Below, piece by piece: positions 1-64,000 of a DNA stretch of 64,000 nucleotides; within the stretch, counting starts at the first letter, position 1, and the number at the start of each line of letters is the position of its first letter. The stretch spans positions 10,700,978 to 10,764,977 of the forward strand of contig NC_083409.1 in the NCBI RefSeq assembly GCF_020745735.1. The letters are read 5' to 3'. Under the pieces are notes generated by a model, which did no database searches, was not told where the DNA came from, and saw only the letters and a list, made by a program, of their open reading frames with translations. Made by a program: the position numbers and the translations under genes. This stretch comes from Hemiscyllium ocellatum (taxonomy: Eukaryota).

Positions 1-2206
1 TTTCAGTTCTTCCTGGACATCTCAAGGTTTGTATGAACTTTTGGTCTCCTAATTGCAGAAAGAATATAAATCCATTGGAAGTGTTTCAGAGGAGTTTTAT
101 CCGACTGATCCCTGGTATGAGGGGGCTGTGTGGTGAGGAAGGATCGGAAAGGCTGGCCTTGATCTCACTGGAGTTTCAAAGAGTGGGGGGTTTTCCTGTC
201 CCACTGTATTCTCCAAACCCTTATCTGACCCCCTCTTGGGTCATACCCTCCTGCCCCTTACTAACATGGAATTGGACTGCCCAGTCCTGAGGCTTACACC
301 TTCCATCTGGAACAAAGTCTCCAGGTAGCTCTGACCCTCCCTGATGTATCAGGATTCTTACAACTCAGCTTCCAATCCAAACCCCCTGAGTGGGAGTTGC
401 TGTAGATTTATACAGTCACTACAGATGTATTTACCCTGAATCATTTCAGTTTAATGAACAAATGCTGATCCCACTTACAAATGAAAGAAATCAATTCTTT
501 CATGAAACTAGTAATTGTCCTCAGTCTCTGGATCAATGTTTCAGTACTTTTCATTTCTAGGATTTCCCTATTTGAGGTTTCCTAAGCATACTATTTATAT
601 GGTTCCTTACACAAAGCTCTTCCCAGCTGATCTGGTCAACAGACTCCTGTCCCCTTGTTTATTATTTTGCTATTTTCAAACCAAGTGCATGTGCAGGCTC
701 CCATCAGCTGAAGTGACAGTTCCAAACCAGTTTGGAAAAGCAAAGGTAGACCTCCTTCCCCCAGTTCACCGAACTCCCACATTGACCAAACCTCCCAGCA
801 TCCCCCTCTGTGCCAGCTGCACTGAGTGCCAACTGCAGGATATAGGCTGCCCTGTATTTATACTGGTGCTAATTGATATCACTTTGTTCTGTCGTGCTAT
901 TAGAGTCATAGAGACAGCACAGAGACAGAACCTTCGGTTCAACTTGTCCACGCTGACCAGATATCCCAACGCAATCTAGTTCCACTTGCCAATGCTCAGG
1001 ATCTGGGTTAAGTTAGATCATTTCTCAGTCTGAAGCTTCCTTCTTTCAGCCTGAGAAATACGTTACTTTTATAACCAACAAATGTGACTTTAATGCTGGA
1101 ATCTGTTTTGAAGATTAATGGGCTCAATGGTTTGATTCAATGTGGTAAGATAAGAAATATCTGTGTCACTTGCTGTAATTCAGTCTTCTCTAACCAATCT
1201 CTTCAGGGGCCAGGATGAGTGTGAGGAGATTGGGTTTTGATGGAACTACCCACAGACTCAAGTCAAAAGAAGCAAAGCAAGAAAGACAGGTGGATCGAAT
1301 ACAAGAGAGCACATTATGAGGGAAAACCAAAGGAGAGAGTGACAACATTGAATTGCTTCTTGTGTCATCCTCTGCGCCCTTACGTTTCACAGTGTCAGCT
1401 CCACATCCTTCCATTGACTTTGTCATTGAGAGCCAACGGTTCCTTTCCCACAGCCCTTTTTAAAATGCCCTGCCCAGGGAATCACTCAGACAGAGAATAT
1501 TTCACCTTTTCTGGGAAGGTTGGAGAAATATTGGATGTCGATGAGCTGCTTTCTCAGACTTCAGGGTCTGACAGAAGGATGTGTGTAGGCTGTGGATTCT
1601 GGAGACAGATCACTGAGATGTTCCTCACTCCCATCAACACCTGACTTTATCCTGAAATCAGTTTCTATTCTTCATTATAAAGTACCCCCACCAGTTTCAG
1701 ACTAGACATTTCACACCCAGCCCCCATTTCCTCACATTGGAATCAAGAACCAAACTTGCCCCATCTCAGGATTGCCCTCTGAATGTGGTGTCAGTATGCT
1801 AATGCTGTGTTTGATGAAAGAGCCACAGTGGAATCTGGGACTGAATCCAAGGGGTTTCTGATCCACCAGCAGCCTCCTTGCTGTGTGAGATTCTGTTTGG
1901 ATAAGATTTCAGCCCCATGGTTCCCACTGATACGAGAACCATGGAGTGAGATTGCTGGAGCCACGTGTGGACTGAGGAACACAACAGTCAGGACAATGAG
2001 CTGCTCTGGAATCCATCCTGAGCCCTGGATGGTTGTCACTGAGATGGTCCAGGGGCTACAGAATATGACAGCAGAAAGTGGAACCAGTTTATCATTGACT
2101 GTACCCCCCAGCCATGACTCCCAGACTGAACATTCTCAATCTGACTCCAGGGGGACACAGGGCAATTCCATCTCATTTGAAGAGTAAAGAAAACCCAGGT
2201 CTAATT

Positions 2207-2707
2207 TATGGAATATTTATTACCCAAACCCTGTGGAATTGTTATTTTGATTTCCAAGATTCTGCTGATCATATTGATCAATAGAGTGTCCCCAGTGACC
2301 CTGATCTGAATTGCTTGGCTCAGGATCTTGCTGTCCCTGATGGATGGGTTGGTGTGGAGGGGGAATTGCCATCAGAATATTTTGTTCCAGGGATGGATCA
2401 AGTTAGTATAGTGGGTGACAAGGTGGCTCAGTGGTTAGCACTGCTGCCTCATAGTGCCAGGGATCTGCGTTCGATCCCTGCCTCAGGAGAATATCTATGT
2501 GGATTTTGCACATTCTCTCCAAATACAAATCAAATGCTGTATGGAATATTTACTTTGCAAACCCTGTGGGATTGTTATTCTGGGTAGTAAGATCCTGCTG
2601 GTCAAATTGATCAATAAAATGCGAACTGAACTGCTTGGCTCGGGATCTTGCTGTGCTGAAAGGATGTGTTGGTGTTCAGGGGAATTCCCATCAGATTATT
2701 GTGTTCC
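2207..2707 (+). repeat. Local direct duplication of about 170-190 bp (2207-2390 and 2540-2707) separated by a SINE fragment
   Basis: Both copies share ATGGAATATTTA..CAAACCCTGTGG..TTGATCAATA..TGCTTGGCTC.GGATCTTGCTGT..GGGGAATT.CCATCAGA. Confidence 0.85.
2420..2520 (+). mobile_element. Truncated HE1/V-SINE 5' part
   Basis: GGTGGCTCAGTGGTTAGCACTGCTGCCTCA A-box region and GTTCGATCCC B-box. Confidence 0.75.
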
Positions 2708-3051
2708 CCATTGCCCCCTCTATTCTCCCCTTCCTGCTCCATACCTGGGGGTGGGGTGGAGCTTTTCACTTCGTACACCTATCCCTGAGGACTCAGCTCT
2801 GGCCATTCCCAAAGCACACACGAGACAGAGACTGAATCTTCTTCATCTTTATTCCCTTTTCCAGATTGACATTGACAGAAAACAGTCAGCAATTAACAGC
2901 CCAGACAGAGGAAGCTGCACAAATTCACAGCCACAATGGAGCTTGAGGAAAACACTTGTGGAGATTTTCTCAATAACATGAGAATCCTGTCCCTTTAAAC
3001 AGTGACAAAACCTTAAATTGGAACTGGCGGCTGAGCAGAAAGGAGGTCTGT

Positions 3052-3057
3052 TTTACT
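3052..3057 (-). terminator. Candidate polyadenylation signal AGTAAA (alternative AATAAA at 2853-2848)
   Basis: About 325 nt after the C stop, followed about 40 nt later by the GT/T-rich stretch GGTTTTGTCACTGTTT on the sense strand. Confidence 0.4.
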
Positions 3058-3381
3058 GAAACAGAGACTTTTGAGGTTCACATTGTTTTTGCACAGCTGA
3101 CAGTCTTTAGCATCTTCGGAGAGGTTTTACTTGACATCGCAAGTTAACACTGTCCCCATCAAACACATCCAGGTCAGGGAAAGCATGGGACTAGATAAAG
3201 AGTAAAGTTTTCTCTACACTATCCCAACGACCAGCCTTAACCCCTGAAGCTCAGAAGTATCTCCAAGCCAGTCCTGAGAAGGAAGAGAGTTGAAATTCAG
3301 TGCTGACAATGACCTTTGACCTGCCAGCTCAGCCCTGTTCTATTTAAAGTTGTGTCTCCTCTGTGGACTGTCTCAAACACT

Positions 3382-3710
3382 CTACACACATTCTGATCTC
3401 CTGATGCTCTTGCTGAGGGGAGAGGGGAGGGTCACGTGGGTGAGGGCACAGGAGAAGCGAGCGTTGGACTCCCAGTCAGACCCAGAGAGGGTCAGCAGGC
3501 TGCTGACACTGTAGGTGCTGTCCGAAGCTCGCAGGTAGTTGCTGGTCTGAACCCCGTCCGAAATGACTGCACCGTCCTTCTTCCACTGCACCTCCAGCTC
3601 ATCGGGATAGAAGTGATTGGCAAGGCACACCAGGGTGGCAGTGCCCTTGGCATTGACCTGCTCCGGGGAGGGGGGCAGCAGGGTCAGCTTGGGCTGAGAG
3701 TTGTCACGGA
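3382..3710 (-). CDS. IGKC: Ig kappa-type (shark type III/NS4-like) light-chain constant exon
   Basis: Acceptor TGTCTTTCAG (AG at 3712-3711). Open frame RDNSQPKLTLLPPSPEQVNAKGTATLVCLANHFYPDELEVQWKK...YSVSSLLTLSGSDWESNARFSCALTH...RSECV* has the C1-set Cys/Trp/Cys and a penultimate Cys for the H-L bond. TAG at 3384-3382. Confidence 0.97.
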
Positions 3711-4337
3711 CTGAAAGACAAGAGAAACAATTTTAATCCCTGCCTTTTGAAGGTACATAAACTCTCTGAACATTAACTGCTAAAACGTTTGAACATTTGT
3801 ACCCAGTACCTAGCAGACCTGACAAAGCACTGGCATTTTAAAAATTGCTTTTTGGGACGTGTACGGCACTGGCAGAGCCAGTCGCTGCCCATCCCTAACT
3901 GTCTCTGAGAAGGTGATGGTGACGCAGCAGAATGATAAGGGACAGTCCTGGACCACCATTTGAGGAATGAATGTGGGCAGCTGGAAGGGCTATCAATGTG
4001 GGAGCATTTTAGTGACAGTGATCGGAACTCAGTGAGATTGAGAATAGGGATGGAAATGGAGAACCGTGGAGCAAGTGTAAAAGTTTTGATTTGGGAACAA
4101 TCCATTTTACCAAACTGTGTGGTAATTTGATAAAAGAGTACTGGAACCATCGCCTTGATGGGAGATCAGTGACAGGGCAGTGGGAGGTCTCCAAGGATGA
4201 GACAGGCACAGAGATCATTCAGAATCTTTTCCCAAAAGAGTAAGAGTGGCACTCCCAAAGAGAGAGTCTCAGCAAAGATGTGAAACTATCGATATGATGT
4301 GGAGGCTCTGGTGTCCGACTGGGGTGGACATGTTCAG

Positions 4338-4505
4338 GAGTCACATGACACCAGGTTACAGTCCAACAGGTTTATTTAAAATCACGAGCTTGTGAAACGC
4401 TGCTCCATCTTCAGGTGAAGCGACTTCAGTGCTGAAGGAACAGAGCTCTGAAAGCTTGTGATTTGAAATAAGCCTGTTGGACTATAACCTGGTGTCGTGT
4501 GACTT
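4338..4505. repeat. Inverted-repeat hairpin of Penelope-like terminal sequence in the J-C intron
   Basis: TCACATGACACCAGGTTACAGTCCAACAGGTTTATTT ... AAATAAGCCTGTTGGACTATAACCTGGTGTCGTGTGA; both arms carry degenerate CTGA..GAAA cores. Confidence 0.75.
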
Positions 4506-5799
4506 CTGACCTCAAATGAAGCCCCGTTAGAGCACAATGAGAGAACTGTGTGCAGTTCTGGTCACCACATTGCAGGAAGGATGTGATCCCCCTAGAGATG
4601 GGGACAGTGGAGGGTTTTGTCAGGAATGAGGAGTATTAGCTTTGAGGAATGATTGGTTTGGCTGGGACTGGTTTCTTTGGAACACAGGAGGCTGAGGGGA
4701 GATTTGATCGATGGTGTGTAAAATGATGAGGGGTCTGGATAGAGTGGGTAGGAAGGACTGATTTCCATCAGCACAGAGGGCAATAACCATGGGGAGAGAT
4801 TGAAATGAATTGGGGGCAGGGTTCGAGGGGAGTTGAGGAGTAATTGTTTCACCCAGTGGCTGGTGGGATCAGGACCTCACTAGCTGAAAGGGTGAGAGCG
4901 GCAGAAACCCTCATCACATTGAAAAAACACTTGGATATTCACTTGAAACACCAAAGCCTCCAGAGCTATGGAGCAAGAGCTGGTATGTGGGGTGGAGTTC
5001 GACACCTCTTTAACAAACCTCCGATCACTCACAGCTCGGGAGAACTTTATCCAACAACATTGGAGCAGAGTTGGATCAGCACACTTCAGGAAGGAGTCAC
5101 GTTGGGTGTCCATGTAGAAGGTTCTAGATTTTGTTTCAAACCTTCCAGCTCAGCGCTGGGGTAAGGTCAAATGTGAGGGTGCAAAGAGTCTCAGTGTCCT
5201 GGGATCAGACAGTGACACTGCTCTTAATGATCCCATGTTCCCTGGAAGATGGAAGCGTGTATCCAACGGGCAAGGGTCAGGTTCAGGAGACTCCAACCTC
5301 AAAGAAAGACTTGCATTTATGTTGCACCTGCCTCCACCTAAGGATGTTGCAGTGGCTCTTTCCATCAGACTGTGCTCAGCAAGATCCCAGAGAGCTGGGT
5401 GACAATGAGGCGAGGATCAGATTTTTAGTGATGCTAATTAGGGAATCAATATTGACCAGGACACCAGGAGACACCGTCCTGCTGTCTGTCTAATAGAGCC
5501 ATGGAATGGCATCTCTGATATCTGAAAGGCTCCCAGTGCATCAAAAGAGAGACTTGTATGTCAGGCTCTCCCAAAGCATTTACAGAGAGTGAGGGACTTG
5601 TCTGGACACTGGTCACTGTTGTAATGCAGAAAACACAATTTGCACACAGCAATATCGCACAAAAATAAATGAGATTATGAAGCATGTTCAGTGATGTTTC
5701 AGGGATAAATATTGACCTGAAGTCAACCCAAAGAGAAAGCAAATGGGTTCACTTGCACAAAACGTGAGAAAATGAAAGGCACAGAAGGTGGGAGTCGTG

Positions 5800-7270
5800 G
5801 TTAGTGATGGGTTTGATTGTTACCAGAAAATAAAAGGAAGGATCAGAATTTGTGAATGTCATATTGTAACAAGGCAATACAGACAGTAGAAATAACCTAA
5901 AGTCTTTGTATGATAACGCATTCGGAATAAGGTAGACAGAGTGATGCCACAAATTGAGGTTCCCAAGGACTTTAAAATCATTAAAGTGACGCAGGGCTCA
6001 GGAGAGGTTAGTAAAGTTCCCAAAATAATTAATAGGACATAGATTATGGAAAGGGTCAGAAAATTAATTTTAGGCACAGTGCATAAGGGGACAACTATGA
6101 AAAGGAGGACAGTCAGTGCAGGACTGAGGGTGTTGTACCTGAATGCAGGGAGTATCCGAAATGAGGTAAATGAGCTTGTAGCGCAGATTGGAATTGGCAG
6201 GTACGATGTTTTGAGTATCACAGAGACCTGGCTGTAAGGGGTTGAGGGCTGGGAATGAAATACTCAAGGATGCACATCCGATTGACAGGACATGCTGATG
6301 GGCAGATGGGGGTGGGGTTACCTTCTTGGTAAGAAATGAAATGAGATCAATCACAAGAAGGGATTTAGAGTTGGAATGCATTCAATCTGTGTGGGTAGAG
6401 GTGAGGAGTTGCAAGGGAGAAAGAGCATGATGAGAACTTAGCACAGGACCCCCCAGCAGCAGTCAGGATATGAGGAAGAAAATAAATCAGGTGATAGAGA
6501 AGGCCCTGCTACAATAGTCATGAGGGACTTCAATATGCAGGGAGACTGGAAAATTAAATTGTTTGGGGATCTCAAGGGTAGGAATTAATGGAATGTTTAC
6601 GACATGGTTTTTAGAGCAGCTTGTGGTAGAGATCACTATGGAACAGGCAATTCTGGATTGGGTGATGTGTATTGAAGCAGACCTGATTAGGGAACTTAGG
6701 GTGAAGGAATCCCTTGGGGGCATTGACCGTAATATGACAGAATTCACCCTGCAGTTTGTGACAGGGAATCTGGAGTCAGTTGTACCGGTAATGCAATTAA
6801 CTTAAGGTAACTACAAAGACATGAGGGAGGAGCTGGCCAGAGTTGGTAAGAAAGGAAGCTGAGCATAAGAGAGAATGGAGCAGCAATGGCAGGAGTTTCT
6901 GGGGGTAATTTGGGAGGCAGAGCAGGAATTCAACCCAAGGAAGAAGAAAGGTACTGAGTGGAGGCCAAGGCAACCATGGCTGATGAGGGAAGTCAGGGTC
7001 AGCATAAAAGCAAAAGAAAAAACAGGCAATGTGGTGAAGATTATTGGGAAGCCTTTAAAAAACAGCAGAGAGTAACTAAAAAAAAGTAAGGGTGGGTGTG
7101 TAAATAAAATATAAGGGTCAGCGAGTTAGTAACATAAAAGAATATTGCAAGAGGTTTTCTTTAGATATATGAAAGGCAAGAGGGAGTCAATAATAGAAAT
7201 TGTACCACTGGAAAAGGCAGAAGTAGTAATGGGGAACAAAGAAATGGTGGAAAAAGTGCATCGGTGCCTT
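5800..7270 (+). mobile_element. CR1 LINE fragment (ORF1 end, APE endonuclease, linker)
   Basis: VLYLNAGSIRNEVNELVAQI...DVLSITETWL; multiple stops. Confidence 0.85.
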
Positions 7271-7899
7271 AAATCAGCTTTCACAGTAGTGTGGCAATGC
7301 TGCTCATTTCACAAGTTTGAGTTGTCCTTGGATTTTTTTTCAAGAGGGGTTGTAAAGGCAGAGGTTCCAATTTGTCTGGGTTAGGGACTTTGCTCATGGC
7401 TAACAGATACTGCCTAAGGCAACAGTCAGGGAAAAGGCTTTTAGGTTTTATATTAAACACTTGTCCAATAAAAGGAGAATGGCCAGTTCTTCCAGTTTGC
7501 TGTTTTTGACAAACAGTCGGTTGGAAGCTCCTGGATAAAGAAAGCTGCTGGTGAGAAAGGTTCCCCAATTCAACATTTTCCAGTGGACTCACTGTCTGAA
7601 ATTCCTCTCCTGTAAGAACCCCTGTGTTTATATTTACCTTTTTGCCAAGGCTATTACAGCATATTGGAACAACTCTTTGTCAAGTTACATTTTTTCATAA
7701 GTTGGGTTTTCAAATAGTTAAGTTATTCTAAATTCTGTTTTCTTTTGATTGTAAATAAATACTCTTTTCCTTCAAGCTGAGTGGTTTGGCCAGTTGTATC
7801 ATTCCTGGAATATCCAGGTTACATTTGCTGAACACAATTCGAAAAGGTAAGGTCTGGGCTGCATTCTTAAAATGTTTTGAAGGGTCTGGCCTGGTCCAT

Positions 7900-9290
7900 A
7901 ACAATGTCACAGAGTCCTACAGCATGGAGACAGGCCATTTGGACCAAACTGGTCCATTTACGCTAATCCTGCACTTGGCCCATATCCTTCTGAATCCTTT
8001 CCTTTGCTGTATTTGTCCAAATGCCTTTTAAATGTTATTAATGTACCCACCTCAACCACTTCCACTGGCAGCTCATTCCATATGCGAACAATCCTATGTG
8101 TAAAAAGGTTGCCCCTCAGGTTCCCTTTTATTCTTTCCCCTCTAACCTTAAACTGATGCGCTCTAGCTCATATTCGCAAACCTTGGGGAAAAGACCGAGT
8201 GAATTCACCCTATCCATGCCTCTCATGATCTTATGAGGTCCTCCCTCAGTCTCCTACACTCTAAAGAAAAAAGTACTCTCCCTTTAACCCAAACGATTGA
8301 ATCCTGGCAACATGCTTGCAAATTTCTTCTGCACTCTTTCCAGTTTAATAACATCCTTCCTGGAACAAGGTGACCAAAACTGAACACAATATTCCAAGTG
8401 TGGCTTCACCAGTGTCCTGTATAACTGCAACATAACTTCCCAACATCTGTAGTCAATGCCCTGACTGATGAAGCTCTCTTCTCTGCTCTATTTACTGTGA
8501 CTCCATTTTCAGAGAACTGCTTATCTGAATTCTAAGGACCCTCTGTTCCACTATATTCCTTAAGGTCCTATCATTCACCATGAAACTCCTACCTTGCTTT
8601 AAATTTCCAAAATACAAGACCTCACATTTATCTGTATTAAACTCTATTTGTCATTTCTCGGCCCACTTCCCCAGCTGAGCAAGGTCCTGCTGCAATTTCT
8701 GATAACTGTCCGCACTGTCCACGATGCTGCTTATTTGAGTGTCATCAGCAAACTCACTAACCATGCCTTGTACATTCTCATCCAAAACATTGTTATAGAT
8801 AACAAACAGCAATGGGCTCAGCACTGACCACTGAGGCACTCCACTAGTCACAGGCCTCCAGTACAATAAGGATTCTTCCCCTATTACCCTGTGCTTTCTA
8901 CCATCAAGCCAATCGTGTATTCAATTTGCCAGGTCACCTTGGATTCCATGCAATCTAACCTTCCATAACAGCCTACCATGTGGAACCTTATCAAAGGCCT
9001 CACTGAAATCCATATAGACCACGTCTACCATCCTGCCCTCATCAACCTTCCTGGTCAATTCATCAAAGTAACTTAACAAATTTGTGAGGCATATTCTCCC
9101 ACTCACAAAGTCATGCTGACAACTCCTAATCAAATTCACTCTTTCCAAATGCATGTGTATCTTATCTTATCAAACAACCTACCCACCACAAATGTTAAGC
9201 TTATAATTCCCAGGCTTTTGTTTTTCAGCCCTTTTTGAACAATGGCACAGTCTTCGCTATCCTCCAGTCTTCTGGCACCTCACCTGTGGC
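7900..9290 (-). mobile_element. CR1 LINE RT and 3' end
   Basis: QHDFVSGRICLTNL...VDVVYMDFSEAFDKVPH; VTSGVPQWSVLSPLLFVIY...FADDT. Confidence 0.88.
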
Positions 9291-9324
9291 TAACCATGAT
9301 GCTTAAATATCAGCCAGTACACCT

Positions 9325-10960
9325 GACCTTCAAGAGAGTTGGGAGCAGAAGTGAGTGGAGAGGGCATCACTAAGGTGGAGGGGTTGAGGCAGCTGAAAGG
9401 TCTGAAGGTGGATAAATCATTCAGACCCGAGGGACTACACTCCAGAGTTCTGATGGAGATAGCTAAGGTAATTGTAGGGCCATTGGCTGTGATCTTTCAG
9501 AAATCACTGGAGTCAGGAGTGGTCCCAGAAGACTGGAAAATAGTGAATGTAACATCCCTGTTTAAGAAAGGAGGGAGGCAGAGATGGGACATTATAAGCT
9601 GGTTAGCCTGACCTCGGTCATTGGTAAGATTTTAGAGGTCTACCTAAGGGTGAGATTGCAGGTATTTGGAATCTCACCCTTAAGTCTGGTAAAATTGCAG
9701 CCTGGTAAAATTGGGCTGAGTCAGCACAGCTTCATCAAAGGGAGGCATGCCTGATAAATCTGTTAGAAATCTTTGAGGAGGTAACAAGTGAGTTAGACAA
9801 AGGAGAGCCAGTGGATGTGATCCATTTGGATTTCCACCAGGCCTTTGACAGGGTACAATAAAGGAGACTGCTAAGTCAAATCAGAGCCCATGCTGTCAGG
9901 AGCAAGGCACTGCGAAGTGTAGAGGATTGGCTGGCCGGCACAAAGGCGAGAGTAGGGACAAAGGGATTTTTTTCTGGATGGCTGGTGGTGCTTTGTGGCG
10001 ATCTGCAGGGATCTGTGTTGGGACCACAACTATTCATATTATCCATTAACAATCTGGATAAGGAACTGAAGATATTGTTCATATGTTTGTAGATGACACA
10101 AAAATTGGTGAAAGGACAAGTGGAGTTGAGGAAGTGGGGGAGATTGCAGAAGGACTTGGTCAGGCTGGGAGAATGTGCAAAGAAGTGGCAGGTGGAGTAC
10201 AATGCGGGGACTTGTGAGGCTAGATACTTTGGTGGGAAGAATAGAGACACAGACTGTTTTCTAAGTGAGGAAAGATTTCAGAAATCTGAAGCACAAAGAG
10301 AATTGGGAGTCCTTGCTCAGGTTTCTCTGAAGGTTAACGTGCAGGTTCACCATTGGCTGTTTGAAAGGCAGTTACAGTGTTAGCATTAACTTTAACGTCA
10401 GAGGTGTACTGCTGCGTTTGTATAAGTCTCTGATCAGACCACATTTGGAATTTTGGTCTCCTTATTAAGGAAGGATGTGCTGTCATTGGAGAGGGTCCAG
10501 AGGAAAAAGTGAGAAAGAATAAGAATGATCCTGGGAATGAAGGGGGTGTCATATAAAGAGCGGTTGAGGATTCTGGATCTGTATGCAATTGAGTTTAGAA
10601 AGATGATGGGGGAATCTTATTGAAACTACAGAATATTGAGAGGCCTGGAGAACATGGAGAAGGTGTTTCCACGAATAGAAGAAACTCGGGCCCGAAGGCA
10701 AAGCCTCAGAGTGAAGAATGATCCGTCAGAACTGAGATAAGGAGGCATTTCTTCAGCCACAGGGTGGTGAATCTGCGGAACTCATTGTCACAGAGGTCTA
10801 TGGATGCCAAGATGTTGAGAGTATTTAAAACAGAGACAGATAGGTTCTTGATCAGTAAGGAGATCAAATGTTAAAAGGAGAATGGGGTTGAGAAACACAT
10901 CACACAAGATCAAATGGCAGAGCAGACTCTCTTCTGACTGGCCCAATTCTGCTCCTATAT
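9325..10960 (+). mobile_element. CR1 LINE RT and 3' end
   Basis: LKVDKSFRPEGLHSRVL...VPEDWKIVNVTSLFKKG; degenerate RT. Confidence 0.88.
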
Positions 10961-11013
10961 CTTAAGTATTTTGGGTTTATGTAGAGGTTCCTTGAAACCC
11001 TGGAAAACTGAAG

Positions 11014-11350
11014 TACGGTCACTTAGTGGTTAGCCCTGCTGCCTCACAGCGCTATGGACCCAGGTTTGATTCTAGCCTCGGGCGTCTGTCTGTGTGGAGT
11101 TTGCATGTTCTCCCTGTGCCTGCATGGGTTTCCTCCGGGTGCTCTGGCTTCCTCCCACAGTCCAAAGCTGTGCAGGTTCGGTGAATTGGCCATGCTAAAT
11201 TGCCCATAGTGCAGGTTAGGTACATTAGTCAGGAGTAAATGTAGGTTAAAAAGGTAGGGGAATGGGTCTGGGTGGGTTACTGTTCGGAGGGTCAGCGTGG
11301 ACTTGTTGGACCAAATGGCCTGTTTCCATACTGTAGGAATTCTGTGATTG
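11014..11350 (+). mobile_element. HE1/V-SINE
   Basis: tRNA-like head, V-domain GTGTGGAGTTTGCATGTTCTCCC...GGTTTCCTCC, LINE-like tail. Confidence 0.9.
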
Positions 11351-11399
11351 TATGGACATTGAAAGTACTGGTTTGTGAGCCCTGCTGTTGCTGTTTCTC

Positions 11400-12340
11400 A
11401 AAAGTACTTTGACAAAAGATAATCAGGGAGTGGTGAGAGTGAGCATCAGGTTGCATGAGGGAACTGCTTGTCCTGCTTCCTGGAATACCATGAGCACAGG
11501 AAGTGTGGTCAGTGACAGCAGTTGGAACTCCGGGTTTCGGAGCTTGAGCAGCAGCTGGTGTCAGTGAGGAGCGTCCGTGAGGCTGAGAGCTCCGTGGAGA
11601 GCACGTTTCTAGATGTGGTCACTCTGCAGCTTCAGAGTATGCAGGGAGAGAGGGAATGGGGAGCAGCAGACAGTCCAAAAGGACCAGGCAGCTAGTACAG
11701 GAATCCCATGAGTGCATCCCACTCTCCAACCAGGATTCAGTTTGGAATCCTGATCAGAATGATGGTTCATCTGGGGAGTGCAGCCAGAGCCAAGTCCTTG
11801 GCACCACGGGGGGCTCAGCTGTACACGGGGGGCACAAGGAAGACTGGAAGAGTGATAGTGAGAGGAGATTCGAGAGTGAGGGCATCGATAGGTGTTTCTG
11901 CAGCTGCAGGTGGGAATCCAGGATGATTCCCAACATCTGATTCTCTGTGCGACTGCAGAGCACCCTGAGGGGAGAGGGGGAACAGGCAGCAGTCGTGGTC
12001 CACATTGGTCCCAGTGACATAGGGAGAAAAGGGATGTGGTCCTGCAGTCAGAATTTAGGGAGTTCCAGAGGGAATTAGCAGCAGGAGCTCAAAAGTAGGA
12101 ATCTCCAAGATTACCCCAGCATCCCACGCAACTGAGAATAGAAAGAGGAGGATAGCACAGGTGACTGTGGAACTGAAAAGACAGTCCAGGAGGAAGGTAT
12201 TTCGATTATTTTAACATTGGGACTGGCTTTGGGGGGAGATGGACATGTACAGACCAGACGGGTTGCTCCTGAACAGACCTGGGACTGAGTTCCTTTGGGG
12301 TGATTTACTCGTGCTGTTGGAGAGGGTTTAAACTATCTTG
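11400..12340 (+). mobile_element. CR1 LINE ORF1 (esterase) fragment
   Basis: IVRGDSRVRA (GDS motif) region; degenerate. Confidence 0.7.
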
Positions 12341-12806
12341 GCCTGTGGGATCCAGGAGGTAATACCAGAGAGGAACACAGAGGTGCACAGAATCCTGGGA
12401 GAGATAGATAGCACCAGAATAAGGAATAGAACTTCTTACCCAGTTTCAGAGTGAGGGAGAGAGAGTAATAAATTCTAAATCAGGGTCACTGTGTAAGGAT
12501 GGGACTGCACAGAGTGTTGGGAATAAGACTGGGAAGGTACAGCCACAGAGTGTTAAGTGGAAATCTGATGTGTGCCTCTCACATAGGAAGATTAGATAAT
12601 AAGAACATTAGAAATAGGAGCAGGAGTGGGCTATCTGACCCATCGAGGATGAGGGACATTAGTTATGAAGATAGACTGAAGATGTTGGGACTGTTTTCCT
12701 CAGAGAAGAGAAGGCAGAGGGGAGATTTGATCGAGAAATTCAAAATCAGGAGGGGTCTGAACAGAGTAAACCAGGAGAAAATGTTCCCACCTGAGAAAGA
12801 ATTAGT

Positions 12807-13098
12807 GGGCGGCACGGTGGCACAGTGGTTAGCACTGCTGCCTGAGACCCGGGTTCAATTCCCGACTCAGGCGATTGTGTGGATTTTGCACGTTCTCCCC
12901 GTGTCTGCGTGGGTTTCCTCCGGGTGCTCCGGTTTCCTCCCACAGTCCAAATGTGCGGGTCAGGTGAATTGGCCATGCTAAATTGCCCATAGTGTTAGGT
13001 AGGTGTAAATGTAGGGGTATGGGTGGGTTGCGCTTCGGCGGGTCGATGTGGACTTGTTGGGCCGAAGGGCCTGTTTCCACACTGTAAGTCTAATCTAA
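12807..13098 (+). mobile_element. HE1/V-SINE nested in a CR1 3' fragment (about 12640-13410)
   Basis: GGCGGCACGGTGGCACAGTGGTTAGC, GGTTCAATTCC, V-domain, TAATCTAA tail plus A-run. Confidence 0.93.
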
Positions 13099-13850
13099 AA
13101 AAAAATTGAAGGGGAGAGGCCATGGATTGAAAATAATTGGTAAAAGAAGCAAAAGTGAGATGAGGGAAAAACATTTTCAGCCAGTGGGTGGTTAAGGTGT
13201 GGAATGCACTGCCTGAGAGTGTGGTGGAGGCAGCTTCAATTGAAACATTCCGAAGGGAATGAGACTGTTATTTGAAAAGGAACAATGTGCAGGGTGACAG
13301 GGAGAAGGCAGGAGAATGACACTCAGTGAATTGCTCATTCAGAGAGCCGGTCCAGACAGGATGGGCTGAATGGCCTCCGTGTGCACTGTAAATACTCTGT
13401 GATTGTGTGATTGAGCAGAGTTAAAGCTGGGGGAGATGGGAACTCGGTGTCTCACTGTGCTGCTGCTGTTGCTGCTGCTGAGGTCAGTGAGATCAGAGAC
13501 TGGGACAGGGAGCCAGAGCTCACATCAAACTCTGCCCCGTGTCCGTCACACTGAGACTGGCAGGAGGCTACTCACTGATTTCACTCCATGCTGCAGGAAT
13601 GGGACCACAAGCTGCAAATGGATAGAGCTCCTCCACACGGTGAGTAAAACTTACTGACTTATATCTTGCTGCTTAAAGGGGCCAATGGAACTAAAGAAAT
13701 ACAGCTGGACACCCTGTTAGACACAGTGCTCCTCAATCAACCACTTCTATCACTGCAGCTCCCCACTAACACCTGCATCAATTCAGCATTTGTGATTTAG
13801 AAAGTTTCAGTATTGAAAGGGTTAATAACGGAGGATTGAGGTTTACTTAC

Positions 13851-13885
13851 TCAGTCTGAGCTTGGTTCCTTTACCGAACGTAAGC
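13851..13885 (-). CDS. IGKJ: Ig light-chain J segment (LTFGKGTKLRL)
   Basis: G CTT ACG TTC GGT AAA GGA ACC AAG CTC AGA CTG A|GTAAGT gives the FGxGT motif and a phase-1 donor at 13850 matching the C exon phase. Confidence 0.97.
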
Positions 13886-13924
13886 CACAGTGAGAGCTCC
13901 CAGTGTAGAGGCTGTACAAAAACC
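13886..13924 (+). promoter_or_regulatory. J recombination signal sequence, 23-bp spacer
   Basis: CACAGTG (13886-13892) + 23 nt + ACAAAAACC (13916-13924); perfect consensus. Confidence 0.98.
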
Positions 13925-14332
13925 TCAGCTCTCTGTTTCCCTCTGTCACTCTCACCCTCTCCCTATTTCCCAGTCTGTCGATCACTCTCACCCTCTTTTT
14001 GCCCCTATCAGTCTCTCCCTCATTCATGTGTCTTTCTGTCTCTGCCTCTGGGTTGTGAACTTTATTTTTTGTTGTTAAATCTTGCAGCTGTTCTTCACAT
14101 GTGACCATGGAGTGTCAGGGGGAAACTTGAGGCCTTCAGTGAGCGTTGAGACACCACAGGGACTGGAGTGTGTCGTGGACAGTGACAATCCCAGCATGGG
14201 GTAATTTGTTCAGTTTCATTTAGATCTAACTGTGGGATATGGCAGTTCAGGCAGTGGGACTGTGTGTCCATTATTATGCATTTTATATAACCGTGGATGT
14301 GTCAGTACAGGAGGTGATTCTGTGTGCTTTGA

Positions 14333-14360
14333 GGTTTTTGTATGGCTCTGTGTCACTGTG
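14333..14360 (-). promoter_or_regulatory. V recombination signal sequence, 12-bp spacer
   Basis: Minus strand CACAGTG (14360-14354) + 12 nt + ACAAAAACC (14341-14333); perfect consensus. V-12/J-23 is the kappa arrangement. Confidence 0.98.
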
Positions 14361-14658
14361 TCGAGGGTTGCTGTAATACTGCTGACAGTAATAGTCAGCG
14401 ACATCCTCATTCTGAACGTTGCTGATTGTCAGGGTGAAACTGGTCCCTGATCCACTGCCGGTGAATCGATCGGAGACTCCTGTGAATCGATTTGTTGCAG
14501 CATAGATCAGGAGAGAGGGTTTCTGACCTTCTCGCTGCTGGTACCAAGCAAGGATGCTGCTAATGCTTTGACTGGCCGTACAGGTGAGTGTTGCGGTCTG
14601 GCCCAGTCCCACTGACAGCACCGGGGAGACTGAGTCATGATGATGTCCCCACTGATAC
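14361..14658 (-). CDS. IGKV: Ig kappa-type V exon, unrearranged; frameshifted by 1 bp in FR1 as assembled (pseudogene or assembly error)
   Basis: Acceptor [24 protein letters not shown], then a shift to [40 protein letters not shown]...[16 protein letters not shown] ending at the heptamer. The ORF track shows the two halves in different frames (14507..14776 and 14283..14621). Confidence 0.95.
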
Positions 14659-14844
14659 CTGAGGGGTCAGAGAGAAACACAGTGAAGTCAGAACTGTCAC
14701 AGAAAGAGCCGGTCAAATGAGAGATTGTTGGAGACACTGAGCATTCCTCTGGTTTCAGCATTTTCCCTTCAATCACAAGTCAGTGGAATTGGAGTGAAAT
14801 GGAGAGCAGCTAAAGATTCAAGGTGGAAGGAGAGAGATTTGTAC

Positions 14845-14893
14845 CTGCGACACAGAATGCCAGGGGCCAGATCAGCTGGATGTGTGAAATCAT
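14845..14893 (-). CDS. V leader exon (MISHIQLIWPLAFCVA/G)
   Basis: CACC-ATG at 14893, hydrophobic signal peptide, phase-1 donor G|GTACAA at 14844 matching the V-exon phase. Confidence 0.93.
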
Positions 14894-14953
14894 GGTGTGT
14901 GCTCCTGTCCCTGTGCCTGGTTCCTGATAAACTCTCCCTTCACTGGGCTCTGC

Positions 14954-15033
14954 TTTATAAAGCTGCAGCCTGTGAGAGTCTGACTGGGTGTTCCTCAGTA
15001 TGTAAATGGCATCAGGCAGAGAGAGCCACGTCA
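14954..15033 (-). promoter_or_regulatory. V promoter: TATA-like TTTATAAA (14954-14961), variant octamer ATTTACAT (15007-15000), TGACGTGG CRE/UPRE-like element (15033-15026)
   Basis: Positions about 60 and 107 bp upstream of the ATG fit Ig light-chain promoter architecture. The octamer has one mismatch to ATTTGCAT. Confidence 0.7.
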
Positions 15034-16029
15034 GCCCCTCACATTTCCTCCTCTCACTCTCTCTCTATCTCACTCTCTTTGTCTCAGAGAGTGATTGATG
15101 TGAACAGCACTGAATGAGGCCACTTGGCCCATTGTGTTTGTGCTAGTAAACAAAGATCTGATGGCACTAATCCCATCCTCCAGCTCTTGGCCCATTACCC
15201 TGGAGGTTACAGCAACACAAGGGAATATCTAAACACTGCTCCAATGTCACAAGAGTTTGTGACTCAACCAGCCTTTCAGGCAGTGAGTTCCAGACTCCCC
15301 CCACCCTCTGGTTGAAAACATTTCTCCTCAATTCTCCTCTCACTCTGCAACTCAACTGGGCCTGGATTCACTCGAGTTTAGAAGGATGAGACGGGATCTG
15401 ATTGAAACATATAAAATTCTAACAGGGCTGGGCAGGGAGGAGGTTCCCCTGGTTGGGGAGTCTGGAACCAGGGGACACAGGCTCAGGGAGATACAGGGTA
15501 GACCATTTAGGACTGAGATGAGGAAACATTTCTTCACTCAGAGGATGGTCAACCTGATGAATTCTCTACCACAAACGGCTGTGGAGGACAAGGAACTGAA
15601 TATATTCAAGAAAAAAGAGAGTTGTTTTGCATTTTAACAGCATGAAGGAAATGGGGAGAAAGCAGCAACACAGCATTGAGAGAGAGGATCAGCCATGATC
15701 ATACTGAATGACACACAAGACTCAAAGGGCCGAATGGCCTGCTCCTGCTCCAAGTTTCTATGCGTCCATGTCTGTGTTACCTTCAATCTCTGTCCCTGGT
15801 TATTGAGTCCTTTACTCTTGTATAAAGTACCTTCCTATGCAACACATCACTGCCAACAATTATCTTATACCTCTCTATCAGGTCCCTCTCAACCTTCAAT
15901 GCTCCAAGGAAAACTGCCCCAACCTTTCCAATCTTTCCTCATAGCTGACCCTCCATCCCAGGCAGCATCCTGGGAAATCTCCTCTGCCCCTTCTCAAGTA
16001 CAATCACATCCTTCCCAGAATGTGGTGAC

Positions 16030-16380
16030 CAGGACCTCTCTCTCTCTCTCTCTTTTCCCCTTTCTGTCTCACATCTGCTACTTTGATCTCTCTACATCTA
16101 TCTCTCTCTCCCACTGTTAATCTCTCTCATATTCCCTCTCTCTCACTCTGTCTCATAGCCACTCTCTCCAACTCACTCACCCTTCCTCACTCTGTATCAT
16201 AATCTTTCTCTGTCTCTCACTGCCTCCGTCACTTGCTCCATCTCTCACTTCAATCGAAAGCCTCCAAATGTTATCTCCCCCTCTCTATTTCTCCCTCTGT
16301 CTCTCCCTCCTTGTCCGCATCCCACTTGACCTCTATTTCTCTTTCTCTGTCTCACTTCTCTCTCTTTCTCAGTGTCCCAG
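16030..16380. repeat. Polypyrimidine/CT-rich low-complexity tract
   Basis: Near-exclusive C/T with (CT)n runs. Confidence 0.85.
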
Positions 16381-16759
16381 GTGGTGACAGTTGAATTCAG
16401 GATAAATCTCTCTCTGCTCTGCCCGACAAATGGATGTTAACCCTTTACCCCAGAAGCATGTCTTCTCCTGGAGTAAAGGCCCATTTCCACATTGACCAGG
16501 TTTTGGTATCTCTCAGGAAGATGGACAGATTCTTGTTAAATGAAGGGCAGTTCTGTGCTGTTGGTCTATTCTCACTGGGGACTGGTTTGGACACAAACCT
16601 CATTCCATGAAGGCCCAGCAGAGAGAGGAGATCCTCAGGCCATCAGTGTGAGCTGGAGGGACAGAACAGGCTCTGACCCACTGACCCATCCTGTCCATTC
16701 ACAACATGTTCCAATCCCTTCCCCTCTCCTTCCCCTTCCATGGTCAGTCTCTGAGTCAG

Positions 16760-18402
16760 TTGGACCATCACACATGTACAACAGAAAGGAACTGAACCCC
16801 ACACCCACCATGGTGTCCACGATGCACTGGACTCTCCAACAGATTCCAGTCAACATGGACATCAGTTCCCGAGAGTGCCCCATAGAGAGACATGGGCCTC
16901 CTTTCCAATGAGCTCCCAAATAGAGACCAGTAAACATGGGCATCATTCCTGCTTGAGCCTCCGATAAAGACCAGTACATATTGGCCTCCTTCCTAATAGA
17001 CTCACCAAAGAAGACCAGTAAACATGGACCTCCTTCTGACTGGATACTCCAAGAAGACCAGGAAATGTGGGCCTCCTATTCAGTTGTCCTTCTAATGGAG
17101 ACCAGTGGATAGTTGAGTTTTTGAAGAAATAGATAGATTAAGATAGATCAGTACACATCGTCGACAAGGACTTTAGCAAGGCCTTAGACAAGGTTCCCCA
17201 TTGTAGACTGCTTAGTAAGATTATATCACAGAGGATCCAGGTAGAGCTAACTAATTAAATATAAAATGGGCCTAATGGTAGGAGGCCGAGGCTGGTGAGA
17301 GAGGGTTGTTCTTCAGACTGGAGGCTAGTGACCAGCTGTCTGCCACAAGAATCGATCCTGGATCCACTGTTGTTCATCATTTATATGAACAATTTGTATG
17401 AGAAAATAGCAGGAATGGTCAGTAAGTTTGTGGCATCGTTAACAGGGAAGAAGGTTATCTAAGAATGCAATGTCATCTTCATCAACTGGACCAGTGGATC
17501 AACAAATCCAGATGGAGTTTAATTTCGATAAATGCAAGGAGTTGCATTTTGGTAAGACCAACCAGGGCAGGAATTGCACAATTAATGGTGGAGCCATGGG
17601 GAGTGTTGTTGAACAGAGAGACTGAGGGGTACAGGTACATAGTTCCTTGAAAGTGGTGTCACAGGTAGACAGGATGGTGAAGAAGGTATTTGGCACGTGC
17701 ATATTCACTGGTCAAAGCAGGGAGTACAGGAGCTGGGACATCATGTTACAGCTGTACAAGGCATTGGTAAGGCCACATGTGGACACTGTGTACATTCCTG
17801 CTCACCCTTCTATAGGAAGGAAGTTATTACACTGGTTTGGATAAAAGAAAGATTAACAGGGATGTTACCAAGGTTGGTGAGTTTGAATTATAAGGCGAGG
17901 ATGGATTGGCCGAGAGATTTTTCCAGTGAATGCAGGAGATTGAGGGGTGACCTTAGACAGGTTTATAGAACCATTAGGGCCATGGATAAGGTGATTAGCC
18001 AAAGTTTTTTTCCCCCCAGGGTAGGAGAGTCCAGTATGAGAAGGAATAGATTTAAGTTGAGAGGGGAAAGAATTAGAAGGGCCCTGAGAGACAACCTTTT
18101 CACACAGAGGATGGTGTGTATGTGTAATAAGCTGCCACAGGAAGTGGTAGAGGTGAGTACAATTATTACATTTCAAGGACATTTTTACAGGAACATGGAT
18201 AGGAAGGATTTAGAGAGGATTGGGCCAAACGCATGCAGATGGAACTAGTTCAGTTTTGGAAACTTGGTCGACATGGATGAGTTGAGCTGAAGGGCCTGCT
18301 GCCACGCTGTAAACCTCTATGGCTCTATGATGATGTAAACATGGGGCACCTTCCCATAGGACCAGTCAACATGGGCCTCCTTCCCATTGTATTGTCCAGT
18401 AC
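16760..18402 (+). repeat. Degenerate 44-bp minisatellite interrupted by a CR1 insertion (17108-18330)
   Basis: GACCAGTAAACATGGGCCTCCTTCC-like unit starts at 16925, 16969, 17013, 17056 and 17100, and resumes at about 18331-18402. Confidence 0.85.
17108..18330 (+). mobile_element. 5'-truncated CR1 LINE
   Basis: YRSWDIMLQLYKALVRPH...FTQRMVCMCNKLP; CTCTATG tail. Confidence 0.9.
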
Positions 18403-18419
18403 CTGAGCTGCAAACCCCA

Positions 18420-18790
18420 CATCTTGTCCATTACGTAGGTCTCTTATTTCAATCTGCACAACATTGTTTGTCTCTGCACTACCTCAGCCTCTTGACCACT
18501 GAAACCCCAATTCCTGCACATCCCACCTCCTGACTCTATGATGTCAATGTCCTCTCCCAGCTTCCTGAAGCCACATTCCATAAACCCCAACTTGTCTGAT
18601 ATGGAGTGGTCCCTTCCCTGTCTTACAACTACAGTTGTTCCAGAATCTGACCTCACTGCCAGCCAATTGCCTCCATAGCCTCCCTCCTCCCTCACTCTGT
18701 GTCCTGCTGTAGACTCACATTCCCTCCCTCCCCCTTCCACCTTCTGTCTCTGGTCTCCTACCCATTGCTGCTTCCTCCATCCCACCATTG
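18420..18790 (+). mobile_element. L2 LINE 3' fragment
   Basis: Degenerate L2 RT C-terminal region, similar to 20240-20680. Confidence 0.55.
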
Positions 18791-20239
18791 ACAGCAGAGC
18801 CTTCAGACCCCGAGAGTATCCTTTCTGCCTTCCTGCCCTTCATCCCTCCCTCTCTCGTTGTTTGTGCTATTGAATATACTGTTCAGTTCCATCACTTTTG
18901 GTTCGCTGTTCCCTTGCCATTGATTTGCTGATTTATTCTGGTAAATCTAGACTGGTGTGTTCTCTGAGTTGGTTCAAGAGTGTTTTGCTTGAGAAAACAC
19001 TTCTGTGAACTGGTTTGTCTGTTTCTTCCAGTCTTTGTGTAAAGGTGAGACTAAGTGTGTAAATGCTGTCATTTCATGGAGCAATCCAGTCAGTCCCACC
19101 CCCTCCCCTACTCGACCCCCAGAGCCTTGCAGGTTTATTTCCATCAAGAGCCCATCCAATCTGCCATTGCAATCACTGAGTGTCTTCACCTGCCTCACCT
19201 GAATGGGCACTAATTTCCAAGTCATTACCAATTGCTGCTAAAAAAAGTTCTTCCTGGCATCCCATATCTCTTGCCCAACAAAATGCAAGGTAATCTCAAT
19301 GTGAAGATGGGATTTTGTCTCCACACGGACTGTGCGGCGGTCACCCTTACTGATACTGTCATGGACAGATACACCAGCAGCAGGCAGGTTGGTGAGGGTG
19401 ATAGTGAGTATGTTTTTCCCTCTTGTTGGTTCCCTCACCACCTGCCCCAGGTCCAGTCTAGCAGCTGAATCAGGTGGAACTTGACCAGCTTGCTCAGTAG
19501 TGATGCTTCTGAGCAGGTCTTGATGGTGGACTTTGAAGTCCCTTACTCAGAGTATATCCTGCATCCTTCTCCCCCTCAGTGCTCCCTCCAAGTGTTGTTC
19601 AACATGGAGGAGGACTGACTGCTCAGTTGAGGTTGGAGTGGAGGGTGGTGCTATGTGGTTATCAGCAGGAGGTTTGCTTCCCCATGTTTGACCTGCTGTC
19701 ATGAGGCTTCATGGATTCCATAGTTAATGGTGAGGACTCTCAGGGCAACTCCCTTCCAACTGTACACACCACTGTGTTGCCTCCCCTGCTTGGTCTATCT
19801 TGCCAGTTAGAAACTGAATGAGGGAACAATTCTGTGCAGGTTTCACAGCTTGGAGACAGAGCTGCTGCTGGATTCTGTTTCTCATCTCCGAGTGCAGCCA
19901 TGTGTGTTTGTGAGAGAATGACAGACACTTTTTCCATCGTTGTGCTGTTTCTGAAAAGAAAAATCCCAGAACCAGCCTCCTGTGCTGTCAGGTTCCAGGG
20001 AGTGCAGATGGTTCACAGTTTTCTCCCATCTCAGTAACAAACACCCAGCAGCTCCGAGCTCCTTCTTTCACTTCCTCTTTTGGTGAAGTTTCAACCTTGT
20101 GCTCTGACAGTCTTTGCAGTTATTTTTTACACTGGGGCTTTCTGCTGTGGTCAGAAACTCTAATAATAAGTGTCCAATCCGTGACAATCACAGCAGCTAA
20201 GAGTAGTCAGGACTGAGGAGCCAGGCTCACTGTGAAACA

Positions 20240-20680
20240 TATTGGGAAGATCAAAGCCATTCCCTTCAGCTCCTGGTATAAACTCCATCCCTCTCCCTGA
20301 GCACTATCTGCTGCTCAACCAGACTCTTTACAAACTTGGCCTCATCTTTGAGGCTGATCTGAGCACCATATCCTCCATCCACAAAGATCAGCCACTGAAA
20401 ATGTCTGTCATGTCCATGGGACTCCAAACATGACCATGCCAATGTTGTGCTTGCACACATCACAGCCACTGCCCTCCGTAACCTTCAGCTCATCCCAAAT
20501 TCTGCTGCCCATATCCAAACTCGCACCAAATCCCATTCCTCCAACCTCCTGCACCCTGTGCCTACATTGGCTCCTGGTCCAGCAACATCTCGATTTTCAA
20601 ATTCTCATCCTTGTTCTCAAGTCCCTCCCTGTCCTCCACTCTCCCTATCTCTGTAACCTCCTCCAAACTGCCTCACTCAG
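20240..20680 (+). mobile_element. L2 LINE 3' fragment
   Basis: LRNLQLIPNSAAHIQTRTKS; LHWLLVQQHLDFQILILVLKSL. Confidence 0.75.
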
Positions 20681-20879
20681 TGTGATCAACAATCTTGGAT
20701 ATATGGCTGTCTATTCCTTCATCCAAGTCATTTAGAAATATCGTGAAATGCTGAGGTTCTAGCCCAATTCCCTGGGGACACCACTATCCACATTTTGCTC
20801 ATTGGAGAGCGCACACATTATCCCTCCTCTCTGTCTCCTCCCTCCAAACTAATTTCTGACCAAAGATAAATATTTTTCC

Positions 20880-21920
20880 CTAACTGGCGAGAATGGGAGA
20901 AAGCAGAGGGACATAGTGGAAGGATACTTGTCAGATTGGAGGCCTGAGTCTAGTGGAGTTCCTCAGGATTGATGCTGGGCCCATTACTGTTTGTCATCAA
21001 TATCAATAATTTAGAAAACATGAGAATAGCCGGTATTGTGGACAATGAGGAAGGTTATCAGATATTGTAGCAGGACCTTGATCAGCTGTGGAGGTGGGAA
21101 AAGAAATGATAAATTGAGTTTAATGTAGATAAGTATGAGGTCTTGCATTTTGGAAAGTTAAATCAATGTAGGAGTTTCATGGTGAATGGTAAGGCCTTAA
21201 GGACTGTAGTGGAACAGTGGGATCTCGGAGTTCAGGTGCACAGTTCTCTGAAAGTTGAGTCACAGTTAGACAGGGCAGTGAAGAAGGCTTTTGGCATACT
21301 GGCCGTCATCAGTCAGGGCACTGGGTGTAGAAGTTGGGAAGTTATGTTTCAATTGTACATGACATTGGTGAGGCTGCACTTGGAGTATTGTGTTCAGTTT
21401 TGGTCACCTTGTTTTAGGAAGGATATTATTAAACTGGAAAGAGTGCAGAATAAATTTACAAGGATGTTGCCAGGTTTCAACATCTGAGTTTTTGGGAGAG
21501 TTTGGACAAGCTAGGACATTTTTCTTAAGAGTGTCGGAGACAAAAGGGGAATCTTTTAGAAGTGTATAAGATCTTGAGAGACATGGATAGGGTGAATGCA
21601 CTCAGTCTTTGTCCCAGGGCTGGGGAATCAAGGACTAGAGGGCATCAGTTGAAGGTTAGAATAAACGGGAACCTGAGGGGCAACATTTTTACACAGAGGG
21701 TGGTAGTCGTATGGAATGAGCTGCCAGCTGAAGTGATTGAGGCGGGTACATTAACAACATTTAAAAGGCATTTGGACAAATACATAGATAGTATGCAATT
21801 TGAAGGATATGGACCAAATGGAGGGAAATGGGGTTAGTGTGGATGGATATTTTGGTCAGCACGGTCCAGTTTGGGCCAAAGGGCCTGTATCTGTGCTGTA
21901 GGACTCGATGACTCTATGAC
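20880..21920 (+). mobile_element. CR1 LINE RT and 3' end
   Basis: MHFGKLNQ...LVRLHLEYCVQFWSP...FTQRVVVVWNELP; GACTCTATGACTCT tail. Confidence 0.9.
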
Positions 21921-21959
21921 TCTACAATTCCATATGTTTCTATGTTTATGAACAGTCTC

Positions 21960-23140
21960 TCAAACATAGAAACAGAGGAACTAGGAGCAGGAGGAGGCCA
22001 TTCAGCCCTTCGAGTCAGCTCTGTCAGTCAATATGACCATGACTGATCATCCAACTTAGTCTCCTGTTCCCATTTTTTCTCCATAACCTTAATCCCTTTA
22101 GTCCTAAGATCTATACCTGTCGCTTTCTTGAAAACATTTAATGTTTTGAGCTCAACTGCTTTCTGTGACAGAATATTCCACTAGCTTCCCACTCTCTGGC
22201 TAAAGAACTGTTCCTCATCTCAGTCCAAAATGGCCTTTCCATTTTCTTTAAACTGTAATTCCTGGTTCTGGACTCTCAAGTCATCATGAACATAATTCCT
22301 GTATTTTCTGGTCTTGTTCTGTTAGGATTTTACAGGTTTCAATGTGATTCCTCTCAAATTTCTAAACTCCAGTGAATATAATCCTAACTGATCCAGTTTC
22401 TCATCAGATCTAAGTGCTGTCCTTCCAGGAATCAGTCTGGTAAACCTTCGCTGCCCTCCCTCCACAACCAGAACATCCTTCCTCAGGTAAGGAGACCAAA
22501 ACTGCACACAACAGAAACATAAAATCACACAGTACAGAAGAGGCCCTTCAGCCCATTAACTGTGTACTAGCCAAACTACAGTAAACCTATACCAGTCCCA
22601 CTTTCCAACATCAGACCCATAGCTTGAATGTTCTGATATTTCAACTGCTCACCCAACTACTTTTTAAAGTTTGTGAGGTTTCCCACGTCAACTACCCTCC
22701 CAGGATGTGCGTTCCAGACCCCCACCACCCTCTGGGTAAAAAACACTTTCCTCAAAACATCTGGAAACCTCCTATCTTTGACATTGAATGTGAGCCAACT
22801 TGTTCTTGACCTTCCCAAGAAGGAGAACAGCTGCTTTCTCTCCTCCCTGTCCATTCCCCTCATAACCTTATACACCTCTACCAGGTCCCCCCTCCACCTT
22901 CTCTGCTCTGAAGAAAACAACCCGAGCTGATCCAATTTCTCTTCATCACTGAGATGTTCCATCCCACACAACATCCTGGTGATTCCCCTCTGCACCCCAT
23001 CCAGTGCAATCACATCCTTCCTACAGTGTGGTGACCTGAACTGCACACAGTACTCCAGCTGTGGTCTCACCAATGTTCTGCTTAACAGCAACATCTCCTC
23101 CTGCTGTTATAACCAATACCTGACATGACAAAGGCAAGTG
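21960..23140 (-). mobile_element. Two stacked CR1 3' fragments
   Basis: CVQFWSPYLRKDV; LVRPQLEYCVQFRSP...FTQRVVGVWN. Confidence 0.8.
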
Positions 23141-23269
23141 TCCCCTGTGCCTTCATAACTGCTCTGTTAACCTGTCTTGCCATTTTCAGGGATCAGTGGA
23201 GAAGCACCCAAGATCACTCTGTTCCTTTGTGCTTCCTCAGTTCAAAGACCAAAGAGCAATGAAAATTAC

Positions 23270-26200
23270 AGCACAAGAACTGGCCCTTCGGCCCTACTAG
23301 CCTGCACTGGTCCATATCCTCCAACTAAACCTGTCATCAATTTTCCAAGGGTCTATCTCCCTTTGCTCCCTGCCCATCCATGTATCTATCTAGATATATC
23401 TTAAATGATGCTATTGTGCCTGCCTCTACCACCTCCACTGGCAACGTGTTCCAGGACCAATCACCCTCTGTGTGAAGAACTTTCCATACATATCTCCTTT
23501 CAATGTTTCCACTCTCACCTTGAACTCATGACCCCTGAGTAATTGAGTCCCCCACTCTGGGAAAAAGCTTCTTGCTATCCACCCTGTCTATACCTCTCAT
23601 GATTTTGTAGACCCCAATCAGGTTCCCCCCTCAACGTTCGACTTTCTAATGAAAATAATCCTAATCTACTAAGCCTCTCTTCATAGCTAGTGCCCTCCAT
23701 ACCAGGCAATCCTGGTGAACCTCCTCTGCACCCTCTCCAAAGCATTCACATCTTTCTGGTAATGTGGCAACCAGAACGGTACACAGTATTCCAAATGTGG
23801 CCAAGCCAAAGGCTGATATAATTCTAATATGACCTTCCAACTCTTTTGCTGAATACCACGTCTGGTGAAAGAAGGTATGCCATATGCCTTCTTGAACACT
23901 CTATCGATCTGTGTTGTCACCTCCAGGGTACAATGGACCTGAACACCCAGGTCTCTCTGGGCATCAATTTTCCCAGGGTGTTCCATTCACCGTACAGTTT
24001 ACTCCAGATTTGGATCTTCCAAATTTCTTCAGATCGCATTTGCCTGGTTGAACTCCATCCATCCGTTTCTCTGCCCAACTCTCCAATCTATGTATATTCT
24101 GCTACATTCTCTGACAGTCCCCTTCCCTATCTGCTACTCCACCAATCTTAGTGTCATCTGCAAACTTGCTAATCAGACCACCTATACCTTCCTCCAGATC
24201 ATTTATGTCTTTCCAAAACAAGAGTGGTACCAGCACGGATTCCTGTTCTCCATTTTGAGAAACTCCGTCCTTTACTATCGTCTGTCTTCTGTTGCCCAGC
24301 CTGTTCTCTATCCAACTAATGAGTACACTCTGGACCCCATGCGACTTAAATTTCTTTATCAGGCTGCCATGGGGAACTTTATCAAACGCATTCCTGAAAT
24401 CCATGTGTATGACATCCACAGCCCTTCCCTCATCAATCAACTTCATCACTTCTTCAAAAAATTCTATAAAGATGGTAAGACATGACATTCCCTGCACAAC
24501 TTCACGCTGTCTATAACTAATAAGTCAATTTTCTTCCAAATATAAATAGATCTTATCCCTCAGTATCTTCTCCAGCAGCTTCCCTACCACTACATCAGGC
24601 TCACTGGTTGATAGTTACCTGGATTATACTGGCTACCCTTCTTAAACATTAGTAATTCTCCACTCCTCTGGGACCTCATCCATGTTCAAAGTTGCTACAA
24701 AGATATCGATTAAGGCCCCAGCTATTTCCTCTCTTGCTTCCCTCAGAACCTGGGATCGATCCCATCCCGACCTGGGGACTTGTCCACCTTGATGCCGTTT
24801 AAAATACCCAAAACTTCCTCCCTCCTTAAACCGACTTGACCCTGAGTAATCAAACATCTATCCCCAACTTCAACACCTGTCATTTCCCTCTCCTTGGTGA
24901 ATACCGACGTAAAGCACTTATTAAGAATCTCATCCATTTTCTCTGCCTCCACACATAACTTTCCTCCTTTGTCCTTGAGTGGGCCAACCCTTTCTCTAGT
25001 CACCCACTTGCTCCTTATATATGAATAAAAGGATTTGGGATTTTCCTTAATCCTGTTTGTTAATGATATTTTGTGACCCCTTTTAGCCCTTTTAATTCCT
25101 CACTTCAGGTTGGTCCTACTTTCACAATATTCTTCCAAAGCTTTGCCTGTTTTCAGCTACCTCGACCATATGTATTCATCCTTTTTCCTCTTAGCTAGTC
25201 TCACAATTTCATCTGTCATCCAGCGTTTCCTAGTCCTGCCATTTCAATCCCTTATTTTCACAGGGACATGTCTGTCCGGACTCTAGTCAACCTCTCTTTA
25301 AAAGCCTCCCACATATCAAATATGGATTTCCCTTTAAACAGCTACTCCCAATCCACATTCCCCAGCTCCTGCCAAATTTTGCTATAGTTGGCCTTCCCCC
25401 AGTTTAGCCATCTTCCTTTCGGACCACTCTCGTCTTTGTCCAGGAGTATTCTAAAACTTATGGAATTGTGGTCACTGTTACCAAAATAATCCCCTAGTGA
25501 AATTTCAACCACCTGGCCGGGCTCATTCCCCAATACCTGGCCCCTTCCTGAGTTAGATTATTTCCACATTACTCTGTAAAATCCTCCTGAATGCTCCTTG
25601 CAAATTCTGCTCCATCTAAACTGCTAACATGAAGTGAATCCCAGTCAATGTTGGGAAAATTAAAATTTTCCATCACCCACCACCTTGTTACTCCTACATC
25701 TTTCCATAATCTGATTACATATTTGTACCTCTATCTCACGTTCACTGTTAGGAGGCTTGTAGGATAGCACCAACATTGTTACTGCACCCTTCCTATTTCT
25801 GAGCTCTGCCCATATTGCCCCACTGCTCGAGTCCTCCATAGTGCCTTCCTTCAGCACACCTGTGATAACCACTCTGACCTGTAATGCAACTCCTCCATCC
25901 CTTTTACCTCCCTCTCAAACCCATCTGATACATCTGTATCCTGGGATATTTAGTTGCCAATCTTGCCCTTCCCTCAACCACGTCTCAGTAATAGCAATAA
26001 CATCATACTCCCAGATACTATTCCAATCCCAAAATTCCTCTGCCTTACCTACTACACTTCTCACATTAAAACAATACACCTCAGACCATTTGTCCCTTTG
26101 CTTTCATCATCTGCCCCCAACCTACTCTTAACCTTAGTCACGCTGACTTCAATATCTAGTTCCTGACAGGCTTTAGTTACTCCCTCCTTATTGTCCACTA

Positions 26201-26640
26201 ACTTCCTCATTTGGTTCCCATCCCTCTGCTACACTATTTTGAACGTGATCAAACATATCCCACAGGACACTGGTTCCAGTCCTGCCCAGGTGTAGACCAC
26301 TCGATTTGTAATTGTCCCACCTCCCCAGGAACCAGTCCCAATGCCCCAAAAATCTGAACCCCTCCCTCCTGCACCATCTCTCAAGCCACGCATTCATCCT
26401 GCCTATACTTTCATTTTGACTCTGACTAGCACATGGCACTGGGAGCAATCCTGAGATTACTACCTCTGAGATCATACATTTTAATATGGTTCCTAACTCC
26501 CTAAATTCTGCTTGTCCGCCCTCATTCCATTTATTACCGATATCATCGGCGCTTACATGCACCATCACAGCTAGCTGTTCACCTCCCCCTTCAGAATGTC
26601 CTGCAGCTGATCTGAGACATGCCTGAGCCGTACAACTGGG
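23270..26640 (-). mobile_element. Near-full-length degenerate CR1 LINE (ORF1 SGNH esterase, EN, RT)
   Basis: VVISGLLPVP...WCRREGFRFLGHW...GLHL (ORF1); YKPPNS and SDHN (EN); MDFRNAFDKVPH and FADDTKIG (RT). Confidence 0.92.
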
Positions 26641-29600
26641 AGGCAACATGCTATTCGTGAGTCTTGTCTTTGACCACAGAACCGCCGATCTACTCCCTTT
26701 ACAAAGTCCAAACAAACCATATCCATGGGCCCCCCCTTATCAAATCCACTCACTACATCCTCAAACAATTCCAGTCGATTTTTTAAGCATGATTTCCCTT
26801 TCAACAATTCATGCTTACTATCTCCAGTTCTGTCACTGTTTTCAAAGTGCTAAGCTATCAAATATTTGGAATGAACTTGAGCATTTTCTCCACTGCTGAT
26901 TTCTGGCTAATTGGTCTAAAATGTTTTATTTTCCCCCTCTCTATCTCTCTCTCTTTTTCAATAATTGTGTTAAATTAGGTCCCTCCACTCTGTTTGACCT
27001 ATTCCACAGTCGACAAACAGATAACCATCAATGTTTCTAATATTTTACAACCCACTTCCTGAAGCACTCCTGAAAATAGATTATTTGGCCCTGCTGATTT
27101 AACACACTTTAATTTTCCCAGAACCATTTTCCTCAACAACTGATTTCCTTCAGCTCCTTCCTCTGATAAAACTCCAAGTTCACCAACATGTCTGAGATTT
27201 ATTTGAGAATTCATTTGTGCAGAAAGATTCAGAATATGTTTATCTGTCATCTCTTTGTTCCAACTATAACATTATAACACTTGTGTGAAGCTTCCTTGAA
27301 TGTCATCTGGACGTCCATATAAACAACACATTCCCTTATCTCACACATTAGTGACCTCGTTAAAACATGTAACCAGGTTAGTTAAAAATGTCTGACCCTT
27401 TTTAAATCCATGCTGACTTACTCTGATCTGTTCATATATGTCAGACATTCTGTCTCTAAACCAGCTTCAATTACTTCCCAACAATAGACATTCGACGGAG
27501 ATGTTCATTGTGAGTGAGGTTAGTAAACAGCTAGCACTGACATGACGGGCTGAACAGCCTCCTCCTAGAGTCACAGAGTCAAAGAGATATTCAGCATGGA
27601 AACAGACCCTTCGGTCCAACTTGTCCATGCCGACCAGACATCCCAAACCAATCTAGTCCCACCTGCCAACTCCTGGCCCAGATCCCTCCAAACCCTTCCT
27701 ATTCATATACCCATCCAGATGCCTTTTAAATGTTGCAATTGTACCAGCATCTACCACTTCCTCTGGCAGCCCCATTCCGCACTCGCACCACCCTGTGCGT
27801 GAAAAAGTTGCTCCTCAATTCTCTTTTATATCTTTCCTCTCTTACCCTAAACCTATGCCCTCTATTACTGGACTCCACCACCCCAGGGAAAAGACTTGGT
27901 CTCTTTGCCCTATCCATGCTCCTCATGATTTTATAAACCTCTGTAAGGTCACTCCTCAGCCTCCGACACTCCAGGGAAAACATCCCCAGCCTATTTAACC
28001 TCTCCCTATAGCTTAAATTCTCCAACCCTGGTAACATCCTTTTAAATCTTTTCTGAACCCTTTCAAGTTTCACAACATCTTTCTGATAGGAAGGAGACCA
28101 GAATTGAATGCAATACTCCAAAAGTGGCCTAGGTGACCTCCCAATTCCTATACTCAATAATCTGACCATTAAAGGAAAGCATATCGAATGTCTTCTTCAT
28201 TATCCTATCCACCGACTACTCTACTTTCAAGGAGCTATGAACATGCACTCCAAAGTCTCTTTGTTCAGCAACACTCCCAAGGACCTTACTATTAAGAGTA
28301 TAAGTGCTGCTCAGATTTGCTTTCCCAAATGCAGCACCTTACATTTATCTAAATTAAACTCCATCTGCCATTCCTCAGCTCAATGGCCCATTGGATCAAG
28401 ATCCTGTTGTAATCTGAGGTAACCTTCTTCACTGTCCACTTCACCCCCAATTTTCGTGTCATTTGCAAACTTACTAACTCTACCGCCTATGTTCATATCC
28501 AAATCATTTATTTAAATGACAAAAAGTAGTTGACTCAGCACCATTCCTTATGACACTCCACTGGCCACAGGCCTCCAATCTGAAAAACATCCCTCCACTA
28601 CCACCCTCTGTATTCTACCTTTGAGCCAGTTCTGTATCCAAATGGCTAGTTCTCCTGTATTCCATGAGATCTAACCTTGCTAACCTATCTCCCATGGGGA
28701 ACCTTGTCGAATGCCTTACTGAAGTCCATTCAGATCCTGTCTAAGGCTGTGCCCTTATCAATTCTTTCTGTTACTTCTTCAAAAGATTCATTCAAGTTTG
28801 TGAGACATGATTTCCCACACACAAAACCATGCTGCCCAACCCTAATCAGTCTTTGCCTTTCCAAATGTATGGACAATTTGTCCCTCAGGATTCCTTCCAA
28901 GAACTTCCTCACAATCGACGTCTGGCTCATTGGTCTACAATTCCCTGACTTGTCCTTACCACCTTTCTTAAATAGTGGCACCAATTAGTGAACCTCCAGT
29001 CTTCTGGCACATCATCTGTGACTATTGAGGATACAAATATCACAGTATGATGCCCAGCAATCACTTCCCTAGCTTCCCACAGAGTCCTAGGGTACACCTA
29101 ATTAGGTCCTGGGGATTTATCCACTTTTATGCATTTCAAGACATCTAGCATCTCCTCGTCTGAAATAAGAACATTTTTCAAGATGTCACCATCCATTACC
29201 CTACGTTCTATAATCTTCAATATCCTTCTCCACCGTTAAACTGAAGCAAAATACTCGTTTGGTATCTGCCCCATCTCGTGCGGCTCCACACAAAGGTCGC
29301 CTTTCTGATCTTTGAGGGGCCCTATTCTCTCCTTAGTTACCCTCTTGTCCTTAATGTATTCGTAAAACCCCTCTGGATTCTCCTTAACCTTATTTGTCAA
29401 AACTTTCTCATGTCCCCTTGTTGCCCTCCTGATTTCCCTCTTAAGAATACTCCTACTGCCTTTGTATGCCTCTAAGGATTCACTCGATCTATCCTGTCAA
29501 TACCTGACATATGCTCCATTCTTTTTCTTAACCAAACCCTCAATGTTTCTTGTCATCCAATATTCCCTACACCTACCAGCCTTTCCTTTCACCCTAACTA

Positions 29601-29705
29601 AAATATACTTTCTCTGGACTCAAGTTATATCACTTCTGAAGGCTTCTCATTTTCCAGCTGTCCCTTTACCTGTGAGCAACTTCCCCCAATCAGCTTTTCA
29701 GAGTT

Positions 29706-30018
29706 TTAGATTAGATTGCTTAGTGTGGAAACAGGCCCTTCAGCCCAACAAGTCCAGACGGACCCTCCGAAGAGCAACCCACCCAGACCCATTCCCCTAT
29801 GTTTACCGCTTCACCTAACACTATGGACAATTTAGCATGGCCAATTCACCTAACCTGCACTTTTTTAGACTGTGGGAGGAAACCGGAGCACCCGTAGGAA
29901 ACCCACGCTGACATGGGGAGTATGTGCAAACTGCACACAGACAGTTGCCTGAGGTGGGAATTGAACCCGGGGCTCTGGCACTGTGAGGCAGCAGTGTTAA
30001 CCACTGTGCCACCGTGCC
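29706..30018 (-). mobile_element. HE1/V-SINE
   Basis: Reverse complement of the SINE at 57651, with AATCTAATCTAA tail. Confidence 0.92.
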
Positions 30019-30938
30019 TGATACTGGCAAAATTAGCCTTCCTCCAATTTAGAACTTCAACTTCTGGATCTGGTCTATCCTTTTCCATCACTATTTTAAA
30101 ATGAATAGAATTATGCTCGCTGAGCAAAAGTGCTCCTCCACTTGCACCTCAGTCACCTGCCCTGCATTATTTCCCAAGAGAAGGTCGAGTTCTGCACCTT
30201 CTCTAGTAGGTACATCCACATACTGAATCAGAAAATTGTCTTGTACACACTTAACAAATTCCTCTCCATCTAAATCCTTAACACTATGGCAGTCCCAGTC
30301 TATGTTTGGAAAGTTAAAATCCCCTACTATAACCACCCCATTATTCTTACTGATAACTGAAATCTCCTTAAAAATTTATTTCTCAATTTCCCGCTGACTA
30401 CTGGACGGGGGCTATAGTATAATCCCAAGAAGGTGATTATCCCCTTCTTTTTTCTCAGTTCCACCCAAATAATTTCCCTGGATGTATTTCTGGGAATATC
30501 CTCCCTAAGTACAGCTGTAATGTTATCCCTTATCAAAAATGCCACTCCCCCTCCTCTCTGGCCTCCCTTTCTGTCCTTCCTATAGCATTTGTATCCTAGA
30601 ACATGAAACAGCCAGTCCTGTCCATCCCTGAGCCATGTTTCTGTAATTGCCATGCTATCCCAGTCCCACGTTCCTAACCATGCCCTATGTTCATCTTCCT
30701 TCCCTGTTAGGCCTCTTGCATTTGTTCCCGCCTGCCCTGACTCTTTGACTTGCCTTTGTTCTCAACTATACCAATCTCAGATTGAAATATTTCCTCACTA
30801 TCTCCCTGGGTCCCTCCCACCCATCTTACTAGTTTAAATCCTCCCAAGCAGCTCTAGCAAACTCCCTGCCAGTATATTAATCCCCTTCCAATTTAGGTGC
30901 AATCCGTCCTTCTTGTACAGGTCACTTCTACCTCAAAT

Positions 30939-31588
30939 TTGCCACCCAGGTAAATAGTGCTGTGAGGAAGGCATATGGTGTACTGGGCTTTATTGGTAGA
31001 GGAATTGAGTTCCGGAGTCCTGAGGTCATGTTGCAGTTGTGTAAGACTCTGGTGTGGCCTCATCTGGAGTATTGTGTGCAGTTTTGGTCGCCATACTATA
31101 GGAAGGATGTGGAGGCATTGGAACGAGTGCAGAGGAGGTTTACCAGGATGTTGCCTGGCATGGTAGGAAGATCATATGAGGAAAGGCTGAGGCACTTGGG
31201 CCTGTTCTCATTGGAGAAAAGAAGGTTTAGGGGAGATTTGATAGAGGTGTATAAGATGATTAGGGGTTTAGATAGGGTAGACACTGAGAACCTTTTACCG
31301 CTAATGGAGTCAGCTGTTACTAGGGGACACAGCTTTAAATTAAGGGGTGGTAGGTATAGGACAGATGTTAGGGGTAGATTCTTTACGCAGCGGGTTGTGA
31401 GTTCATGGAATGCCCTGCCAGTAGCAGTGGTGAACTCTCCCTCTTTATGGTCATTAAGCGGGCATTGGATAGGCATATGGAAGTTATTGGGCTAGTGTAG
31501 GTTAGGTAGGATTTGGTCGGCGCAACATCGAGGGCCGAAGGGCCTGTACTGCGCTGTATTTTTCTATGTTCTATGTTCTATGTTCTAT
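30939..31588 (+). mobile_element. Young 5'-truncated CR1 LINE
   Basis: Open RT C-terminus; about 97% identical to 48085-48727; (TTCTATG)n tail. Confidence 0.95.
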
Positions 31589-32164
31589 TTAAAACAGCTT
31601 CCAAAGATTCAAAAATGTGAATCCTTCTCCCATACACCAGCTCCTTAGCCATGCATTCATCTGCTCTATCCTACTATTCCTGCCCTCACTAGCTCATAGC
31701 ACTGGGGGTAATTTAGATATTACTACTCTCGAGGATCTCCTTTTTAACTTCCTGCCTAACTCTCTGCAATCTACCTTCAGAATCTCAACCTTTTCCCTTC
31801 CTATGTCGTTGGTTCCAAAGTGTACAATGACCTCCTGCTGGTCCCTCTCCACCTTAAGAACATTTTGCACCCTCCCTGAGACATCCTTGATCCTGGCACC
31901 AGGGAAGCAACACAACATTCTGGCTTTTCACTGCTGGCCACAGAAACATCTGTCTGTACCTCGGGCTAGAGAGTCCCCTAACACAGTCGATCATTTGGAA
32001 CCCGACATACGTCCCATTACATTAGAGCCAGTGTCAATACCAGGAACTTGGCTGCTCATGCTAAGTACCCCTGAGTTTCCATGACTCCCTACATTTTCCA
32101 AAGCAGCATACTTGTTTGAAATGGGAATAGCCACAGAAGACACCTGCACCTCTCTGGCCTTTCC

Positions 32165-35100
32165 TGAAGTTATGGTAAGAGCCCATGGGATCCAAGGCAT
32201 TTTGGCAAATTGGATCCAAATATGAGGCAAAGAGTAATGGTGGAGGGTTGTCTTTGTGATTGGAAGCCTGTGACCAGTGGTGTAAGACAGGGATTGGGGC
32301 TGGGACCCTTGCTGTTTGTAATGTACATTAACAAATTGACTGTGATTGTATAATTCAAAAGTTTTCAGAGGCCACATAAATTGGTGGTGTTATTGATATT
32401 GATTTGATTTTTATTTTAGTGTATTGTCACGTGTACTCGAGTGCAAAAGTATTGGAGTACAGTGAAAAGTATGTAACGTCACCTCACAAGGTGCCATCTT
32501 AGGTACAAGGACCTCAGTACAGAATCGTAAGAACAAGGTAGAAAGAAAGAATAAAGTTCAAAGTTACACGTTGCAGATCTTTTTAGTTTTAAGTAGAAAA
32601 TGAAGAAATAAAGCTGAAAGTTCAAGCATTAAAGCCTTTCTTTAGAACTTAGCAACCATGGGATCATACTTTAAGTAATCATCTCGAGACCAGAAGTCCG
32701 GGCTGAGGCCTTCCCTGGTGGAGAGACCACCATTACAGAAAGGACCACTATGTGGGCTGAGAGACACCCACTCTGGGCCACTCAGAGATCGCCACACTAG
32801 GCCGAGTGACCATCACGCTGGGCTGACAGTCTAGCATGCTGGGCTGACAGGCCACCATATTGAACTGAGAGGCCATCATGTTGGACCAAGAGTCTGTCTC
32901 GTTGGGCTGGAAGATCTCCCTGCCAGGCCAGGACACTGCCACACCAAGCCAGGAGGCCACATCATTAGGTCTGCACTAGGTCAGAGGCCTGGTGACTGAG
33001 GCTGGGAGTCCGTGCCCAGGAGAAGAAATAAGGGAGAAGGACAAAAGAAAAACACAAAAGAAAAGGAAAAGAGAAGTGGAATAGAAAGAAGAAAAGGAAA
33101 CAGACGAAGCAGATGAACTCGGGCTGAAGCATCCTACTCTGCTGCCATCTTGGATGACTGGGTCTCAGGCTAGAGTCTGATATTGGTCAGCTGGTAACTT
33201 GGGCAGAGCAATGGCAGATGTAATTTAATCCTGATACCTCTGAGGTGATCTAACTTGGGAGGTCTAATAAGGGTAGGATATTCACAATGAAAGGCATGTG
33301 CCTTGAGTGTCCTCATGCATGAATCACAGAGGGTTGGTCGACAGGTACAATAAATAATTAGGAAGGCAAATGGAATTTTGTCCTTCATTGCTAAAGGGAT
33401 TGAGTTTAAAAAGCGGGAATGTTATGTTGCAGCTGTACAGGGTGTTGGTGAGGCCACACCTGGAGTACTGCGTGCAGTAATAGTCTCCTTACTTGAAAAA
33501 GGCAATATTGGCACTAGAGAGGTGCAGAGTTCACTAGGCTGATTCCGGGGTGGAGGGGGTTGGCTTATGAAGGGAGACTGCATCGACTGGGATATATTCA
33601 TGGGAACTTAGAAGAATGAGGGGAACCTTATAGAAACAAATAAAATTATAAAGATAATAGATAAGACAGAAGTAGAGAGGATGTTCCCACTGGCAGGTGA
33701 AACTAAAACAGGAGGGTTTAGCCTCAGAATTAGGGGGAGCAAATTTCGGACTGAATTGAGAAGGAACATCTTCATCCAGAGGGTCATAAATCTATGAAAT
33801 TCTTTGCTCAATGAAGAAAGTGATGCTACTTCATTAAATGTTTTAAAACTAAGATAGATTTTTTTCACAACAAAGGAATTAAGAGATACAGTGAGAGCAA
33901 ATGCCAGGTCTTGCACATTAGAAAAAATAATACAGGCATGGTCTAGGTTCTAAACGGTGAGAAAATTCCTAAAACCAAAGTACAATGGGATCTAGGAATG
34001 CTAGTCCCGGATTCTCTAAAGGTTCACTTGCAGGTTGAGTCTGTGGTTAAGGAAGCAAATGTAATATTGTAATTTATCTCAAGAGGATTGGAATGTAAAA
34101 TGAGATGTGCTGCTGAGACTTTATAAAGCTCTGGTTAAGCCCAATTTAAAACACTGTGTCCAGTTTTTGGCCCCATACCTCAGAAAGAACATACTGGCAC
34201 TGGACCGTGTCCAGTGGAGATTCACATGGATGAGCCCTGGAATGGTAAGCCTAATATATGATGAATGACCAAGGATCCTGGGATTGTATTCATTTGAGTT
34301 TAGAAGGTTAAGGGGAGATCTGATAGAAACTTACAAGATATGCATGGCTTAGAAAGGTTGGATGCTGGGAAATTGTTTCCGTTAAGTAGGGATACTAGCA
34401 TCTGTGGGCACATCCTTAGAGTTAGAGGGGGTCAGTTTAAAATGGAACTGAGGAGACATTTCTTCAGCTAGAGAGTTATGGGCCTGTGAAATTCATTGCC
34501 ACAGAGCGCAGTGGTGGCCAAGATATTAAATGTCTTCAAGGCAGAGATTGATAAATTCTTAATCTTGCAATGAATTAAGGGCTACAGGGAGAGTGCGAGT
34601 AACTGTCGTTAAATGCCCATCACCCATGATTGAATGGCGGAGTGGACTCGATGGGTCAAATGGCCTTACTTCCACTCCTATGTCTTATGGTCTTATGTGG
34701 AACTGAGTCATGAAAAGATCAACCATGATCTTATTGAATGGCAGAGCAGGGTTGAAGGGCCAGATGGCGTCCTCTTGCTCCTAGTTCTTATGTTCTTATG
34801 TTCGTTGGGAGTACTGAGGAATGAAGGGACCTTGGTATACAAGTCCATCAATCCCAGAAGGCATCAACTCGACAGGGTGGTGAAGAAAGCATATGGGATG
34901 CTTGTCATCATTAGCCAGGGTGTAGAATATAGAAAGGAAGAATTCTTGTTGTTACCTGACAGAGCATTGGTTAGGTCATGTCTGGAATACTGTGCACATT
35001 TCTGGTCATGACACTGTTGGAAGAACATGATTGGACTGGAGAAGATGCAGAGGAGATTAACCAGAATGTTCCCTGGGATGGAAAGTGTTAGTTCTGAGGA

Positions 35101-35500
35101 GAGACTGGATAGACTGGGTTTGTTTTCTCTGGGGGGAATCTGATTGAGGTATACAAAAATATGAAAGGCATAGTCAAAGTCAATTGTGAGAATCTTTTCC
35201 CCATGTCAGACATGTCTATGACCAGAGGGAATAAGCTTACCGTGTGAAAATGTGGTTTAGACGGGTTGAGGACTTGTTTTCCCCAGAGGGTGGTAGAAAT
35301 ATGGAAGGTGCTGCTTGAGAAGGTGGTGGAGGCAGCTCCTCTCACAACATTTAAGAAACATCCAGATGAGCACATAAAATGCCAGGGCATGGAAGGCTAT
35401 GGACCAACTGCAGGTAAATGGAGTTTGGTGATTACTGATTGGCATCAACATGTCGACAAACAGAAGGGCCTGTTTGTTTGCTGTATGACTCTATGACTAT
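32165..35500 (+). mobile_element. Stack of CR1 RT/3' fragments, first one interrupted at 32395-33155
   Basis: Successive RT C-terminal motifs and (CTTATG/CTATGA)n tails at about 34680, 34790 and 35490. Confidence 0.8.
32395..33155 (-). mobile_element. Unclassified non-autonomous insertion with an internal 21-bp array
   Basis: Splits a continuous CR1 RT. Minus-strand start CCAAGATGGCAGC, (AAATC)n-like end, array at 32745-32990. Confidence 0.55.
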
Positions 35501-38490
35501 GAAGAGAAGGATGTGGAAGCATTTTTCATGTTGTTTCAGAAGATAGCAACACAAGTGAGGTGGGAAAAACAGGTTGGACCTTGCCCGTGCAAAATGAACT
35601 TGAGAAGCACAAGAGGTTTCTACATCCCTGTCAGAGGAATGTTCTCGGGATCATGAGGAAGTGAAATCGGCTATTCTAAGCACATATGAGTTGGCCCCAG
35701 AAACATACAGACAGATGTTTCAGAACTTACACAAACAGCCTGGACAAACCTCTACTGAGTTTAAGAGAGTTTAACAAAATAATATTGACAGGTGGATAAG
35801 AGCATTAACAGCTGAGAATACTTACAATGCTCTCAGAGAAGTTATATTTTGAGAAGAATTTAAAGCTTCCTTCCCTTCTAGAGTTAGAAATTAATGTCGA
35901 AGACCAAAGGGAACGACAGCAAGACAAACAGCTAGAATGGCTGATGATTGTAGACTTTGTTAAAACCAAAACCCTGCAGATGCTGGAATCCAAAGTAGAC
36001 AAACAGGAGGCTGGAAGAGCACAACAAGCCAAGCAGCATCAGGAGGTGGAGAAGTCACCTGATGGGAGATTAATCCAGAAACCTTTTTCCCATCAGGCCC
36101 AGAAATGGGAGAAAAATAAAAATTGGGAGAGTGTGAGGATGGAAGGTAGCCAGGGGAGAGAAGGGTCAGGAGGGAACAGCCCAAGAACTCCTCCTCAGAT
36201 TAAGGAGGAAATTGCTGAGGGTGGAAGTGATGATCAGAAGCTGAAATGTTTCTCTTGGAATAAGGTGGGCCATGTATGTTTGGAATGTTGGAAGTTGTGA
36301 GGTAAACCCAGGGGATTTATGGGAGTTAGTAAAATGAATCAGAGAAGGGAACACAAACTGACAATCCCACAGAGCAGGTTGTAGCTGTAACTATAGCAAA
36401 AAGGCCGGAGGTGAATTATGTCATGAGTAAAGGAAGTTGTCAGGTAGATGAGAGGTGGACAGGACTTTTATCAAAAGGAATGGTGACTCCTTTTTCTTCA
36501 GCTAAACCCAGAACCAAACTGAGAGATACAGGAGCAACACAGTCACTTTTACTGGAGAAAAAATTGATTTTCCCTCCAGAGAGCTCAATGGGAGCTAATG
36601 TATTAATCAATGGGATTGGTGGAGAATATGTTCCACTTCCATTGTATACAGTACAACTGGAATGTGATTTGTTATCAGGAGAAGAAATTGTCGGAATGTG
36701 AAAACATTCCCTGTTGAAGGAGTCGATTTCCTTCTGGGGAATGGTTTGTCAGAACTAAAGGCAGTAGCTTCCCCGATAATTACAGAATGTCCAAAGGAGG
36801 GCCAAGAAACAGAACAATGACAGGAACAGGTTCCTGGTCTCTCTCCTTCGTGTGAGGTAACCAGGGCAATGGTTAAACAAAATCCATCAATAAGGGTTGA
36901 TGTGACAAGACAGCAAGTGAAAGGATCGCTGAAACGTTCCAAAAGGGTGAAGATAATCCAGGTGGAGTGGTTGGTATGATGTCACTAATTCCAGCAGATC
37001 CAAAAAGCAGATCCTGAATGAAATAAATGAGCACAGTCAGCTCATAATGAGGTCAAGGCTGAAGGAGTTTCAGAGTGTTATTGTGTTCAGAATGGAGCGC
37101 TGATGAGGAAGTGGAGACCCCCTCAAAGACCCCCAGAAGAATGGTCGGTTAGACATTGGCTAGTGGTCCCACCCAGCTATCAGAGGGAGATAGTACAAGG
37201 GGCACATGAGACTTTTATGGCAGGTCACATGGGGATTTGGAAAACACAGGCATTCAGAAACAGGTATTTTACTGAGCTACAATTGGATAAAGATGTGGTG
37301 CAGTTTTATAAAACGTGTCTTACTTGTCAAGTTATAGGTAAACATCAATACAAAACCAGCATCCTTAATTCCTTTCCCAGTTTTTGAGGAACCATCCCGT
37401 CATGTACAGGTTTGTCAAGTAGTGAGTATAATAGAGGAGGGGATCAGAAAAAGCTTGAGATCAAAAAAGACCTGGACACTTCCCAAAGTAAACTTCCTGT
37501 TATTAGATGAACAAATTCAGAGATATTTGAGACTTCAGACACAATTTTTGTATCTGGAGAAAGATCAACAGGTAGATTTAGTGAGGCTGCTCAGACAATA
37601 CAAAGATGTTTGTATGAGGAGTCATTGAGGACTTTGGTTCTGTCCTTGATGGAGCTTAGAAAGATGAGAGGGAATGTAATTGAAACTTACAGAATACAGG
37701 GTGGCCTGGATAGAGTGGACATGGAGGAGATGTTTCTAATAATAGGAGAGTTGGAGACCCGAGGGAACAGCCTCAGAGTGAAGAGATGATCTTTCGAACT
37801 GAGTTGAGAAGGACTTTCTTCAGCCAGAGTGTCATTAATCTGTGGAACTGCAGAGGGCCTTGGAGACCAATTCGTTGAGTGTATTTAAGACAGAGATAGA
37901 TTGGCTCTTGATTGGTCAAGGGATCAAGATTTACAGGGAAAAGGGAAGAGATTGGGGCTGAGAAACATTATCAACTGTAAATGACCAGACATGATGGGCC
38001 AAATGGCCCAATTCTGCTCCTTTATCTTGTGGACTTGTATTGATACACTTAGATCTATCACATGAATCAAATATAACATGAATTTGGTAATTCAGACAAA
38101 ATAAAACAAAAACCAACCGAAACCGGCAATGGAACAGAGGGCTTCCATGTTGGAGAATCAGCTGATTGAACCATATCAGAGTAATTGGAGTTCTCCTGTA
38201 GTATTGGCTCCTGAACCAAACTGTTCAATTTAATTCTGTGTAGACTTGAGGAATCTGAGTCTCGTCATAAAACCAGATTCATTCCCTATTCCCAGCTGAG
38301 AAGGTTGTATAAAGAGGGTTTGTAGCATATCATTCTTGTATAAAATTGATTTGTTAAAAGGATGTTGACAAGAACTCACTGATAACTAGAACTAAGCGAG
38401 TTTCTGTATTTATCACACCTAATGGATTATACCCAATGGCAGGTTTTGCTCTGTGGACTTAACAACTCTCCAGGCACATTTGAATGATTA
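35500..38490 (+). mobile_element. Gmr1-type Ty3/Gypsy LTR retrotransposon remnant (gag-PR-INT-RT order)
   Basis: SCAN-like gag EEVKSAILSTYELAPETYRQMF; degenerate knuckle CFSWNKVGHVCLEC; protease LRDTGATQSLL; integrase zinc finger AHETFMAGHMGI...TCLTCQ; then RT LIEPYQSNWSSPVVL...FCVDLR...KIDLLKG at 38147-38480. Confidence 0.88.
37630..38060 (+). mobile_element. CR1 3' fragment inserted in the Gmr1 remnant
   Basis: CR1 RT C-terminus and 3' UTR motifs. Confidence 0.8.
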
Positions 38491-38896
38491 TTGTGAAAGT
38501 GAACAAGGTCACACTCCCCCACATTACACTCCATCTGCCCAATATTTCTTCAAAGCCCAGCTGTATCTAATATTCAGCAGGATGGATCTTCACTGAGAAA
38601 TAACCATTTGTAACTAGAATAATGATATCTCTGAGAATCATATTAATAATTGTTTTTATTGAAGCTTTCATAAGTTCTGTGTTGATTGACACAATGCTCT
38701 GGTTTGGGCTTTGCTGTCTGTACAAATCATCTGTCATGTCTTTGCTGCAATGGTTCACATTTACATCATCAAACTCACACTCCAAATATCCCGTCATTAT
38801 TCTCCATGGGATTCACTGGCATTGGCTCAGATCGAACTCCCAGCAGCTGAAATGGAGGGAGGGATACGGCTTAGAGAGCAAGAGATGGAGCACAGG

Positions 38897-38925
<29 letters not shown>
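38897..38925 (+). repeat. (GA)n microsatellite
   Basis: Direct reading. Confidence 0.95.
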
Positions 38926-38929
<4 letters not shown>

Positions 38930-39129
38930 CAATGAAGCACTAAAAGAGAGGGGGATAGACCTTGGACAGAGAAAGAGGTTTGGAATTCAGAGTGAGATCT
39001 ATGCAGCTGAGTTAGAGAGGGGTGGGGAGAGTGAGTGAGTGAGAGAGATGGAGTCAAGGAGTTCTATGTCAAAGATAAATTATACTCTGTTAAAGATTGG
39101 ACTGGATGAATGCTGACTCTCTGACTCTA

Positions 39130-42100
39130 TGAACACTACCTAGAAAGCTGCCTAACTTTGTGTCATTAGCAAACTAGAGTATCTGACTTTCTATGTCATT
39201 ATCCAGTGCATTAATAAATAATATAAATAATTGAGGTGTGCGCACACATTCCTATTGAACACCACTGGTCACATCCTGCCAATTTCAGCAGTTACCCATT
39301 ATCTCTGTTTTCTGTCACCTGTCACTCAACCAATTTCGGTATGGCAGTATTTTAGCCTCAATTCTGTGGATTTCTAACTGAGTTGAACAGTTTCTTACAT
39401 GGGATTTTATCAAATGCCCTCTGGAAGTGCCTATAAACAACATCCATTGACATTACTGTCTCCAGTAATTTTGTTTCCTCTTCAAAAATGTTCAATGAGA
39501 TTTTTCACCATGACCAACTTGTCATGAATCCTTGCTGATTCTCCCTGATTAACTGATCATTTTCAAGGTCTTCAGTTACCCCCATCCTTGATTATAGACT
39601 ACAACAATTTCCACACCACAAACGTTGGCTTAATGACCTGTAATTCCCTGGCTTTTCTCTGACATCTTTGTTAAATGTGAAATGAAATTTGCAATTTTCC
39701 AGTTCAGAGGTACGACTCCTGAATCCAGGTAACTCTGAAAGATTATAGTCAGGGTGTCTGCAATGTGGTTTATTACTACTTTTTCACCCTCAGGTTCTGA
39801 GGATTTGTCACTCTTTAGTTCCATTATTTTCCTTATTACACATGTTCTATTGACATTAACTTTATTGAGGTGACACAGTGGTTAGCACTGCTGCCTCACA
39901 GCACCAGAGTCCCAGGTTCAATTCCAGCCTTGGGCAATTGCCTGTGTGGAGTTTGCACATTGTCTGCATGGGTTTCCTCCTACTATCCAAAGATGTGCAG
40001 GTCAGATGAATTGGTCATACTAAATTGCCCATAGCGTTAGGTGCATTAGTCAGAGGGAAAATGGGTCTGGGTGGGTTACTCTTCGGAGGGTCGGTGTGGA
40101 CTGGTTGGGCCAAAAGGCATGTTTGCACACTGCAGGGAATCTAATCAGTCCCTGACACAGATCCTCTGTTAATTCCTTTGGGACTTCAGGCAAGTCCTCT
40201 TCCTTTTCTACTGCAAATCTTGAGGTAAAGTATTTATTTAACATGGCTGTCATTTCCCCATTGTCACTGACAATATCCCTCACTTTCAGTCTTTAATGGC
40301 CAACATTGCTCCTGACCTCCCAGCTTCCCTTTTATGGAACTGTAACATTTCTCCTGATTGATTTTGTTACATGTTTCCTTTCAGAATCCCTTTTGGTAGC
40401 TCTTAGAAGCTGATATGTGGCCCTTTTGTATCCTTCCCATTCAGCGGAATCTGTCCTTATTTTTTGCTTTTCTATAAGCCTTTTTTAACATTTTATTCTT
40501 TCCCGTATCTCTTTAATTGACCATTGTTGTTTGTTCGCTTTTCCCTCTCAGGTATAAAGTAGCTTTGTTTTGTGTTGAATGTTCCTTTAAATATTCCCCA
40601 CTGTTCTTCAGTTGTTTTACCCATGAGCTGATTTTCCCAGTTTATTGTGGACAGTTTCTGTCGCATCTTGTTAAAGTCGGCCCTTACCTTAATCTCAAAA
40701 TCGAGCAGCTGATTCATTCTTTTTACTTTCAAATGCGACACTGAACTAGATCATGTTATGATCACTATTTGATAAATGTTCATGCACAAATAGTTACGAA
40801 CTAAATCTGGCTCATTATTCATTACTAATTCCAATATTGCTTGTCCACTTGTTGTATCCAGGACCTATTGCTGTTGGAAACTATTCTGGACACACAGCAG
40901 CAATTCACTACCTTTCTGACAGAGGGCTTGTCTGTCTCCCAATCTAAGTTAAAGTTAAACTTCCCCATTAATAATACACTGGCTTTGCTACACACTTGTC
41001 TAATTCCTCCATTTATATAATCCAGCACCTCAGAGCTGCTGTCAGGGGGGTCTGTATCCAACATCTACTACAGTTTTAGATCCTTTCCTGCTCCTCAGTC
41101 CCACTGAATGTTTTCCCCTCATTATGACCTCCCTCACCATTGAAGCCATTTTTTCCCTCATCAATGAAGCTGCTCCACCTCTTCTGCCATTTCCCATATC
41201 CATCCTGTGAACCTTCTAACCCGATAGATATCGTTCCCAATCTGAATGATTCTGCAACTATGGCTCAGTAATTGATCCGGTACCACAATCTTAAATTGAA
41301 TTTGTGCCTGCAGATTATTGTATTTATTCCTTACGCTCCGTGCATTCGTATGTAGGACTCTTATTTGGTCCATTCACTGGACTCTGTTCCTCAGCACTGA
41401 TGCTGTACTCACCTCTTTCTTATTTCTCTCCATCTGTCTAATCAATATCCTTCTGATAGCTTTCCAGATATTGTCCAAATAGGGCCTTCTGCCGATTTTT
41501 GCTGATGTTGTTGGTCCCAACACAGACAACAACAACTGGATCCTCAACCGCCCCCACCCCCATTCCCCACCCCACCCCCCCACCCCCCAAGTCTGTTATA
41601 CTTAAAAGCCGGCTCGAGATGCCCTTACCTTGAAACCAGGCAGGCAAACACGCCATGTGGGGCTCTCAATCCTGCTCACAAAGGATGCTATCAGTTCCCC
41701 TCATTATCAAGACCCCTCTTTTCTTTATGCTCCCCCAATCTGAGTGGCCTCCTGGACCATGGTGCAGTGGTTTCCTTCGTTCATTCATAGGAAATGGACA
41801 TCTCTGGCCAAGCCAGCAATGACTGCCCTTAGGAGTCATCGAATCATAGAATCCATACCGTGTGAAACAGGCCATTCAGACCAATGAGTCCACACCAACA
41901 TTCTGAAGAGCATCCCACCCAGACTTGTCTCCCTACCTTATCCCTGTAAATCTGCATCTCCCATGGCTAATGCACCTAACCTACACATCCCTACATTTTC
42001 CCCAGTTTAGACATTATAATTTCTGCTCTATCTTTATCTTTTTATATAATGACTTTGAAACTTACAGAGTTATGGTCACTATCACCAAAATCCTCAAACG

Positions 42101-42470
42101 ACATTTGCCCATTCTCCCGACAATCCTTTTCCTCATTGACACAGGGAGCAAGTCCCTCATTCCTGTTGGACAAGGAGCTGAGGCACCTGTAAGGCTAAAT
42201 CCAGGCTGCATCGACCTGTTCACTTTTGGTCACACCCTCCTGTCCCTGACCACTGGCCATAATTTGAAGTATTTAACCTACAAGGTGTGACTGTCTCCCC
42301 AAACACAGTGCCCAGGTAACTCTCCCCCCCCCCTCCCGGTGTGTTGCAGTGTTTGAAGCTCAGATTCCAGCTCATCAACTCTGAGCTGGAGTGCCTTGAG
42401 CAACCAACACTTGCTGTAGATGTGGTCACTCTGAGCTACAATGGGCTCCACCACCTTCCCCATCGTACAA
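39130..42470 (-). mobile_element. Degenerate CR1 LINE from ORF1 5' end to RT, with a nested SINE
   Basis: MCSNCTM...SKCWLLKALQLRVDELE (ORF1 start); VCVGTNNI; LHTNARSVRNK (EN); MGKFNF. Confidence 0.85.
39868..40146 (+). mobile_element. HE1/V-SINE
   Basis: ACAGTGGTTAGCACTGCTGCCTCACAG, GGTTCAATTCC, partial V-domain, AATCTAATC tail. Confidence 0.88.
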
Positions 42471-43049
42471 TTACTACACATCGCCCGGCCCTGTATGTGG
42501 AAATTATTTGAGGAGTTTTTAATTTATATTTTAAAATTTGCTGCTGGTCTTTAGTTTTTAATCTGTAAAATATTTCCGTCCAGGAGACAGAGAATGTGCC
42601 AGCACAGGAGGAGGCTGTTCAGCCCCTCGTGTCAGTGCTAGCTGTTTACGAACCTCAATCACAATGAACATCTCCATTGAATGTCTGTTGTCAGGAAGTG
42701 ATTGAGTCTGTTTTTAGAGACAGAATAACGGACAAATATGAACTGGTCCGAGAGAGTCAGCCTGGATTGACAAAGGTTCAGACATCTTTAACTAACCGGA
42801 TTACACTTTGTTAGGAGCTCACTAATGTGGGATATAAGGGAATGTCGATGGCTATTGTCTATAGGGAATTCCAAAAGATATTTAAGAATGTTCCACAAAA
42901 GAAACATTGATTCAGATCTTACACTCCACAACCATCTGATGAAGGAGCAGCGCTCCAAACGCTAATGCTTCCAAACAAACCTGTTGCATTAGAATCTGGT
43001 GTTCTGTGATTTTTAACATTTACATAACAGTCCAACACCGGCATCTCCA

Positions 43050-44000
43050 AATCATGGAATTGGATGGAATTTGAGAAATGCATTTACGTTGGGTCAGGAA
43101 TGAGTCTGTCTAGCAGACAGAGAGGAAGGATAATGTGCATGTGTTCCAATGAGCCAGATGTGAGTAGTGGTATTCCCAGGGATCTGTGCTGGGACCACAG
43201 CTTTTCACGATATTTCTCAGTGACTTGGATGAAGAAACAGAGAGCCGTATATCCAAGATTATTGATCACACTGAGTGAGGCAGCTTGGAGGAGGTCACAG
43301 AGATAGGGAGGGTGGAACAACAGGGAGCAGATTGAGAACAAGGATGGGAATTTGAAAATCGAGGTGTTGCTGGACCAGGAGCTGATGTCAGTCAGCTAGG
43401 ATTGTGTCGGTTATAGTGGGGTGGGGAGGCATGGGCAGGAGTATGGGGTGGACTTGGTGTGAGTTTGAACACAGACAGCAGAGTTTGGAATGAGTTGATG
43501 TTTACGGAAGTCAGTGGCTGTGATGTGGGCCTGGATAACATTGGAATGGTCTCAAAAACATGGTTGAGATTTTCAGTGGCTGATAATTGTGATGTGGAGG
43601 ATTTGGGCCTCAAATCAGCCCCAAAGATGAGGCCAAAGTTGTAAAGAGTCTGGTAGAGCAGCAGACAGTGCTCAGGGAGAGGGATGGAGTTTGTACCGGG
43701 AGCTGAAGAGGATGGCTTTGATCTTCCAATGTGTTTCCCAGTGAGCCTGGCTCCTCAGTCCTGACTGCTCTTAGCTGCTGTGATTGTCACTGATTGGACA
43801 CTTATTATTAGAGATTCTGACCACAGCAGAAAGCCCCAGTGTAAAAAATAACTGCAAAGACTGTCAGAGTACAAGGTTGAAACTTCACCAAGAGAGGAAG
43901 TGAAAGAAGGAGCTCGGAGCAGTTGGGTGTTTGTTACTGAGAGGGGAGAAAACTGTGAACCGTCTGCACTCCCTGGAATCTGACAGCACAGGAGGAGGCC
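43050..44000 (-). repeat. Inverted paralog of 19975-20880 (V-upstream flank)
   Basis: Shared unique core plus the same adjoining L2/CR1 fragments with the same junctions. Confidence 0.92.
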
Positions 44001-44259
44001 ATTCAGCCCATCATGCCTTTGAATGATCCAGTTAATCCCACTGCTCCCCTCTCTTCCCCGTAACCCAGCAAATCTTTCCTTTACAGCTCAATCTCCAATT
44101 CCCTCTATAAACCTCATGTCCACAGAGTGAGACTGCCCTGAACCTGGGCTTCAAATTGGCATCTCATTCATTCATTGGGAGACAAACTGCCTGGGCTGGG
44201 AAATGGAGTTCAGTACCCTGAACATTCCCTCTCCCCTCCTGAGGGACACTTCATTTGGT

Positions 44260-46200
44260 TTTGCATATTCACTTGTGGGAAGTGGGCTTCACCGGCTGGG
44301 CCAACATTTTTTACCCTGTCCTAGTTGCCCTGGAGTAGGTGGTGGGAAGCTGCCATCTTGAATTGTTGTCGTCTACAAGCTGTAAGTTGACCCACAATGC
44401 CAGCATTTTAACCCAGCAAGGCTGAGGGATCAGCGACATATTTCCAAGTCCGGATGCTAAGCTTTTTCGAGGGGAACTTGCAGCTCAGTGTTCCCATGTA
44501 TCTGCTGCTCTTGTTCTAAATGGAAGTGAACGTGGGTTGGAGGGAAACCAAAAGAACTGCAGATGCTGTAAATCTGAGACAAAAATAGAAAGTGCTGGAA
44601 AAGCTCAGCAGGTCTGGCAGCATCTGTGAAGAGAAATCAGAGTTAATATTTCATGCTCAACCAGAAATGTCAATTCTGATTTCTCTCCAAGATGCTGCCA
44701 GACCTGCTGAGCTTTTCCTGCATTTTTATTTTTGTCCATGGGTTTGGAAGGTGCTATCTGAAGATCGGTGATGAATTTCTGCAGTGCATCTTATCATTCA
44801 TATACACACTGCTGCTATGGAGCGTCAGTGACGGTGAGTTTGGATGCTTTGAGAATGCGATGCCAATCAAGGAGTTTGCTTTGCTCTGGATGGTATCAAG
44901 TTTTTTGAGTGGATAAGAAAAGACATAGGATACAATCGACATAGATAGGAATGGGTTTCAAGGGATATGTGTGAAATGCAGGCAAATAAGATGAGTTCAC
45001 TTCAGAAAACCTGGTCAGCATGTAGAAGTTTGGCTTAAGGGTTTGTTTCTGTGCTGTATGACTCTGTGACACTATCAATCTATGAATGTTGTTGGAGCTG
45101 CACCTGTCCAGGCAAGTGGGGAGTATTTGCTCACACTCCTGACTTGGTTGACAGCTTTGGGGATCAGGAGGTGAGTTACTGGATGCAGTATTCCTAGCCT
45201 CTAACTTGCTCTTGTAACCACTGTGTTTCTTTGGTGAATCCAGTTGTGTTTCTGGTCAATGGCACCTCAAGAATGTTCATAGTGGGGATTCAGTGATGGT
45301 AATAGCATTGATTATCAAGGGGCTATGTTTAGATTGTCTTTATTGGTGATGGTGATTGGCTGGCATTTGCATGGCACCAATGGGAAATGTCACTTCTCAG
45401 ACAAAACCTGGATATTGTCCAGATATTGTTGCATTTGCACGTGGACTGAACTTCAGTATCTGGGAGTTGGGAGAGTGCTGAGCATTGTGCAATACGAGTT
45501 TGCCTTGAGTTGCATATCTGTTCGGGGTCTGTCCTATTTAGTACGGTGATAGTACCACACAACACAATGGAGGGGATTCTCAATGTGAAGGTCAGACTTT
45601 GTTTCCACAAGGACTGTGTGATGGTCACTCTTACCAATAATGTCAAGGACAGATGCATCTACAGCCACAAGATTGGTGAGGATGGGGTCAAGCATCTTTT
45701 TCCATCTTTTGGTTCCAGCTGCAGAGCCAGTCCCTCAGCTACATCCATGAGGAACAACCAGCTCGATCAGTAATGCTGCTGCCGAGCCACTCTCAGTGGT
45801 AGAGACATGAAACCCCCCTCAGTGTACACTCTTGCTGTCATCACCCTCAGTGCTTCCTCCAAATATTGTTTCAACATCAGGAGAGACTGATTCATCAGCC
45901 GATGGGAGCAAGATATCTTGTAATCACCAGGAGGTTTCCTCGCCCATGTTTAACCTGGTGTCATGAGTCTTTATAGGGTCCAGAGCCAACTTTGAGACTT
46001 CCCAGGGTAACTCCCTTCTGCTGCAGACCACTGTGTCATCAGCTCTGGGGTCTGCCTTTTGGTGGGACAGGACACATGCAGGGACAGTGATGGTGGGGTC
46101 TGGGACATTGTCTGTAAGGTGTGGTTCTGTGAGTATGGCTGTGTCAGGCTGTTGCTTGAGTCATCTGTAAGAAGCTCTCCTGAATTTGGCACTAGCTCCA
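44260..46200 (-). mobile_element. Second CR1/L2-group LINE family fragment (also at about 19260-19810, 49600-49960, 61660-61990)
   Basis: LTLHSSSVYMNDKMHCRNSSP RT end; EN-like LTLRIPSIVL...; mutual similarity among the listed copies. Confidence 0.6.
44578..44736. repeat. Near-perfect hairpin (about 74-bp arms, 11-nt loop) from Penelope-like termini
   Basis: GACAAAAATAGAAAGTGCTGGAAAAGCTCAGCAGGTCTGGCAGCATC ... GATGCTGCCAGACCTGCTGAGCTTTTCCTGCATTTTTATTTTTGTC. Confidence 0.85.
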
Positions 46201-46451
46201 GATGTCAGTAAGGAGGACAGAGCAGGGTAGACAGGACTGTTTCTGTCATTGTCTTTTCGGTGTCTAGATCGATGCCTGTGGTTCTCATTTCTTTGTTGAA
46301 ACATTGTCATAATTGATACAACTGAGAGCCTTGCTCGGCCATTTCAGAGGGCACTAGAGAGTCAACCACATTGCTAGAGGACAGTGCCGTGTACCTCGGC
46401 AGTACATTCCGACCTCCCCACTTCCCCATTCTGTATATGGAAGGCGGAAGC

Positions 46452-46464
46452 NNNNNNNNNNNNN
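46452..46464. other. Assembly gap, 13 N
   Basis: Run of 13 N. Confidence 1.
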
Positions 46465-47105
46465 TTCAATGATAAACTGGTTCCACTTTCTGCTGTCATA
46501 TTCTGTAGCCCCTGGGCCATCTCAGTGACAACCATCCAGGGCTCAGGGTGGATTCCAGAGCATCTCATTATCCTGACTGTTGTGTTCCTCAGTCCACATG
46601 TGGCTCCAGCAATCTCACTCCATGGTTCTCGTATCAGTGGGAACCATGGGGCTGAAATCTTATCCAAACAGAATCTCATACAGCAGGGAGGCTGCTGGTG
46701 GATCAGAACCCCTTGGATTCAGTCCAGATTCCCACTGTGGCTCTTTCATTCAAACACAGCATTAGCACTTGACACCACATTCAGAGGGCAATCCTGAGAT
46801 GGGGCCAAGTTTGGTTCTTGATTCCAATGTGAGGAAATGGGGGCTGGGTGTGAAATGTCTAGTCTGAAACTGGTGGGGTACTTTATAATGAAGAATAGAA
46901 ACTGATGTCAGAATAAAGTCAGGTGTTGATGGAGTGAGGAATATCTCAGTGATCTGTCTCCAGAATCCACAGCCTACACACATCCTTCTGTCAGACCCTG
47001 AGGCTGAGAAACAGCTCCTTGACATCTAACATTTCTCAACTTTCCCAGAAATGGTGAAATATTTTCTTTGTCAGTGATTCCTGGGACAGGACATATTAAA
47101 AAGTG

Positions 47106-48727
47106 CATTTTAGAATGGATGGATTGAAGATGGCATTGAAGTTATGTAGGGAAGAGGTTTGGAATACTGGAAAGGATGAAAATAGATAAGTCTCCTGGGC
47201 CTGATGGTTTTATCCTAGGATCCCTCTGGGAAGCTAGGGAGGAGATAGCAGAGCCATTGGCCTGGATTTTTATGTTGTCATTGTCAACGGGAATAGTACC
47301 TGAAGACTGGAGGATGGCGAATGTGGTCCCCTTGTTCAAGAAGGGGAGTAGGGATAGCCCGAGTAACTATAGGCCGTGAGTCTGACTTCTGTGGTGGGCA
47401 AAGTCTTAGAGAGAATTATAAGGGATAAGATTTATGAACATCTGGATAGGAATAACGTGATCAAGGATAGTCAGCATGGTTTTGTGAAGGGCAGGTCGTG
47501 CCTCACAAACCTTATTGAGTTCTTTGAGCAGGTGACTAAGGAGGTGGACGAGGGTAAAGCAGTAGATGTTGTGTATATGGATTTTAGTAAGGCGTTCGAT
47601 AAGGTACCCCATGGTAGGCTAATGCAAAACTACGGAGGTATGGCATTGAGGGTGCATTAGAGGTTTGGATTAGAAATTGGCTGGCTGGAAGGAGACAGAG
47701 GGTAGTAGTTGATGGTATAGGTTCATCTTGGAGTGCAGTTACTAGCGGTGTACCTCAAGGATCTGTTTTGGGACCATCGCTTTTTGTTATCTTTATAAAT
47801 GATCTAGAGGAGGGGCTTGAAAGCTGGGTGAGTAAGTTTGCGGATGACACAAAAGTCGGTGGAGTTGTGGATAGTGAGGAAGGATGTGGCAGGTTACAGC
47901 GGGATATAGACAAGTTGCAAAGCTGGGCAGAAAGGTGGCAATTGGAATTCAATGTAGCTAAGTGTGAAGTCATTCACTTTGGTAGGAGTAACAAGAAGAT
48001 GGATTACTGGGCTAATGGTAGGCTACTTGGTAGTGTGGATGAGCAGAGGGATCTTGGTGTCCATGTACACAGATCTCTGAAAGTTGCCACCCAGGTAAAT
48101 AGTGCTGTGAGGAAGGCATATGGTGTACTGGGCTTTATTGGCAGAGGAATTGAGTTCCGGAGTCCTGAGGTCATGTTGCAGTTGTATAAGACTCTGGTGC
48201 GGCCTCATCTGGAGTATTGTGTGCAGTTTTGGTCGCCATACTATAGGAAGGATGTGGAGGCATTGGAACGAGTGCAGAGGAGGTTTACCAGGATGTTGCC
48301 TGGTATGGTAGGAAAATCGTATGAGGAAAGACTGAGGCACTTGGGGCTGTTCTCATTGGAGAAAAGAAGGTTTAGGGGAGATTTGATAGAGGTGTACAAG
48401 ATGATTAGGGGTTTAGATAGGGTAGACACTGAGAACCTTTTACCGCTAATGGAGTCAGCTGTTACAAGGGGACACAGCTTTAAATTAAGGGGTGGAAGGT
48501 ATAGGACAGATGTTAGGGGTAGATTCTTTACACAGCGGGTTGTGAGTTCATGGAATGCCCTGCCAGTAGCAGTGGTGAACTCTCCCTCTTTATGGTCATT
48601 TAAACGGGCATTGGATAGGCATTTGGAAGTTATTGGGCTAGTGTAGGTTAGGTAGGATTCGGTCGGCGCAACATTGAGGGCCGAAGGGCCTGTACTGCGC
48701 TGTATTTTTCTATGTTCTATGTTCTAT
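47106..48727 (+). mobile_element. Young 5'-truncated CR1 (HER1-like) LINE
   Basis: RT spread over ORFs 47176-47379, 47376-47660 and 47768-48646 (QGSVLGP, FADDTK, LEYCVQFWSP); (TTCTATG)n tail; 3' end resembles the SINE tail GGCCGAAGGGCCTGT. Confidence 0.96.
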
Positions 48728-50869
48728 GCTGTGGGAAGGGAACTGTTGCCTCTCAATGACAAAGCCAATGGAAGGATGTGGAGCTGGCAATGTGAAATGT
48801 TAGGGCACAGAGGATGACACCAGAAGCAATTCAATGTTGTCACTCTCTGCTTTGCAATTGCTAAACTAGTAATAATTGGTTTTTGCTCACAATTTGGTCT
48901 CTTGTATTCGATCCACTTGCCTTTCTTGCTTTGCTTCTTTTGACTTGAGTCTGTGGGTAGCTCCATCAAAACCCAATTCCCTCACTCTCATCCAGGCCCC
49001 TGAAGAGATTAGAGACAAAAGAAAGTGCAAATGCTGGAATCCAAGGTTGACAAGCAGGAGGCTGGGAGAACACAGCAAGCCAGGCAGCATCAGGAGGTGG
49101 AGAAATCAATGTTTTGGCTGTAATCCTTCTTCAGGAATGGGGGTGGGTTGGGAGGTGGGGGAATGATGGGGGAGCTGCAGATAAAGGGAGTAGTGGGGGC
49201 AGGGTGGTGAGATGGGGATAGGTGAAGGTAGGTAGAGGATTGGTTGATGGGAGGGATGAATACAAATTACTCTCCATCGACTCATCAGGTCATATTCTCT
49301 ACCATTCTCAACCTATCCCTACCTCAACACCCTGCTCCGCCCCATTCCCTTTATCTCCTTTTCCAATCTTTCCTCATCACAGCCCACTCATTCCAGGGAT
49401 CAATCGGGTAAAATTCCTGTGAACCACCTCCGATGCATTTATATTCTTCCTTCAATAGGGAGACCAAAACTACCCTCAGTATTTGAGATGTGGTCACACC
49501 AATGTCCAGGAATAACTGAAACATCGCAGTCTCACTTTCTGGTCCTTAAGCACGTTTACACTCTCTTGTACCAGGCTTTTTACTGTCCATCTCTAATTGC
49601 CCTGGACCTGGTGGTGATTAGCTGCCATCTTGAACCCCTGCAGTCAGTCTGCTGTTGGTAGACCCACAATGTCATAGGAGGGGAATTCCAGGATTGTGAC
49701 CCAGTGATGATGTAGGAACTGCTTCATATTTCCAAGTCAAACTGGTGAATGACTTGGAGAGGAACTTGCTGGGGTGATGGTCCCGTGTACCTGCTGTCCT
49801 TGTCCAAATATAAGTGGTCATGGGTTTGGAAGCTGTTGTCTCAGGATCTTTGGTGAATCTCTGCAGTGCATCTTGTAAATAGTACACAGAGCTGTTACTG
49901 AGCGTCGGTGTGGGGGAATGCATGTGTGTGAATGTGGTTCCAATCAAGCGGGTAAACTTGTTTTCAACAAAATTTAAATAAAATAATATAAAACAGCATA
50001 AAATTAAATAAAATATAATTTTGCTGCCTTTTTGATAAAACATCACTGAACCCAAAAGTTAAACCTCCTCTCCCACAGAGGCTGCACCCTTTCTCCAGCA
50101 TCGTGCTTCTATTTGAGATTTGCAGTATTTTGTTTATGTATCTGTGTTAATGCCATTGGTTATAAGAGAAGCATTGGTCAGCACACTGGGGAGAGTTTCC
50201 CTGAGATGGTCACAAAGCCCTTATATTCACATCGACCTGAGAGGGCAGTGGTTTAACCGATCATCCAGCAGATGGCGTCTTTGCCTTTGCCAGCCTCAGG
50301 ACAGTGCTCCAGTGTCTGGAGTGGGGCTTGAAACCTGCAGGTTCAGGTGACGGTGTTATCACTGAACCCATCTATTCTTTTCTGGGATGTGGGAGTCACT
50401 GGCAAGACCAGCATTTGTTCCCCATCCCTACCTGTCCTGAAACTGAGTGGCTTCTTTAGCCTTTTAAATGGCAGGTAAGGGTCAGCCACATTACTGGAGT
50501 GCTGTTTTGTACATTCTGTGATACATGGAGACTCTGTCAGTATTGGGTATCGCAAGGTATGTTCCCTCCATTGAACACTTTCCAACACACTCTCTCCATC
50601 TTTCTTTACTCCTTATTGACTCTTCTACAATTGTCCCTGTTCCCCAACCCGCCCGGTCCAGAGGGATTGATGGCCGGAGTTCATGACCCCGCACTGTGTG
50701 AAGGTTGGTGTGAAGTGAGGCCAGTGTGTTGGAGATTGGGCTCCTGCCTCAGGACCAGGTGTTGGGGCCTGTTCAACAATCTGCACATTGTCCTTTTCCT
50801 CTTTCTGAATGAACTGGATCAAGTTGCAGTAAGAGCTGGCGACAAGGTGTCTTGTCTAAAATGTTTCCA

Positions 50870-51960
50870 GCATTGGGCACAGAACTGGCTGAGTAGGAGG
50901 AGACAGAGGGCAGTGATGGGGGGATGGTTTTCAGAATGGAGGGCTGTGACTCGTGGTGTTCCACAGGGAACTCTGCTGTATATGGTCTACATAAATGATT
51001 TGGAGGAAAGCGTAGCTGGTCTAATTAGTAATTTTACAATTGATACAAAGATTGGTAGAAGTGCAGAGAATGAGAAGGATTATCTAGGATATAGCAGGAT
51101 AGAGATAGGATGCTTGGACAGAAAAATGGCAGGTGTAGTTTAATCCAGACAAATGTGAGGTGATGCATTTTGGAAGGTGATGTACAGGTGGGAATTATAC
51201 AGTGAATGACAGAATCCTTTGGAGTATTGATATGCAGAGGGATCTGGGTGTGTATGTTCACAGATCACTGAAGGTGCCAGCACAGGGAGGTAAGGCAGTA
51301 AAAAAGGCTGATGGCCTGGTTGCCTTCATTGGAGGGGCATTGAGTGTAAGGACAGACAAGTTATGCTGCAGCTTTATAGAACTTTAGTTCGGCCACACTT
51401 GGAATAGTGCACACAGTTCTGGTTGCATAGAACTGCACACAGTCCAAAAAGAAGGATGTGGATGTTTTGAAGACGGTGCAGAAAATGTTTACCAGGATAT
51501 TGTCTGGTATGGGGGGATTGTAGTTCTGAAGAAAGGTTGGAGAGACTGAGTTTGTTTTCACTGGAATGCAGGAAAATGAGGTGCGTCCTGATAGAAGTTT
51601 ACAGAGTTGTGAATGGGATAGGCAGAGTGGAAATAATGAGACTTTTTCCCAGGGTGGAGGGGGTCAAATACTAGGGGACGCAGGTTCAAGGTGCAGGGGT
51701 TTGGGGGAATTCATTGTAAAGAGGTGTACAAACCAAGTATTTCACACAGAGGAAGTTGACTACCTGGAACACACAGCCAGAGGAGGGGGTGGAAGCAGAC
51801 ACAATAGAAGTATTCAAGAAATTCCTGCACTAATGCATGAATAGGAAGGGAATAGAGGGATATGAATCCTGTCGATGAAGATAGTTTCAGTATAGAAGGG
51901 CAAAATGTATCAGCACAGGCTTGGAGGGCGAAGGGCCTGTTCCTGTGCTGTATTGTCCCT
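50870..51960 (+). mobile_element. CR1 RT/3' fragment (inverted paralog at about 54150-55120)
   Basis: WRAVTRGVPQG...YINDLEE; mirrored copy on the other arm. Confidence 0.8.
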
Positions 51961-52544
51961 TGTTCTTTGGTCCCTGCTGTTGAATTGGATTCTCGGGAGC
52001 CAGCTCCATATGAAGAGCCTGTTCTCATTCTTTTGTTGGAGTTCATGGGGCAGCTGCTGCTTCCTTGTTACGTCACTGATCAAACCAACAATGGGGAAAG
52101 CCTCTTGATATTTTAAATACACTGTCTGCAGGAAAATGTTTGGCTGAGGTTTTAATATTGTTTAATAAGATAATGACATCAATACACCAGTGTTCTTTAC
52201 GGCTGGGAGCATTTAACATCATAGTCCTTGTTTCAAGTGGACTCTCACTCATGATAATACAGTTTTCAATGTTTCTCTCCCTTTATGTGTTATGAAGAGA
52301 TTTGCCAACATGTTTTGGTGAGGACAGTGCATCTTCATTGGAGGATTGGAAGATGATATCTTCAGGACACACACACTAAACAACCCCACCACCCTGTGGC
52401 CGACCATTTCAACTCCCCATCCACTTGCTAAGGATATGCAAGTCCCTAGGCCTACTCCACCGCCAAATTGAAGCCATCTAACAACTGGAGGAAGAACACC
52501 ACATCTTCCACCTTGAGACCCTCCAATGACACGGAATGAATGTT

Positions 52545-53160
52545 ATAGAGTCATAGAGTCATAGAGATGTACAGCATGGAAATAGACCCTTCAGTCCAAC
52601 CCGTCCATGCCGACCAGATATCCCAACCAATCTAGTCCCACCTGCCAGCACCCGGCCCATCTCCCTCCAAACCCTTCCTATTCATATACCCATTCAAATG
52701 CCTCTTAAATGTTGCAATTGCACCAGCCTCCACCACATCTTCTGGCAGCTCATTCCATACACATACCACCCTCTGCGTGAAAAGTTGCCCCTTAGGTCTC
52801 TTTTGTATCTTTCTCCTCTCACCCTAAACCTATGCCCTCTAGTTCTGGACTCCCCAACCACTGGGAAAAGATGTTGTCTATTTATCCTATCCATGCCCTT
52901 CGTAATTTTGTAAAACTCTATCAGGTTATCACTCAGCCTCTGATGCTCCAGGGAAAACAGCACCAGCTGTTCAGCCTCTCCCTGTAGCTCCGATCTTCCA
53001 ACCCTGGCAACATCCTTGTAAATCTTTTCTGAACCCTTTCAAGTTTCACAACATCTTTCCGATAGGAAGGAGACCAGAATTGCATGCAATATTCCAGCAG
53101 TAGCCTAACCAATGTCCTGTACAGCCGCAACATGACCTCCCAACTCCTGTACTCAATACT
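52545..53160 (-). mobile_element. CR1 3' fragment
   Basis: YRSWEVMLRLYRTLVRLLLEYCMQFWSP; GAGTCATA tail. Confidence 0.88.
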
Positions 53161-53164
53161 CTGA

Positions 53165-53470
53165 ATGTTGATGTTACTTGTTTCCTCATCTCCACTCCCC
53201 CAGCTTATCCCAGATCCAACCCTCCAACTCGGCACCACCCTTTTGAACTGTCCTACCTGTCCATCTTCCTTCCCACCTATCCACTCCACCCTTCACTCTG
53301 ACCTATCACTGTCACCCCCCCACCTCCACGTACCTATTGCAATCTTCATTACATTTTCCCCAGCCCCAATTCCCTCCTATTTATCTCTCTGACTCCTCAC
53401 TCCCTCCTCTCCATTCCTGATGAAGAGCTTATGCTCAAAACGTCGACTCTCCTGCTCCAGGGATTCTGCC
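53165..53470 (+). mobile_element. Penelope-like terminal repeat fragment with a mutated hammerhead core
   Basis: CTGATGA-A-GAGC-TTAT-GCTC-AAAACGTC at 53417-53444 (G12 replaced by A). Confidence 0.7.
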
Positions 53471-55584
53471 TAACCAGCGCTACATGATTTCACTCTGTGC
53501 TGTGGTAACAGTGTGTTAAAGCCCAGTGCAGGTCATCCGTCATCTCAATCAGATCACAGGGTCTAAGGTGGGTCAGTAATGTCTGGCCCCAGAACAATAA
53601 CACTGACTGACTGGAGACAACCCAGATCAAGTCCCAGTGAGAGTGTTATTGACCTTCACACTCAAAGCCCACCAAGGAGGTGGTTGTTGTTAGTTTCAAT
53701 GTTGCCACAGATTAAATTCTCCCAGAGATTCATAATTCATTCCAGATTTTAAACAAGGGAGGGATGTTGTGGGGAGACAGATGGGAAGGCATGGAGAGGA
53801 AACAAAAAGGAGAGAGAATTGCCCTTCTGTTACACTGTTCATGAGCTCAGGATGTTCAAAGATGTTTTACAGCTAATGGAGAAATTCCAAAGTCTAGTCA
53901 TTGTTGTAATATGGGCGGGGGAATGACAGCTCCCCGAACAGAAGGAATGCAAAAACTGCTATCACTATGAGAGTGGAAAGGTCGGGTGGAGACAATGACA
54001 GTGACACCCTCCACAGAGAGAGAGGGGAAAGTACGCAGACACATTTAAAAACTGTATTAACACAAGTGAGAAATCAAACAAACACCCACTTCATCATGAG
54101 TCTTCCTGCATTGTTGGTTTGAATCCAATTCAACAGCAGGGACCAAAGAACAAGGAACTATACAGCACAGGAACAGGCCCTTCGGCCCTCCCAGCCTGTG
54201 TTGACACATTTTGCCCTTCCTCACCGAAACTGTATTCACCTACAGGATTCATATCCCTCTATTCCCTTCTTTTCCGTGTATTCATCCAGGTATTTCTTGA
54301 ATGCTGCTATTGTGTCTGCTTCCACCACTTCCACTGGCAGCGTGTTCCAGCCCTCACCACCGTTTGTGTGAAATACTTACCTCACACATCTGTTTTAATT
54401 CCCCACTGCACCCACCCACCCCTCCCACACCTTGTACCTGTGTCCCCTAGTAACTGACCCCTCTACCCTGGGAAAATCCCTCATATCAGACAGCATTCTT
54501 GGTACATTTTTTCAGTACCCTCTCCAAAGCATCCACATCCTTCTGGTCATGGTGACCAGAACCATATGCAATATTCCAAGTGTGGCCAAACTAAAGTTCA
54601 GTAAAGCTGCAGTATAACTTGTCTATCCTAATACTCAGTGCTCCTCCCAATGTAGCCAAGCCTGCCATTGCCTTTTTTACTACCTTAGGTGCTGCCACCA
54701 TCAGTGATCTGTGAACATGTACACCCAGATCCCTCTGCATTTCAATACTCCAATGGATTCTGCCATTCACTGTGCAGGTATTCTGCCACGTGCTTCATCT
54801 TTCAAAATGCATCATTTCACATTTATTTGGATTAAACTTCATCTGCCATTTTCTATCCATGCATCCAATTGATCTATGTCCTGCTGTATCCTCTGATAAT
54901 CTGATCATTAACTGCAACTCCAGCAATCTTTGTGGCATCCACAAACTCATGAATTAGACTAGCCATGTTTTCGTCCAAATCACTTATGGAGACCATGGAC
55001 AGCAAAGGTACCATCATTGATCCCTGCAAAACCCCACAAGACACAGCCCTCCATTCTGAAATCCATCCTTCCATCATACCCTCTGTCTCCTCTGACACAG
55101 CCAGTTCTGTCCAATGCTGGGAACATTTTAGACAAGACACCTTGTTGCCAGATCGTTACTGCAACTTGATCCAGTTCATTCAGAAAGAGACAAAGGACAA
55201 TGTGCAGATTGTTGAACAGGCCCCTACACCTGGGCCTGAGGGAGGGGCCAAGCTCCAATACACTACACATGAAATTAAGACAGAGTGGGGTCATGACGTC
55301 TGTCCATATGTTCCTTTGGGACCGGAAAGGAGTGAGGAAATAGAGGCAATTGTAGAAGAGTCAATAAGGATTAAAGCAAGATGGAGAGCGCGTTTTGGAA
55401 AGGGATTAGTGGAGAAAATATACTTTTTGCCACCCAACGTTGACATAGTCTCCGTGTATCACATCATGAATAAAATAGCACACTGTGAGGACAATCAAAA
55501 GTTACACCAAAGTGCTTATTTTTGATATATCACAGCATGCAGAGCATTTTTATTGTGGTGCAATTAGGTATCCTGGTTCAAAAG

Positions 55585-55585
<1 letters not shown>

Positions 55586-55622
<37 letters not shown>
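55586..55622 (+). repeat. (CT)n microsatellite
   Basis: Direct reading. Confidence 0.95.
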
Positions 55623-55626
<4 letters not shown>

Positions 55627-57650
55627 GTTTGTACAGATCAGCTGGTTCGATCCTCACAGAGCCCCAGTTTATTTGGACTGTTCAGTAATGTGGAAATGTC
55701 GATGGTGGACTGGGGTACACCTGATAAAGGAGCAGCGCTTCAGAAGCTTGTGATTTCAAATGAATCAGTTGGGCTAGAACCTGGTGTAGTGAGTCCTCTG
55801 ACTTTGTATTGTTCAGGCACAGTGAAACAGCTGCTTTCTAGTTACTATGGAGGACTTGCACAGCTGCTGAAGACTATGGGTAATGACTCCTTCCATTAGC
55901 TGCAAACACACCAGTAGTCATTCCAGTGGATTCCAGTGGGAATGACCAATCAGTTGCTTTGACCTAGTTCCCCAGTTAATCAGGCCATGGCTGACCTGGA
56001 ATACATTCTCCCTTTGTCCTGTAAACCGTACTGCCCTGAGAAAATGGATATTGAAACCCAACCTCAACAGCTTTTTATTTTGGATTGAGGGTTCCAGATT
56101 TCCATCACTCTGTCGGAAAGAAATTTTCCTGAAATCGTCTGAATTACAATTTTAACAACCCTCTTGTTCTGGACTCTGGGACTGGAAAAACAATTTACAT
56201 CAACACTGTTCATCACCTCTGGGGAAAAGTCTCACTGATGTAACCTGTTCTTTCTCATTACCAGTTTCTGATCTGAAGGTGACATCACAGGCTGGATACT
56301 GAGAGGGTGGATCCTGTTATCGGGCAGACGAGGACTGGAGGGCAGGTTTTAACACAAACCAGTCTCCAGTTTAAAGGGAAGGAGGGTTTTCTTGCTGAGG
56401 ATTGATAGTCTGTGGAATTCTCTTCTCTACATGGGGATGGAGGTTCACTCATGGAGTTGGCACAAGGTTACAGTCGACAGACTTTTTGATGAACAAGGCA
56501 ATTAAGGATAATGGGAGGGGGTGGGGAAGCAGAAAGTACGGGCGAGACCATAACCAGATGAGCAGTGATCTTTCATTGGCACAGCAGCTCCCAAAAGGCC
56601 TGCTCCTGCTCCTGGGCCCTATGTTCTGACAGAGGCTGCAGCAATCTGGACCCCCATCTTTCCTTTGTCACTCACTGACAAAAAATGTAATTTAAAATGA
56701 AAATTATTTTTTTGAACAAGACCAACTCAATTCTTGTTGCAGTCATTTTCTTTGCTGGCTTTTAATTTCAACAGGGTTTTAGAAACACGTCATTTGTCTT
56801 ATGTTGCAGTGGAGACAGACACAAGGCAGTGAGGCCTCAGAGAACACCGAGAGCTTTCACTCTGCACAACAAGGCTGTCAGCACAAGCATCTGGTGACAG
56901 GATTGTAGGGGTTGAAAAGGAGAGAGTCACGGAGAAAAGAGACCTTATAGTTCAAAATAAAACCTCTTCTATATTCCCACACTTTAATGAATTAATGTTA
57001 GAGGATTAGAAACCCAGACGGTGAGAGTGTGCTGGCTCAGAGGCTAAAAGGCAGAGAGCAAGGAGCTGCATTATTCCTTCTCATTATTATTTCTGCTTCA
57101 TCATTGGTGAGCTTCATAAATATTGCCCACCCCCAGTTGCTTGGACGAAGTTCTTTGCTGAGCCAGATCATGGGGTCATTAAAAATGGATCATGTCACGG
57201 TGGGGCAGGAGTCACAGACCAGGCACCCTCGCCAAAAGAACATTTGTGAACATCACATTGAATTTCATGTCTTTTTTTGTACAAATTCCAGCGCCTTCCT
57301 TTCCAGATATTACATGGCTCCACCCGCCCTCTCCAGGACAATTAGGGGAAGGCAACCAATAACCAACACGTCAACGCCCGCCCCATCCGGGAGAAATCAG
57401 GAGAAATGATGTAAAATTAAAATGATCAAACTGGTGAGGCTTGAATTCATCTCTTTGAAAGACTGGACTCTCGGTCAGAAACAGAGCCATGACATGGGTG
57501 AACCTGGTTTGTCAGACTGAAAGGTGGAGAGTCCTTTGGATTGACGCTGGGATCAGCAAAAAAATGAATTGCACTCAAAGATTGAACAAACAGCTATCAA
57601 AGTGGGTCACCAAACTGCAGAGTACAGCACTTGCAGCGACGCGTCCCCAC

Positions 57651-57958
57651 CACGGTGGCACAGTGGTTAGCACTGCTGTCTCACAGCGCCTGAGACCCGG
57701 GTTCAATTCCCACCTCAGGCGACTGACTGTGTGGAGTTTGCACGTTCTCCCCGTGTCTGCGTGGGTTTCCTCCGGGTGCTCCGGTTTCCTCCCACAGTCC
57801 AAAGATGTGCGGGTCAGGTGAATTGGCCGTGCTAAATTGCCCGTAGTGTTAGGTAAGGGGCAAATGTAGGGGTGGGGTGGGTTGCGCTTCGGCGGGTCGG
57901 TGTGGACTTGTTGGGGCGAAGGGCCTGTTTCCACACTGTAAGTAATCTAATCTAATCT
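57651..57958 (+). mobile_element. HE1/V-SINE, well preserved
   Basis: A box TGGCACAGTGG, B box GGTTCAATTCC, V-domain, (TAATC)n tail. Confidence 0.95.
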
Positions 57959-58789
57959 CTCTCCTTGCTGTTGCCCTCCCTAACTGTCCTGGAGAGGGCG
58001 GTGGTGAGCCATGAGTTTCTCGAAGAGAATCTGACAGAGGGACAAGGTCATGTCCTCGGCCTGAGCACAACTGCCTGACCTGCTGTGCTTTTCCAGCACC
58101 ACACTTTTTGACTCTGAGTAAACTATCCTTCAGGAGAATGAGCTGTGGCACATGGGAAAACCTGGGAGTATTGGAAAGGCATCAGCAGCCTGGTCAGCCT
58201 GCAGAGGGGCAGAAACAGATTTGATGAATGAGATGATATCCTTTCAGAGCTACACAGTTTACATTGTTACTGACGGTGACTCCATGGGCAATGCTCCTGC
58301 TTCAGAGTCAAATGGTCATTGCATTGAAAGCCACCTCAGAAATGAGAACACAGAATCCAGGCTGAGACTGCAGTGAACTCTGACACAATGTTATGTATGG
58401 GATGTTCATTTAAAGCCCCACCAGCACCACCCAGACCCCAATCCCTCCACCTCAGGGGGCTCGACAAGATCCCATTCTGAAGAGATTCCCTCAGGTATCC
58501 TGCTCAATATTCAACTAATGCCACCAAAAGGATTTGTCTCATCATTCGTTTGCTGATTTTGGGACCTCAGCATTTTGTCTTGTGAAGGTGATTGCACTGT
58601 GCAGGCAGCTTTAAATATCCTGGGACGATTACAAAATAACACTGCACCAACAAGTGTTCTCTCTTCCTGTCACATAACAGGGGAGTAAATCAGTAACTGA
58701 AAATCCACACTGAAGGCAAACACTGAAGCTTCAGCTGAAAGGCTTTTTGCACCACGTTAACCTGCGCCCTGGGCATTTCCTTCCAGTGT

Positions 58790-60320
58790 CCGAGATCGTT
58801 ACCAGGCTGGGATGGAGGCTTACAGGAGGCTGGAAGAACACAGCAAGTCAGGCAGAATCTGGAGGTGGAGCAGTCAACATTTCGGGTATAACCCTTCTTC
58901 AGAACTGCAGGTGGGGGTAGGGGGAGCTGCAAATCAAGGTGGGATCGGTTGTTTGCGTGGGTGGAGGGGAATGGTGGAGTGGAAGGTATTGATGGATGAA
59001 CACAGGTAGAGGGTTGGAAGTGCTTAGTCGATGGGAGGAATGAATCCATTTGGTGGCTGGAAGGGAGGGTCCGTAAGTGGAATAGAATGGAGGAGGGGGA
59101 CTGGAAAGGGAGTCGAAAGTTGGGAAAGGCAGGCTTTTTGAAACTGGAGAACTCAATGTTGATTCCTCTGGGTTGTAAGCAACCCCGGGCAAAAGATAAT
59201 TATTTGTTCCTCCAATTTGCAGTCTGATTGCTTATGGTAATGGAGGAGGCAGAGGATAGTCATGTCAGAGAGGGAATAGGAAGGGGAATTGAAATAGGCA
59301 GTGACTGGGAGGCCAGGTCAGCCTTTGTGAGCCTGGCTGAGATGCTCATCAAAACATGTCCTTAGTTTACGTTTGGTCTCACCGATGCAGAGAAGACCAC
59401 AACGGGTGCACCGGATACAATAAACTAGGTTGGAGGAGAGGCAGGTGAACCTCTGTCTGACCTGGAAGGACTGGGGCCCTGGATGGAAATGACAGGGTTT
59501 GGTGTGTGGGCAGGTTTTGCATCTTTTACAGTTGCAGGGGAAGGTACCAGGGTTTTGTTGGGGGAGGAGGGGGTAGGTGTGAAGTGTGGTGAAAACCAAG
59601 GATTGGCAAAGGGAACAGTCCTTGTGGAAGGCAGAGGGGGTGGGGGGGGAAGGGAAGATGTTCTTGATAGTGGGGTCGAGCTGGAGTTGTCAGAATTGTT
59701 TGAGGATGATACGTTGGATGCGGAGATTGATTGGACGTAAGGTGAAGACAAGGGGGACCCTGTCTCTATTGCATTTTGGAGGGGAGTGTTTAGATTTGGG
59801 GAGCAGAGAATGGAGGAGGTGCGGTGGAGGGCTTTCTGGATGGCAGAGGTGGGAAAAGTACATTGTTCAAAATAAGTGGACATCTGGGACACTTGGGAGG
59901 GGAGCATCTCCTCGTTCGAGCAGATATTACGGAGATGGAAGAATTGGGAAAACGGGGTGGTGTTCTTGCAGGATACTGGTTGGGAGGAGGTGTTGACCAG
60001 GTAGTTGTGTGAGTCTGTGGATTTACAGTAAATGTCTGTTCCTAGACTGTCACCGGAGATGGAAATGGGGCGGTCAAGAAAGGAGAGGGATTTGTCCAAG
60101 ATAGACTACGTGAATTTGAGGGCAGGTTGGAAGTTGTTAGCAAAGTTGATGAACAGCTCCAGTTCAGCCTGAGTGCAGGATGCAGCACTGATGCAGTCAC
60201 TGATGTAATGGTGGAAGATTTGGGGAACGGTGCCTGTGCATGTACTGGTGAGGTGTTGTTTGATGTAGCCGACAACAAGCAGACATAGCTGGGACCCATG
60301 GCCACCCACTGGATTTGGAG
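58790..60320 (-). mobile_element. Penelope-like element: RT C-terminal half, GIY-YIG endonuclease, terminal repeat
   Basis: FINFANNFQPALKFT; LSFLD...TDIYCKSTDSHNYL...PFSQF; FTCLSSNLVYCIRCTRCGLLCIGETKRKL...EH. Confidence 0.9.
58870..58908 (-). ncRNA. Minimal type I hammerhead ribozyme in the Penelope terminal repeat
   Basis: GCAGUU-CUGAAGA-A-GGGU-UAU-ACCC-GAA-AUGU-U/GACUGC: core intact, 4-bp stem II, 6-bp stem I, self-complementary stem III. Confidence 0.7.
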
Positions 60321-60599
60321 GAAATGGGAAGAGTTGAAGGAAGCTGACAGATCACATGGAAATGTTTGGAAAAGGTTCACAAGGACACAGTCCAGGCTTC
60401 CTGCAAATATCAGCCTTCCTTCTATTGAAGTGCTTCTTCATAGGAGCTTCTCTATGGCGGTTTCAAGTACACATCTCCGTGGAAATATCACAGACTTTCT
60501 GAAATGGAATGAACTGAAAGAAGAGAAGGAAATGGGAAGAATTAACCAGACAAGGGTGAGCATCAAGAGAGATGGGAGTGTGTGGGAGACTCTGTGCCA

Positions 60600-61090
60600 T
60601 TAAAAAATCCCAAAGGAGTTTCACAAGAAAAGCTCAAATCTTTACAAGGATATAACAGGGAGATGACTTACTGACATCAAACAGGTTGGGTGTTAGGGAC
60701 CCTGTGCCTCTGGTGCCTAACTCTATATGAGACAACAGTCAAGGATGGTTGATGTGTAAATAAAGGGTGACTTGATGATGTGGAGTTATTTCATGATCAA
60801 TGACCGCGGGCATAGATTTAAGGGAAATGGCAGAAGATTAAGAGGGAATGTGAGGAAACACGCTTTCATGCAGAAGGTGGTGGTAATTTGTAACTTGCTT
60901 TCTGTAAGGGTAGTTGAGGCAGAAGCTCTCCCATAACATTGATGTACTTTGATGTGCAGCTGTGATGCCAAGGTTTACAGGGCTGCGGGCCAACTGCTGG
61001 AACATGGAATTAGAATAGTGAGGTGGTTGTTCGACTGGCTTTGGCTCATTGGGCCGAAGGGCCTTGTTCTTGTAGACCTGTTGTAGATGT
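60600..61090 (+). mobile_element. CR1 3' fragment
   Basis: Degenerate RT C-terminus and GGGCCGAAGGGCCT tail. Confidence 0.7.
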
Positions 61091-62069
61091 CTGACTCTGC
61101 CAGGACTCCAGCAATGTGGCTGACCCTTACCTGCCATTTGAAAGGCCGAGCAAGCCACTCAGTTTCAGGGCAGTTAGGGATGGGGAACAAATGCTGGTCT
61201 TGTCAGTGACACCCACATCCCAGGAAAGAATAGACGGCCTCAGTGGTAACACCGTCACCTGAACCTGCAGGTTTCAAGCCCCACTCCAGACACTGGAGCA
61301 CTATCCTGAGGCTGGCAAAGGTAAAGACGCCATCTGCTGGATGATCGGTTAAACCACTGCCCTCTCAGGTCGATGTGAATATAAGGGCTTTGTGACCATC
61401 TCAGGAAACTCTCCCCAGTGTGCTGACAATGCTTCTCTATATAACAGATACAAGAGTAAAATACAGCAAATCTCAAATAAAACAAGATGCTGGAGAAAGG
61501 GAACAGGTGCAGCCACATTAGAGAGAGGAGGTAATAATGTTTTGGATTCAGTGATGTTTTATCAAAAAGAAGCCACAGTTTTTGATGATTTTATTTCATT
61601 TTAACCTGTTTTATGTTATTTTATTTTATTTAAATCTTGTTTATCAAATTTCAGCCGGCTTGATTGGCACCACATCGACATATATCCATTGCCCCACACT
61701 GACCCTCAGTAACAGCTGTGAGCACTATCTACAAGATACATTGCAGAGGTTCAGCAAAGATCCTGAGAGAGCACCTTCCAAACCCATGACCACGTCCATC
61801 AAGAAGGACATGGTAGCAGATACACAGGAACACCACTCTTTGCAAGTTCCCTCATTGAAATATATCGCTGTTCCTACATTGTTATTGGGTCAGGCTCATG
61901 GAATTCCCTTCCTCCGCACATTGTGGGTCTACCTACAGCACACAGACTGTAACAGTTCGAGAAAGCAGCTCAGCGCCACTGTGTACATGACAATGAGAGA
62001 TGGACAGTAACAAGGCTGGTGCAAAGTAAGAGCAGGTGTGATTAGGGATCTGAAAGTGAGAATGTGATG

Positions 62070-64000
62070 TTTCAGTTCCTCCTGGACATCTCAAGGTTTG
62101 TATGAACTTTTGGTCTCCTAATTGCAGAAAGAATATAAATCCATTGGAAGTGTTTCAGAGGAGTTTTTCCGACTGATCCCTGGTATGAGGGGGCTGTGTG
62201 GTGAGGAAGGATCGGAAAGGCTGGCCTTGATCTCACTGGGAGTTTCAAGAGTGGGGGGTTTTCCTGTCCCACTGTATTCTCCAAACCCTTATCTGACCCC
62301 CTCTTGGGTCATACCCTCCTGCCCCTTACTAACATGGAATTGGACTGCCCAGTCCTGAGGCTTACACCTTCCATCTGGAACAAAGTCTCCAGGTAGCTCT
62401 GACCCTCCCTGATGTATCAGGATTCTTACAACTCAGCTTCCAATCCAAACCCCTGAGTGGGAGTTGCTGTAGATTTATACAGTCACTACAGATGTATTTA
62501 CCCTGAATCATTTCAGTTTAATGAACAAATGCTGATCCACTTACAAATGAAAGAAATCAATTCTTTCATGAAACTAGTAATTGTCCTCAGTCTCTGGATC
62601 AATGTTTCAGTACTTTTCATTTCTAGGATTTCCCTATTTGAGGTTTCCTAAGCATACTATTGATATATGGTTCCTTACACAAAGCTCTTCCCAGCTGATC
62701 TGGTCAACAGACTCCTGTCCCCTTGTTTATTATTTTGCTATTTTCAAACCAAGTGCATGTGCAGGCTCCCATCAGCTGAAGTGACAGTTCCAAACCAGTT
62801 TGGAAAAGCAAAGGTAGACCTCCTTCCCCAGTTCACCGAACTCCCACATTGACCAAACCTCCCAGCATCCCCTCTGTGCCAGCTGCACTGAGTGCCAACT
62901 GCAGGATATAGGCTGCCCTGTATTTATTACTGGTGCTAATTGATATCACTTTGTTCTGTCGTGCTATTAGAGTCATAGAGACAGCACAGAGACAGAACCT
63001 TCGGTTCAACTTGTCCACGCTGACCAGATATCCCAACGCAATCTAGTTCCACTTGCCAATGCTCAGGATCTGGGTTAAGTTAGATCATTTCTCAGTCTGA
63101 AGCTTCCTTCTTTCAGCCTGAGAAATACGTTACTTTTATAACCAACAAATGTGACTTTAATGCTGGAATCTGTTTTGAAGATTAATGGGCTCAATGGTTT
63201 GATTCAATGTGGTAAGATAAGAAATATCTGTGTCACTTGCTGTAATTCAGTCTTCTCTAACCAATCTCTTCAGGGGCCAGGATGAGTGTGAGGAGATTGG
63301 GTTTTGATGGAACTACCACAGACTCAAGTCAAAAGAAGCAAAGCAAGAAAGACAGGTGGATCGAATACAAGAGAGCACATTATGAGAAAAACCAAAGGAG
63401 AGAGTGACAACATTGAATTGCTTCTTGTGTCATCCTCTGCGCCCTTACGTTTCACAGTGTCAGCTCCACATCCTTCCATTGACTTTGTCATTGAGAGCCA
63501 ACGGTTCCTTTCCCACAGCCCTTTTTAAAATGCCTGCCCCCAGGGAATCACTCAGACAGAGAATATTTCACCTTTTCTGGGAAGGTTGGAGAAATATTGG
63601 ATGTCGATGAGCTGCTTTCTCAGACTTCAGGGTCTGACAGAAGGATGTGTGTAGGCTGTGGATTCTGGAGACAGATCACTGAGATGTTCCTCACTCCCAT
63701 CAACACCTGACTTTATCCTGAAATCAGTTTCTATTCTTCATTATAAAGTACCCCCACCAGTTTCAGACTAGACATTTCACACCCAGCCCCCATTTCCTCA
63801 CATTGGAATCAAGAACCAAACTTGCCCCATCTCAGGATTGCCCTCTGAATGTGGTGTCAGTGTGCTAATGCTGTGTTTGATGAAAGAGCCACAGTGGAAT
63901 CTGGGACTGAATCCAAGGGGTTTCTGATCCACCAGCAGCCTCCTTGCTGTGTGAGATTCTGTTTGGATAAGATTTCAGCCCCATGGTTCCCACTGATACG
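62070..64000 (+). repeat. Direct copy of 1-1934 (offset about 62,069 bp)
   Basis: About 99% identity by eye; differences are mostly 1-bp homopolymer indels. Confidence 0.97.

Follow-up and report, generated by a model that had tools for sequence, protein, structure and literature searches.

Kappa light-chain clusters in the window

The window (the whole stretch of DNA that was analysed, 64 kb in length) belongs to a multi-cluster array of shark kappa light-chain genes. Searches with tblastn identified one V and one C within the 64 kb, both of which belong to a cluster on the minus strand, here called cluster 1. Its V-kappa occupies 14893 (the leader ATG) to 14364 and is composed of a leader, an intron and a V exon, followed by the RSS (CACAGTG-12-ACAAAAACC). 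The best matches of this V among solved structures are kappa chains. The J segment (LTFGKGTKLRL) is located near 13878, and C at 3702–3385. The V promoter (14955–15005, minus strand) contains, measured from the ATG, an octamer variant, ATTTACAT, at approximately 105 bp upstream and TTTATAAAG at approximately 65 bp upstream.

The J-C intron of cluster 1 (3385–13878) is about 10 kb long and is full of repeat copies. Two of these (11017–11343 and 12811–13100) belong to a repeat family of around 300 bp that is also found at 29704–30018, 39869–40146 and 57651–57955. At 12150–12182 on the plus strand the same intron contains the sequence GCACAGGTGACTGTGGAACTGAAAAGACAG, in which an E2A-type E-box (CAGGTG) is combined with a TGTGG core and with GGAACTGAAA, the last being a 10-mer identical to the PU.1-IRF4 site in the 3′ kappa enhancer of human and mouse (PMC3972084). 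This element lies about 1.7 kb downstream of J, which is the place of the mammalian intronic enhancer; the corresponding intron of the partner cluster falls within an assembly gap.

The two ends of the window are close to identical, in that 1–1934 recurs as a direct repeat at 62070–64000 with 99% identity. The array has a recent higher-order tandem period of 62,069 bp. This period contains two clusters, older and diverged, that face each other head-to-head. The partner of cluster 1 has the opposite orientation, and its V-J-C is expected at the position of an assembly gap of 13 N (46452–46464). Directly to the right of this gap, 46466–47106 is the inverted homologue of the block that is found downstream of C in cluster 1 (1453–2098, 93.8% identity). 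The V-J-C of the partner cluster is therefore missing from the assembly, with at least about 13 kb of this cluster missing or collapsed at the gap.

The block downstream of C is a non-coding island, 1.3–1.9 kb from C, which recurs at 63518–64000 in addition to the inverted copy at 46466–47106. It does not contain GGAANNGAAA. The sole exact octamer in the window, ATTTGCAT at 45365, was considered as a second V promoter close to the second copy of the module described below, and was rejected: it sits in repeat-like DNA and has no V behind it.

Extent, origin and conservation of the upstream module

Comparison of the window with itself gave a single inverted match, of 19976–20871 to 43995–43082, and the two copies were then aligned globally. 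Copy 1 of the module is located at 19990–20360 (approximately 370 bases) and is 94–96% identical to copy 2, which is inverted and lies at 43610–43981, 2.46 kb from the assembly gap. The remainder of the match (20361–20871, with its partner at 43609–43082) is a co-duplicated flank, and was used as a neutral yardstick. Copy 1 is upstream of V, on the side away from C, at a distance of 5.08 kb from the leader ATG of cluster 1 (14893). A sequence-only reading of this DNA had described a unique module 5 kb upstream of V. The distance is correct for copy 1, for which alone the linkage of module and V is seen directly, the partner V being hidden by the assembly gap. The description as unique is correct for the window, which holds no third copy, but not for the genome, in which the contig depth discussed below shows the module to be multi-copy.

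The segment 19976–20235 is identical to 43995–43736 (inverted) at 249 of 260 positions (95.8%), with 11 substitutions and no gap columns, very close to the earlier estimate of about 10 substitutions in about 255 nt. Identity is 91% over 20236–20360, with one gap column. The high conservation noted previously is thus real, but its length is not 260 bp: the well-kept part covers about 385 bp, to approximately 20360. The flank has lower identity, as had also been noted. It does not have a flat value of about 75%, however, but is uneven, with 71% over 20361–20560 (44 gap columns), 87% over 20561–20760 (one gap column) and 76% over 20761–20871 (two gap columns), and as a whole 79% with 47 gap columns. 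In the full alignment there is therefore an excess of conservation in the module (95.8% compared to 79%, Fisher p = 3e-11), and the corresponding K2P distances are 0.046 for the module and 0.256 for the flank. The core of the module (20051–20232) has only 5 substitutions in 182 nt (K2P 0.028), and a 55-nt stretch at 20102–20156 has no difference at all between the copies. The module is conserved above the neutral level set by the flank, and strongly so, between two old paralogs.

On the side towards V the shared segment has a sharp edge, with homology ending abruptly at 19976/43995, and this edge is formed by the remnant of a transposon 3′ tail (19976–19990, plus strand, approximately 14–16 nt). 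Seven repeats in the window end in this tail, the motif of which is ATGGGCTGAATGGCCTCCTCCTG and then tgctg. In copy 2 the whole repeat tail (44011–43980, minus strand) precedes the module. In copy 1 the tail has been cut, so that GCCTCCTGTGCTGT alone is left (the last 14–16 nt), and beyond this is unrelated DNA. On the far side of the module, both copies enter one diverged old repeat fragment (approximately 20660–20871), of which 20665–20856 weakly matches 39145–39337, and the shared segment ends at later insertions, of a LINE and others (20882 and 43055). Because the cut tail, the module, the spacer and the old repeat fragment are common to both copies and in the same order, the two copies are, as read from this arrangement of sequence, one ancestral segment that has undergone segmental duplication, and not separate insertions.

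This origin bears on the proposal that the module is a mobile element of moderate copy number (SINE- or MITE-like, with a few hundred near-identical copies) which sits in the clusters by chance, a proposal that we consider improbable. The sharp edge at 19976/43995 would suit it, but another repeat, through its cut tail, accounts for this edge. The module has no tRNA-like head, no poly-A or other tail and no terminal repeat, and the 64 kb contain no third copy of it. An element inserted before the duplication should match the divergence of the flank (79%), yet the module is 96% identical; and independent insertions would not have both junctions in common. The core had previously been described as not recognisable as a transposable element, and it is indeed not simply the copy of a transposon.

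Several other identities were tried and rejected. A SINE head was discarded, since ARAGORN found no tRNA-like sequence. A coding exon is not compatible with the stop codons in all six frames of both copies, the absence of codon periodicity in the substitutions and the absence of an ORF. For a structured RNA, no Rfam family matched anywhere in the window, and the z-scores for folding were +0.97 (plus strand) and +0.52 (minus strand).

A weightier alternative, although still an unlikely one in our view, is concerted evolution without function; the sequence-only reading had itself given gene conversion as a caveat. Gene conversion or unequal exchange among the kappa clusters would have homogenised this stretch, and any motif matches within it would be incidental. 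The locus offers several observations in its favour. The same pair of clusters has a second island of high identity, namely the block downstream of C (1453–2098 compared to 47106–46466, 93.8%), which is beside DNA with 83% identity (1196–1454 compared to 49010–48728), and patchy homogenisation therefore occurs in this locus. The direct repeat at the window ends, with 99% identity between sequences 62,069 bp apart, likewise means that recent exchange and duplication are active here. In addition, the identity at the distal side of the module falls gradually (96, 91 and 71%), as it would at the edge of overlapping conversion tracts. The arguments on the other side come from the position of the candidate binding sites and from the depth of the module in related species, and are presented with those data.

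Candidate binding sites and similarity to light-chain enhancers

Five candidate binding sites are unchanged in both copies of the module, and all are found within 113 bp (20066–20178). The first is a PU.1/IRF-type composite, GAGGAAGTGAAA, at 20066–20077 on the minus strand and, in identical form, at 43894–43905 on the plus strand in copy 2. It matches the EICE consensus GGAAnnGAAA. The EICE (20066–20075) reads towards V, in the same direction as V, and has AAAAGA/AAAA just 5′ of the site. It is followed by a kB-like site, GGGGCTTTCT, at 20134–20143 (plus strand; copy 2 43828–43837, minus strand), which lies inside the identical stretch 20102–20156 and agrees with 9 of the 10 positions of GGGRNNYYCC, missing the consensus at one position. 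Next are a RUNX/CBF core, TGTGGT, at 20146–20151 (plus strand; copy 2 43820–43825, minus strand), and a MEF2-type site, CTAATAATAA, at 20160–20169 (plus strand; copy 2 43802–43811), which fits YTAWWWWTAR and is assigned by this consensus match only. The last is a CCAAT of NF-Y type at 20174–20178 (plus strand), present in both copies. The composite had already been located correctly in both copies by the sequence-only reading, as had the CCAAT and the AT-rich element given there as TTATTATTA, which is the MEF2-type site; the further occurrence that it listed for the 12-mer GAGGAAGTGAAA, at 35655–35666, is also there.

The context of the CCAAT is CCAATCAG in copy 2 and in every contig of the three related shark species described below. 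In copy 1 it is altered from CCAATCAG to CCAATCCG by a C at 20180. At both 20180 and 20204 all the contigs of the three species carry the letter of copy 2, and the changes in copy 1 are therefore private to it.

The composite motif alone is weak evidence, because GGAANNGAAA is found 9 times in the window compared to 4.2 expected. The MEF2-type consensus has 10 matches in the window on the two strands, of which four are the two module sites read on either strand. The combination of EICE, MEF2, RUNX and CCAAT within 200 bp is found in the window only at the two copies of the module, where simulations with a Markov-1 model lead one to expect 0.007 such four-site clusters per 64 kb, for motifs that were chosen after looking. 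None of the 11 differences between the copies falls in a motif, which would happen by chance with a probability of about 0.14 and is not significant. There is no conserved E-box: CASSTG is absent from both copies, and where copy 1 has CAGATG, at 20005, copy 2 has CAGACG. A CTCF or insulator element was rejected, the CTCF core having no match in either copy even with two mismatches allowed. It is worth adding that the best-kept core of the module coincides with this dense cluster of motifs typical of light-chain enhancers, which argues against neutral conversion as its origin.

A further possibility, raised in the sequence-only reading as a variant of its proposal, is that the block is the promoter of a germline (sterile) transcript through V-J, which would open the cluster for recombination. 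In favour of this are the position of the block upstream of V, its EICE reading in the V direction, and the presence in it of an Ets site together with an AT-rich element and a CCAAT box. This variant nevertheless fits less well than an enhancer, and we think it has little chance of being correct. Just 4–5 bp separate the CCAAT from the AT-rich element, which is not promoter spacing, and the latter is an exact fit to MEF2. There is no CpG enrichment, with an observed/expected ratio of 0.10–0.14, and RNA-labelled runs from the same species contain next to none of the words of the module, although this last is weak evidence. A single-cell RNA run of a related species gave 0 reads, which does not count either way.

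Known light-chain enhancers that have an EICE sit downstream of C, not upstream of V. In a teleost, the Atlantic cod, the enhancers of the light-chain clusters have reportedly been mapped, by reporter assays, downstream of or beside C. The cod clusters illustrate the idea that each V-J-C cluster can have an enhancer of its own.

The Ig-lambda enhancers of chicken, human and mouse show striking conservation of four kinds of site (E-box, NF-kB, MEF2 and PU.1-IRF4) but not of the spacers, and mutation of the NF-kB, MEF2, PU.1 or IRF4 site in the chicken enhancer strongly decreases its activity (PMC3972084). The order of sites in chicken is NF-kB GGGCATCCCC, 3 nt, MEF2 CTAAATTTAC, about 12 nt, CCAATCAG, about 40 nt, and PU.1-IRF4 AAGGAAACGAAA (PMC3972084, Fig. 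S2B). The shark block is like these tetrapod enhancers (chicken cIg-lambda-E, human Ig-lambda-E and mouse E-lambda 2-4/3-1) in having NF-kB-type, MEF2 and PU.1-IRF sites within 100–200 bp, and it shares with the chicken enhancer the order kB, MEF2, CCAATCAG. The spacing is not the same. In the shark the kB-like site is followed by 16 nt containing the RUNX core, the MEF2-type site, 4 nt and then CCAATCAG, whereas in chicken only 3 nt separate kB from MEF2; and the shark PU.1-IRF site, unlike that of chicken, is inverted and lies 58 nt away at the opposite end of the kB/MEF2 pair. The shark block also differs from the tetrapod Ig-lambda enhancers in being upstream of V rather than downstream of C, in having no conserved E-box, and in being present in hundreds of copies, one per cluster as judged by depth, rather than once or twice per locus.

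The mammalian Ig-kappa 3′ enhancer provides a second comparison. Like the shark block it is associated with a kappa-type gene and has a GGAAnnGAAA composite, the PU.1-IRF4 site being GGAACTGAAA in human and mouse (PMC3972084, Fig. S5) and GGAAGTGAAA in the shark. It is located downstream of C-kappa and has conserved E-boxes beside the composite, while the shark block is 5 kb upstream of V and has none. Of the features that characterise light-chain enhancers, the block thus has the composite Ets-IRF site, the MEF2 site (as a consensus match) and, as a candidate for the NF-kB site, a kB-like sequence with 9 of 10 consensus positions, but neither the position downstream of C nor the conserved E-box. 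By its set of sites, a resemblance to the light-chain enhancers of birds and mammals is plausible on paper.

Copy number in related sharks and proposed function

Contigs from one run each of three related shark species (A, B and C) were mapped on 14900–20890, at 80% likeness. The values given here are summed contig depths in thousands, in the order A/B/C. The module has a depth of 12.8/27.7/15.5 in the bin 20100–20299, and of 18.0/33.8/25.6 at position 20204. For the 400 bp that directly precede the V leader the values are 15.7–18.8/10–12/6.9–8.4, for the intergenic bins 18500–19299 they are 1.9–3.7/0.2–0.9/0.35–0.9, for position 20365 they are 0.9/1.5/1.7, and for a LINE fragment at 17500–17699 they are 516/279/313. 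The depth of the module is therefore similar to that of the V-proximal DNA, 4–100 times that of its intergenic neighbours, and 10–40 times below that of LINE fragments. The longest contigs in species A, which are presumably single-copy, have a depth of about 25–60, and from this we infer that the module is present at a few hundred copy equivalents. The depth fits a model in which there is one module per kappa cluster, retained in cluster lineages of which the flanks have drifted beyond the 80% limit, although depth is not proof of linkage.

A young repeat family would also give many deep contigs that are near-identical in three species, as observed here (each contig having a depth of around 1,300). 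For a mobile element, however, one has to set against this that the depth equals that of the V-proximal DNA. Gene conversion without function meets a different difficulty, since across three species and a few hundred copies it would have to act on this one block of 370 bp without touching the DNA next to it, the depth being 12.8–27.7 thousand on the module compared to 0.9–1.7 thousand at 20365.

The contigs also give some indication of the ancestral organisation. In all three species there are contigs that join 16748 directly to 18591, and one contig joins 15070 to 16134. Other clusters thus lack these LINE and repeat insertions (a 1.84-kb piece of LINE in the case of 16748–18591), and the ancestral distance from V to the module was therefore less than 5.1 kb.

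The sharing of 31-mers with the contigs was compared for the module and for the flank (20400–20871) as a control. For the module the shared fraction is 0.41–0.59 in A, 0.30–0.38 in B and 0.32–0.35 in C, and for the flank it is 0.57–0.82, 0.47 and 0.22–0.33, respectively. By this measure the module shows no higher constraint across species than the flank, which is in keeping with gene conversion without function. However, the divergence among the species is just a few per cent, too little for shared words to say anything about constraint on the module; the excess conservation accordingly rests on the paralogs. The lower share of the module in A is to be expected, because in a homogeneous family the contigs drop rare variants that are private to one copy.

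On the basis of these observations, we hypothesise that the block is a cis-regulatory module and part of the unit that makes up a kappa cluster. It would most likely be an enhancer of the B lineage, with one copy in each V-J-C cluster. Judged from the sequence and its comparisons, this is the best of the available readings, and we would give it roughly an even chance. The candidate per-cluster enhancer put forward by the sequence-only reading is strengthened by the excess conservation, the set of motifs and the depth of about one copy per cluster, but gains nothing from word sharing across species, which is no better than for the flank.

If the block is indeed an enhancer, an Ets factor of the PU.1/SpiB group would bind to the GGAA core and recruit IRF4/8 to the adjoining GAAA half-site, and factors of NF-kB, RUNX, MEF2 and NF-Y type would occupy the tight cluster of sites that is 58–100 bp from the EICE. 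The bound factors would together open the chromatin of the cluster and, over a distance of 5 kb, would drive or increase transcription from the V promoter. Open chromatin and transcription of V would in turn allow V-J joining. Possibly the bound factors would also target somatic hypermutation. Shark light-chain genes hypermutate. The set of NF-kB, MEF2 and Ets/PU.1-IRF4 sites is needed for activity in hypermutation targeting (PMC3972084), and the shark block may have this as an extra role.

A more far-reaching suggestion, which we advance tentatively and regard as rather unlikely, is that the shark block shares its enhancer logic by descent with the Ig-lambda and 3′ kappa enhancers of tetrapods, and would be a cluster-autonomous enhancer of shark kappa genes. 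In a search of the literature we found no description of an enhancer in the Ig loci of cartilaginous fish, and we are aware of no antibody locus in this group for which one has been identified.

Sharks have hundreds of small V-J-C clusters, of which few are expressed in each B cell. If conversion alone accounts for the block, it is an unremarkable side effect of a tandem gene array. Under the suggestion of common descent, each of the few hundred clusters would have its own copy, which could decide the cluster that is activated in each B cell and the aim of hypermutation. A short candidate in each cluster, with a PU.1-IRF site that can be mutated, makes the activation of single clusters, exclusion and the targeting of hypermutation in sharks open to experimental test. 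Should this suggestion be true, the grammar of light-chain enhancers would date to the common ancestor of jawed vertebrates, 450 million years ago.

What the first reader, a model, noticed from the sequence alone, without database searches (positions are those of the whole stretch)
43050..52125. Footprints of an oppositely oriented kappa cluster on both sides of the gap: alternating head-to-head and tail-to-tail clusters
Seen: the sequence 5-6 kb upstream of V (19975-20880) recurs inverted at 43050-44000. The sequence starting 1.28 kb downstream of the C stop (2098 downward) recurs inverted starting exactly at the first base after the gap (46465). The order 5' flank -> gap -> 3' flank is what a plus-strand L-V-J-C cluster would give, yet no such exons are assembled. 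The inverted 3' flank then mirrors 54035-64000 about an axis near 53.1 kb. Inference: clusters here alternate in orientation, and one or two plus-strand clusters are missing from the assembly (15 kb or more if collinear). Facing clusters with V-12 and J-23 signals could in principle recombine between clusters.
Basis: partly seen in the sequence, partly recalled or inferred. Interest (0 to 1): 0.75.

Follow-up and report, generated by a model that had tools for sequence, protein, structure and literature searches.

The report
Inverted kappa-cluster flanks at assembly joint
Both sides of a 13-letter assembly joint in a shark antibody light-chain locus carry real, mirror-image copies of the DNA that normally lies in front of and behind a kappa gene cluster, but no gene pieces are assembled there, the joint looks like an unresolved contig junction, and so a "hidden" cluster is plausible but unproven and the layout is ordinary for this locus.

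Summary
The window holds one shark-type kappa cluster, A, on the minus strand (V with a 12-spacer signal, J with a 23-spacer signal, C exon). Its upstream flank (19976-20883) recurs inverted at 43995-43070. Its downstream flank (2098-1441) recurs inverted at 46466-47119, one base after the 13-N run. That copy continues to 51992 and mirrors 54121-64000 about ~53.06 kb.

Neutral parts of both mirror pairs are equally old (K2P 0.17-0.25). A 261-bp upstream core and a 540-bp tail block stay at 96-97%. This fits one old inverted duplication of a whole cluster unit.

No plus-strand V, J, C or recombination signal is assembled. The 2.45 kb between the upstream copy and the joint is transposon mosaic, not collinear with A.

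The two sides of the joint are not continuous. Thirteen N is, however, the Bionano mark for overlapping contigs or a small undetermined gap, so "15 kb missing" is not supported.

1-1934 equals 62070-64000 at 99.4%, and the differences are mostly homopolymer indels.

My odds: a cluster body, whole or partial, unassembled at the joint 0.4; exon-less relic 0.2; contig-overlap artefact 0.15.

The scan noted opposite-facing kappa clusters and 13-N-hinged duplications on other DNA of this genome. Ordinary; low interest.

The parts
3382..3711 (-). Reference cluster A: kappa-like C exon (C1-set), stop codon at 3382-3384
   Evidence: Pfam C1-set E = 9.8e-23; ORF and translation
13848..13924 (-). Cluster A: J segment (reads LTFGKGTKLRL) with a perfect 23-spacer signal at 13886-13924
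14333..14892 (-). Cluster A: leader exon (ATG at 14892), V exon (about 14658-14361) and a perfect 12-spacer signal (14360-14333). The V is one base out of frame as assembled.
   Evidence: Pfam V-set E = 2.2e-16; sequence; signal
19976..20883 (-). Cluster A's upstream flank, 5.1-6.0 kb 5' of the leader. It is the template of the inverted copy. The core 19976-20236 carries an ETS/IRF-type composite site.
42606..42845 (+). Outer piece of the head-to-head arm: inverted copy of 27328-27566 (84.5%)
43070..43734 (+). Inverted copy of A's upstream flank, neutral part (matches 20883-20237; 79-81%, K2P 0.23-0.25)
43735..43995 (+). Conserved upstream core module in plus orientation (matches 20236-19976; 95.8%, K2P 0.043). 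Homology ends sharply at 43995.
   Evidence: Many public contigs of the same or a close species match this core at 90% or more, so it is a multi-copy family.
43996..46451 (.). Transposon and repeat mosaic up to the left contig end. It has no Ig exon or signal and is not collinear with A. It includes a very abundant hairpin element (44578-44736) and a mid-copy repeat (45560-46036).
46452..46464 (.). 13-N joint between two contigs. The flanks are not continuous.
   Evidence: Meaning of 13 N: bioRxiv 10.1101/2020.12.28.424581 and 10.1101/2025.01.22.633974
46466..47005 (+). Conserved 3' tail block in plus orientation (matches A 2098-1560; 96.6%, K2P 0.035). It starts one base after the joint.
47006..47119 (+). 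Continuation of the tail at neutral divergence (matches 1559-1441; 79%)
47122..48728 (+). LINE insertion found only in this tail copy. It has reverse-transcriptase ORFs. 48053-48728 is 96-97% identical to 30909-31582. It ends in (TTCTATG)3.
   Evidence: Pfam RVT_1
48728..49491 (+). Tail continues: 48728-49022 matches 1454-1184 and 63519-63251; 49360-49491 matches 150-17
49360..51992 (+). Distal tail, the left arm of the tail-to-tail palindrome (matches 62218-61101 and 55481-54121; 80-82%). It has a CTCF-like core at 50265, mirrored at 61340.
51993..54120 (.). Spacer around the mirror axis (about 53,056), with a LINE fragment at 52543-53289
54121..64000 (-). Right arm: 3' flank of a minus-strand cluster that lies beyond the window. 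62070-64000 equals 1-1934 (99.4% at aligned bases).

Best explanation
The two footprints are the surviving outer ends of a plus-oriented kappa cluster unit, here called B.

Inferred history: an old inverted duplication copied a whole unit (upstream module, V-J-C, 3' tail). This put copies tail-to-tail, and after further duplication of the pair, head-to-head. Transposons then filled the flanks. Two short non-coding blocks, a 261-bp upstream core and a 540-bp block 1.3-1.8 kb behind C, stayed nearly unchanged, either through selection or through gene conversion among clusters.

Shown: the assembly breaks exactly where B's body should be. The right contig begins inside the conserved tail block. 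The left contig ends in a mid-copy repeat 2.45 kb past the upstream core. The two were then abutted with the 13-N mark used for contigs that overlap or have a small undetermined gap.

My commitment: cluster-like sequence continues beyond 46465 in the real genome (about 0.75). A whole or partial V-J-C body at this joint has odds of about 0.4. The '15 kb missing' figure is not established. Nothing here shows recombination between clusters.
For: - Repeats and coordinates.
- Equal age of both mirror pairs, with islands kept: K2P is 0.17-0.25 in neutral parts against 0.035-0.043 in the two blocks.
- Each footprint lies in one contig with its mirror partner, because the window has only one N run.
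- Homology at 96.6% runs to the second base of the right contig, while the left edge matches nothing in A's 2099-3381. The contig start therefore looks arbitrary within a longer homologous stretch.
- One public contig (X19, record 12) runs 78 letters past 46451 without fitting 46465 onward.
- Public contigs near both contig ends differ from the window by many gap letters but almost no substitutions. That is typical of poorly polished contig ends (table 8).
- Cluster A shows the full anatomy expected of such a unit.
Against: - No plus-strand V, J, C or signal sequence is assembled.
- 43996-46451 is not collinear with A's upstream region.
- Thirteen N is the Bionano mark for overlap or a small undetermined gap.
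- A collinear body would add about 15.4 kb and, judging by A, four DLE-1 sites between the flanking sites at 45034 and 49545. An optical map would normally size such a gap.
- The assembler and scaffolder of this genome are not known to me, so this argument is conditional.
- The public runs are short contigs and could not bridge or size the joint.
Confidence: 0.6

Rival explanations
1. First reader's version. A complete plus-strand L-V-J-C cluster collinear with A (15 kb or more, possibly two clusters) lies unassembled in the joint, and the clusters alternate strictly in orientation.
For: - The order 5' footprint, joint, 3' footprint is right, and both footprints have the same age.
- Homology runs up to the contig edge.
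- The conserved blocks are kept as in working clusters.
- A public contig continues past the left edge.
Against: - The 13-N mark means overlap or a small gap, not a sized 15-kb gap.
- Four extra DLE-1 labels would be expected from a collinear body.
- The 2.45 kb after the upstream core is already non-collinear.
- Unchecked scan note s1-195871 implies a minus-strand neighbour left of A, so alternation would not be strict.
Confidence: 0.3
2. Exon-less relic. B's body was deleted, possibly as a polymorphic deletion. The contigs nearly abut, and only the upstream module and the tail survive.
For: - The 13-N mark.
- No Ig exon is assembled.
- Transposon mosaic lies next to the upstream core.
- Scan notes report orphan and broken clusters elsewhere in this genome.
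Against: - The deletion edge would have to coincide to the base with a contig start that lies inside a 96.6% identical block.
- The conserved blocks have not decayed although the neutral flanks are about 20% diverged, so any deletion must be recent.
- At least 78 letters follow 46451 that do not fit the right flank.
Confidence: 0.2
3. Contig-overlap artefact. The right contig repeats the last roughly 62,056 bp of the left contig (layout X-Y-13N-Y-Z, period 62,069). Nothing is then missing at the joint. The tail copy belongs to the plus-strand neighbour on A's left and the upstream copy to a different neighbour on A's right.
For: - 1-1934 equals 62070-64000. Ten of 21 differences are indel events, mostly one-base C or G runs, which is the pattern of consensus noise or of two haplotypes.
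- 13 N marks overlapping contigs, and duplicated sequence on both sides of such gaps is documented.
- False duplications at contig boundaries are common in such assemblies (PMC8081667).
- Unchecked scan notes describe several near-identical duplications hinged on 13-N gaps in this genome.
Against: - Only 1.9 kb of the predicted 62 kb can be seen in the window.
- Scan note s1-195871 places two clusters tail-to-tail at -60.4 to -9.2 kb. That does not fit the predicted content of -15.6 to 0 kb.
- A 62-kb overlap is long for this artefact.
Confidence: 0.15

Closest known systems
Cartilaginous-fish light-chain clusters (kappa-like, type III/NS4): many separate V-J-C miniloci
   Same: Cluster A has the classic layout. 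Leader, V with a 12-spacer signal, J with a 23-spacer signal about 0.45 kb away on the same strand, and one C exon.
   Different: The finding itself contains only the flanks of such a unit. No V, J or C is assembled. The J-C intron of A is long (about 10 kb) because of transposon insertions.
Zebrafish IgL clusters with inversional rearrangement between clusters (Zimmerman et al. 2008, PMC3014032)
   Same: Light-chain clusters lie in both orientations on one chromosome, so the 12/23 rule would allow joining by inversion.
   Different: In zebrafish, V-J-C transcripts that leapfrog a C were shown. Here there are no transcripts, no hybrid joints and not even a facing signal sequence. The same paper records the view that shark rearrangement stays within a cluster.
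Bionano hybrid-scaffold 13-N joints and false duplications at contig boundaries
   Same: The N run is exactly 13 letters. There is a near-identical direct repeat on the two contigs whose differences are dominated by indels. Papers: 10.1101/2020.12.28.424581, 10.1101/2025.01.22.633974, PMC8081667.
   Different: The sequence directly on the two sides of this joint is not duplicated. Whether the 62-kb-period repeat restarts exactly at the joint cannot be seen in the window.
Large inverted duplication of the human IGK locus (proximal and distal V clusters); from my own knowledge, not checked here
   Same: An antibody kappa locus that expanded by inverted segmental duplication.
   Different: The human duplication copies V genes that serve one J-C. 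Here whole V-J-C units with their own flanking control blocks are copied.

Membership tests
Shark-type kappa V-J-C cluster (for the proposed plus-strand cluster B) | V exon (V-set) with a 12-spacer signal | tested here: not met
   tblastn, blastn and a signal scan find only A's V at 14361-14658. Nothing is on the plus strand.
Shark-type kappa V-J-C cluster (for the proposed plus-strand cluster B) | J segment with a 23-spacer signal and a C1-set C exon downstream | tested here: not met
   Only A's J (13848-13885) and C (3382-3711) are found. Unassembled DNA cannot be tested.
Shark-type kappa V-J-C cluster (for the proposed plus-strand cluster B) | Cluster-specific flanks: upstream core about 5 kb 5' of V, and a conserved block 1.3-1.8 kb 3' of C, in the same orientation and order | tested here: met
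   43735-43995 (95.8%) and 46466-47005 (96.6%) are both in plus orientation with the 5' copy before the 3' copy.
Shark-type kappa V-J-C cluster (cluster A, the reference) | L-V(12-spacer signal), J(23-spacer signal) and C on one strand | tested here: met
   The V is one base out of frame as assembled.
Bionano overlap joint with false duplication (X-Y-13N-Y-Z) | N run of exactly 13 | tested here: met
   46452-46464. Convention described.
Bionano overlap joint with false duplication (X-Y-13N-Y-Z) | A near-identical direct copy that ends at the left edge and restarts at the right edge of the joint | tested here: inconclusive
   1-1934 equals 62070-64000 at 99.4%, which fits a period of 62,069. 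The predicted copy start at about -15.6 kb is outside the window. No duplication lies directly at the joint.
Bionano overlap joint with false duplication (X-Y-13N-Y-Z) | Halved read depth on both copies | not testable with these tools
   The available runs are Logan contigs, and their depth is not a copy number.
Inter-cluster inversional V-J joining (zebrafish type) | Facing V (12-spacer signal) and J (23-spacer signal) of different clusters, and V-J-C products that combine them | not tested
   Only one cluster's signals are assembled. No B-cell amplicon or transcript data were examined.

The most novel reading that the evidence does not exclude
A complete, working plus-strand V-J-C cluster sits in the unresolved joint, head-to-head with cluster A about 30 kb away. 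The two exchange segments by inversional V-J joining, as zebrafish clusters do. This would overturn the view that shark light-chain rearrangement is strictly within one cluster.
Probability: 0.04. Interest if true: 0.7.

Novelty: new member of a known kind. Interest (0 to 1): 0.25.

Why it matters
The main value is for curation. This joint, and probably other 13-N joints in the locus, cuts through or next to a light-chain cluster. Counts, orientations and 'dead' calls of shark kappa genes taken from this assembly are therefore unreliable at such places.

Biologically it gives one more example that the array grew by inverted duplication of whole units. It also shows that two short non-coding blocks are kept while everything around them decays. 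That supports the idea, raised elsewhere in the scan, that each cluster carries its own control elements.

It does not make inter-cluster recombination in sharks testable by itself.

Tried and rejected
- **Degenerate Ig exons or signals.** I searched 43-53 kb and the whole window for degenerate V, J, C, leader or signal sequences. Nothing turned up beyond chance-level signal look-alikes.
- **Collinearity left of the joint.** I compared 43996-46451 with A's 14.9-20 kb and with A's 2099-3381 using sensitive blastn. Only transposon matches appeared.
- **Duplication directly across the joint.** None. Only 65-71% transposon matches were found.
- **Tandem repeats at the contig ends.** None.
- **Public reads.** Four runs of the same or a very close species are Logan contigs of 100-450 bp. 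No listed contig bridges the joint, and depth is not a copy number. The reads therefore give no verdict on the gap size.
- **Protein search with the C exon.** It returned only partial shark-like fragments filed under bacteria, plus one catshark fragment. None gave a route to flanking DNA.
- **The 62-kb overlap idea.** I took it seriously but marked it down because scan note s1-195871 does not fit it.
- **Transposon explanation.** I rejected the idea that the upstream footprint is merely a transposon. Its distal 200 bp are LINE-derived, but the remaining 700 bp occur only twice in the window, and the adjoining piece 42606-42845 extends the same inverted arm.
Full report
**What the window holds.** It is a transposon-rich piece of a cartilaginous-fish antibody light-chain locus with a single N run at 46452-46464.
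- One complete kappa-like cluster, here called A, lies on the minus strand.
- Its parts are: leader ATG at 14892; V exon about 14658-14361 (Pfam V-set, E = 2.2e-16); a perfect 12-spacer signal at 14360-14333; a perfect 23-spacer signal at 13924-13886; J at 13885-13848; and a C exon at 3711-3382 (C1-set, E = 9.8e-23).
- The nearest database proteins are shark-like light-chain fragments.
- tblastn and blastn with A's V, C, leader, J and V-J spacer find nothing else in 64 kb.
- A signal scan allowing three mismatches finds only A's two perfect signals plus a few chance-level look-alikes.

**The repeats.** All three are real.
- The upstream flank 19976-20883 (5.1-6.0 kb 5' of the leader) recurs inverted at 43995-43070.
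- The downstream flank 2098-1441 recurs inverted at 46466-47119, starting one base after the N run.
- That copy goes on collinearly: 48728-49022 with 1454-1184, and 49360-49491 with 150-17.
- It mirrors the right end of the window: 49360-50504 with 62218-61101, 50499-51515 with 55481-54478, and 51636-51992 with 54484-54121. The axis is near 53,056.
- A reverse-transcriptase-bearing LINE (47122-48728; Pfam RVT_1) has inserted into this tail copy only.
- The head-to-head arm also reaches further out: 42606-42845 matches 27328-27566.
- The window has one N run only. Each footprint therefore lies in the same contig as its mirror partner, and the opposite orientations do not depend on the scaffold join.

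**Age and conservation.**
- Neutral parts of both mirror pairs are equally diverged. K2P is 0.17-0.25 head-to-head and 0.20-0.24 tail-to-tail.
- Two islands are kept: the 261-bp upstream core (43735-43995; 95.8%, K2P 0.043; it carries an ETS/IRF-type composite site) and the first 540 bp of the tail (46466-47005; 96.6%, K2P 0.035).
- This is what one old inverted duplication of a whole cluster unit would leave. The two blocks were then held by selection or by gene conversion among clusters.
- It argues that a unit B had a body at birth. If the body is gone, it was lost recently.

**The joint: are the two sides continuous?** They are not.
- The right side starts in the middle of a block that in A continues for another 1.28 kb up to the C exon.
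- The left side matches nothing in A's 2099-3381. It is a mosaic of repeats that is not collinear with A's 19975-17500.
- I laid public contigs from four runs on 43500-49400. They fit short pieces at 99-100%, so they come from the same or a very close species. None of the listed contigs bridges the joint.
I did not see or use those letters.
- Near both contig ends the public contigs differ from the window by many gap letters but almost no substitutions. These look like poorly polished contig ends (table 8).

**What 13 N means.**
- Two papers state that Bionano hybrid scaffolding inserts exactly 13 N where two contigs overlap, or where there is a small gap of undetermined size. They also state that duplicated sequence is often left on both sides (10.1101/2020.12.28.424581; 10.1101/2025.01.22.633974).
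- The Vertebrate Genomes Project paper describes false duplications at contig boundaries as one of the commonest errors (PMC8081667).
- If this assembly was scaffolded that way, which I cannot verify, a collinear 15.4-kb body would have been sized as a long gap. It would carry four DLE-1 sites, as A does, between the flanking sites at 45034 and 49545.
- That weakens '15 kb or more missing'. It does not exclude it, because optical-map alignments in repeated arrays are error-prone.

**A second clue.**
- 1-1934 equals 62070-64000 in direct orientation at 99.4% at aligned bases.
- Of the differences, 11 are substitution columns and 10 are indel events. Most indels are one-base changes in C or G runs. 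That is the pattern of consensus noise or of two haplotypes, not of old paralogues.
- This led me to consider that the right contig repeats the last roughly 62 kb of the left contig (X-Y-13N-Y-Z, period 62,069).
- Unchecked scan notes describe several such 13-N-hinged duplications in this genome.
- Only 1.9 kb of the prediction is visible in the window.
- Another unchecked note (s1-195871) places two clusters tail-to-tail at -60.4 to -9.2 kb. That does not fit the predicted content left of the window.
- If that note is right, the neighbour on A's left is also a minus-strand cluster, so alternation is not strict.

**Verdict on mechanism.**
- The footprints are the outer ends of a plus-oriented cluster unit made by an old inverted duplication.
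- The assembly breaks where its body should be, probably because cluster bodies are long near-identical repeats.
- My odds:

| Statement | Probability |
|---|---|
| Cluster-like sequence continues beyond 46465 in the real genome | about 0.75 |
| A whole or partial V-J-C body is unassembled at this joint | about 0.4 |
| An exon-less relic | about 0.2 |
| A contig-overlap artefact | about 0.15 |
| Other misjoins | the remainder |

- Recombination between facing clusters is allowed by the 12/23 rule only in principle. No facing signal is assembled.
- The literature holds that shark rearrangement stays within clusters. Inter-cluster inversion has been shown only in zebrafish (PMC3014032).

**Novelty.**
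- Opposite-facing kappa clusters, conserved upstream and 3' blocks, and 13-N-hinged duplications were all noted by this scan on other DNA of the same genome.
- This finding is one more instance, combined with an unresolved assembly joint.
- It is useful for curating the locus but not surprising.

Noticed in passing
window 14600-14660 (minus strand): Cluster A's V exon is one base out of frame as assembled. The leader splice reads [12 protein letters not shown] and then runs to a stop. The rest of the V domain ([14 protein letters not shown]...[10 protein letters not shown]) is in another frame, and the shift lies at or next to a run of four C at about 14622-14625. This assembly shows many one-base C/G-run differences between near-identical copies, so the shift may be consensus noise and not a dead gene.
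   Followed up: partly
window 1-1934 and 62070-64000: Direct repeat with a period of 62,069 bp, 99.4% identical at aligned bases. Ten of 21 differences are indel events, mostly in homopolymers. It is either a very young duplication, two haplotypes, or one locus assembled twice.
   Followed up: partly
window 50265 (+) and 61340 (-): The only two matches in the window to a CTCF-like core (CCASYAGRKGGCR). They sit at homologous positions of the two palindrome arms and point towards each other across the axis.
   Followed up: no
window 48053-48728 and 30909-31582: LINE pieces that are 96-97% identical, so the LINE family was active recently. The copy in the tail inserted directly after the conserved 540-bp block and ends in (TTCTATG)3.
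   Followed up: partly
window 44578-44736: A 160-bp hairpin element, 86% self-complementary, that is extremely abundant in public contigs of the species. It is probably a miniature inverted-repeat transposon.
   Followed up: no
window 46250-47150: Public short-read contigs agree with the window at almost every base but differ by 6-14 gap letters per 130-230 bp. This suggests many small indel errors in the assembled sequence at both contig ends.
   Followed up: partly
window 22000-38000: GC skew is strongly negative at 22-31 kb and positive at 32-38 kb. This probably reflects long LINE copies in opposite orientations within the spacer between the head-to-head arms.
   Followed up: no
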